This document shows positions 1 through 29,683 of a stretch of DNA of 29,683 nt, piece by piece (position 1 is the stretch's first letter; the number at the start of each line of letters is the position of its first letter). Both the position numbers and the translations under genes were made by a program. The notes beneath the pieces are model-generated. The model searched no databases, was not told where the DNA came from, and saw only the letters and a program-made list of their open reading frames with translations. Origin of the DNA: Candidatus Altarchaeum sp. Lineage in GTDB: Archaea; Altiarchaeota; Altiarchaeia; Altiarchaeales; Altiarchaeaceae. The stretch spans positions 1,845 to 31,527 of the forward strand of contig JAGWDQ010000104.1 in assembly GCA_018260615.1 (NCBI GenBank), given 5' to 3'.

Positions 1-80
1 TTTTATTTTTATATCTGTATTGTTAATTTGTATTCTTATTATTTTAAGATGAAAATTTTGTTTATCCATGCGGACTACAT
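1..80 (+). repeat. Shortest copy of the thrS 5' region (upstream sequence plus the first ~11 codons, ATG at 49)
   Basis: 1-80 is identical to 2442-2521 (ttttatttttatatctgtattg...atgaaaattttgtttatccatgcggactacat). It reads MKILFIHADYI, then diverges to TAA at 124-126, just before the ATG at 129. The copy may extend beyond the window edge. Confidence 0.9.
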
Positions 81-128
81 TGTAACAAAAAATCAGGCAT
101 CATATGTTTTATCTTCATCATTATAAAG

Positions 129-1091
129 ATGGATATTCAAGAGATTTTAAGTTTTAGTTTTATTTTTCCATTGGCCGCAGGAATTATTTTCGGATTTTTA
201 GTTTTGTATATGTTTCGTGAAGATGTCCAGAAGGATAATTACCTTGTATGTGTATCAGGGTATATGAATATCAGAAGTTCTCGTATGAAACCTTTATTAT
301 TTTCGGATTTTGATAATATTCCTAATGCTGCAAACCTGGTTGAAAAATATAGTTTTGACAGTGATCCTAGTATAAGGGTGAAAATTGTAGATGTGATAGA
401 TGCGCATTTTGACAAGATTCCGAATGCCGGAGAAATTATTAAAAGACTTTCTTATGATCAAAATCAGTATGTAAAATATTCGGTTGCAGATGTGATAGAC
501 AGGCATTTTGACAAGATTCCGAATGCCGGAGAAATTATTAAAACATTTTCTTATTTCCCTAAAGATGTAAAAAGCGCTGTTGCTAAAGTAATAAAAAATC
601 ATTTTGATAAAATCCCTGATGCCGGAAGAATTACGGGAGAATTATCACATTCATCAGATATAGATGTAAAATTACAATGTGCAAAAATATTAAAAAAGCA
701 TTTTAATAAAATTCCTGATGCCGGAAAAATTTTTGCGGACTTATATAAATACGGCGAGACAGATGAAAATATGAATCTGCTTTCAATTGAAATATTAAGG
801 GATCATTTTAATAAAATTCCAAAAGCACCGGAGATTTTTGTAAATATATTAGGCACAGTTATGACCACTTCAACTTCAGGAGATGATGAAATTATATTCC
901 AAGATGTTATTCGTATATTTTCAAAACATTTTTATGAAATTCCAGATGCTGAAGAATTATTAGAAATTTTCATGACAATAGTAAATAAAAAAGAATACCT
1001 AAAGGAACTTTGTAAGCAACAATATTTTAAAAACTTTTTTGTCAACATTCCTAATGGGATGGAAATATTAAAAAAGAATAGAATAATATAA
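129..1091 (+). CDS. Membrane-anchored alpha-solenoid (HEAT/ARM-like) repeat protein
   Basis: N-terminal hydrophobic helix, then about 7-8 repeats of ~33-35 aa with consensus HF(D/N)KIP(N/D)A. A 41-bp exact DNA repeat at 404-444 and 503-543 gives a 99-bp period. Confidence 0.7.
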   Translation: MDIQEILSFSFIFPLAAGIIFGFLVLYMFREDVQKDNYLVCVSGYMNIRSSRMKPLLFSDFDNIPNAANLVEKYSFDSDPSIRVKIVDVIDAHFDKIPNAGEIIKRLSYDQNQYVKYSVADVIDRHFDKIPNAGEIIKTFSYFPKDVKSAVAKVIKNHFDKIPDAGRITGELSHSSDIDVKLQCAKILKKHFNKIPDAGKIFADLYKYGETDENMNLLSIEILRDHFNKIPKAPEIFVNILGTVMTTSTSGDDEIIFQDVIRIFSKHFYEIPDAEELLEIFMTIVNKKEYLKELCKQQYFKNFFVNIPNGMEILKKNRII

Positions 1092-1121
1092 AATTGTAAT
1101 GCAAAAAATAATTATTAAAAA

Positions 1122-2276
1122 ATGACATGTTGCAGGGGTAAAAAAATTATATTTTTGATTTTTGGACTGATTTTAATGTTGAGTTCAAATGTAGTCGCAT
1201 GCAATATTTATTGCTCAGATTGCACATCTTGTATAACCGCAATAAATTCCGTTTCCTCTGGACAGACGATATGTCTTAATACACCTATATTTTCTAATGA
1301 AACATGTATTAACAATCCTGCAAATTTCAACAATAAAATTTTTGATTGTCGTGTAAAAGCAATTAGTGGTAATGGAAGTGATTATGGAATTTACTTGAAA
1401 GGAAAATACAACAATACAATAAAAAATTGTATAATTTCTAATTTTAACGAAGGGATTTATTTAAGTTCTTCTGTTGAGTTTATTGGCGGATCTTATGTTG
1501 AAGTTCCTTCTTCAAACAACCTTATAACCAGTAACTTTCTGATGTTTAATAATGGAGATGGAATTTTTATAAAGGATTCTTCAAATAACATAATATCTGA
1601 TAACTACATATATCAATCATCCTGTAATGTTGGTTGTGGTGGAATTTCGCTATGGTGGTCAACAGATAATTACATAATCAATAATAACATAACTTCAAAT
1701 ACTAATGGAATTTATCTCAAGGAATCGTCAAATAATTTCATTTATAATAATTTCTTTGATAATTGGCATAATATCGCTTTTGAAGGAAATGTATCTCACA
1801 TTAATTACTGGAATACAACAAAAAAACAAGGAAAAAATATAATTGGCGGTTCGTATCTGGGTGGAAATTTCTGGAGTGAATTTAGTAATAACTTGACAAG
1901 TTGTAATCCCAATAATGGATTTTGCCAAAATATTTTTTCCATTTCAACAAACAATATTGATAAATTGCCTTTAACTATGTTGTGCTTATCAAACAATAGC
2001 TGTTTAAGCACAGAAGCGTGCAACATGACAACACATACATGTCAAAATCTAAACTGCCCGGAAAATGAAACTCTATTTAACCATACTTGTGTAAAATGTA
2101 ATTTATTTGACTTTGATAATAATACAGAAGTTGATATTTTTGATGCGGTTATAGCATTAGAATATATAAGTAAAGGAGAAATACAAATTGCAAATTTATG
2201 CACTACTCCTGAAGGAAAAATTGATTTAATGGATGTTTTGCGTTTAATTGAAAAAATAGGATTATGTTCTATATAA
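1122..2276 (+). CDS. Secreted right-handed beta-helix (CASH/NosD-like) protein with C-terminal dockerin-like domain
   Basis: Signal peptide; repeats of the GIYL..S.NN.I..N type; GGNFWS motif; C-terminal DFDNNTEVDIFDAV...IDLMDV pair. The N-terminal CINNPANFNNKIFDC segment is paralogous to CIDNPAGFNNKVFDC in the 1612-aa ORF. Confidence 0.75.
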   Translation: MTCCRGKKIIFLIFGLILMLSSNVVACNIYCSDCTSCITAINSVSSGQTICLNTPIFSNETCINNPANFNNKIFDCRVKAISGNGSDYGIYLKGKYNNTIKNCIISNFNEGIYLSSSVEFIGGSYVEVPSSNNLITSNFLMFNNGDGIFIKDSSNNIISDNYIYQSSCNVGCGGISLWWSTDNYIINNNITSNTNGIYLKESSNNFIYNNFFDNWHNIAFEGNVSHINYWNTTKKQGKNIIGGSYLGGNFWSEFSNNLTSCNPNNGFCQNIFSISTNNIDKLPLTMLCLSNNSCLSTEACNMTTHTCQNLNCPENETLFNHTCVKCNLFDFDNNTEVDIFDAVIALEYISKGEIQIANLCTTPEGKIDLMDVLRLIEKIGLCSI

Positions 2277-2830
2277 ACGGAGACATAATAAATCTTCATA
2301 AAAATTGTGTTTAAGCCACATAATAATTCAATTTTCATACCTAATTGGTCTATAAAACGAGGGCAAAAAAACATATAGGGTCTGCCGTGTAATTATGAAA
2401 TTTAAATAAATTTTTGTTTCAATTCATTTAGCACAACTAAATTTTATTTTTATATCTGTATTGTTAATTTGTATTCTTATTATTTTAAGATGAAAATTTT
2501 GTTTATCCATGCGGACTACATAAAGATAGAGGTTAAGAAAAAAGCAATCGCAGATGCAGATGAAATAAATGAGAAAAATTTGGAAGCAAAAGAATGTTTA
2601 ATTGTATTTACAGCAGTTGAAAAGGACGACGAGAAAAACAAGACCGAAATTTTAAACAAAACAATAGACAATATTAAGGATGTTTATAGCAAGGTTAATG
2701 CAAAAAGTATAGTTGTTTATCCTTATGCCCACCTTTCAGGCAATCTGGCAAGTCCGAAATTTGCAAAGGAAATGCTTCGGGATATCTATGAAAATTTAAA
2801 ACAACAAAATTTAGGTGTAATTAAGGCACC

Positions 2831-3281
2831 CTATAGCGCCAAAACTCCGTTGGATGTAAAACAGCGGCATCCGTCAAAATGATGGAAACGCCAATAAATA
2901 TCTATTTTGATTAACATAAATATCCTTTTAAATATGCAATACATGAGTATCGGCCAAATTAAAAAAATTAACCAAATTAATTATTACCACATTTATATAA
3001 AATGAACATATAAATGGTAATGTTTATTTTCATCAAATATTAAAATAACTGATAATCATGAAATATTAATATTTTTATATCAAAATCTAATTACATTTTA
3101 CATTATTCCGTAAAATTTGAAACTAATTTTTATTAGTGAGGCACTGTCTTGTTATGAATTATTTTATACTCGGACAAAATGATTTAAAATTATTATCACT
3201 ATATAGGGATGGATTATGGACATATATTGCACATGTCTCCCAGAATTATGCCATAATTCCAACGGCATTTTGACGCTATAA
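2831..3281. mobile_element. 451-bp MITE-like non-autonomous insertion, family unassigned
   Basis: 8-bp target duplication aaggcacc at 2823-2830 and 3282-3289. Imperfect 24-bp terminal inverted repeats, ctatagcgccaaaactccgttgga versus revcomp ttatagcgtcaaaatgccgttgga (20/24). AT-rich interior with no transposase ORF. Confidence 0.88.
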
Positions 3282-3416
3282 AAGGCACCGTTCGGATATT
3301 ATAAAGGGTTTGAAGTCAAATGTAATGATGGGAATTCGCATCCGCTTAGTAAATTATGTGAATCATGCAAAACCAAAGTTGAAAAAGAAAACACAGAAAT
3401 TAAGATAACACAAGGA

Positions 3417-3644
3417 ATGGAAAATGTAATGAAAGTATTATCTTATAATGACGTTGTGGTGGTTAAAACACTATTGTTTCATGGATGTATGAGGAGAAGA
3501 AATGAAATTGCAAGAGGAACCGGAATTTCAAGGTCAAGTTTATCTAATACATTAAGAAAATTGGAAGAAAATAAAGTTGTTGAAATAGACCGAACATTTA
3601 GGGCTCACACAATAAAACTAACTGGCTGGTTTAAATCATTATGA
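3417..3644 (+). CDS. wHTH domain of cassette A, possibly expressed alone after the MITE insertion
   Basis: RNEIARGTGISRSSLSNTLRKLEENKVVEIDR...IKLTGWF is a typical archaeal MarR/TrmB-like winged helix. In-frame ATGs at 3417 and 3429. Confidence 0.6.
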   Translation: MENVMKVLSYNDVVVVKTLLFHGCMRRRNEIARGTGISRSSLSNTLRKLEENKVVEIDRTFRAHTIKLTGWFKSL

Positions 3645-3659
3645 ATCATAAAAAACCAA

Positions 3660-3720
3660 AACAATAAATGGAACAAAAGTTCATATCACATTTAATTTAT
3701 TGTTCGGTACTATTTATATA
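3660..3720 (+). promoter_or_regulatory. Putative operator plus TATA box of the secreted-protein gene (copy A)
   Basis: 10-bp inverted repeat aacaataaat (3660-3669) / atttattgtt (3695-3704) encloses gaac-aaaa-gttc (3671-3682). TTTATATA lies at 3713-3720, 44 bp before ATG 3764. Confidence 0.55.
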
Positions 3721-3763
3721 TCAATTAATAAAAAATAAAATTAAAACATAAAAAAGTAAGAAG

Positions 3764-4159
3764 ATGGATAAATTAAAAACAGGGTTTTTGGTGGTGTTGG
3801 TTGGAATGATAGTAGCAGGAATGGCAATAAGTGGAGTGACAGGATATAAGTACACAGCAAGTTGTAAGCATACCTCAACAAACTGGTTTGGAACGGAAGT
3901 ATACGATGGCGAAGAGGGATATGCTTATTGCGATGTATATCAGGAAAATGGAAATACCTGGAGATGGCATATTGATTCTAGCATAGATGATGAAATAACT
4001 GGAACGTTTTATTCCGCTAGCTTTGGCGTCCAAGCAAAAGGTTATGATGGATATTTGAATGAATGTTGCAGTTGTTATAATGGATATAATGTAGCATGGG
4101 GGTTTGGAGGATATAACAGAAATTGTGGCTATCACGAGTGCATGGCTGCATGTGGATAA
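3764..4159 (+). CDS. Cassette A variable secreted Cys/Tyr/Gly-rich protein (131 aa, ~104 aa mature, 8 Cys)
   Basis: Shared leader MDKLKTGFLVVLVG, hydrophobic core, probable signal peptidase site VTG-Y; the mature part is unique to this cassette. Confidence 0.8.
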   Translation: MDKLKTGFLVVLVGMIVAGMAISGVTGYKYTASCKHTSTNWFGTEVYDGEEGYAYCDVYQENGNTWRWHIDSSIDDEITGTFYSASFGVQAKGYDGYLNECCSCYNGYNVAWGFGGYNRNCGYHECMAACG

Positions 4160-4202
4160 TAAAAGAGAGGAATTACAGATAGAAAAATATCGCTTGTGAA
4201 TA

Positions 4203-4252
4203 TTTTTTAACTTTTTATTTTTTCTTTATTTTTCTTCTTTTTATTTTTTTTT
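4203..4252 (+). terminator. Oligo-T tract, probable archaeal terminator after the secreted-protein gene
   Basis: Long T-rich run. Similar tracts follow the cassette B (~9367-9384) and cassette C (~11104-11129) secreted genes. Confidence 0.4.
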
Positions 4253-4350
4253 AATTATCGAAGTTTTATGTATTTCAGTATGTATTTATCTATCTAATTA
4301 AAATAAAAAATTAAATTATAGGTGTAAATTTTTCAAAATGCAAATTTAAA

Positions 4351-5235
4351 ATGAAATCATTAAAAAAATATATCATTCTAATTGCTATATTTTTTATTAT
4401 TTTAGCAGGTATAATATTATACACACAGATAGGAAAGCAAGGTTCATCTGATTTTATGAATTTTTCACAAAATATATCTAATGATACATCTCAAGAATCT
4501 GAAACACAAATAATAATAGGAAAGAATATTGAATTTTCCACGACTAAAACAAACACTCTTGAAAATCTTCCATATACTTCAAAACCAAAATTTAAAATTG
4601 GAGAAAAATATACATATCAAGCAAGGAATACAGGTCCTTCTAATAAAATAGTGGAAGATTTGCGAAAACGTCCAGGCACTATTATTTATGACTATATGAC
4701 TTATCCCATAACATTTTCTGTAGAGAAAATTGAACGGATAAACAAAACAGATTATTATTTAATTTCAACCGAGGGTTCTGGGGAAGTAATTCTTGGAGTT
4801 ATAAAAGATAAGGAAGGAATGCAACGACCATTTACAACTACAAAATTTCATCTTACTAAATATTACATAAACACGGAAAATGGAGAAATATTATTTAAAG
4901 AAGGTGGCGATCCAATAGGTTTTCTTAGAATATATGAGCCAAGAATGTTAAAATTATCCGAAGGTTTAAAATGGCAAGAAAGAAGCGAAACCAATGCCAC
5001 AAACGAACAAACAATTAATGAAGAAAGTTGTGAAGTTAAAGATGTTGAGGAAATTAATGGAAAAAAGTGTTTTAAGGTTGAATGCAGAGTAAAGCAATGC
5101 AAAAATGAAGAATGTAAAGTAGTATATAGAAAATTATATTGGGTGGATATGGAAAAAAGGTTAACCTTAAAATTTCAATTATGGTATGAAAATCTTCAAA
5201 CAATGGATGTATCTCTTATTAACTATGAGAAATGA
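4351..5235 (+). CDS. Membrane-anchored extracellular protein with LolA-like beta repeats; paralog of 11159-12034
   Basis: N-terminal TM helix; motifs KPKFKIGEKYTY, VEKIERINKTDYYLI, EEINGKKCFKVE and YWVDMEKR match the 291-aa ORF. Its stop overlaps the next start (ATGA 5232-5235). The fold call is by motif resemblance only. Confidence 0.7.
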   Translation: MKSLKKYIILIAIFFIILAGIILYTQIGKQGSSDFMNFSQNISNDTSQESETQIIIGKNIEFSTTKTNTLENLPYTSKPKFKIGEKYTYQARNTGPSNKIVEDLRKRPGTIIYDYMTYPITFSVEKIERINKTDYYLISTEGSGEVILGVIKDKEGMQRPFTTTKFHLTKYYINTENGEILFKEGGDPIGFLRIYEPRMLKLSEGLKWQERSETNATNEQTINEESCEVKDVEEINGKKCFKVECRVKQCKNEECKVVYRKLYWVDMEKRLTLKFQLWYENLQTMDVSLINYEK

Positions 5236-7157
5236 ACTTTAAAATAATGTTGATAATAGTAGGAATTATTGGAATCATTAGTATGTATGTGGGATTGACA
5301 TATATTCAGGAAGATTATTTTCATCACCCGGTTAAAGAAAATACTACTAACAACAAATTCAATGAAACAATTAATAATCTCTCAAATACTCGTACAAGTG
5401 AAAAAACAAATGTGGGAAATAAGGAAAATGCAACTAATAAAATTAACAATCTTAACAACGTCTCTGCGACGACTTTGCACAACATAGATAAAAGTATCAA
5501 GGAAAACTTTACTTATATTAAAGCATATACTTATAAATATATTGCTGCAAAACATATAGGGCAACCCGATGAGAGAAAATCTTACGAAGCCAATGTAACG
5601 ACACAAATAAGAGAAACAAAGGAAATTGATAGTAAGAAATCCATAGTTGTAGAAAGTAAAACACATCCTTCAAGTGATTTGATAACATTTCACAGATCAG
5701 AATCCCCTCCTCCGGCAATAGGGATGTATGTATCTCTTTATACTTGTTCCCAATGTGAGATAAAATCTTGCGGTGGCTATTTCTGGGACAGTGTTGAATA
5801 TGTAAATGATATGTACATAAAAATAATATGGGTTCCGTGGGGAATAAAATACAAAAAGGAAAATGGCAGCATATATGAAAAATTGGAATTATGCCCAGAA
5901 AATGCAATAACTGTTATTTACTCATCAAATTCTACTGATTATGTTTATTCTTATTGGGTCGGAAAAGACAAAATTTATCCTTCATTGAATAATTTAACAG
6001 ATTATACAAAATCTAATTACCCTTTAAATGATTTGTTCCACTCTGTATTAAAGATTCATCCGCTTTTTTTGCCTGGGTTTATAAATTGTACAAGAGTTAA
6101 TTTTTCAAGTACAATAGATAAAAAATTCATAGATGCTACCTGTTCAGATAACAAAGTAAAACTTACAGAGGATACGATGGGATACGAGTGGAAAACAAGA
6201 TACAACGTGACATATATAAAAACAATTGATAACAAAAACGCAATCGTTTCGTCTTATATAGATACCCAATTTTCTTATACTCCAGACAAAAATGATACTC
6301 ATCTTTTTCTTATAAGACATGATTACTCAGCATCAGAAAATCTTTTGTGGAAAGGAATAGAAAAAGTTGGAGGAAGAGAATGCTATAAAGTAGAATACTC
6401 TATTGCAGATTTGGATAATGTAATAGGGGTTGAAACTGATATATTTACAATGTGGATTGATAAGAATAGTAGCGAGATAATTGAAGGAAAACATGAGAAA
6501 ATATTTGTGTGCAACGAATGTAAAGATAAATCCAAAAAAGTTACTCCTTTCTACATGTATGATCTCATTGAAGAATACGAAAACTATAGTTATTGCGGAG
6601 ATAAGGTATGTGACTCTGCAAATAAAGAAACTCCTGAAACTTGTTGTAAGGATTGTGGTTGTAAAGACAAAAAAGAGGAGTGCAGGGATGAAATATGTAT
6701 GCTAAAAGTCAATGATGGATATATGTTTATTGACAAAACCTTTAACTATTCCGTTGTCTTGTCAAGCGAATATTACGCGAAGAAAGCCGATGAAACAAAG
6801 ATATTGTTTTATAGCAATAACGAAACTAAAAAATATTGCACATTAAATATTCAGATAGTCCCAAGCAGAGATGTTGGTGGAGCTTATAATTCCATTGAGG
6901 ATATAAAAGAACATCTTATTGAACAAATCGGAAATTATGAAAATTTAACAGAGAAAAAACTAAAAATACGCACATCACAAAATATAGATGCCTATGAAAC
7001 AACCCTTTATGAAAAGGATAACGATATAAAAAGGACGGTTATGATAGCAAAACACAACAACTATTTTTACGTCATCACCTATATTTCTACACCAAAAGAT
7101 TATACTGCAGCATACGAGGATTATAGAAAAATGGTTCAAAGTTTTGTATTTCTTTAA
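5232..7157 (+). CDS. Membrane-anchored multidomain protein (LolA-like motif, Cys-rich module, C-terminal PsbP/DcrB-like domain)
   Basis: N-terminal TM and Asn/Thr linker; GIEKVGGRECYKVEY..MWIDK; CGDKVCD..ETPETCCKDC; C-terminal FYVITYISTPKDY...RKMVQSFVF. Confidence 0.65.
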   Translation: MNFKIMLIIVGIIGIISMYVGLTYIQEDYFHHPVKENTTNNKFNETINNLSNTRTSEKTNVGNKENATNKINNLNNVSATTLHNIDKSIKENFTYIKAYTYKYIAAKHIGQPDERKSYEANVTTQIRETKEIDSKKSIVVESKTHPSSDLITFHRSESPPPAIGMYVSLYTCSQCEIKSCGGYFWDSVEYVNDMYIKIIWVPWGIKYKKENGSIYEKLELCPENAITVIYSSNSTDYVYSYWVGKDKIYPSLNNLTDYTKSNYPLNDLFHSVLKIHPLFLPGFINCTRVNFSSTIDKKFIDATCSDNKVKLTEDTMGYEWKTRYNVTYIKTIDNKNAIVSSYIDTQFSYTPDKNDTHLFLIRHDYSASENLLWKGIEKVGGRECYKVEYSIADLDNVIGVETDIFTMWIDKNSSEIIEGKHEKIFVCNECKDKSKKVTPFYMYDLIEEYENYSYCGDKVCDSANKETPETCCKDCGCKDKKEECRDEICMLKVNDGYMFIDKTFNYSVVLSSEYYAKKADETKILFYSNNETKKYCTLNIQIVPSRDVGGAYNSIEDIKEHLIEQIGNYENLTEKKLKIRTSQNIDAYETTLYEKDNDIKRTVMIAKHNNYFYVITYISTPKDYTAAYEDYRKMVQSFVFL

Positions 7158-7259
7158 AATAATATGAGTGGTTGTAATTTGTTGAACCAGAACTTCTTAT
7201 TATCAATATTAATAATTTTATTTTGTATTCTAATTGATTAAAGTTAATGCTATTTCAGA

Positions 7260-7955
7260 ATGAAAATTTTACTCATACATGCGGACTACATAAAGATAGA
7301 GGTTAAGAAAAAAGCAATCGCAGATGCAGATGAAATAAATGAGAAAAATTTGGAAGCAAAAGAATGTTTAATTGTATTTACAGCAGTTGAAAAGGACGAC
7401 GAGAAAAACAAGACCGAAATTTTAAACAAAACAATAGACAATATTAAGGATGTTTATAGCAAGGTTAATGCAAAGTCAGTTGTAATTTATCCTTATGCTC
7501 ACTTGTCAAGCAATCTGGCAAGTCCGAAATTTGCAAAGGAAATGCTTCAGGATATCTATGAAAATTTAAAGGCACAAAATTTAGATGTAATTAAAGCACC
7601 GTTCGGATATTATAAGGGATTTGAGATAAAATATAATGATGGGAATTTGCATCCGCTTAGTAAATTATGTGAATCATGCAAAACCAAAGTTGAAAAAGAA
7701 AACACAGAAATTAAGATAACACAAGGAATGGAAAATGTAATGAAAGTATTATCTTATAATGACGTTGTGGTGGTTAAAACACTATTGTTTCATGGATGTA
7801 TGAGGAGAAGAAATGAAATTGCAAGAGGAACCGGAATTTCAAGGTCAAGTTTATCTAATACATTAAGAAAATTGGAAGAAAATAAAGTTGTTGAAATAGA
7901 CCGAACATTTAGGGCTCACACAATAAAACTAACTGGCTGGTTTAAATCATTATGA
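7260..7955 (+). CDS. Cassette B: intact ThrRS editing domain-wHTH fusion protein (231 aa)
   Basis: HADY, YPYAHLS, APFGYYKGF and HPLS motifs of the archaeal editing domain, then CESC, a linker and the wHTH, in one uninterrupted frame. Confidence 0.9.
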   Translation: MKILLIHADYIKIEVKKKAIADADEINEKNLEAKECLIVFTAVEKDDEKNKTEILNKTIDNIKDVYSKVNAKSVVIYPYAHLSSNLASPKFAKEMLQDIYENLKAQNLDVIKAPFGYYKGFEIKYNDGNLHPLSKLCESCKTKVEKENTEIKITQGMENVMKVLSYNDVVVVKTLLFHGCMRRRNEIARGTGISRSSLSNTLRKLEENKVVEIDRTFRAHTIKLTGWFKSL

Positions 7956-8118
7956 ATCATAAAAAACCAAAACAATAAATGGAACAAAAGTTCATATCAC
8001 ATTTAATTTATTGTTCGGTACTATTTATATATCAATTAATAAAAAATAAAATTAAAACATAAAAAAGTAAGAAGATGGATAAATTAAAAACAGGGTTTTT
8101 GGTGGTGTTGGTTGGAAT
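7649..8118 (+). repeat. 470-bp invariant cassette core, copy B
   Basis: Identical by eye to 3338-3807 and 10367-10836. Confidence 0.95.
7971..8031 (+). promoter_or_regulatory. Putative operator plus TATA box (copy B)
   Basis: Same inverted repeat and TTTATATA as 3660-3720. Confidence 0.55.
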
Positions 8119-9304
8119 AGTTGTATCAGTAATGCTAAGTTCGGCGAGTGCTGCAGATTTAAAAATTACTTATGTTGATGAAGTCCCCGCAGATGCTGAA
8201 GCAGATGGTGCATGGTCTGGTGCATGGTGGTCTGGAGAATATGGATGGCCCAGTATGAAATTGAATCCCACAGAATCAAATTTTATGAGTTATCTTGCAA
8301 GCTATGATTCTGTATTTTTTTCAGGACATGGTAATGACGATTGTATTGGTGGAAATCATCCGAACGGATTTAGCGGACAAGTAATGTGCTCAAACGAAAT
8401 TAATAGTTGCCAAGCCACAAATGAAGTTACTTTGATGACCTGTGAGTCATATAATGACTTTGGAGATGAACTTATAGATTCTGGCACTAGTTGTGTTGTT
8501 GGGTGGCCAGGCATCTTAAGTGCAAATCAACAAACTGGATCAGATTGGGCGTGGTATTTTTACTATTGTGCTCAATATTCAACTGATTCTGGCACATGTG
8601 AAAACTGGGCATCAGCAAATAGCGGACTATCTGGTTCTGCATCAAAAGGGAGCTGTTCAAACACACATGGAACATCGACTGGTAAGACAAATCTAAAGGA
8701 GAGTGAGACAAATCTAAATGAGAACAAGGATGCAAAAAAGAACAAACCACATATATCTAACATACCGGTTAAATTTAAGAGGTTATATGATGAGCAAGGA
8801 AATGTTACTATAACTGCAGAGGCCAATGATGGCAAAGTAATCTCTTACTTAAATGTAGCTAAATATAAAAACAAAGGTACAAAAAATATTACAAAGGAGA
8901 GAGCATTGGATATTGCTAAAGAAAAGATAAAAGTGCCTAAAGATTATGTATTGACTGAAACCGAAGATGAGGATAATAGTTACAATTTCATGTTTAACAG
9001 AGTTATTGATAACATATCACTAAAAAGTGATTGGATATGGGTGTCAGTAAACAAGGGAGCAGGAGAGATTTCTATGTGGTCAAAAGTATATCATGAAGAA
9101 TTGCCTGATTTAAAACCAACAATTTCAAAAGAGGGAGCCATTAAAATAGCCAATGAAGAGTTCAATGGTGGTGCGGAAATATCAGAACTTACCGTAGTGG
9201 GTTGTGACGAGGATGCACTCTGTTTAGCATGGTTGGTTGTAGATAGTGATAGTAAACTATACAATTACATATATTTAGATGCGCACACAGGCAAACGAAT
9301 TTAG
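8075..9304 (+). CDS. Cassette B variable secreted protein: putative clan-CD (caspase/gingipain-like) His-Cys domain plus PepSY-like C-terminal domains
   Basis: Shared leader, cleavage ASA-A; VFFSGHG and TLMTCES followed by CVVGW; C-terminal ITKERALDIAKE, ISKEGAIKIANE and WLV...IYLDAHTGK. Confidence 0.6.
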   Translation: MDKLKTGFLVVLVGIVVSVMLSSASAADLKITYVDEVPADAEADGAWSGAWWSGEYGWPSMKLNPTESNFMSYLASYDSVFFSGHGNDDCIGGNHPNGFSGQVMCSNEINSCQATNEVTLMTCESYNDFGDELIDSGTSCVVGWPGILSANQQTGSDWAWYFYYCAQYSTDSGTCENWASANSGLSGSASKGSCSNTHGTSTGKTNLKESETNLNENKDAKKNKPHISNIPVKFKRLYDEQGNVTITAEANDGKVISYLNVAKYKNKGTKNITKERALDIAKEKIKVPKDYVLTETEDEDNSYNFMFNRVIDNISLKSDWIWVSVNKGAGEISMWSKVYHEELPDLKPTISKEGAIKIANEEFNGGAEISELTVVGCDEDALCLAWLVVDSDSKLYNYIYLDAHTGKRI

Positions 9305-9399
9305 TAATATATTAGTGAAAACAAGCGAAACACTGCACAAAGACATGGGAGAGGTATACTCCCCTCTTTATTTCTTTCTTTTTTAAAAAGATATTAAAA

Positions 9400-9864
9400 A
9401 TGAATCTAAAATTAAAAATATTAATCATAAGTATTGGAATCGTTATATCAATATTGATCAGTGGATGCGTAGAAGAGAAGCCAGAAGAAAAAATAAAAAT
9501 AACAATCATGACACAATGTAAAGACAATACAACAAAAATACTAATGTATGATGGTGAAAATTATGATAAGATTTTAAATGAATCTATGAAAATTGTTAAT
9601 TCAGCAAGCAAAAAAATACAGTTGCTTGTCCCAGAAGAAATAAAAAATGAAACAATATCAGAATCTTGCGTAGAACTAACATTTTCAAAGACCATAAATA
9701 TATCCACTCGCGAAGTAGAGAATTTTAGTGCGAAAAAAATTATTATTGTGTTATCTGGAAAATACAAAGATATGATATTTATATATGATGGAAAATATTG
9801 GAATACTCAAGGGTCTGATGTTAGTACAGATAGACTGCTCTCTTTAACCAAATGTTATCTTTAA
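9400..9864 (+). CDS. Putative lipoprotein, cassette B partner gene
   Basis: Basic N-terminus, hydrophobic stretch and lipobox-like ISGC; directly follows the secreted protease-like gene. Confidence 0.7.
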   Translation: MNLKLKILIISIGIVISILISGCVEEKPEEKIKITIMTQCKDNTTKILMYDGENYDKILNESMKIVNSASKKIQLLVPEEIKNETISESCVELTFSKTINISTREVENFSAKKIIIVLSGKYKDMIFIYDGKYWNTQGSDVSTDRLLSLTKCYL

Positions 9865-10076
9865 TCTTTTGTAGTTATTTAAAAACTTTGTTTTAAATTT
9901 TCGAATAACACTGTGGGAGATTTTCACATTTTTACGCATATTTGACTTTTAGGTTTGTGTTGTTAATTTGTAGCTATTCAGCTACCTAATAGGGATAATT
10001 TAAAAATCTTGTAGATTTTCAATAAATTTTTCATCAGAAGTTTTTATTTTTATCTTTGCATTGTTAATTTGTATTC

Positions 10077-10673
10077 TTGGAATGTTTGGTTGTATTTACA
10101 GCAGTTGAAAAGGACGACGAGAAAAACAAGACCGAAATTTTAAACAAAACAATAGACAATATTATGGATGTTTATGGCAAGATTAATGCAAAATCCGTTG
10201 TAATTTATCCTTATGCTCATTTGTCAAGTGATCTGGCAAGTCCGAAATTTGCAAAGGAAATGCTTCAGAATATTTATGAAAATTTAAAGGGACAAAATTT
10301 AGATGTAATTAAGGCACCGTTCGGATATTATAGGGGCTTTGAAGTCAAATGCAATGATGGGAATTCGCATCCGCTTAGTAAATTATGTGAATCATGCAAA
10401 ACCAAAGTTGAAAAAGAAAACACAGAAATTAAGATAACACAAGGAATGGAAAATGTAATGAAAGTATTATCTTATAATGACGTTGTGGTGGTTAAAACAC
10501 TATTGTTTCATGGATGTATGAGGAGAAGAAATGAAATTGCAAGAGGAACCGGAATTTCAAGGTCAAGTTTATCTAATACATTAAGAAAATTGGAAGAAAA
10601 TAAAGTTGTTGAAATAGACCGAACATTTAGGGCTCACACAATAAAACTAACTGGCTGGTTTAAATCATTATGA
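10077..10673 (+). CDS. Cassette C: 5'-truncated ThrRS editing domain-wHTH fusion (possible TTG start; may be a pseudogene)
   Basis: 10046-10079 equals thrS upstream 12071-12104, then jumps to thrS codon 35 (ECL), so the ATG and first 34 codons are deleted. The rest is in frame to the wHTH stop. Confidence 0.7.
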   Translation: MECLVVFTAVEKDDEKNKTEILNKTIDNIMDVYGKINAKSVVIYPYAHLSSDLASPKFAKEMLQNIYENLKGQNLDVIKAPFGYYRGFEVKCNDGNSHPLSKLCESCKTKVEKENTEIKITQGMENVMKVLSYNDVVVVKTLLFHGCMRRRNEIARGTGISRSSLSNTLRKLEENKVVEIDRTFRAHTIKLTGWFKSL

Positions 10674-10836
10674 ATCATAAAAAACCAAAACAATAAATGG
10701 AACAAAAGTTCATATCACATTTAATTTATTGTTCGGTACTATTTATATATCAATTAATAAAAAATAAAATTAAAACATAAAAAAGTAAGAAGATGGATAA
10801 ATTAAAAACAGGGTTTTTGGTGGTGTTGGTTGGAAT
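10367..10836 (+). repeat. 470-bp invariant cassette core, copy C
   Basis: Identical by eye to 3338-3807 and 7649-8118. Confidence 0.95.
10689..10749 (+). promoter_or_regulatory. Putative operator plus TATA box (copy C)
   Basis: Same inverted repeat and TTTATATA as 3660-3720. Confidence 0.55.
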
Positions 10837-11056
10837 GATGGTGATCGGAGCAATAGCAAGCGGGGTAGGTGCAGATTATGCATTTTGTAAGTATCATAAT
10901 GGTGGGAGTAGTATAGGATCCTATTGTGATGCGTATACAGATTGTGGAAACGGTTATTGTATAAATAGCATTGCGTGTGATGATTGGATGTCTAACCAAC
11001 ACATAACTTTTTGTATATATGGGCAAACTTATTACTACTTTGGGTTCAACTGTTAA
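10793..11056 (+). CDS. Cassette C variable secreted Cys/Tyr-rich peptide (87 aa, ~60 aa mature, 7 Cys)
   Basis: Shared leader, probable cleavage VGA-D. It shares only CK and YCD.Y motifs with the cassette A mature peptide. Confidence 0.8.
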   Translation: MDKLKTGFLVVLVGMMVIGAIASGVGADYAFCKYHNGGSSIGSYCDAYTDCGNGYCINSIACDDWMSNQHITFCIYGQTYYYFGFNC

Positions 11057-11158
11057 TAGTAATAGAAAAGAGGTATTTGTAAAAACTACAGAAAAATTCA
11101 ATATTTTTTTATTTTATTTTTTATTTTTTGACTTCTAATTCTAATATTTATTTTAAAA

Positions 11159-12034
11159 ATGGAAAAAAAGAAAGTAAATAATTTTGTTATTGGTTTTATT
11201 GTAATTGTCGTGTTAATTTCAACATATTTAATATTGAATCATAACGCTGAAATAGAGCATTCAAATACAACAAACAGTTCGGTAAACATAGTCAACAGCT
11301 CTATTGAAAAGTATGTGGATTTCACAGAAAATGTAAAAGAAAACGCAAAAGAAATAAACTTTACTATATCTGAACACAATATAAAACCACAGTTTAAGGT
11401 TGGAGATAAATTTAAATATACAATACACGGTTCTTCGCTTAATCCAAAGAATAATTCTGCAGACATAAATGGTATTTTAGAATGCAATGTTGAAAAATTG
11501 GAAAGGATTAATGGAAAGGATTGCTATTTGCTTGTTTCAAAAACACAAACATCTCTACCAGATAATTCTCCACTTAAAGCAATTCTTTCAGAAACAAAAC
11601 ATTGGGTAGACAAAGATACGGGAAAAATCATAAAAACGAGTATACAAGAGAGCATGATTCAGCAGAAAGGAAAAGTAATAGAAATGCCTTCTTCAGAAGC
11701 AACAATACCTAATGAAACATCTGATATATATGGAAATATTATGTATTATCCTTGGATGTTAGCATTAGATGATAATTTTGAAATGAAAGTTAATGAAAAT
11801 AGTCAGGGTATAAAAACTTCTTTTGTAAGTGTGTTTAAGGTGATTGGAAAAGAAAAAATAAATGACAGAGATTGTTTTAAAGTTGAGTTGAGGGTATTAG
11901 ATGAAAATAAGCATGTTCTTCTGCGAGAAAATATATGGGTTGATATAAAAAAAAGGGTTTTAGTAAAGGCAGAAACATACTCTGAAAACTTAAAAGTTGG
12001 AGAGGTAAATTTGATAGATTATTCTAGCATTTAG
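11159..12034 (+). CDS. Membrane-anchored LolA-like repeat protein; paralog of 4351-5235
   Basis: TM helix; KPQFKVGDKFKY, VEKLERINGKDCYLL, WVDKDTGKII, EKINDRDCFKVE, IWVDIKKR. Confidence 0.7.
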   Translation: MEKKKVNNFVIGFIVIVVLISTYLILNHNAEIEHSNTTNSSVNIVNSSIEKYVDFTENVKENAKEINFTISEHNIKPQFKVGDKFKYTIHGSSLNPKNNSADINGILECNVEKLERINGKDCYLLVSKTQTSLPDNSPLKAILSETKHWVDKDTGKIIKTSIQESMIQQKGKVIEMPSSEATIPNETSDIYGNIMYYPWMLALDDNFEMKVNENSQGIKTSFVSVFKVIGKEKINDRDCFKVELRVLDENKHVLLRENIWVDIKKRVLVKAETYSENLKVGEVNLIDYSSI

Positions 12035-12151
12035 GAAATTTTTGAATGATGGACTTTATTACACTTTTTGATTTTTATCTTTGCATTGTTAATTTGTATT
12101 CTTGTATTCATAATTACTATTAAATTTTTAAATTTTAAATATTATTTTAGA

Positions 12152-14071
12152 ATGAAAATTTTGTTTATCCATGCGGACTACATAAAGATAGAGGTTAAGA
12201 AAAAAGCAATCGCAGATGCAGATGAAATAAATGAGAAAAATTTGGAAGCAAAAGAATGTTTAATTGTATTTACAGCAGTTGAAAAGGACGACGAGAAAAA
12301 CAAGACCGAAATTTTAAACAAAACAATAGACAATATTAAGGATGTTTATAGCAAGGTTAATGCAAAAAGTATAGTTGTTTATCCTTATGCCCACCTTTCA
12401 GGCAATCTGGCAAGTCCGAAATTTGCAAAGGAAATGCTTCGGGATATCTATGAAAATTTAAAACAACAAAATTTAGGTGTAATTAAGGCACCGTTCGGAT
12501 ATTATAAGGGATTTGAAGTCAAATGTAAGGGACATCCGCTCAGCGAATTAAGCAGAGAAATTAAGGTTGAGGAAAAGGAGGAGGGAAAGGAAAAAGAAAG
12601 GGCTGTTGTTAAGGAAGAAACAAAAATCACAAGAGAGGATGTTGTAAAAGATATAAAATCAGAGTTTTTTGTTCTGGCACCGACAGGAGAGGAATACAAA
12701 ATTGACATGGAAAATTTAAAGGAAAATTTAGACAGGTATGAAATTTTTAACAAATTTCCGACATTAAAGAAGTATATAGTGGCAGAGGAATTGAAGAATG
12801 TGTCATCGGCAGAACCGCCTTCAATAAAGGCAATGGTGCATCTGGAATTGATTGATTATGAGGGAGCAAGTGATTCGGGAAATTTTCGTTTTTATCCGAA
12901 AGGAAATTTAATATTTGATTTGTTAAGCGACTGGGCAGAGGAAATTGCTTTGGAGCGTTTAGGTGCAATGAAGATTGAAACCCCCATCATCTATGACTGG
13001 AGTATGCCTGACATCAGAGAGCAGGGACAGTCATTTCATGAAAGACATTATATGGTAAAAGTTCCGGATGATGAAAATAAGGAATTTGTTTTGAGATTTG
13101 CGGGTGATTTCGGATTGTTCAGGATTATGAAGCAGATAAATATGAGTTATGACCAGTTACCCATAAGAATGTATGAATTTTCAAAGAGTTTCAGGTATGA
13201 AAAGAAAGGAGAGTTAAGCGGACTGAGAAGATTGCGGGCATTCCACATGCCTGATGTGCATTCTTTCTGCAGGGATATTGAACAGGGCTGGGACGAATAT
13301 GAAAATTTATATAAAAGTTATAACGATCTGGCAAACGCAACGGGAATTGAATATGCGGTTGTTTTCAGGATTGTTAAGGAATTTTACGACAAGTATAAAG
13401 AGCGACTTATAAATTTACTCAAATACTCGGATAAGCCGGCATTTATTGAGGTCTTATCAGCAATGAAACATTACTGGGCGGTTAAGCACGAATTTCAGGG
13501 AATTGATTCTGTTGACGGAAACTGTCAGTTAAGCACAGTTCAGCTGGATGTTAAAGATGCAAGTACCTACGGAATAAATTTTGTTGATAATGACGGGAAG
13601 AAAAAGGGCTGCACAATTTGTCATTCGTCAATCGGCTCAATTGAAAGATGGATGTTTGAAATTCTGGAAAACGCTCTGAAGTCAGAAAAACCAATGCTTC
13701 CGTTATGGCTCTCGCCTACGCAATGCAGAATCATTCCCGTCTCAAAGGAATTTTTAAATTTTTCCGATGAAATTATGCGTGAAATTGAAAAAGCAGACAT
13801 CAGGATTGATATTGATGACCGAAATGAAACATTAAGTGCAAAAATCAGAAAGGCAGAGCGGGAATGGACTCCGTATATTGTTGTAATCGGAGAAAAAGAA
13901 AGGGAAAGCAAAAAATTTTCAGTAAGGCGGAGAGAGGATAATCAAAATTTAAATCCGGGAATTTCAGAACTGGCTGATGAAATTAAAAGCAAAACAAAAG
14001 GAATGCCATTCAGGAAATCAAACCTTTCAAAATATTTGTCAAAGAGGCCTATTTTTGTCGGATATACTTAA
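12152..14071 (+). CDS. thrS: Threonine--tRNA ligase, archaeal type with N-terminal editing domain (639 aa)
   Basis: Editing-domain motifs HADY, YPYAHLS and APFGYYKGF..CKGHPLSEL; class II motifs FRYEKKGELSGLRRLRAFHMPDVH and SIGSIERW; anticodon-binding PLWLSPTQ...IVVIGEKE. ATG 12152 is preferred to the ORF-track start 12068. Confidence 0.97.
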   Translation: MKILFIHADYIKIEVKKKAIADADEINEKNLEAKECLIVFTAVEKDDEKNKTEILNKTIDNIKDVYSKVNAKSIVVYPYAHLSGNLASPKFAKEMLRDIYENLKQQNLGVIKAPFGYYKGFEVKCKGHPLSELSREIKVEEKEEGKEKERAVVKEETKITREDVVKDIKSEFFVLAPTGEEYKIDMENLKENLDRYEIFNKFPTLKKYIVAEELKNVSSAEPPSIKAMVHLELIDYEGASDSGNFRFYPKGNLIFDLLSDWAEEIALERLGAMKIETPIIYDWSMPDIREQGQSFHERHYMVKVPDDENKEFVLRFAGDFGLFRIMKQINMSYDQLPIRMYEFSKSFRYEKKGELSGLRRLRAFHMPDVHSFCRDIEQGWDEYENLYKSYNDLANATGIEYAVVFRIVKEFYDKYKERLINLLKYSDKPAFIEVLSAMKHYWAVKHEFQGIDSVDGNCQLSTVQLDVKDASTYGINFVDNDGKKKGCTICHSSIGSIERWMFEILENALKSEKPMLPLWLSPTQCRIIPVSKEFLNFSDEIMREIEKADIRIDIDDRNETLSAKIRKAEREWTPYIVVIGEKERESKKFSVRRREDNQNLNPGISELADEIKSKTKGMPFRKSNLSKYLSKRPIFVGYT

Positions 14072-14322
14072 ATTTAGGGAATTTTTCATACTTATAATGC
14101 AGGCATTTGCTTTTGGCGTTTAGAGTTGTTATTGGATTGGCTGATTTCGTGGGTATGGGGCGATAATAAGCAAGAGGTTGTTTCTTTTTATTTTATGTAG
14201 TTTTTTATTTCTTTTTAAAATCATATAAATTATTATCATATAAATTTATATGAAAATGGAAATTGGTGGTGCTAAATAAGTTATATATATGAAAAGGTTA
14301 AAATGCATAATCAACTATTAAA

Positions 14323-14541
14323 ATGCAAAACAAAGAATCAAAATTTAACCCGATAAAATGGGCTGGCGGTGGCATATTGTTCCTTATTTTAGGAATTCTG
14401 TTTCTTATTATTGCAGTAGGCATTTTCGGTTTTGATAGCCCGGGATTAGCCATTGTTTTATCAGGTGCTGGTTTTGTTTTATCAGGTGCTGGTTTTGTTT
14501 TGATTGTATTAGCAACAGCAATTTATCTTTTCCGCCATTAA
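14323..14541 (+). CDS. Small two-helix membrane protein
   Basis: 72 aa, mostly hydrophobic; TATA-like ttatatatat at 14281. Confidence 0.55.
   Translation: MQNKESKFNPIKWAGGGILFLILGILFLIIAVGIFGFDSPGLAIVLSGAGFVLSGAGFVLIVLATAIYLFRH
14454..14501 (+). repeat. 21-bp in-frame tandem repeat (x2.3) encoding VLSGAGF twice
   Basis: tgttttatcaggtgctggttt at 14454-14474 and 14475-14495, plus a partial third unit. Confidence 0.9.
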
Positions 14542-14603
14542 AAATTTATGAATAAATATTTTCAAAACATATTTATTAATCTCATTTATTTATAATTTGA
14601 AAA

Positions 14604-14873
14604 ATGACAACTATGTACATTACGGCAAATATAAAAATAGAGCGCATGGAAGAAGAAGAAGGGAAAGTATATTATTTGGCAACATCCGATGAGATTCAGG
14701 GATTGACTGTACAGGCAGATACACTTTCGGAATGTATTGAAATCGCAGAGGAGTCCATAAAGGAGCTAATAGATATTCATAAAAAACTTGGCAATCCGAT
14801 TCCAATTCACACGACCGGAAAAGAAATTGTTGAAGTAAAAAATTTTACAATACCTTTGGCTGTGCCTGCATAA
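14604..14873 (+). CDS. hicB: HicB-family antitoxin
   Basis: YLATSDEIQGLTVQADTLSECIEIAEESIKELI fits the HicB fold pattern, and the gene lies directly upstream of a hicA-like gene. Confidence 0.8.
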   Translation: MTTMYITANIKIERMEEEEGKVYYLATSDEIQGLTVQADTLSECIEIAEESIKELIDIHKKLGNPIPIHTTGKEIVEVKNFTIPLAVPA

Positions 14874-14887
14874 GGTATTAAATTACG

Positions 14888-15116
14888 ATGCCAAAACTAC
14901 CTGTTCTCAACTACACACAACTTATCAAGAAGGTCAAAAAAGCCGGCTTTGTTTTTGAAAGACAAGGAAAAGGAAGTCATGAGTTTTGGGTTAATTATGA
15001 GACAAAAAGAATCGTCATGGTGCCAAGACATCCCGCAAAAAACCATTCCGACAGGGACATTAAAAAGCATCATCAGGGAATCCGGACTCAGTGTTGACGA
15101 ATTCTTAAAATTATAA
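14888..15116 (+). pseudogene. hicA: HicA-family mRNA interferase with a 1-bp frameshift
   Basis: KKAGFVFERQGKGSHEFW..VMVPRH. Removing one A from the A6 run at 15037-15042 restores HPAKTIPTGTLKSIIRESGLSVDEFLKL* (75 aa). Confidence 0.85.
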
Positions 15117-15156
15117 TGTGGCAATTCTGTTTTTGACAAGATTGATTGTCTCTTTA

Positions 15157-15275
15157 AATTCTTAAATTTTCGCCATATCAATCTGATAATAAATGACATC
15201 ACTGTCCTTATCCACAAGAGCATAAACTAAATTTTTATTCACCGCCTTTGCGAGCCGAATATTTCCCGCGATTTC
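15157..15275 (-). repeat. 119-bp direct-repeat copy of the endA 3' end
   Basis: Matches 17371-17489 (offset 2214) with 2 mismatches and includes the endA stop codon. Confidence 0.93.
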
Positions 15276-15422
15276 ATGCAGCGGCATAATCAGGATAGAA
15301 AGGAACACTTTGCGTTATTTTCAAAGTCGGGCTTTGAGGATGAATTGCGAAATGCGGCATTAAAGAATAAAGAACCGGTCTTATTGTTTGACCTTAATGA
15401 TTTATCAAAGGAATTTGAATAA
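15276..15422 (+). pseudogene. 3' remnant (48 codons) of an ATPase-DUF234 paralog
   Basis: MQRHNQDRKEHFALFSKSGFEDELRNAALKNKEPVLLFDLNDLSKEFE*. DNA 15277-15338 nearly equals 16817-16878 in the neighbouring ATPase gene. Confidence 0.85.
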
Positions 15423-15552
15423 ACCGCTAAAAATCCCGGAATAGTGTTCGCGATAGTATCATTATTTTGGAGCTTTTGACCTGGAGCATTGTTAAAATAA
15501 TATATTTAAAACTTATTTATTTACTTAAAAGTAATTTACTTTAAAGATAACT

Positions 15553-16944
15553 ATGGAAAAATTTATCAATAGAAAATACGAACTAGGCGTTCTGGAAGAG
15601 AGATTTTTGTCTGAAAGATCTGAGATGATTATAATATATGGGCGAAGACGGGTTGGAAAGACAGAATTAATACAAAAGTTTTTGACGAATGTAAGTGGAA
15701 TTTACCTGCTGGGCAGGGAGGAATCAGAGTTTGATCAATTACGGAGATTTTCTTCCATAATTGCATCACATTTCAATGATGATGTCTTATTGAAAAATCA
15801 CTTCAGGAGCTGGGATGCTCTCTTTGAGTATATAAACAGGGAATCTGAAAAACGATTGATGCTGGTTATTGATGAATTTCCCTATCTTTTGAAATCTTCC
15901 TCCGCGTTACCCTCAATTATCCAGGATTACTGGGATAATAAATTAAGATATAAAAAACTCTTTTTAGTGTTGTGTGGATCTTCCATAGGGATGATGGAGA
16001 ATCTTATGGGATATACAAGCCCTTTATATGGCAGAAGAACCGGACAATTGTTAATTAAACCATTCAGATTTAAAGACACAATGAAATTTTTTCCGCATTA
16101 TGATATCAAAGAAAAAATTCAGGCATATACAATTTTGGGAGGTACGGCAGCATATCTTTCACAGTTCTCAGATAGTATCTGTATCAAAGAAAACATTAAA
16201 TGTAAAATTTTAAGAAAAGATAATTTCCTGTTCATGGACCCTGTATTTATATTGAGAGAAGAGCTTGATGAGCCGAGATACTATTTTTCTATTCTGAAAT
16301 CAATTGCGAATGGAAACACAAAATTAGGGAACATAGTGAATGATGTTGGATTGCCAAAGGGAATTGTCGGGAAGTATTTGTCTGTGCTAATTGATTTACA
16401 CATAATTGAGAGAGAAGTGCCAGTAACAGAATTCCACCCGCAGAAGACAAGAAAAGGGTTATACAAGATAAAAGATAATTTCTTTAGATTCTGGTTTGGC
16501 TCCGTTTATCCGTATTTAGAATCTATAGAGCAGGGCAATATGGATTTTGTGCTGGATAAAGCAGTAAATTTTATAGAGAGAGTTATTCCATTTACTTATG
16601 AAGATATTTGCAGGGAATTCCTGGTGGAAATAAATCAAAAGAATACTCTTCCTTTTTTATTCTTCCGTGCCGGACGGTGGTGGGATGGAGGTAATGAAAT
16701 TGATATTGTTGCGCTGAATGAAGAAACAAAAGAAATTTTATTTTGCGAATGTAAATGGACAGAAAAAAAGGTCGGATTAAAAATTTTAAATGAATTAAAG
16801 GAAAAAGCAAAATTAGTGCAGTGGCATAATCAGGATAGAAAGGAATACTTTGCGTTATTTTCAAAGTCGGGCTTTGAAGCCGATTTAAAAGATAAGGTCT
16901 TGTTGTTTGACCTTAATGATTTATCCGAAGAATTTGAAAAATAG
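15553..16944 (+). CDS. Archaeal ATPase (ATPase_2 type) with wHTH and C-terminal DUF234 PD-(D/E)xK-like domain
   Basis: FINRKYEL, Walker A GRRRVGKT, Walker B LVIDEF, LYGRRTG, DNFFRFWF, EIDIVA...FCECKW. Confidence 0.9.
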   Translation: MEKFINRKYELGVLEERFLSERSEMIIIYGRRRVGKTELIQKFLTNVSGIYLLGREESEFDQLRRFSSIIASHFNDDVLLKNHFRSWDALFEYINRESEKRLMLVIDEFPYLLKSSSALPSIIQDYWDNKLRYKKLFLVLCGSSIGMMENLMGYTSPLYGRRTGQLLIKPFRFKDTMKFFPHYDIKEKIQAYTILGGTAAYLSQFSDSICIKENIKCKILRKDNFLFMDPVFILREELDEPRYYFSILKSIANGNTKLGNIVNDVGLPKGIVGKYLSVLIDLHIIEREVPVTEFHPQKTRKGLYKIKDNFFRFWFGSVYPYLESIEQGNMDFVLDKAVNFIERVIPFTYEDICREFLVEINQKNTLPFLFFRAGRWWDGGNEIDIVALNEETKEILFCECKWTEKKVGLKILNELKEKAKLVQWHNQDRKEYFALFSKSGFEADLKDKVLLFDLNDLSEEFEK

Positions 16945-17031
16945 AACAATGAGAAAATAAAGTGCCTGCGCGTGAGAATCCTTTGATTTTTAGAGATTCA
17001 CTTTTTTCAATAGAGTGAGAATGTTGTAAAA

Positions 17032-17229
17032 TTAGAAAGGTAACATTCCTCCTGAATTGATTCTAAACCTATTTTCTGCCTGTAATGCAAATTCTTTCCT
17101 CTTCTCCTCAAATAGTTTTTTAAATTCCTCTTCTTTTATGCCATACTTCTCACAAATATCATTTAAACTATATTCTGGCATTTCTTCAAGCTCTACTTTT
17201 TTTACCACAACCCCTTTTTCACTAATCAT
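17032..17229 (-). CDS. Small hypothetical protein (65 aa)
   Basis: Charged helical ORF with protein-like composition; no family recognised. Confidence 0.4.
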   Translation of the reverse strand: MISEKGVVVKKVELEEMPEYSLNDICEKYGIKEEEFKKLFEEKRKEFALQAENRFRINSGGMLPF

Positions 17230-17375
17230 TTTTCATTTATTTTTATATACCAAATTGCTCCTTTAAATTTTGATATTATAAATTATTTAGTAAATTAATA
17301 ATAAATTAAATTTAAATTAATAATAAATTAACTCTGTATCTCTTTTTTATTTGCTACTTAAACATTCTATAATTC

Positions 17376-17933
17376 TTAAATTTTCGCCATATCAATCTGA
17401 TAATAAATGACATCACTGTCCTTATCCACAAGAGCATAAACTAAATTTTTATTCACCGCTTTTGCGAGCCGAATATTTCCAGCGATTTCGGGAAAAGAAG
17501 AAACATATTCTTCAGGCACAACCTTAACCAAAAATTTTGAATGCATCCTGCTGCTTTGACTGTTATTATTTTCACTCCCTTTTCTTGTTTGGACACCTTC
17601 TTTTTTGTCATAGATTCTAAAATCAACGCCAAATTTAAGTCCCGTTGCCAGCATATAGCCCTTGCTCATTAAATCCCTGAAAACAACATATTTTATGTAA
17701 AAATTTTCATCATTGGTTAAATTTTTCCCTTTTTCCAGCAAGTCCTCAAAATTTATATTTCTGTCTTTATCATAGACCTCTAAAATGCCTTTTTCAATTA
17801 AATATAAACCTTCGGTTACTGAAAATCCGCCTAATTTTTTTGCTTCATCTCCTAAAAAGATATATTTTTCAATTGTGCTTTTATCTCTGCACATTATTCG
17901 TGTTCCTGATAATATTCCTCTGACTTTTTTCAT
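17376..17933 (-). CDS. endA: tRNA-splicing endonuclease
   Basis: TEGLYLIEKG, YVVFRDLMSKGY, GLKFGVDFRIY, HSKFLV and RLAKAVNK...VDKDSDVIYY; the Tyr/His/Lys triad positions appear retained. Confidence 0.93.
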   Translation of the reverse strand: MKKVRGILSGTRIMCRDKSTIEKYIFLGDEAKKLGGFSVTEGLYLIEKGILEVYDKDRNINFEDLLEKGKNLTNDENFYIKYVVFRDLMSKGYMLATGLKFGVDFRIYDKKEGVQTRKGSENNNSQSSRMHSKFLVKVVPEEYVSSFPEIAGNIRLAKAVNKNLVYALVDKDSDVIYYQIDMAKI

Positions 17934-18012
17934 CTGAAAAATTTGAGCATTAAGTAATTATCCATTCCAATTAAAATTTAACCGTAATTTCCAAATTTTT
18001 TAATATTTAAAA

Positions 18013-18189
18013 TTATCCTTCCCTAACAATGTTATCAATTAAAGCAAAGACATCAGGTAAATTTATATCGTCATCATAATTAGCAAATTTATAATATGTC
18101 CTGTTCTGGCTTAAATTTTTGTTTTCGCTTAAATATTCGGGCATTTCAACAGCATCAAAGATGTCGGTTGCTTTCGGTTGTTCAGACAT
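18013..18189 (-). CDS. Stand-alone dockerin-like mini-ORF (58 aa), duplicate of the surface-protein C-terminus; not in the ORF track
   Basis: MSEQPKATDIFDAVEMPEYLSENKNLSQNRTYYKFANYDDDINLPDVFALIDNIVREG*. 18024-18174 matches 19345-19495 (8 mismatches in 151 bp). The ATG lies 2 bp after the ATPase stop. Confidence 0.7.
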   Translation of the reverse strand: MSEQPKATDIFDAVEMPEYLSENKNLSQNRTYYKFANYDDDINLPDVFALIDNIVREG

Positions 18190-18190
18190 C

Positions 18191-19300
18191 TTAAATTTCT
18201 TTTAAAATTTCCCTGATTGCAATTAAATTTATTCTTGATTGCTGTTTAACATAGTCCTTAACACAGTCGGCAAACAATATATTTTTACTTACTAAATATC
18301 TCTTTGCAGTTTCGTTTATTTCATCGCTGTTTCTCTTTTCTGTCTCTTTAAATTTTTTCAGGGTCTCCAATAATATTTCATAACTTACAGGAAAACCTTT
18401 ATCCCTGACTTTTATTTCATCACCGAATTCCCTTACATCTCTTAAAATTGACTTTATTTCGCTCTTTCTTTCCAAAATCATCTGTTCAATGTACTTATTT
18501 CTGTCATTAGCAAGTATGTAATCCGCCAGTGTTCTCGGCTTCCCGCCAAAATAATTATAGGCAATTTCCTGTTCTTCTTTGCTGATATTGTATTTTTCCA
18601 GAAATTTCTTTGTTGTTTGTTCGTCAAAATCGTCAACCAAAATGTAATTTGCCCTTCCCTGCAGCATTGCTTCGGCATAAACCCTTTCAATAAATAATGA
18701 ATCAGATGATAAAGCAAAGACATGACAGATATGTAATTCTTTCGTTAAGCGGATGAAGAAATTAAAAACATCGTAAATTAAAAAACCATCAATCTTAATA
18801 TCTCCGATTTTTTGTAACTCATCTATTATGAATACGGGCTTTTTTCCTTCCTTCTTTATATTTTTAATTATGTCCAGAATATAGATGAAGGCATTTTTTG
18901 GTTTTTCCTCTTTAAAAATTCTGGTAAAAATTCCGTTCGGAATTGGAATTTTGTGTATTTTTCCAAGTTCGCTTATTACATCATCAACCGTTTCTTTTTG
19001 TCTTATTACAAGATTCTTAATTTTTGTAAGTATTCCTTCGTATCTGACATCAAAGATTGCTTCAAGAAAGTCCTTATATGAGGACATCGTTCTCTCCCTC
19101 AAATTAATATAAATCACAACATAGTCCTTTGGCAAGTTATCAATCAATTTTTGAATTAAAGTCGTCTTTCCTGAATTTATAGGGCCGTAGATGAAATTTA
19201 TCTCCCGCGGTTCTTGCCTTAAAATGCTCAATATTTCCTCCTTTTCTCTTTCCCTGTTAAAAAATTCAATGGAATGTTCAAATTTTTTGGTTGTATTCAT
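18191..19300 (-). CDS. Archaeal ATPase (ATPase_2 / MJ-type P-loop NTPase)
   Basis: FFNREREK, Walker A GPINSGKT, Walker B FIIDELQ, LSSDSLF, YFGGKP. Confidence 0.88.
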   Translation of the reverse strand: MNTTKKFEHSIEFFNREREKEEILSILRQEPREINFIYGPINSGKTTLIQKLIDNLPKDYVVIYINLRERTMSSYKDFLEAIFDVRYEGILTKIKNLVIRQKETVDDVISELGKIHKIPIPNGIFTRIFKEEKPKNAFIYILDIIKNIKKEGKKPVFIIDELQKIGDIKIDGFLIYDVFNFFIRLTKELHICHVFALSSDSLFIERVYAEAMLQGRANYILVDDFDEQTTKKFLEKYNISKEEQEIAYNYFGGKPRTLADYILANDRNKYIEQMILERKSEIKSILRDVREFGDEIKVRDKGFPVSYEILLETLKKFKETEKRNSDEINETAKRYLVSKNILFADCVKDYVKQQSRINLIAIREILKEI

Positions 19301-19333
19301 TTTATCTTTTGTTTTTATTTCTTTCTGTTAAAA

Positions 19334-22300
19334 TTATTGTTCGGTAACAATATTTTCAATTAAAGCAAAGACATCAGGTAAATTTATATCGTCATCATAA
19401 TTAGCAAATTTATAATATGTCCTGTTCCGGCTTAAATTTTTGTTTTCGCTTAGATATTCAAGCATTTCAACGGCATCGAAGATGTCGGTTGCTTTGTTGC
19501 AATCTACTGGACAATTTGTAGCATTCTCGCCGGGGTCACAGAAATTATCTCCACAGAAAGGAGATGTTGAACGGCAGATATTATGAACGCAATGATTACT
19601 CTCGCATTGTGTATCTTGGCTGCAGGTATCATCATTTAATAGTTTATCAGTTAAAATTAAAGGCGATTTTTGTTGAATTGAATAATTCTTTGCCAGTTCA
19701 ACTTCATTGTAATTATCAGGATGGACTATTACAGCATTTGATGTGTCCTGCCAGAACATCGGTGCAAGTTGTTTTGACAGCAATACATCACTTCCGGTTA
19801 TTCTGTATGTTTCCCTGCTTCTGTTTTGAATTTGCCTTTCCTGTTCCGAACTTATTTCAAAATAATCACCTAAAATGTAGGTTACATCTGCATTTGAGAT
19901 GTTTGTAATATTATCCTCTGTAATCACCGTACCATTTATCTTATTAGCAACAACATCTGCAAGCATTTCTCTAACTTTTGAGGCAGAAACACCGCTTGGT
20001 AAAACAAAATAAGTCCTTGGTTTTGTAAGGTAGATTCTTATTTCATGTGAGCCTGGATTATTTGCGTCAAAATTCCATGCAAAACCATTTTCAGAATTAT
20101 CCGGAGAAGGATTAACAAATTCAACATCTACATTGGAATTAACGATGTATTTTAGTCGGTCAAATTGTGATGTTACAAAGTTGTGGCTGAATGTATAATT
20201 CACGATTTGCACATCAAAAACAGCATTTAAAATTATTTGCTTTGATGTGTCATTTAAGTTTTCTTTTGTTAAAGTTATCGGTGTTATATTTTGCAATTCA
20301 AGAGTGTCAATTATTTCCTGTTTTAGTTCGGTATCATTTAAAGTTCCATTATTGTATTTTACATTTATTGTATCTGTTCCTATGGAACTTAATTGAATTA
20401 TCGCGTTAAATTCGGCCGTTGTATTGGTTTTTATTGTTATTTTATAAGTACGGTTTCCAGGGATGAAATTTGAAGGCAAATCGCCAGGAGGTGATTCAGA
20501 GGTTTGTGGAAGTGTAAAATTATCCGCATTATTTGAAATATTTGATGTTCCCATATATGCTTTGCCAGGATAATTCCAACAATTTCCAGATGCGTGTATT
20601 TTACTATATTTCCAAGTAACATCTTCCATTAAGGTTCCATTTGGATAATATGCACACGCTCGAAATACCTCTCCTTCCCAACCTTTTGAATTATCGTATT
20701 TAAAAGGATTGTTAAATTCCCCCCATAGGGTATCTAAATGTATCCACATTCCGTTACCCGTTGCGTTGAAAACTTCTAAAAGTGCATGCCCTCCACCATC
20801 TTGCCATTTTTGTGCACTCTCGTTCCAAACTCGCTTCCAAACAGTTACATATCTTGCAGGCAGACCATAAGACGATGCAAATGAAACACTTAATACTGCC
20901 CAATCTTCACAAACACCCTCTTCTTTGTTTATAATTTCGTAATCCGATGCATGCCATGCTTCACACTTTCCATCACATTTTCTTTCTTTATAAAGATTAT
21001 CAGGAATATTGTTACAGTCACTAGTACAGTCATAATCATAATTTTTGATATATCCATCAGAAATAACCTTCATTTGTCTTGAAACATCTTCCTTAGTATA
21101 TTTTGATGAAAATTCAGGAACAAATTTGTCTGCGGAAAATCCATAATTGGAAATATTTAAAAAGGAATTATTATAGATTGTATAGTTATAAAAAAAGTAA
21201 TTTGGATAAGTATATGAGTATTTTCTCAATTGTTCATCATTTGGATGAATTTTTTTAAGTCCTCCTAATCCCCCTGTATTATAACAATGATAATTTGTCA
21301 CTCCTCCTGGACAACTGCATTCACTAATATTAACCGTGCAGGTATCAGGATACCATTGCGTCCCGTCATCTTTTATACAACAATAAACATTTTGAATATA
21401 TCCCGGAACAGTCGTAGTATTAATAAATAGTTCATACTCTGATGGTGGTTTAAATAAATTATAAACTTTTCTATATAGTCCCGCATTTATCTGCGTTTTT
21501 CCGCTTATATTTACTTTTTCAAAATAGTTAACATATTTATCTTTCGTAATCATTATTCCGTACTCTCCCTGCTGCAACTTATAAGTAAATATTCCATTTA
21601 TTTTGGTCTGTCCAATTGCAGTTCCGTTGACATAAATAATTGCTCCGTCTATTGGTTCATTTGTTATGTTATCTACAACCACTAACATAAAATTGTAATC
21701 TTCTTCCTCAACAGATATGTTTCTTGATATTTTGTTATTTGATTCGTTACTTTCAGCAATCACATTTAAAGAATCCGCAGTAATTTCAATTGTATAATTT
21801 CCGAAATTAGTCGGAATAAAACTAAATGATAATTGATTAAAATATTTATTTGACATATTTATATATTTTGTCTCGTTTATTATAATGGTTCCATTAAGAA
21901 CAACTTTGAACAAAACACTAACATTTTTTAATTCCTGAACATAAATGCCTGCATCATTTTTAACGGTCAGATTTATTGAAATTTCCTGATTTTGTTTCCC
22001 GCTGAGAGGCATAGATGCCCCCACATATAAATCAGGCATAGGTCTTAAAGAAATATATATTGCCCCATAAGAATCATTATTATATGAATAAGTGGAGCTA
22101 TTATTTATATGCCCTTCCTTCTCCGCATAGAAGGTGTAATTTCCTGACGCGAGGCTGAAGAATCTTACACACCCACTTGCATTTGTATTGTTTGATGATA
22201 TTAGGATACTCCCATTATAAATTTTAACTAATGTATCATTCAGCGGCGTAACTGGCATCTCACTGTCGTCATATACACAAACTTCTAAGTATGTAGATTT

Positions 22301-24172
22301 GGCTAAAGATATGGTTAAATTAGTATGATCTCCCCCATAAATTAAAATTGACATTGTATTAGGAATATATTCCTCTTTACTAACCTTTATACAATAGTTT
22401 CCCTGTTCTAAGGTAAATTCAAAGTAACCGCTACTATTTGTATGAGTTGAATTTATTAAAATTCCAGACGGTGTACATTTTGTATATAATTCAACAAGGG
22501 TGTTCTGAATTGACATGTTTGTTTCACTATCAATAATGTGTCCATAAATTTTTGTTTTTCCGCAAAGCCAAGAGCATCCATTCATACTACTCGTGTCATT
22601 CCACCCGTTTGAATTGTTACAAGTGTTATTATCCCCGGAACTTGAAAGCCAATCACTTGAGTTAAAGTCCAAATTTGTATTTCCGCAGACATAATTGTTA
22701 TTTATTGTTGAAGTTGAATTTTGCGAGTAAATCCCAATGCCATTACTTGAAATGTTATTACCTTCTATTGTATTGTTCGCGTTTCCATCACCATAACCAA
22801 AACCATAACCAAAACCCTGATTACTCACTTCAATTCCAATATCAGAATTATTAAAAATTCTATTGTTTGAAATTTTATTAAAATTTGAATTATTAAACAG
22901 ATCGATTCCATAACTATTTGAATTTACGATGTTATCAGATAAGTTGTTGTTTGAAGAGGTAAACAGAAAAATTCCTGTATCCCAATTTGAATTTATCGTA
23001 CTATTTGTTATGGTGTTATTTGAGGAATAAGAGAACCGAATTCCATACTTAAAATCACTAACCATACAATTCTTTATTACATTTTCTGTTTTTCCATCAA
23101 GGTAAATTCCGTAATCTGTTCCGATGTCATCGCCGTCTATCGTATGTCCCTGACAATCAAAAACCTTGTTATTAAACCCAGCAGGATTATCAATACAAGT
23201 CCCCGACCAATTAATTATATCACTTTGCATTCTAACTTCATTACAGTTAGCGTCATTCAATGCCTGATTAATACAGGTGCAGTTTTCACCGGTGTTTATT
23301 GTGCAGATGCCGGCGGTGTTTGTGTAGCAGGTACCACAATTTGTACATATTTTAAAGCACAAATATCCCAAATCACTAATATTCACCTGTTCATTGCCTA
23401 TAGGAACATATTTGTCATTTACATAAGTTCCCGAATTATTTACAGTTACATTGTAAATTTTGCAATCCTTACAGCATCCATAAGGAGTCGTGAATTCAAT
23501 AGTTCCTTTGATAAGGACGCTGTTATTAATAGTTGCATTAATTACATATGCACCCTGTGGAAGCGTTGAATTTATAATATTTGAGTTCATAACACTATTA
23601 TTTTGTAAAGTGCTGCCAGATATCTCTGAATTATTAACATTATAATAACCTATTATTGTCGAATTTGAGATATTTGAATTTAAAATTTTATTAACATTAA
23701 AAGATGCTGTATTGTTAGCAATTTTTCCTCCAGCACTCGTACTAGCTTTTATGTTATACTTTCCAGCATTCCAGTTATTAGGTATTTGCCAGAATATTAC
23801 ATAATAATAAGTACTATTACCTCCATACTGGTTGCAATTATCATACTTTTGAGTTAATGTAACATTAATATTATAACCACTGCAATTATGAGGTCCATTG
23901 TATGGTACCAATATTGGCAAAGAACAGGATAAAGAATTTCCATCCGTTATGCTAAAATTTACACTGTCTAATGCGCAAGCTCCTGATTGATCTACTACCG
24001 TAACATTAAACTCAATTTTTACAACATCCCCTGCATTATATGTCTGATTATCAGTTATTATTGAAGATACAGAAACATCTGCCAGTGCGATATTTAAAAT
24101 CAATATTGCGAATATAAGACCAAAAATTACACCTAAATTTTTTCCGTTTCTTAAAATTTTTATACTTTTCAT
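19334..24172 (-). CDS. 1612-aa secreted/surface protein: Ig-like, beta-helix, carboxypeptidase-regulatory-like, CARDB, PEGA-like, transglutaminase-like, Cys-rich and dockerin-like modules
   Basis: Signal peptide; NosD-like repeats; TNSSGYFEF; PDLYV...ITADSLNVIAESNESNN; GVCEDWA / GHALLEV / WIHLD triad; CGDNFCDPGENATNCPVDC; DIFDAVEMLEY...DINLPDV. Confidence 0.8.
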   Translation of the reverse strand: MKSIKILRNGKNLGVIFGLIFAILILNIALADVSVSSIITDNQTYNAGDVVKIEFNVTVVDQSGACALDSVNFSITDGNSLSCSLPILVPYNGPHNCSGYNINVTLTQKYDNCNQYGGNSTYYYVIFWQIPNNWNAGKYNIKASTSAGGKIANNTASFNVNKILNSNISNSTIIGYYNVNNSEISGSTLQNNSVMNSNIINSTLPQGAYVINATINNSVLIKGTIEFTTPYGCCKDCKIYNVTVNNSGTYVNDKYVPIGNEQVNISDLGYLCFKICTNCGTCYTNTAGICTINTGENCTCINQALNDANCNEVRMQSDIINWSGTCIDNPAGFNNKVFDCQGHTIDGDDIGTDYGIYLDGKTENVIKNCMVSDFKYGIRFSYSSNNTITNSTINSNWDTGIFLFTSSNNNLSDNIVNSNSYGIDLFNNSNFNKISNNRIFNNSDIGIEVSNQGFGYGFGYGDGNANNTIEGNNISSNGIGIYSQNSTSTINNNYVCGNTNLDFNSSDWLSSSGDNNTCNNSNGWNDTSSMNGCSWLCGKTKIYGHIIDSETNMSIQNTLVELYTKCTPSGILINSTHTNSSGYFEFTLEQGNYCIKVSKEEYIPNTMSILIYGGDHTNLTISLAKSTYLEVCVYDDSEMPVTPLNDTLVKIYNGSILISSNNTNASGCVRFFSLASGNYTFYAEKEGHINNSSTYSYNNDSYGAIYISLRPMPDLYVGASMPLSGKQNQEISINLTVKNDAGIYVQELKNVSVLFKVVLNGTIIINETKYINMSNKYFNQLSFSFIPTNFGNYTIEITADSLNVIAESNESNNKISRNISVEEEDYNFMLVVVDNITNEPIDGAIIYVNGTAIGQTKINGIFTYKLQQGEYGIMITKDKYVNYFEKVNISGKTQINAGLYRKVYNLFKPPSEYELFINTTTVPGYIQNVYCCIKDDGTQWYPDTCTVNISECSCPGGVTNYHCYNTGGLGGLKKIHPNDEQLRKYSYTYPNYFFYNYTIYNNSFLNISNYGFSADKFVPEFSSKYTKEDVSRQMKVISDGYIKNYDYDCTSDCNNIPDNLYKERKCDGKCEAWHASDYEIINKEEGVCEDWAVLSVSFASSYGLPARYVTVWKRVWNESAQKWQDGGGHALLEVFNATGNGMWIHLDTLWGEFNNPFKYDNSKGWEGEVFRACAYYPNGTLMEDVTWKYSKIHASGNCWNYPGKAYMGTSNISNNADNFTLPQTSESPPGDLPSNFIPGNRTYKITIKTNTTAEFNAIIQLSSIGTDTINVKYNNGTLNDTELKQEIIDTLELQNITPITLTKENLNDTSKQIILNAVFDVQIVNYTFSHNFVTSQFDRLKYIVNSNVDVEFVNPSPDNSENGFAWNFDANNPGSHEIRIYLTKPRTYFVLPSGVSASKVREMLADVVANKINGTVITEDNITNISNADVTYILGDYFEISSEQERQIQNRSRETYRITGSDVLLSKQLAPMFWQDTSNAVIVHPDNYNEVELAKNYSIQQKSPLILTDKLLNDDTCSQDTQCESNHCVHNICRSTSPFCGDNFCDPGENATNCPVDCNKATDIFDAVEMLEYLSENKNLSRNRTYYKFANYDDDINLPDVFALIENIVTEQ

Positions 24173-24330
24173 TTTTAGTAAAATAATAAATCCTTAAATT
24201 TAAATATTTAATATTATAAATTATCCTTACGAATTATTATTATAGTGAATTTTTCAACTTTTGATTGTTTAATTTGAACATCACTATTAATAAATATGAG
24301 ATGGAGGAAAAATTTATAAACGAAAACAAT

Positions 24331-24523
24331 ATCACCTCACTACCATTCGGAGATTTTCAAAAACTTCGTTTTTGAAATACTGAAAATTCTTTGAGAATTT
24401 TCAATCTTTAAAAAATCTATGAGATTTTTTAAATAACCTCGCTTCGCTCGGATATTTAAAATTTTATGCAAATTTTAAATAACCTCATTTCATTCGGAGA
24501 TTTTCAAAATGAAATTTTGAAAA
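24331..24523. repeat. REP-like array: three cctc-N7/8-tcgga units and five perfect AT-rich hairpins
   Basis: Stems 24355-64/24368-77, 24381-90/24394-403, 24407-18/24422-33, 24454-64/24470-80 and 24501-10/24514-23. Units are acctcactaccattcgga, acctcgcttcgctcgga and acctcatttcattcgga. Confidence 0.85.
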
Positions 24524-24920
24524 TTATCAAAAGATAGTAAAATGGCTATATAAATAAATATTAAATTTCTCCCTCGTCTTTTTTGAATCTGAGTGAACCG
24601 CCCCGTTTTTCCTTTTCTCTTATTCTCCCAATACTTTCACATTTCCTTTTCACTTCTTCACTTCTTATCCCCCCCGCCCCTCATCACCTCACCCTTACTA
24701 CAACACAATCCTCAAACTATTTCAAACCCCAAATGGAACCACAACAACAGAACACAAAAACCCCGCAAAGCCAAGACCCTTCCCAATTTAAGACCTGCAT
24801 TCGTCACAGTTTTTCATAATATTCCGCATCCATCTCTCTGTTATTATTTCCCAAATTCTTGATATGTTTTTCTTCCGGACCCTTCCCATCCTCGCTAAAA
24901 ATCCTTCCCGAATTTCATAC

Positions 24921-25973
24921 CTATATGGGATCCCGAATCGGAGGATTGTACTCTCTTGAATCTGATCTCCACTTTGACCCCGGAAATCTAACCCCGGCTT
25001 CTTTCGGATTAAATTCATAGTAAATGTAACTATCGAACCAGATACATACAAACTTCTCTAAAGGAATCCTCGTCCTGAACGACAACCCGGACGCATACAG
25101 GTATAACTGAGATGCAACGTTGTTTTCGTTTTCTTTGGCAGCATTTCAAAATTTATTTTTGAAATATCCGAACGAAGTGAGGTTATCCGGTTTGAAATCC
25201 AAAATATATATCTTACCGTTTCTTATCTGCAGAATATCTATGTGTCCGCATATTCCGATATTTAAATTCTTTTCCCATAACCACACGGGAACCTCGCATG
25301 CTATAGTGGATGAATCATTTATAAGCATGAAATTCTCAACAACAGAATGCCGCTCCCTGTTACTCTTACAGGATTTTAAAGCGAAATCAGCCAGTTTGCA
25401 CGCATTATTGTATTTCTATTCTCTTTTATTTTTAATATTAATCATCAATTGGGAACATCTTTCATCCTCTTCAAAAAATCTTATCGGGCAACCCGACTCA
25501 AATCTGTTTATATATTCCCGGAGAGATGAAAGTTCATTACTATTGCATAGAATGTCCAGTTTTCCCTTGTGGTATTTAAAATTATATGCCAGACCCCTAT
25601 GCTCAAAGGTCTTACCGAAAATTATTTCCTTCCCATAATTTTTCAAAACCATTGCTCTGAATTTATAATATGTGCATATATTCTTAAACTCCATGACCCA
25701 TCTGTGAACAGAACTTTTCGTAACATTCACCTTGAATCTCCTGTTGATGTGTCTTGCGGACTCCTCCAGGGTATTTCCAATATCATAGTAATTGATGGTA
25801 TTCATAATAACTCCATGTCCATAAGTTTTATTTTTTAATCCTCTTCCCGCAAACTTTCTTTGGCAGTCCTTACAGTAAAACAACTGCACAAAACCGAACT
25901 TAGTATTCTGCCTGCCTTTTCTGATTACATTCTCTCCTTTACATTTTGGACATGAGATATTTTTATTTTTCAT
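24921..25973 (-). pseudogene. InsA-like Zn-ribbon + HTH + PD-(D/E)xK nuclease gene with two in-frame stops
   Basis: One frame runs from 25973 to TAG 24921: CPKC..YCKDC, SVHRWV, TAG at 25416-18, then HSVVENFMLINDSSTIACEVPVW..GHIDILQ..ILDFKP, a repeat insertion carrying TGA (25146-48), then SQLYLYASGL..CIWFD. Confidence 0.82.
25143..25184 (-). repeat. 42-bp REP-like unit inserted in frame in the nuclease gene
   Basis: Minus strand aacctcacttcgttcggatatttcaaaaataaattttgaaat, i.e. the same unit plus a 9-bp stem as in the 24331-24523 array. Confidence 0.85.
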
Positions 25974-26119
25974 TTCTCAAATTTATTTAATTTCAATTTT
26001 AGATAGCTGAATAGTTACATCATTAAATTTAACAGAATTAGGTTTTGATGTCTAAAAATTTACTCAAAATTTAAATTCTTATAGAATATTCTTAATTCTA
26101 ATAATCTGAAAAATTTAAA

Positions 26120-26157
26120 ATGCAAAAACCAAAAACAATATCCGAAAAAATTTTAAG
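26120..26157 (+). repeat. Duplicate of the aconitase 5' end
   Basis: ccaaaaacaatatccgaaaaaattttaag is identical at 26129-26157 and 26821-26849. It is preceded by an ATG at 26120 (MQKPKTISEKIL versus MPKTISEKIL). Confidence 0.8.
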
Positions 26158-26262
26158 CAAAATTTACAATTTTATTTATTTAAAGAAAGAAAAGTAATTA
26201 TTACCTGCGATGTTATTATATGTTGTTGTATAATTTTTAAAAAAATTTAAAAGCTGATTAAA

Positions 26263-26448
26263 ATGGCAATTTTAAGTCCCCACGAAAAAGAAATCATGGG
26301 GAGGTTCGAAAACGGAGGGGATATTAAAAACGAATAAGGGTGGGATGTTTTAACAAGATATGGCACTATTGGTCTTGTAACCTTTGGTTTTTTAAGCAAA
26401 AGAGCGCGACTAACTGATAAAGGAAAACTTGTGTTGAAATATTATTAA
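26263..26448 (+). pseudogene. Small possible wHTH-like protein with an internal TAA; not in the ORF track
   Basis: MAILSPHEKEIMGRFENGGDIKNE*GWDVLTRYGTIGLVTFGFLSKRARLTDKGKLVLKYY; stop at 26335-26337; LTDKG wing-like motif. Confidence 0.45.
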
Positions 26449-26574
26449 GCAGCAGGAAATAAACCGGTAGTTTTGTATTGTGCAGATTTTAGCTTTCTGT
26501 TTTTGTTTGCCTTATTAAATTGGTTTGTTGATTTTTTTTATTTTCCTCATCTAAATTTTTAAACTTAAAAAAAT

Positions 26575-26775
26575 ATGTTCAAAACAACATACTGGGCGCG
26601 GATACCAACTTTTACTTATGGTATTAACTTTGACCGGAGAATAAAAGCAATAGAGGAAAATGAAGAAAAGAAATGGATAAAATTGGATGAAAATGAGAAA
26701 GATTACATCTTTCAAACGATTATTAACCTGATTATTAACGAGTTAAACTATAATTTTAAGGAAATTTCAAATTGA
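26575..26775 (+). CDS. Small hypothetical protein (66 aa)
   Basis: ORF only; no family recognised. Confidence 0.35.
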   Translation: MFKTTYWARIPTFTYGINFDRRIKAIEENEEKKWIKLDENEKDYIFQTIINLIINELNYNFKEISN

Positions 26776-26817
26776 GTTATAAAATTTGCAAAAAATATAA
26801 AGAAAATATAAATCAAA

Positions 26818-28806
26818 ATGCCAAAAACAATATCCGAAAAAATTTTAAGAGAGCATTTAGTTGATGGAAAATTAGAGAAAGGAAGCGAAATCGGAATAAA
26901 AATTGACCAGACGCTAACACAGGACGCAACAGGAACAATTGCATATCTTCAATTTGAATCAATAGGAATTGACAGAGTAAGGAACGAATTAGCAGTAAGT
27001 TATGTTGACCACAATACATTGCAGGATGACTTCAAAAATCCCGATGACCACAGATTTTTAAGAAGCATAGCGGAAAGATATGGTATTTACTTTTCTCCGC
27101 CGGGAAACGGAATTTGCCATCAGTTGCATTTGGAAAGATTTGCGGTCCCCGGAAAAACATTACTTGGCAGCGACAGTCATACACCTACAGCAGGAGGGAT
27201 TGGAATGCTCGCAATAGGTGCAGGCGGTTTGGATGTCGCATGTGCAATGGCAGGAGAACCGTTTTATTTAAAAATGCCCGAAATTGTTGAAGTAAATTTA
27301 AGCGGAAATTTAATGAATTTCGTATCTGCAAAAGATGTTATTCTCGAAATTTTAAGAACAATGACAGTTAGCGGCGGCGTTGGAAAAATTTTAGAATATA
27401 GCGGAGACGGGATAGCAAATTTAGATGTTCCGGGCAGGGCAACAATAACAAATATGGGAACGGAAACAGGGGCAACAACCTCAATATTTCCAAGCGATGA
27501 AATAACAAAAAATTTTATGACTATGCAAAATCGTCTTAGGGACTGGAAAAATTTAAATCACCTCGCTCTGGCTCGGAGATTTAAATTTTCTGCGGAAAAT
27601 TTAAATGCGGATGCTCATGCATATTATGATGAAAAGCTCGCAATAAATTTATCGGAAATTGAGCCGCTCATCGCACTCCCGCATAGTCCGGATAATGTTA
27701 AAAAAGTCAGGGATGTTCAGGGAATTAGTGTTGAACAGGTTGTTATCGGAAGCTGCACAAATTCATCGCTCCGTGATTTAAAAACCGTTGCACAACTGCT
27801 GAAAGACAGAAAGGTAAGCAAGGATGTTGATTTAATTATTGCACCCGGTTCAAGAAGTGTTGTTGAGGCATTAATAGAAAGTAAAGAGTACAGTTATTTG
27901 AGCAAAGCAGGAGCAAGAATTATTGAAAATGTATGCGGCCCGTGTATCGGGATGGGATATGCACCGCCAAGTGAAGGGGTCTCTGTCAGAACAATAAACA
28001 GAAATTTTCCCGGAAGAAGCGGAACAAAAGATGCAAATGTCCATATTTCAAGTCCCGAAACAGCAGTTGCATGTGCTATTAGTGGAAAAATTTCAGACCC
28101 GCGAGATGTGTTTGCTCAAAAAATTTTAAAATGCCTGAAGATGCCGAAGTTGTTTCCGGTAATTAATAACTTCATCAGTCCAATTCCGATTGAGAATGCA
28201 AAAAACACAGTTATTATTCGCGGACCAAATATAAAACCGCTTCCTAAATTTGAGTCACAAATCGGAAGGATGAAGGGAGAAATTTTAATCAAAGTTAGCG
28301 ATAACATTTCAACTGACCATATTATGCCCGCGGGTGCAAAAATTTTGCCGTTAAGGAGCAATATTCCCGAAATCAGCAGGTATGTTTTCAGTGCTATAGA
28401 TGCTCAATTTTACCAGAGGGCAACAGAAAAGAAAGGCGGCTTTATTGTCGGCGGAGAAAATTACGGACAGGGTTCAAGCAGAGAGCATGCGGCAATCGCT
28501 CCCCGTTATTTGGGAGTTAAAGCGGTAATTGTGAAGTCGTTTGCGAGAATACACACTGCAAATTTAATAAATTTTGGAATACTGCCTTTGATGTTTGAGA
28601 ATAAAAATGATTATGACAGGATTGAAATGGGCGACATCCTTGAAATTTCTGCGGGAATTGAAGAATTAAAAAGCAACAATGTTTTGATGAGAAATTTAAG
28701 TAAAAATTTTGAAATTGGTTTAAAGCACAATTTAAGCGGGAAAGATATCGAAATTATAGCGAGCGGCGGAAAGTTAAATTTTATTGCGAAAAAATTAAAA
28801 GGGTGA
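26818..28806 (+). CDS. acn: Aconitate hydratase (single chain, C-terminal swivel domain)
   Basis: QDATGT, GICHQ, DSHT, [4Fe-4S] ligands GSCTN and CGPCIGMG, NRNFPGR, STDHI, YGQGSSREHAA, SFARIH. Confidence 0.92.
   Translation: MPKTISEKILREHLVDGKLEKGSEIGIKIDQTLTQDATGTIAYLQFESIGIDRVRNELAVSYVDHNTLQDDFKNPDDHRFLRSIAERYGIYFSPPGNGICHQLHLERFAVPGKTLLGSDSHTPTAGGIGMLAIGAGGLDVACAMAGEPFYLKMPEIVEVNLSGNLMNFVSAKDVILEILRTMTVSGGVGKILEYSGDGIANLDVPGRATITNMGTETGATTSIFPSDEITKNFMTMQNRLRDWKNLNHLALARRFKFSAENLNADAHAYYDEKLAINLSEIEPLIALPHSPDNVKKVRDVQGISVEQVVIGSCTNSSLRDLKTVAQLLKDRKVSKDVDLIIAPGSRSVVEALIESKEYSYLSKAGARIIENVCGPCIGMGYAPPSEGVSVRTINRNFPGRSGTKDANVHISSPETAVACAISGKISDPRDVFAQKILKCLKMPKLFPVINNFISPIPIENAKNTVIIRGPNIKPLPKFESQIGRMKGEILIKVSDNISTDHIMPAGAKILPLRSNIPEISRYVFSAIDAQFYQRATEKKGGFIVGGENYGQGSSREHAAIAPRYLGVKAVIVKSFARIHTANLINFGILPLMFENKNDYDRIEMGDILEISAGIEELKSNNVLMRNLSKNFEIGLKHNLSGKDIEIIASGGKLNFIAKKLKG
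27559..27606 (+). repeat. 48-bp REP-like unit inserted in frame in aconitase
   Basis: cacctcgctctggctcggaga plus a perfect 12-bp stem (27579-90/27595-606). aaaatttaaat is repeated at 27548 and 27596. The insert adds 16 aa (HLALARRFKFSAENLN). Confidence 0.85.
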
Positions 28807-28847
28807 AAATTTATTTTTTATTGTACAGGAAAGTTCGTTTTATTATC

Positions 28848-28911
28848 CTCACACGGAGACACCGAGACACAAAGAGAAAATACACTCTGTGACTTTGTGA
28901 CTTTGTGTGAG
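28848..28911. repeat. Imperfect palindrome of iterated 9-mers downstream of aconitase (REP-like or terminator)
   Basis: ctcacacggagacaccgagacacaaag ... ctctgtgactttgtgactttgtgtgag. Confidence 0.6.
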
Positions 28912-28921
28912 CATTTTTTAA

Positions 28922-29636
28922 ATGTTCCCAATTCCAATTCCGATTATTGTTTTGTTCGCTGTTTTTATTTTTGTCTCAATAAGGCAGATAGGAAATTTAA
29001 GGTTGCAAATATGGCAGCTCATGCTGTTCGGAGCAATAATTGTGCTTATTACAGGACAAATTTCGCCGAATGATGTGCTCACTTCAATAAATTTTGATGT
29101 TATTTTATTTTTATTCGGTGTTTTTGTTATCGGTAAGGCACTGGAAGAGAGCGGAATTTTGCTGTCTTTTTCATCTAAAATTTTTTGCAAAGCAAAATCA
29201 ACAGACATGCTGATATTATTAAATCCTCTTTGTTGCAGGAGGAACATCTGCACTGCTGATGAACGATACAATAGCGATAATAGGAACTCCGATAATGTTA
29301 ATGCTGGCTTCGCGGTCTAAAATTTCTCCGAAATTATTGTTGCTTACTCTGGCATTTGCGATAACAATAGGAAGCGTTGCAAGTCCGATAGGTAATCCGC
29401 AGAATTTACTTATTGCTTTGAATATGTAGGAGCCGTTTATTCCGTTCATTAAATTTCTCCTGATTCCGACAATAATAAATTTGTTTGCTGCATACCTGAT
29501 ATTAAAAATTTTCTACAAAAATGAGTTTGGGAAATTAAGCCGAAATCTGCAGGAAAATTTTGAAAGCAAAACAAATTCGGACACCAAACTTTCACTCATA
29601 ACTAAAATTTCGTTTGTTTTATTTGTTTCCCATTAG
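28922..29636 (+). pseudogene. ArsB/NhaD (SLC13-like) anion permease, frameshifted and truncated
   Basis: IDF-like SINFDVILFLFGVFVIGKALEESG. An extra A near 29221-29223 shifts the frame, which continues ILFVAGGTSALLMNDTIAIIGTP..GSVASPIGNPQNLLIA. In-frame TAG at 29427-29 and 29634-36. Confidence 0.85.
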
Positions 29637-29683
29637 CACGAAAAAAAAATAAAAAAATGAGGGTCACCCCTATTTGTTTGTCC

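Follow-up and report, generated by a model that had tools for sequence, protein, structure and literature searches.

The window analysed here, a stretch of 29,683 nucleotides from an uncultivated groundwater archaeon (Candidatus Altiarchaeum), holds a row of secreted-protein gene cassettes headed by copies of the thrS start joined to a putative DNA-binding domain (thrS is the essential gene for threonyl-tRNA synthetase), and the locus raises the question of how such an array is built and whether thrS serves as its landing pad. An earlier note had proposed serial single-crossover integration of small DNA units carrying the thrS 5' region. Self-BLAST and a repeat search verified that the repeats are genuine; with E-values as low as 0, chance is ruled out. 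Copies of the thrS promoter and 5' coding region are located at 1-80 (a stub), 2442, 7212 and 10042, followed by the intact gene at 12152. Three of these copies, referred to as heads (0.8-0.95 kb each), unite the thrS promoter with the ThrRS editing domain (ED) and a winged helix (wHTH), to which are added an intergenic region and the initial 17-20 codons of a secreted-protein gene. The parts of the array are as follows (window positions).

1-80, + strand: orphan stub with a 37-nt promoter-like element, the thrS start codon and the first 32 nt of coding sequence, 100% identical to 2442-2521
129-2276, + strand: cargo of unit 0, bracketed by an 80-nt exact direct repeat
129-1091, + strand: 320-aa membrane protein with ~33-aa repeats (unit 0)
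1122-2276, + strand: 384-aa NosD/beta-helix protein (unit 0; Pfam NosD, 7e-28)
2442-3823, + strand: head A, broken by a MITE
2442-2478: 37-nt element of head A
2490-2830: 5' part of the ED of head A
2831-3281: MITE in head A
3282-3644: end of the ED and wHTH of head A, followed by the intergenic region and signal-peptide codons up to 3823
3764-7157, + strand: cargo A
3764-4159, + strand: 131-aa Cys-rich secreted protein (cargo A)
4351-5235, + strand: 294-aa LolA-like membrane-anchored protein (cargo A)
5232-7157, + strand: 641-aa protein with an N-terminal TM segment (cargo A)
7158-8134, + strand: head B, with its own thrS-type upstream region
7260-7955, + strand: ED-wHTH gene, 231 aa (head B; PF08915, 1e-45)
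8075-9864, + strand: cargo B
8075-9304, + strand: 409-aa secreted protein with PepSY/DUF4901 domains (cargo B)
9400-9864, + strand: 154-aa putative lipoprotein (cargo B)
10042-10842, + strand: head C, 37-nt element joined directly to ED codon ~35
10077-10673, + strand: ORF of head C, 198 aa, TTG start, first 34 ED residues missing
10793-12034, + strand: cargo C
10793-11056, + strand: 87-aa Cys-rich secreted protein (cargo C)
11159-12034, + strand: 291-aa LolA-like protein (cargo C; Pfam LolA_like, 2.3e-7)
12067-12103, + strand: 37-nt promoter-like element, followed by a 48-nt spacer and thrS
12152 (ATG)-14071 (stop), + strand: intact thrS with ED, catalytic and anticodon-binding domains

The searches gave a match of 99.4% between 2478-2830 and 12140-12492, with the two mismatches just 5' of the ATG, and 2490-2830 is identical to 12152-12492 across 341 nt. 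The values were 90.1% for 7238-7667 versus 12128-12550, 86.6% for 10080-10385 versus 12254-12550 and 100% for the stub. On the wHTH side, the conserved blocks were 7362-8118 versus 10080-10836 (97.1%, 757 nt), 3282-3813 versus 10311-10842 (99.1%) and 3267-3823 versus 7579-8134 (96.8%). The copies start 2441, 4770, 2718-2830 and 2062-2174 nt apart, and the blocks of 2.0-4.8 kb lie between direct repeats of 80, 341-435 and 532-757 nt. The repeats are uneven in length (80, 341, 435, 757 nt) and in where they end, and no short core common to all of them was found among the window's repeats; the recurring boundary element is the direct 37-nt promoter-like element, which within the genome is confined to the array locus. 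The conserved block stops 50-60 nt inside the secreted-protein ORF, and a partner gene lies 3' of each secreted-protein gene. The secreted-protein genes at 3764, 8075 and 10793 each possess their own ATG, a complete Sec-type signal peptide and an AxA-like cleavage site. As stated in the earlier note, all array genes are on the + strand and the intact thrS comes last. This is the sole thrS found in the assembly, and its join to the array runs through the 341-nt exact repeat. The thrS copy that the earlier note placed at position 1 is present but is merely the 80-nt stub.

The stub lies directly 3' of a divergent DUF357 gene beyond the window edge; since the JGI and MEGAHIT assemblies are continuous there, the run of 100 N that precedes the window is an artefact of scaffolding. 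The gene pair of unit 0 has an adjacent paralogous pair on contig C79 and more paralogs on C115, and cargo A has paralogs on C80. The head at 2442 is interrupted by the 451-nt MITE with TIRs and a 9-bp target duplication, of which identical copies are present on C105, C111 and C17. The upstream region of head B is similar to that of thrS in the related genome G003. For cargo B, neither a paralog in this genome nor a homologue in the compared contigs of the relatives G001, G002 and G003 was found.

Head B carries the sole intact ED-wHTH gene of this genome. Its PF08915 match (1e-45, cut-off 30.2 bits) identifies an archaeal-type ThrRS editing domain, and the AF2 model of the 231-aa protein (mean pLDDT 90) consists of ED, disordered linker and wHTH. 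Foldseek retrieved the ThrRS editing domain of P. abyssi (2HL1, 1Y2Q) with an E-value of about 5e-16, TM scores of 0.83-0.87 and 46% identity. Several HTH families matched the wHTH, a putative DNA-binding domain, at 5e-4 to 9e-3, every one under its curated cut-off; in the AF2 model, residues 155-230 form helices and a two-strand wing (pLDDT about 90). One source gives the name 'HTH iclR-type domain-containing' to proteins whose C-terminus is homologous to the wHTH, and the wHTH derives from a family of membrane-anchored proteins of 286-340 aa. Among 1.84 billion representative proteins, the ED-wHTH architecture occurred in one cluster only. The ED/wHTH junction is identical in three Altiarchaeum lineages, and dN/dS of the wHTH between lineages is 0.18-0.39. 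As judged from these sequence comparisons, what the heads copy is a conserved ED-wHTH chimera on which purifying selection acts. One head per genome is intact and the rest are broken by MITE, N-terminal deletion, internal deletion or replacement. The ED copies are at least as similar to the thrS of their own genome as to the heads of other genomes, and the upstream regions of the heads are thrS promoter variants. A reading of the copies as mere integration scars is not supported, given the conserved gene, its single junction and the purifying selection.

Cassettes turn over between lineages. The array contains A, B and C in the genome under study (G000) and X, C and A' in G001, a cyclic permutation of the cassette order, whereas the third lineage (L026) holds C alone. 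Content and order thus vary between relatives, in support of the earlier note. Cassette C is conserved in the three lineages (84-87% amino acid identity to the G001 homologues, 90% nucleotide identity to L026). The G001 array sits between an ABC/LolA region and pitA/phoU on a contig with 1567x coverage; its thrS is on another contig (1556x), 3' of a tRNA. In L026 the single unit is located 3' of ilvC. These positions speak against the claim that thrS is an obligatory landing pad 'always restored downstream'. G001 and G003, other species with about 85% nucleotide identity and differing flanks, have one thrS 5' end each and no head upstream of it. In the three comparable species (G000, G001, G003) the upstream flank of thrS differs and the downstream flank is largely syntenic; G002 was left out of the upstream comparison, its contig stopping after 500 nt of dispersed repeats. 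In G001, a 3.2-kb block between a head and its secreted-protein gene is associated with only an 18-nt AT-rich repeat, indicating that not all changes went via the head.

The blocks between the heads had been described as unrelated, which did not hold: the cargo belongs to old paralog families, and the module occurs also at other loci without heads. In a tree, the LolA-like cargo genes are scattered over more than one clade, with 5 changes, of which well-supported branches force at least 4; the 294-aa protein clusters with its C80 paralog and with the G001 protein Lol311. These cargo genes are not mutual closest paralogs and were therefore brought together, not duplicated in place. Throughout the genome, local low-copy repeat pairs comprised 100 direct and 1 inverted; in 56 pairs a gene terminus carries one of the copies, the second being an orphan, and the repeat sequences at these 56 sites are unrelated. 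Inserts bracketed by duplicated gene ends are common in this genome, with three further cases of gene-end duplication inside the window.

It is on balance probable that the secreted-protein cassettes form a genuine array in the chromosome and that homologous recombination, with no dedicated recombinase, both built and reshuffled it; homology-based recombination is the simplest mechanism. The array looks like one site struck repeatedly by the integrase-free gene insertion common in this genome, and not like a dedicated integron-like machine. The best reading is iterated, homology-driven 'insertion with long target duplication' together with head-head recombination, with thrS as an occasional partner and no obligatory landing pad. 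What is inferred here is how recombination took place, which way events ran and whether circles were intermediates. At an early stage of the genus, DNA would have been inserted just inside thrS, duplicating the promoter and about 150 codons (ED). An in-frame fusion would then have joined the displaced copy to the cytoplasmic wHTH from a membrane-anchored regulator, so that a new gene, ED-wHTH, headed a unit of three genes, the other two encoding a small secreted Cys-rich protein and its LolA-like partner. The head of 0.8-0.95 kb could now act as a long homology block, at which cassettes of the same family may insert in a Campbell-like 'insertion with long target duplication' that duplicates the head each time. 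Head-head and head-thrS recombination would delete, permute and relocate units and exchange the sequence that flanks thrS upstream; one such event may, in this population, have brought the array to its place immediately 5' of thrS. Surplus heads would decay, one per genome remaining intact. Doubtful, if conceivable, is a wider reading in which Altiarchaeum captures cassettes by an integrase-free, homology-driven process, gene promoters and 5' coding regions (here of thrS) being portable landing pads and circles being released by recombination between the duplicated ends. If so, circles (4.3 kb for cassette A, 9.66 kb for A-B-C) would carry cassettes between heads, loci and strains, the ED-wHTH head would be both regulator and recombination handle of a growing secreted-protein array, and an archaeon would have a functional analogue of the integron.

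The strict version of serial integration, in which thrS is a dedicated pad where unit-length circles (about 2-4.8 kb) bearing its 5' region integrate in succession in an integron-like, integrase-free manner, with thrS regenerated downstream each time, is unlikely. It would account for the direct repeats around each block (80 and 341 nt exact), the cyclic permutation between G000 and G001, the gene-end duplications flanking inserts in this genome and the lack of a recombinase. It conflicts with arrays away from thrS in G001 and L026, with heads that all copy the same chimeric gene, which is under selection and has one junction, and with cargo from an endogenous paralog family. The order of ages is the reverse of that expected: the thrS-nearest cassette, C, is the conserved and oldest one and its head the least thrS-like (84-87%), whereas the farthest head, A, is identical to thrS. 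Of the single-crossover proposal, the bracketing direct repeats, the lack of a nearby recombinase and the varied content thus stood, but thrS as pad and the age order did not. An ancient tandem duplication of an operon made up of ED-wHTH, secreted-protein and LolA-like genes, with diverging cargo, gene conversion keeping the heads alike (also versus thrS) and no insertion of DNA, has a small probability. The units share architecture and orientation, heads resemble the thrS of the same genome as in concerted evolution, local direct repeats outnumber inverted ones 100 to 1, and strong gene conversion in an old tandem array could yield the same conserved heads and divergent cargo. Yet the LolA-like cargo genes group not with each other but with paralogs at other loci, the gene content of cargo B and of unit 0 is different, and cassette sets differ between species although cassette C is conserved at 84-90%; moreover, the surplus heads are pseudogenes, so only mechanics would keep them alike.

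A partial assembly artefact, in which heads longer than the k-mer size led to a chimeric path and the thrS link and/or the A and B cargo are misplaced, is quite improbable. The array would then be located elsewhere, be a strain mix or be a circle (9,662 nt for A-B-C, or 4.3 kb for A). The order A to B to C is agreed by four assemblies and complete in two paired-end assemblies (the G000 scaffold and a JGI contig); PHDY01 independently covers cargo A, head B, cargo B and head C, and MEGAHIT contigs cross from cargo A into head B and, in a k141 contig, from cargo B across all of head C to cargo C and on into the ED that follows. Heads B (chimeric junction) and C (truncated) cannot be the thrS 5' end of any strain, and in G001 a comparable array, its heads more divergent, sits on a single contig whose coverage is chromosomal. 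In favour of an artefact, MEGAHIT contigs end at the 341-nt exact repeat and a shared wHTH node, the MITE is itself a multi-copy repeat, and one assembly has a 314-nt deletion in head B. The 44-49 differences between assemblies are confined to heads, with parallel changes in both 341-nt copies, so SNP-level mosaics and exact identity may be assembly products. The join of array and thrS through the 341-nt repeat is probably a collapsed node, making this link dependent on the assembly; the alternative pairing places thrS right after the NosD gene, with a 9,662-nt A-B-C circle or tandem amplification. Site-specific integrative elements with attachment sites in the thrS 5' region and an integrase lost or acting in trans are very improbable. 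Archaeal and bacterial elements of this kind frequently leave the end of the target gene duplicated, the G001 thrS has a partial duplicate of a tRNA on its upstream side, and the genome encodes one tyrosine recombinase. Against this, Pfam scans of the window's proteins detected no recombinase, in line with the earlier note, and no mobility genes in its blocks. The sole PF00589 match of the genome is on another contig (C79:140-625; none on C104), and as a sole match it looks like the usual single Xer-type housekeeping copy; PF00239 (serine recombinase) had no match in the genome (87% complete). The window has neither an integrase nor a short identical att core, its repeats of 80, 341, 435 and 757 nt sharing no common one, and the 56 genome-wide sites bear unrelated repeat sequences.

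The preferred reading of homology-driven insertion with head-head recombination has a close model in insertion with long (variable) target duplication, known from the restriction-modification genes of Helicobacter, Haemophilus, Neisseria and others, for which amplification and release via the repeats were proposed (Furuta, Abe and Kobayashi 2010, PMC2853133). That screen used direct repeats >30 bp flanking inserts <20 kb without mobility genes, and a match of the repeat to a single-copy target in a related genome devoid of the insert, and no archaeal case survived (PMC2853133); the array agrees with it in repeat length, insert size and lack of mobility genes. Common to both are inserts of up to a few kb, direct repeats far exceeding transposon target duplications, and a target gene that stays intact. 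Here, by contrast, the host is an archaeon, the cargo consists of secreted-protein modules instead of R-M genes, the process is repeated at one target so that an array forms, and the displaced target copy became a selected chimeric gene that is now the homology block.

Orphan modules of Rhs/CDI systems are 5'-truncated, and their expression requires recombination with a full-length gene. Orphan toxin-immunity modules 3' of rhs and cdiA genes are reported to recombine with the main gene by way of a conserved fragment that they retain (Koskiniemi et al. 2014, PMC3967940). The array may share with these modules a series of variable secreted bodies with partner genes, each behind a conserved recombination stretch that ends within the N-terminus of the secreted protein. 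Unlike in the modules, the secreted-protein genes here are complete with their own start and signal peptide, and the conserved block takes in a distinct regulator gene as well as a piece of an essential gene; a toxin/immunity role is putative.

Integrons consist of IntI, attI and attC. They resemble the array in being one-directional arrays of small cassettes with content that varies between relatives. The array differs in that no integrase is present and no intI lies next to it, its repeats are gene-sized homology blocks, and its cassettes carry promoter-like regions and a regulator; a generic inverted-repeat search gave only long-range AT-rich pairs and no attC-like sites. Campbell-type single-crossover integration with tandem amplification between direct repeats is established genetics and predicts direct repeats around inserted DNA and restoration of the target gene, as observed. 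It is known mainly from laboratory constructs and amplifiable units, whereas here it would be natural, recurrent gene gain. For the ED, the comparison classes are DTD-like trans-editing factors and the free-standing ThrRS editing domains of Crenarchaeota, reportedly described by Korencic et al. in 2004. As in the latter, the ED is separated from the synthetase body and has the same fold, with the 46% identity to the P. abyssi domain; unlike them, it is fused to a wHTH and is a recent partial copy of the cell's own thrS with its promoter, not an old separate gene.

Self-comparison of the window (C104:1845-31527 of G000, a 2.2-Mb Candidatus Altarchaeum MAG of 148 contigs) bore out the recurrence of the thrS 5′ region along the array, which is encoded entirely on the + strand and ends with the intact thrS. 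The segment 2478-2830 matched 12140-12492 with 99.4% identity; both mismatches lie directly 5′ of the ATG, so that identity with thrS is complete over 341 nt beginning at the start codon. Segments 7238-7667 and 10080-10385 were 90.1% and 86.6% identical to thrS, respectively, and the wHTH-side blocks of the repeated heads (532-757 nt) showed 96.8-99.1% mutual identity. At position 1, where the earlier note had placed a further copy, thrS sequence is present (1-80 equals 2442-2521), but it is a stub of a 37-nt promoter-like element and 32 coding nt and not a full-sized copy. A JGI contig and a MEGAHIT contig, in which a divergent DUF357 gene lies upstream of the stub, are continuous across the run of 100 N before position 1; this run, with its repeated 55-mer, was therefore rejected as another thrS copy and taken as a scaffolding artefact. 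The same 55-mer begins or ends at least 12 contigs (C104:1-55, C100:1-55, C111:1-55 and about ten more) a sign of a high-copy repeat that breaks the G000 assembly.

Each head is ordered as thrS-type promoter region, approximately 150 codons of the ThrRS editing domain (ED), linker, wHTH, and intergenic region. Its 3′ limit lies 50-60 nt into the next gene, inside the signal peptide (MDKLKTGFLVVLVG...). A class III (pilin-type) assignment of the MDKLKTG leaders was dropped, since in every family member the h-region precedes a signal peptidase I site of AxA/VxA type. The three heads differ in state: head B is an intact ORF, head A is split by an insert, and the first 34 ED codons are missing from head C.

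7260-7955, + strand: intact ED-wHTH ORF of head B, 231 aa (PF08915, 1e-45)
2831-3281: MITE splitting head A, 451 nt, non-autonomous (terminal inverted repeats ~24 nt, target duplication 9 bp)

Each genome has one intact head, and the remaining copies are each broken differently. An AF2 model of the head B product (mean pLDDT 90) comprised the ED, a disordered linker (139-148), and the wHTH; the closest structures were the ThrRS editing domains of Pyrococcus abyssi and Methanocaldococcus (TM 0.83-0.87, 41-46% identity). Identical MITE copies were found on three other contigs of G000 (C105:13549-14001, C111:21947-22397, and C17:13041-13491), and the element is also present at C145:1-55; at least four 100% identical copies indicate recent activity. 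In contig PHDY01000097.1 of the same population, 314 nt of head B (window 7499-7812) are missing at 4316/4317, with 3-nt microhomology at the junction; this is a genuine deletion variant or else the result of collapse during assembly.

The junction HPLSKLCESCK...ITQGMENVMK is common to G000, the Geyser Andernach MAG G001 (261 aa), and L026 (230 aa), a JGI contig of a third lineage. A family of membrane-anchored proteins (286-340 aa) has a cytoplasmic end homologous to the C-terminal ~90 residues of the head product (≤71% identical); hence, the ED took the place of their extracellular and transmembrane parts in the chimera. Comparison of the wHTH part between lineages gave dN/dS values of 0.18-0.39, and among 1.84 billion representative proteins only one cluster, the chimera's own, covered both domains. 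By these sequence comparisons, the head is a gene and more than a mere scar. The chimera was not found in the assemblies of the relatives G002 and G003 (65% and 87% complete), and metagenome contigs searched with the wHTH part yielded two distant matches, both uninformative. A literature search retrieved no paper linking Altiarchaeum with threonyl-tRNA synthetase or with LolA. A supposed ED-plus-wHTH fusion in two other Altiarchaeales families (G020 and G022) was rejected as a TGA stop separates the ED-like and ArsR-type genes. At both loci (G022:C7, ~2265-3000, minus strand; G020:C90, ~2070-2813, plus strand), a ~140 aa ED/DTD-like gene is followed by TGA and an in-frame ArsR-type wHTH gene, which makes this a second and independent case of an editing-domain-like protein being associated with a wHTH.

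The heads separate cargo blocks of the following content.

Unit 0: repeat protein and NosD-like protein
Cassettes A and C: small Cys-rich secreted protein, then LolA-like membrane-anchored protein; A adds a 641-aa protein
Cassette B: PepSY-containing secreted protein and putative lipoprotein

The same modules occur without ED heads on C67, C79, C80, C84, and C100; those on C100 follow a membrane-anchored wHTH gene of full length. A maximum likelihood tree built from 25 LolA-like proteins did not unite the array members in one clade: five changes were needed, at least four of them forced by well-supported branches, and several array members paired with paralogs at other loci. The cargo was thus gathered at the array and did not arise there by duplication, and on this tree pure tandem duplication with gene conversion fails as the origin of the array.

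Contrary to a gene set fixed in all relatives, the cassettes of G001 and L026 differ from those of G000. The G001 array lies on a single 19.5-kb contig and runs from a head through a 127-aa secreted protein, Lol305, P266 (cargo proteins named by type and length in aa), and C cargo (84-87% aa identity to G000) to a broken head, followed by MDK85, Lol292, Lol311, P543, and convergent pitA/phoU. Its thrS is located on a separate contig behind a tRNA and housekeeping genes, with equal coverage of both contigs (1567x for the array, 1556x for thrS). In L026, ilvC is followed by an intact head, C cargo, and then non-thrS sequence. The genes downstream of thrS are largely syntenic, whereas the upstream flank differs among the three comparable species (G000, G001, and G003); the 500 nt upstream of G002 thrS consist of dispersed short repeats and were dropped as synteny evidence. 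Searches with the thrS protein and a 130-aa ED fragment revealed no alternative context. The regions upstream of the heads are variants of the thrS promoter: that of the broken G001 head matches the upstream region of G001's own thrS, and that of G000 head B resembles the one of G003 thrS. The ED copies are at least as close to thrS in the same genome as to heads in other genomes. Together with the variable thrS flank, these similarities suggest that heads and thrS have exchanged sequence repeatedly. SNP mosaicism among the G000 heads was downgraded as proof of gene conversion because every inter-assembly difference falls in heads, and the between-genome comparison alone was kept.

Upstream of G001 thrS (G001:C65, 12975-13330), a tRNA gene is accompanied by a partial direct copy; the homologous tRNA site in G000 (C88:32997-35164) carries an insertion of two extra genes (195 and 419 aa). 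Such a pattern is suggestive of a tRNA integration hot spot.

Duplicated gene ends were also found elsewhere in the window.

15157-15422 versus 16817-17489: 3′ duplicate of endA (119 nt), with the 3′ end of the ATPase_2 gene
18007-18174 versus 19328-19495: 3′ duplicate of a gene for a 1612-aa surface protein (168 nt)
26111-26157 versus 26803-26849: 5′ duplicate of the aconitase gene (47 nt)

These ends bracket 0.7-2.2 kb of accessory DNA, and thrS, endA, and the aconitase gene adjoin one another in G002 and G003. Genome-wide, local pairs of low-copy repeats in G000 (40-800 nt, ≥90% identical, 0.4-8 kb apart) comprised 100 direct versus 1 inverted pair. A total of 56 direct pairs, distributed over 34 contigs, combine an orphan copy with one that spans an ORF start or stop (ORFs of ≥150 aa).

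The array is best explained by repeated homology-driven insertion with long target duplication, combined with head-head and head-thrS recombination. A first insertion event would have given rise to the ED-wHTH gene, and later events would have used the head as homology block. The proposal of the earlier note that thrS serves as landing pad for a growing array fails in its strict form, since neither G001 nor L026 has the array at thrS, cassette ages run in the reverse order, and the cargo is of endogenous origin; thrS is an occasional recombination partner. The process is of a known kind; new here are its occurrence in an archaeon, its iteration into an array, and the origin of a new gene. If true, this would be the clearest multi-step case of gene gain without transposase or integrase in which the target gene is never inactivated, in an abundant, uncultivated subsurface archaeon with more than 50 such sites counted. 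It would also show the event creating a new gene, by which the ED of an aminoacyl-tRNA synthetase with its own promoter was joined to a DNA-binding domain, and how this gene turns into a homology handle for later rearrangements, some reaching the essential thrS.

Assembly artefacts may account for the exact thrS identity and the thrS adjacency in G000, but they cannot explain the array in G001 or the contigs that cross heads. The order A-B-C fits the G000 scaffold, a 31,513-nt JGI contig, MEGAHIT k141 contigs, and the PHDY01 MAG. MEGAHIT contigs pass from cargo A into head B, and from cargo B across all of head C and cargo C, reaching the following ED; a concatenation of strain variants with one cassette each therefore fails as a source of the array. 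The 44-49 inter-assembly differences all lie within heads, and both 341-nt copies vary in parallel; the 341-nt block is probably a collapsed assembly node. The NosD gene joined directly to thrS, plus a 9,662-nt A-B-C circle or amplification, cannot be told from NosD joined to A with Lol291 joined to thrS. The most striking feature, exact identity with thrS plus adjacency to it, sits in a repeat beyond short-read resolution, a caution for work with MAGs.

In line with the earlier note, no recombinase was present in the window; the G000 genome (87% complete) had a single PF00589 match, on C79, and no match to PF00239. A single transposase-like signal was detected there, an IS1 InsA-type zinc ribbon in the window in a 185-aa ORF (25416-25973), with a score exactly at the Pfam cut-off. 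A HicA toxin homologue is encoded downstream of thrS (14888-15097). In G001 (C56, 14025-17764, minus strand), adjacent genes of 376 and 751 aa have the common N-terminus MAHIIKNT.NAHERAVERVGQIAI and then diverge, forming another pair with constant leader and variable body.

Follow-up and report, generated by a model that had tools for sequence, protein, structure and literature searches.

The locus considered here raises a simple question: why should three tandem copies of a 470-bp block, each ending inside a signal peptide, match one another perfectly through coding and non-coding DNA alike and then give way to different secreted proteins? The window, by which we mean the whole 29,683-nt stretch of DNA analysed, comes from the chromosome of a groundwater archaeon, Candidatus Altiarchaeum, and contains three tandem cassettes located 5' of thrS. 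Within it, 470 of 470 positions match in all three pairs of copies, the first mismatches to the left falling at -1 or -15 and those to the right between +470 and +473. An earlier note held that the copies run from the wHTH gene through 119 bp of intergenic DNA and 14 codons, with which the ORF positions agree; each copy consists of 26 codons preceding the wHTH start, the 75-codon wHTH, the intergenic region and 14 leader codons encoding MDKLKTGFLVVLVG. Chance does not explain this exactness, since the flanks are only 92-94% identical (probability about 1e-13). In our judgement the block is probably the common head of three cassettes belonging to a secreted-protein family, a head that the cassettes share through their history and whose perfect identity was produced by assembler collapse.

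Table. Features of the cassette array, in positions of the window
Feature	Position	Strand	Description
Head block copy A	3338-3807	+	linker end (ThrRS editing-domain remnant/wHTH), wHTH 3417-3644, promoter region 3645-3763, leader codons 1-14
Head block copy B	7649-8118	+	inside and past intact 231-aa editing domain + wHTH fusion ORF, 7260-7955
Head block copy C	10367-10836	+	inside and past 5'-truncated 198-aa fusion ORF, 10077-10673
Candidate operator/promoter	3660-3720	+	perfect 10-bp inverted repeat, then TATA-like box
Invariant core	3740-3807	+	likely 5'UTR (-24) through leader codons 1-14/15; identical in three L101 copies
thrS 5' copy A	2442-2830	+	promoter + 115 editing-domain codons; separated from wHTH by mobile element
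MITE-like insertion, 451 bp	2831-3281	.	splits copy A fusion gene
thrS 5' copy B	7238-7667	+	full editing domain, in frame into wHTH
thrS 5' copy C	10041-10385	+	upstream motif joined to codon ~36 of editing domain (internal deletion)
Intact thrS	12152-14071	+	threonyl-tRNA synthetase; closes array
Body A	3764-4159	+	131-aa secreted protein, Cys/Tyr/Gly-rich, putative Sec-type signal peptide
Partners of body A	4351-7157	+	294-aa membrane-anchored LolA-like (4351-5235), 641-aa anchored protein (5232-7157)
Body B	8075-9304	+	409 aa; same first 14 residues; N-terminal domain without assigned family; C-terminal PepSY/DUF4901 region
Partner of body B	9400-9864	+	154 aa; lipobox-like ISGC motif; no relatives found
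Body C	10793-11056	+	87-aa secreted protein, 7 Cys; commonest body type
Partner of body C	11159-12034	+	291-aa membrane-anchored LolA-like; Pfam LolA_like PF17131, 31.1 bits (cut-off 30)

Every head has the same anatomy, a remnant of the thrS editing domain fused to a wHTH, followed by a promoter region and then the leader. The wHTH matches HxlR in Pfam at 21.9 bits (cut-off 20.8), 12 more HTH families falling below their own cut-offs, and dN/dS values of 0.18-0.45 indicate purifying selection both on it and on the fused editing domain. A second, paralogous wHTH heads another cluster with LolA-like and ABC-2 genes. Within the intergenic region, a perfect 10-bp inverted repeat (AACAATAAAT at 3660-3669 and ATTTATTGTT at 3695-3704), both arms of which are largely kept in four lineages, is followed at 3713-3720, 44-51 nt 5' of the ATG, by the TATA-like TTTATATA; we infer that this region serves as operator and promoter, and the wHTH may regulate the cassette that it heads. 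The truly invariant sequence is shorter than the block. Across the three copies in JGI contig L101, another assembly of the locus, it is restricted to 3338-3393 and 3740-3807, the latter (with counterparts at 8051-8118 and 10768-10836 in copies B and C) running from -24 to +44 relative to the ATG. In the sister species the conserved core spans -17 to +44, even where the promoter is a different one, and this conservation suggests that selection for translation start and export probably keeps the segment from -24 to +44 constant.

The locus is chromosomal, with housekeeping genes on its flanks, and contains five tandem copies of the thrS 5' end, an 80-nt stub at 1-80 among them. Copy A of these has 3 mismatches with the real thrS in 353 nt (in L101), and a MITE-like element interrupts its fusion gene. 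The inverted ends of this element measure about 23 bp and its target duplication 8 bp (AAGGCACC, at 2823-2830 and 3282-3289), and four identical copies exist in the genome. When the units are aligned, the junction between thrS and wHTH is one and the same in all of them, and the same junction and head recur in a sister species (G001) and in JGI contigs L042 and L043. The array of G001, thrS' pieces included, is far from thrS, with ABC-transporter genes on one side and phosphate-transporter genes on the other, and no array adjoining thrS was found in three sister genomes. The G001-type 87-aa protein is encoded on six NCBI contigs, at least three of which have the same array.

What follows the heads is less heterogeneous than it first appears. 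The earlier note counted three different bodies; two of them, at 131 and 87 aa, are diverged paralogues with the common motifs A.CK and YCD.Y, and the 409-aa protein is the only unrelated one. Pfam assigns no family to the first two and PepSY/DUF4901 alone to the third, for which a search of 61 genomes of the class gave no homologue and a sequence search of solved structures nothing significant; G+C around it is 35%, against about 29% nearby. Orthologues of the 87-aa body are 87%, 86% and 67% identical in three other lineages, and those of its 291-aa partner 84-89%. The sister species has relatives of the 294-aa and 641-aa partners of body A, at 47% and 41% identity. The partners are only 25-37% identical to one another, and the 294-aa partner reaches only 14.2 bits against LolA_like, yet is homologous to the 291-aa partner (27% identity, E 1.5e-14).

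The exact leader is found with at least five body types in four lineages (131, 409 and 87/88 aa, and two different 85-aa proteins), and close variants (MDFKTG[IM]LVMLVG and similar) begin about 10 further small secreted proteins. The motif occurs nine times in the source genome, four times in G001 and twice in genome G002 (a control pattern gave 0), and the family as a whole comprises at least 15 small secreted proteins and is Altiarchaeum-specific. Inspection by eye shows in all members a basic n-region followed by a hydrophobic h-region, with small residues at -3 and -1; the leaders end VGA, ASA, VNA or VSA, the next residue being non-Cys, and look like substrates of signal peptidase I (Sec-type). 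A LolA-like gene lies directly 3' of 12 of the 13 distinct leader proteins, body identity tracking partner identity, and the profile of these partners has 20 matching places in the source genome and is restricted, among 61 genomes of the class, to four of the genus and one other. Part of what the earlier note had expected is thereby borne out: a constant leader does precede variable bodies and partners, and is not confined to the three bodies seen here; body type goes with partner type; and the point at which identity was said to stop, codon 15, is matched by a sharp loss of similarity past codon 14-15 in every assembly, and in all between-type comparisons similarity ends at codon 13-15, the note having suggested a check for breakpoints clustered at codon 14-16. 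We found no description in the literature of this family of leader-protein/LolA-like pairs. After correction of the assembly, what the locus offers is a secreted-protein family almost confined to Altiarchaeum, with a conserved leader and a LolA-like partner for each member. The Altiarchaeum archaeon has an outer membrane, and the family is well suited to studying what crosses this unusual envelope and how archaeal secreted repertoires diversify.

In proposing a history for these cassettes, the principal observation is that head copies group by genome, being 95-97% identical within the source, 98.9% within the sister species and 88-93% between lineages. This suggests that heads were duplicated or underwent gene conversion once the bodies were already divergent; conversion may have been the mechanism, and the clustering fits recent duplication equally. 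The junction of thrS and wHTH, present in every lineage with the head, would have been made a single time, the simplest origin being a tandem duplication that ended inside thrS and left it as its joint, and because the G001 array does not adjoin thrS, such an origin would need a later rearrangement. The head would next have been copied or converted among cassettes inside each genome, which would explain why heads group by genome though the bodies diverged long before. Downstream lie genes for small Cys/Tyr/Gly-rich secreted proteins, with their first 13-14 residues conserved and the remainder fast-diverging, each followed by a LolA-like partner; cassette B shows that the head can also come to precede an unrelated gene without a relative in the class. 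Both the thrS/wHTH junction and that at codon 14/15 are old, because they are common to other lineages. The heads evidently evolve in concert, one gene without class relatives having apparently been placed behind the leader, and the overall pattern looks like that of an ordinary fast-evolving secreted-protein family.

A bolder version of this history would make the 5'UTR and 14-codon leader, alone or together with the wHTH and promoter, a portable handle for expression and export through which new pairs of secreted effector and LolA-like partner are recombined, foreign genes such as that for the 409-aa protein included. If this were true, Altiarchaeum, an archaeon with two membranes, would possess a system in which pairs of secreted effector and partner are interchangeable, possibly pairs of archaeocin and immunity protein; we regard it as rather unlikely.

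A related reading builds on the archaeal analogue of polymorphic toxin loci put forward in the earlier note: the bodies would act as toxins or archaeocins, the partners as immunity proteins and the head as a homology handle for swaps of body and partner modules between cells or loci. Polymorphic toxin systems combine a constant N-terminus, a variable remainder and a specific downstream partner gene, and occur in tandem arrays (PMC4436062), features that CdiA-CT/CdiI, Rhs and MafB share with the Altiarchaeum cassettes, whose partners are likewise directly 3'. One leader does accompany many bodies here, each with its own partner type, but the constant protein part amounts to 14 residues of signal peptide, the rest of the constant part being non-coding DNA, where polymorphic toxins have a large trafficking domain. 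In the C79/C80 pair the bodies have diverged faster than the partners (56% against 81% identity), whereas the 87-aa body shows no sign of positive selection (dN/dS 0.3-0.8). The ABC-2 transporter genes that adjoin some family loci resemble lantibiotic immunity, which couples an anchored immunity protein to an ABC transporter, and an unrelated 409-aa protein without a homologue in the class does stand behind the leader; however, Pfam detected no toxin or immunity family among the array proteins, and the partners are extracytoplasmic LolA-like proteins, unlike those of polymorphic toxins. Judged by the criteria of PMC4436062, moreover, each cassette brings a regulator, a promoter and a start codon of its own, and therefore no swap would be needed for expression; no silent, promoterless orphan modules were found, all three cassettes carrying a full head. 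The junctions, too, are old and common to several lineages. We consider the toxin analogy quite unlikely.

It is very doubtful that the cassettes are mobile units that entered at the thrS 5' end, whether by a site-specific recombinase or as Campbell-type circles with thrS' as attachment or homology sites. The five thrS 5' copies in tandem might suggest this, and in an assembly graph the three cassettes could equally be read as a cycle, but no recombinase gene is present among the ORFs of the 14-kb array, and the array of G001 has its thrS' pieces far from thrS. The single junction of thrS and wHTH shared by all copies implies that it was made once and not at each insertion. An integron-like or recombinase-driven array was rejected, there being no integrase or recombinase among the ORFs and the boundaries being thrS 5' copies rather than hairpin sites.

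For the preferred reading, that of a shared head in a secreted-protein family, the perfect identity itself has still to be accounted for. Contig L101 (JGI 3300029890, 31,513 nt) aligns with the window across 19,306 nt with 49 differences, every one of them inside a repeat, so that about 15.4 kb of unique DNA is free of differences. They fall in thrS' copy A (5), block A (19), block C (14), the 5' end of the real thrS (6) and repeat D5 (3), the sole difference in block B being a 2-nt indel at 7968. In L101 the head copies match at 453/472 (A-B), 446/471 (A-C) and 454/472 (B-C) positions, about 95-97% (94.7-96.2% by pair), and the wHTH of copies A and C each carry 5 amino-acid changes. Copy A differs from the window at 19 positions in three other assemblies, all between 3394 and 3709, and its L101 version recurs exactly in NCBI GCA_002841105.1; copy C differs at 14 positions (10500-10768) in L101 and in an ENA MEGAHIT contig, where the L101 version again recurs exactly. 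At 27 of the 27 differing sites tested the window has the base of copy B, and five thrS' sites show the same collapse to the copy B version. Two contigs of the source MAG overlap by exactly 55 nt, from which we read it as a k=55 graph assembly. On the agreement among four assemblies, the perfect 470-bp identity is best taken as assembler collapse of near-identical repeats, with copy B apparently the version imposed on all three heads. This is what is seen when a de Bruijn graph merges near-identical repeats into one consensus in short-read metagenome assembly, and collapse, together with tandem repeats evolving in concert, explains in an ordinary way the feature that drew attention, nothing unusual being involved.

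That the identity is instead real in the window strain, head B having recently converted A and C while the other assemblies represent a sister population, is highly improbable: three perfect copies are indeed present in the window, and conversion among these repeats is plausible given that heads cluster by genome, but several separate conversions would be required, all toward copy B (heads A and C, five thrS' sites), with thrS' conversions affecting copy A and the real thrS alike, a difference in the D5 repeat as well, and meanwhile no substitution in about 15.4 kb of unique DNA, against the disagreement of three assemblies from different pipelines. The three identical copies thus exist in the window sequence and not in the biology of the locus. 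The 'very recent exchange' read into them falls because collapse, which the earlier note had itself named as fatal to its case, accounts for exact identity; the real copies differ by 3-5%, regulator amino acids included. Of the original interpretation, the constant leader with variable bodies and partners stands, the exact identity and recent exchange do not, and the toxin analogy is unsupported. Here an assembler overwrote diverged repeat copies with one version, and claims of exact repeats on this contig need other assemblies or reads in support.

The structure of the corrected locus has analogues elsewhere. In the erp genes of Borrelia burgdorferi (ospE/ospF/elp), an 'upstream homology box' gives co-expressed paralogues a conserved promoter/operator and leader with mature parts that are unrelated or strongly divergent, a pattern attributed to descent from one promoter/leader sequence and recombination with diverse bodies (PMC10016077). 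This is the closest match to constant regulatory DNA and leader with a variable body, although by analogy only, the two families having no sequence homology to each other. The erp products are lipoproteins encoded on bacterial cp32 prophage plasmids, whereas the Altiarchaeum leaders look like signal peptidase I substrates followed by a non-Cys residue, and the cassettes are chromosomal, tandem and archaeal, with a regulator gene in the head and a LolA-like partner for each body. As in the concerted evolution of tandem repeats generally, Altiarchaeum heads are closer within a genome than between lineages. Since bacteria and animals have well-known families of a similar promoter-plus-leader kind, we see an extension of a known pattern and no new principle. 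Conotoxins, the mussel MgCRP-I proteins and frog antimicrobial peptides (PMC4558851, PMC11568388) are expanded families in which a conserved signal precedes a fast-diverging Cys-rich mature peptide. These eukaryotic families have no linked partner genes, unlike Altiarchaeum, where, again by contrast, conservation covers no more than the first half of the signal peptide and reaches into the 5'UTR.

The block at the head of cassettes A, B and C contains the final 26 codons before the wHTH start, the 75-codon wHTH gene (best Pfam match HxlR, 21.9 bits against a cut-off of 20.8), a 119-bp intergenic region and the first 14 codons of the following gene, MDKLKTGFLVVLVG; its right-hand edge is abrupt, similarity being lost within a few bases, at +470 to +473. 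It is one portion of a larger repeat, for upstream of every block copy stands a copy of the 5' end of thrS, the threonyl-tRNA synthetase gene, made up of the thrS promoter and the archaeal ThrRS editing domain (PF08915, E 1e-45). In copy B this domain is in frame with the wHTH, giving a 231-aa ORF, and copy C is without the promoter-proximal part and the first ~35 codons of the domain. The corresponding fusion gene of copy A carries a MITE-like element with an 8-bp target duplication (AAGGCACC, at 2823-2830 and 3282-3289); the element has four identical genomic copies, and contigs C105, C111 and C17 as well as the tip of C145 carry identical ones. In all copies thrS homology stops at one common base immediately ahead of the block, and the identical thrS/wHTH junction is present in other lineages, which indicates that the junction was made once. 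Between the thrS stub and thrS' copy A (one of these 5'-end duplicates), at 129-2276, lie two genes of a different kind. One product, of 320 aa, contains seven ~33-aa repeats (HF.KIP.A motif); the other, of 384 aa, is a secreted NosD/beta-helix protein whose end is weakly dockerin-like.

Features of the array and of its repeats, with positions in the window unless a contig is named, and differences between the window and L101, a contig of the same population from another assembly
Feature	Position	Length	Window/L101 differences	Remark
thrS stub	start of window	80 nt		opens the window
thrS' copy A			5	
MITE-like element	2831-3281	451 bp		inverted ends of ~23 bp; splits copy A editing-domain/wHTH fusion gene
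Block A	3338-3807		19	470/470 positions equal among copies in window
Block B	7649-8118		one 2-nt indel	470/470 positions equal among copies in window
Block C	10367-10836		14	470/470 positions equal among copies in window
Intact thrS	12152-14071			closes array
Real thrS 5' end			6	
Repeat D5			3	unrelated repeat
Fusion ORF, this genome	7260-7955			
Fusion ORF, L042 (JGI contig, other lineage)	623-1315			
Fusion ORF, L031 (contig C56 of sister species G001)	12192-12998			minus strand

The earlier note described an invariant 470-bp block in three copies, and this is an exact account of the window as assembled, but very probably not of the organism. Protein look-ups led to three contigs of the same population in other assemblies: L101 (JGI 3300029890, 31,513 nt), L102 (NCBI GCA_002841105.1) and L103 (an ENA MEGAHIT contig). 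The alignment of the window with L101 covers 19,306 bases and has 49 differing positions, all 49 of them within repeats, and there is no difference across ~15.4 kb of unique DNA. The three pairs of blocks in L101 match at 453/472, 446/471 and 454/472 positions, and the wHTH genes of copies A and C each have five amino-acid changes relative to copy B; moreover, L101 copy A is found exactly in L102 and L101 copy C exactly in L103. At 27/27 differing sites tested the window base is that of copy B, and at five thrS' sites all three copies in the window carry the base of copy B, where L101 shows a different base, common to copy A and the real thrS. Outside the blocks, the differences fall at 2570-2624, 12232-12487 and 18031-18035, in repeats only, and the ~200 nt over which copy B and the real thrS are identical in the window are interrupted in L101 by five mismatches (7340-7394).

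Contigs C44 and C93 of this MAG share an overlap of exactly 55 nt, which we read as the sign of a k=55 graph assembler; assemblers of this type merge near-identical repeats and then thread one consensus through every passage. Given the agreement among four assemblies, it is very probable that the exact identity arose by assembler collapse of near-identical repeats, and the very recent exchange proposed in the earlier note falls with it. The alternative, a series of independent gene conversions toward copy B's version, would require several separate events, every one in the direction of copy B, with no mutation elsewhere. With collapse as the preferred reading, other findings on this contig that are based on repeat identity call for the same comparison with other assemblies. 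A further discrepancy concerns L102, which at 4316/4317 is missing 314 bp equivalent to window 7499-7812, a segment that runs from the last part of editing-domain copy B through nt 164 of head B. Either the population varies here or the repeats have caused a further misassembly.

The three cassettes, heads included, are genuine. The sister-species array is seen in several NCBI assemblies, with the 87-aa protein on six contigs and an equal gene order in the three shown. After correction the head copies are 95-97% identical, and two stretches are invariant in all three, 3338-3393 and 3740-3807, the latter spanning -24 to +44 around the ATG; in G001, two leader-bearing genes are alike at 98% over -17 to +44, one of them behind a different promoter. 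In every assembly and every lineage similarity drops after codon 14-15.

The constant leader with variable bodies, as originally proposed, is borne out by a family wider than the three cassettes. In a search of 61 class genomes, the exact leader was present three times in this genome, twice in G001 and nowhere else, and it is also carried by two JGI contigs (L042 and L043) reached by protein searches; a degenerate leader pattern gave no match among JGI metagenome contigs, a zero that does not signify absence since these two carry the exact sequence. A looser DNA pattern found nine sites in this genome, four in G001 and two in G002, another sister genome, against none for a control pattern. The proteins so defined are 85-175 aa long, with a sole outlier of 409 aa, and combine an N-terminus MD[KF](L)K[TI]G[FIM]LV[VM]LVG, a variable hydrophobic stretch and a cleavage-type motif (VSA, VGA, ASA or VNA) with highly divergent mature parts rich in Tyr, Gly, Trp and Cys. 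The 131-aa, 87-aa and 85-aa bodies are diverged paralogues of each other; Pfam searches of bodies and partners at E up to 5 added nothing useful, and a fold prediction for the 87-aa body from a six-row alignment (mean pLDDT 44.0) was too low for a fold search. A class III (pilin-type) signal peptide, suggested by the KTG-F motif, was rejected, all members having ordinary AxA/VxA cleavage motifs ~26 residues in. An RNA element as the reason for leader conservation was likewise dropped, because the mRNA 5' end (-21 to +67) did not fold into a significant structure (z = -1.3).

Cassette B is the one clear case of a head placed before an unrelated body. The 409-aa protein, with PepSY/DUF4901 domains, has only the leader in common with the family, and the local DNA has a G+C content of 35% against ~29% nearby. 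No homologue was found among the 61 class genomes, a sequence search against solved structures returned nothing below E 0.37, and a single-sequence fold prediction (mean pLDDT 33.8) was too low for a fold search.

Leader sequences of the MDFKTGILVMLVG type lie at or near contig ends in this genome, at the ends of C44 and C93 and also on C79 and C80; on C80, a gap of Ns stands immediately upstream of a leader. Together with the 55-nt overlap, this indicates that leader regions break the assembly, and additional family members may be missing from it.

The pairing of bodies with cognate partners also holds. For 12 of 13 distinct leader proteins, a gene for a membrane-anchored LolA-like protein lies within a few hundred bases downstream, and body identity correlates with partner identity, with the bodies diverging faster. 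In this genome 20 places match the partner profile; each of three sister genomes has 6-11 such places, and of the remaining 57 genomes in the class a single one has a match. In a library of 1.8 billion proteins the profile finds 304 clusters; two distant homologues lie on contigs too short to show neighbouring genes. Partner paralogues are 25-37% identical to one another, and a literature search found no paper linking Altiarchaeum with LolA. ABC-2 transporter genes are present at some family loci, and a membrane-anchored protein heading one such cluster has a C-terminal wHTH 53% identical to that of the block. Paralogues of the block wHTH are found as the C-terminal, cytoplasmic domain of proteins of 319 and 383 aa (L032, C100:6182-12021, and L033, C126:1691-2842, both in this genome), each of which has in addition a signal peptide, an outer domain and a single membrane span. 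The C100 protein heads a cluster in which a Cys-repeat protein of 507 aa, an ABC-2 permease and several LolA-like proteins are encoded.

Head identity is 95.3-97.2% within this genome, 98.9% within G001 and 88-93% between lineages, so that head copies cluster by genome. The cassette C genes are clearly orthologous between lineages (90% over 2 kb), yet head C is 90.6% identical to the head of the orthologous L042 cassette, no closer than heads A and B. The genome-wise grouping of heads on old bodies indicates that copying or conversion of heads from cassette to cassette took place once the lineages had separated, when the bodies had long since diverged; gene conversion and duplication with body replacement fit the data equally well. 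Between lineages the wHTH and fused editing domain are under purifying selection (dN/dS 0.18-0.45), and the regulator is for this reason probably in use. At least three lineages keep the fusion as an uninterrupted ORF, the editing-domain part of which has a dN/dS of 0.19-0.32, and for these reasons the fusion may be a working protein and not a scar. Upstream of the leader ATG there is a TATA-like box and, at 3660-3704, a perfect inverted repeat of 10 bp, and four lineages retain most of both, which suggests that the wHTH may regulate the head promoter. Transcription is predicted to start near 3743-3747. A sigma-70 promoter and terminator scan found sites no more numerous than in shuffled sequence, its bacterial model not being meaningful for an archaeon.

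The earlier reading is therefore partly supported, and its analogy with bacterial toxin loci, like the recent exchange, is a part that we would abandon. Set against the defining features of polymorphic toxin systems (PMC4436062), the cassettes fit in two respects only, a single N-terminus with many bodies and a partner gene directly downstream; they have no long constant trafficking domain and no detected toxin or immunity family, and the array has no silent orphan modules. Among patterns already described, the Borrelia erp family comes closest, with co-expressed genes that arose from one promoter and leader sequence joined to many unrelated bodies (PMC10016077). A second analogue is provided by families of animal peptides in which the signal is conserved and the mature part hypervariable. 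The leader cassettes are a new instance, restricted to the genus, of an evolutionary pattern that is already known. A second shared-leader pair was observed on L031 (14025-17764, minus strand; also L039-L041), where a 376-aa Peptidase_M10 protein and a 751-aa DUF7689 protein have their first 24 residues (MAHIIKNT...) in common, their similarity being confined to ~280 nt that include upstream DNA and are alike at 92.5%.

Follow-up and report, generated by a model that had tools for sequence, protein, structure and literature searches.

The stretch of DNA analysed here (the window, 29,683 nucleotides) holds three copies of a gene in which the editing domain (ED) of an archaeal threonyl-tRNA synthetase (ThrRS) is joined to a winged helix-turn-helix (wHTH), together with the resident full-length synthetase gene thrS (Table 1). 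Among the three fusion copies only that of cassette B is intact. Its frame, P0001, starts with ATG and runs uninterrupted over 231 codons. Residues 1–137 match PF08915 (tRNA-Thr_ED) with an E-value of 1e-45 and 155.6 bits, against a curated cutoff of 30.2. The class II core (PF00587) and the anticodon-binding domain (PF03129), both of which Pfam identifies in the resident thrS, are absent from P0001. Residues 165–215 are matched by nine HTH families, including MarR_2, HTH_20, HTH_Crp_2, HxlR, TrmB and IclR, at E-values from 5e-4 to 9e-3 and in every case under the curated cutoff.

The AF2 model of P0001, built on a 22-sequence alignment, features two confident domains (pLDDT > 90 for the ED and ca. 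89 for the wHTH), with residues 129–149 between them modelled at low confidence (pLDDT < 50). The best Foldseek matches are to the ED of P. abyssi ThrRS, with 46% identity and a TM-score by target of 0.83–0.88; for the P. abyssi N-terminal domain the E-value was 1.6e-15 and the rmsd 1.8 Å. The ED of M. jannaschii ThrRS is also matched by the first domain (41–42% identity), and the second domain returned a weak match to the MarR-type protein ScoC. The in-frame joining of an ED to a wHTH, proposed in an earlier note on this DNA, is confirmed. The chimera is presumably translated as a single chain. A homodimer prediction with two P0001 chains, run without controls, scored 0.25 relative to a mark of 0.32, a value that carries no weight in either direction.

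Table 1 Features of the fusion locus (window coordinates)
Feature	Coordinates	Strand	Basis
Intact fusion gene P0001 (cassette B)	7260..7955	+	ORF list, translation, Pfam, AF2, Foldseek
ThrRS-type ED, codons 1–137, from thrS 5' end	7260..7670	+	PF08915, identities by segment
Junction and linker, codons 138–156, CESC then K/E-rich	7671..7727	+	Codon-level comparison with thrS and the P0020 gene; pLDDT
wHTH, codons 157–231, MarR_2/DUF7343-like, ending LTGWFKSL	7728..7952	+	Sub-threshold Pfam matches; homologues at 53–71% identity
GAAC-N4-GTTC palindrome, candidate operator	7982..7993	.	Pattern search
Cassette A fusion copy, MITE-split	2490..3644	+	blastn, identities by segment
Cassette C fusion copy, 5'-truncated, K119R (YYRGF)	10080..10673	+	Sequence comparison
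470-bp block	7649..8118 (B), 3338–3807 (A), 10367–10836 (C)	+	Exact comparison, blastn
Resident full-length thrS (ED, class II core, anticodon-binding domain)	12152..14071	+	Pfam, blastn

Cassette copies, array and distribution

The other two copies are damaged, as the earlier note had remarked. In cassette A, the 5' part of the ED (2490–2830), 100% identical to thrS, is separated from the remainder (3290–3644) by a 451-bp MITE (2831–3281) with 23-nt inverted ends and an 8-bp target duplication, AAGGCACC, which interrupts the KAP codons. This element occurs in four identical copies in the genome and was therefore recently active. Cassette C lacks codons 1–34 and starts at codon 35. From the HPLSKL codons onward, A, B and C are 100% identical over a block of 470 bp, which spans the tail of the ED, the junction, the wHTH, a 119-bp intergenic region and 14 codons at the start of the secreted-protein gene that follows.

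The junction is the same in all three cassettes. thrS reads KCKGHPLSEL where cassettes A and C have KCNDGNSHPLSKL and cassette B has KYNDGNLHPLSKL; the fusions thus differ from thrS by a 3-aa insertion before HPLS and an E-to-K change, and CESC follows in each cassette. On all of these points, including the YYRGF of cassette C, the earlier note was correct. The metal site that it had suggested from a C-x5-H-x5-C-x2-C pattern is unsupported apart from the CxxC conserved in all copies. The spacing is real in A and C, but in B the first Cys is replaced by Tyr and both orthologues outside this genome show C-x6-H spacing.

In a blastn comparison of the window with itself, thrS 5' sequence turned up four times ahead of the full gene (ATG 12152), and a further copy of 80 bp lies at the left edge. 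Duplicated termini of other genes likewise surround cargo in the window. Because the window is immediately preceded by a 100-N scaffold gap, the leftmost 80-bp copy is uncertain. A 21-nt leader motif, GTATTGTTAATTTGTATTCTT, with five occurrences solely on this contig, was considered as a site-specific recombination site and rejected, as it simply belongs to the DNA upstream of thrS that was duplicated. The subset of cassette ORFs inspected included no recombinase gene.

Given the gap and the 80-bp repeat at the left edge, as well as repeats of 470–860 bp at 97–100% identity that are hard to assemble, the fusion might be suspected to have been joined in error from thrS and regulator reads during assembly of a repeat-rich MAG. 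Against this, the same junction is present in independent NCBI, JGI and ENA assemblies at 82–94% protein identity, each with its own substitutions. The recurrence argues that the fusion is not an assembly artefact, an explanation we find scarcely credible.

The full ED–wHTH architecture was found in just three protein clusters in a search of ca. 5.8 billion proteins, representing this genome, Ca. Altarchaeum GA_1_1 (82% identity) and a JGI contig (84% identity). Both orthologues are intact and are followed by a gene for a protein of ca. 88 aa, unnamed in Pfam, and then by a LolA-like gene. Among 41 genomes of the class, the full match was limited to this genome and GA_1_1. Four species genomes of the genus were searched, and the two further species among them (65% and 87% complete) gave thrS matches and no fusion; one of these two also has a membrane-anchored wHTH paralogue of the kind described below. 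A scan of a genome collection for fusions returned the GA_1_1 locus alone, and a metagenome scan with residues 100–231 of P0001 gave just two weak matches, both wHTH-only. Our literature search found no paper on PF08915 joined to an HTH. The earlier note had proposed a search for the architecture elsewhere; the outcome is that the fusion is conserved intact in at least three Altiarchaeum lineages and was found nowhere else searched. It has the appearance of a chimeric gene of recent origin that is confined to Altiarchaeum.

Origin of the two halves

The source of the wHTH is indicated by its relatives. In two paralogues of the same genome (44–53% identity), membrane proteins with lengths of 319 and 383 aa, the wHTH is C-terminal; both consist of a signal/TM segment, a CarboxypepD_reg-like ectodomain, a TM segment, a K/E-rich linker and a wHTH ending LTGWFKSL. 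Each of them precedes a secreted-protein gene. The closest relatives, P0020, P0043 and P0048 from other assemblies, show 64–71% identity and the same membrane build, and carry the motif ITQGMEN(V/I)M internally; with the protein of locus L006 included, identities to the fusion wHTH range from 53 to 71% and the sequences end in LTxWFxSL. Residues 138–231 of P0001, compared exhaustively by HMMER with 1.84 billion cluster representatives, gave 163 homologues, nearly all with the wHTH at the extreme C-terminus. Among the best 150 of these, 134 have at least one predicted TM segment, and an ED is present in the fusion cluster alone. Matches to CarboxypepD_reg and DUF7343/MarR_2 were obtained for the wHTH homologues; CarboxypepD_reg was not matched in the fusion. 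The fusion cluster features no hydrophobic segment, and is without signal peptide, ectodomain or TM segment. We found no characterisation of the membrane-anchored wHTH family.

At codon level, homology to thrS stops at HPLS(K)L, in agreement with the boundary of the earlier note, HPLS(K/E)L. Homology to the regulator family starts at about VEKENTEIKITQG, which corresponds to the cytoplasmic linker, and ca. 7 codons (CESCKTK) lie between the thrS-derived and the regulator-derived sequence. Compared to the membrane-anchored wHTH proteins (P0020, P0048, P0059 and the two paralogues of the same genome), the fusion thus shares the ITQGMENVM linker motif, the LTGWFKSL end and a downstream palindrome, TATA box and secreted-protein gene, whereas the whole membrane part is replaced by the ED. 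ToxR and CadC are membrane-bound one-component regulators, bitopic proteins that have a winged helix for DNA binding as well as an extracytoplasmic domain. The donor family of the fusion has the same combination, albeit in reversed domain order, with the wHTH C-terminal, and with no sequence relationship to ToxR or CadC; the fusion itself is presumably soluble.

The ED half shows a different pattern of descent in its two segments. Nucleotides 1–340 group by genome: cassette B is 92–96% identical to its own thrS and 83% identical to the GA_1_1 fusion, and the GA_1_1 fusion is 89–92% identical to the GA_1_1 thrS. Conversely, nucleotides 341–411 group by gene type, with 77–94% identity among fusions and 89–97% among thrS genes. 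The wHTH part of this genome is 88–89% identical to those of the two other fusion lineages. These patterns indicate that the junction was formed once, and that the 5' part has since been exchanged repeatedly with thrS alleles of resident or foreign origin. As the first 340 nt of the ED are nearer to the resident thrS than to other fusions, the ED evidently keeps recombining with thrS.

It is well supported that the ED is the duplicated 5' end of thrS, and that the fusion arose as a by-product of recombination that duplicates this end. The pattern would fit cassettes that were inserted and reshuffled through homologous (Campbell-type) recombination, for which the 5' end of thrS acted as the landing site. 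The earlier note had named a by-product of the integration site as the outcome that would count against a functional fusion. As an account of the origin this description serves well; it leaves the present function unsettled.

A comparable arrangement is the lpl cluster of S. aureus, a set of tandem paralogues that evolves in units running from the 3' end of an ORF across the intergenic region into the 5' end of the ORF that follows (PMC2568036). The 470-bp block is alike in that it reaches from the 3' end of the fusion gene through the intergenic DNA to codon 14 of the following gene and separates variable gene bodies; it is unlike in its archaeal host and in a constant unit that holds the duplicated 5' end of a housekeeping gene.

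State of the editing domain

Relative to the archaeal ThrRS ED (PF08915; PDB 1Y2Q, 2HL1 and 3PD3; DTD-like fold), the ED of the fusion shares sequence and fold and derives from the resident thrS, but it stands without synthetase core or anticodon-binding domain and carries an insertion of 3–4 aa before HPLS. The editing site was compared over 35 columns, chosen for a conservation of 85% or more among 56 outgroup EDs. At these columns the fusions deviate at 3–6 positions and the thrS genes of the genus at 0–1. Two otherwise invariant residues are replaced in all fusions, G127D (the G of KGHP) and E132K (equivalent to P. abyssi E134). The Lys equivalent to P. abyssi K121 is variable, with K119N in the intact GA_1_1 orthologue and K119R in cassette C, and the JGI orthologue has G116E. 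The H81, YPYAHLS and PFGYY motifs are retained.

In crystals the ThrRS N-terminal domain is a biological dimer, in which E134 touches the amino group of the substrate across the dimer (PMC4491819). The P. abyssi variants E134A and Y120A are still active, whereas K121M is severely compromised yet binds substrate tightly; recognition of the substrate and the oxyanion hole are largely main-chain (PMC4491819). Judged from these residues, deacylation of Ser-tRNA(Thr) by the fusion ED is unlikely. Tight binding by K121M and main-chain recognition imply, conversely, that loss of the Lys is compatible with ligand binding.

The earlier note had gone further and proposed that the ED may be repurposed to sense aminoacyl-adenosine, mischarged tRNA or D-amino acids, and so control the effector promoter. 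Spelled out as a sensor of such ligands, D-aminoacyl-tRNA included, through which the wHTH is made to bind or release DNA, this would make the fusion a true one-component regulator that ties translation fidelity to the secreted cassettes. The fusion does retain the fold and most of the pocket, the loss of the Lys in one orthologue would fit a binding-only module in the manner of K121M, and the PF08915 fold has been recruited outside ThrRS repeatedly, with more than 365 clusters of free-standing 136-aa paralogues. However, E132K places a charge of opposite sign at the position that holds the substrate alpha-amino group across the dimer, and G127D together with the insertion remodels the same segment, which is modelled at low confidence by AF2. 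Active-site positions differ between orthologues (K, R or N; G or E), which is unexpected for a conserved sensor. Moreover, the ED is repeatedly overwritten by thrS, copies with a broken ED and a nonsense allele persist, and independent links between EDs and regulators were not found. The proposal is hence not borne out by continued recombination with thrS, the loss of invariant residues and the breakage of the ED in half of the copies inspected (see below), and we consider it improbable. A related version, in which the ED is exapted as a catalytically weakened binder of the aminoacyl-adenosine end or of tRNA and the fusion, as a one-component transcription factor, couples tRNA charging or fidelity to the expression of a swappable set of secreted proteins, appears decidedly improbable as well.

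Modules derived from aaRSs are known outside synthetases. AlaX, YbaK/ProX, crenarchaeal ThrRS-E and DTD are free-standing trans-editing enzymes, and GCN2 is a kinase regulator whose HisRS-like domain represents an aaRS-derived module able to act as a tRNA sensor. The fusion resembles all of these in carrying such a module outside the synthetase. Among these proteins, none was found to be fused to a DNA-binding domain.

Free-standing 136-aa PF08915 proteins are themselves widespread. Of three further genomic contexts sampled, two are operons resembling those for arsenic resistance, with ArsR, ArsP, a methyltransferase, DsrE and an LMW phosphatase, and in the remaining one the neighbours are AsnC-type genes and a methyltransferase. 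A C-terminal four-Cys motif marks a second free-standing ED family. An ED-like gene is also located next to an ArsR wHTH gene in two distant genomes of the class, within ars-type operons. This pair was considered as independent support for an ED/wHTH link and rejected, because the 136-aa family is widespread and, in two of the three contexts sampled, found in ars-like operons.

Selection on the fusion and a candidate operator

An explanation that dispenses with any role for the ED in the protein has to be weighed with more care. In this case the ED would be just a duplicated thrS homology arm that cassette insertion by recombination left behind, and either the wHTH would be made alone from Met157 or the block would serve as recombination homology. 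Among eight copies inspected, four are broken within the ED and a fifth, the second copy of GA_1_1, has an internal deletion that runs from the ED into the wHTH; the wHTH is damaged in this fifth copy only. In the sister strain GCA_017973915.1 a GGA-to-TGA change introduces a stop at Gly116 in an otherwise near-identical gene, and 75-aa wHTH-only genes have been called in other assemblies. The retention of the wHTH in copies with a broken ED (A, C and the TGA allele of GCA_017973915.1) suggests that the ED may be dispensable. The tracking of the resident thrS by nucleotides 1–340, as well as the loss in every fusion of residues that are invariant in real EDs, is likewise in line with an ED that serves no purpose in the protein.

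The substitution pattern argues in the opposite direction. An excess of synonymous changes over codons 114–231 is found in all three orthologue pairs (p = 1.4e-5, 3.5e-4 and 9e-3), and it extends to codons 114–156 alone (p = 0.014–0.059), which lie upstream of Met157 and are not shared with thrS. Indels between orthologues preserve the frame. Over ED codons 1–137, dN/dS is 0.19–0.32 between fusions as compared to 0.12–0.20 between thrS genes, although we place no reliance on these values, and those of codons 1–113 are uninformative, because this segment is refreshed from functional thrS alleles. The dN/dS comparison suggested in the earlier note can thus be answered for one part of the gene: as read from the aligned orthologues, the fusion-specific part, codons 114–231, is under purifying selection, while recombination with thrS obscures the remainder of the ED.

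Further points disfavour an ED without a protein role. The methionines of GMEN(V/I)M are internal to full-length membrane homologues, and are therefore no evidence of a start codon. An intact copy has been kept in each of three Altiarchaeum lineages across ca. 15% nucleotide divergence. In GA_1_1, the fusion is on another contig than thrS, which is itself preceded by 13 kb of unrelated sequence, so that the fusion there is not simply an attL-like scar. On balance, we regard a mere homology arm as a substantial possibility, albeit one we lean against.

The DNA that follows the wHTH holds a candidate operator. The palindrome GAAC-N4-GTTC is situated 30 bp upstream of the TATA box, TTTATATA (8024–8031), and 82 bp upstream of ATG 8075. 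It is found between the wHTH stop and the TATA box at three loci, i.e. the window, the P0020 locus and the paralogue on contig C100; the paralogous loci with the same type of palindrome outside the window are L029 and L006. The three palindromes within the window are copies of one another and therefore count once. Over the wHTH and the intergenic DNA, nucleotide identity to the P0020 locus is 74.6%, which together with the conserved palindrome supports that the regulator and its target moved as a whole unit. Adjacency of palindrome and TATA box, intact conservation and purifying selection make it reasonable to read the fusion as a regulator. The regulator claim in the earlier note is reasonable insofar as the fusion adjoins a conserved palindrome and TATA box of a secreted-protein gene; the role of the ED as a sensor is unsupported.

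On this basis the fusion may be described as a recombination-born, soluble wHTH regulator of the cassette promoters, to which the ED contributes expression signals and dimerisation, a description on which our confidence is evenly balanced. The sequence of events behind its origin is well supported: the 5' end of thrS was duplicated with its start codon, the ED and, in some copies, promoter-proximal DNA. The duplicate was joined in frame, within ca. 7 codons, to the cytoplasmic linker and wHTH of the membrane regulator family, in a transfer that also carried the downstream unit of this family, namely GAAC-N4-GTTC, the TATA box and the start of the secreted-protein gene. The soluble wHTH product may bind as a dimer to the palindrome before the three cassette genes, and as the promoter block is identical in the three cassettes, the intact copy B could serve all of them. 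The ED would take the place of the membrane part by providing expression signals and probably a dimer interface, given the biological dimer that the ThrRS N-terminal domain forms in crystals. In the DNA, the first ca. 340 nt of the ED would also act as the homology tract for recombination between cassettes and thrS. As a counterpoint to a regulator that includes the ED, a 75-aa wHTH could be made from Met157.

In a wider context, the fusion represents a clean, datable gene birth by domain capture in an uncultivated groundwater archaeon, in which the promoter-proximal end and first domain of an essential gene have been welded to the output domain of a membrane-bound regulator. It illustrates that an apparently integrase-free, homology-driven cassette array can yield new ORFs at its joints. 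If the ED binds a ligand or tRNA, the fusion would constitute a new class of transcriptional sensor and, if true, the first known case in which an aaRS editing domain does the sensing for a DNA-binding regulator. If the ED binds neither, the gene would still show, as an experiment of nature, how a winged helix can be given a different dimerisation module.

Free-standing editing domains

Proteins of 136 aa consisting of a free-standing ThrRS-editing-domain-like domain (PF08915) form a widespread family of more than 365 clusters, recorded in Altiarchaeota, Bathyarchaeota and Halobacteriota, as well as a single record that bears the label Roizmanbacteria. These proteins do not have the lysine of the YYK motif. 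In two of three further contexts sampled, their genes lie in arsenic-resistance-like operons, with ArsR, an ArsP permease, thioredoxin, a SAM methyltransferase, DsrE and an LMW phosphatase as partners. A second kind of free-standing editing domain (157–179 aa) carries a C-terminal four-Cys motif, ICPM..EC...CP.C, immediately preceded by KGHPMA. One of its two genes (at L024) is flanked by two genes that we take, from reading, to be PP-loop ATPase-like; genes of this kind were not seen beside the other (L023).

Possibly damaged relatives and the insertion in cassette A

In the sister strain GCA_017973915.1, a GGA-to-TGA change at Gly116 divides the fusion of editing domain and winged helix (wHTH) into a 144-aa editing-domain piece and a 75-aa wHTH ORF, and is attributable either to a polymorphic pseudogene or to a sequencing error. 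The editing domain of thrS in another genome of the genus (G002) is spread over three different reading frames, which means that either the gene is damaged or the MAG has frameshift errors there. The 451-bp MITE that splits the fusion in cassette A has four genome copies, and a fifth, partial one lies at a contig end; as the four are 100% identical, the element was recently active.

Repeats around the cassettes

The leader motif occurs five times in the source genome, in every case on the contig of the window, where it precedes thrS copies. The occurrence in cassette C directly abuts codon 35 of the editing domain. Because the thrS leader borders a scaffold gap on both sides (window 1–80 on the window side), this assembly leaves uncertain both the leftmost 80-bp copy and how many cassettes there really are. 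Additional short duplications elsewhere in the window span 119–168 bp at 77–98% identity. The 470-bp block starts in the last codons of the editing domain, takes in the wHTH and the stretch between the two genes, and reaches codon 14 of the downstream gene (MDKLKTGFLVVLVG). Past each copy follows one of three unrelated secreted-protein bodies, and the block together with these differing bodies is a constant-leader, variable-body layout.

Positions of repeats, insertions and editing-domain relatives (G000, source genome; C104, its contig; L, loci)
Feature	Position	Strand	Remarks
470-bp block	window 7649-8118, 3338-3807, 10367-10836		three identical copies
Leader motif TTTTATTTTTAT.T.TG.ATTGTTAATTTGTATTCTT	window 1-38, 2442-2479, 10042-10079, 12067-12104; G000:C104:1690-1726		
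100-N scaffold gap	L025:1745-1844		G000 contig C104, just upstream of window
MITE, 451 bp	window 2831-3281		23-nt inverted ends (TATAGCGCCAAAACTCCGTTGGA), 8-bp target duplication
Short duplication pair	window 15157-15275 vs 17371-17489		
Short duplication pair	window 18007-18174 vs 19328-19495		
Short duplication pair	window 15277-15422 vs 16817-16941		
136-aa PF08915 family	L020:2061-2813, L021:1965-2710		genomes G020, G022, same class as window
136-aa PF08915 family, additional loci	L037-L044		
Four-Cys editing domain	L023:1514-2053	-	
Four-Cys editing domain	L024:1401-1874	-	
Gly116 TGA, GCA_017973915.1	L036:8433-8435		
thrS, G002	L027:560-1000
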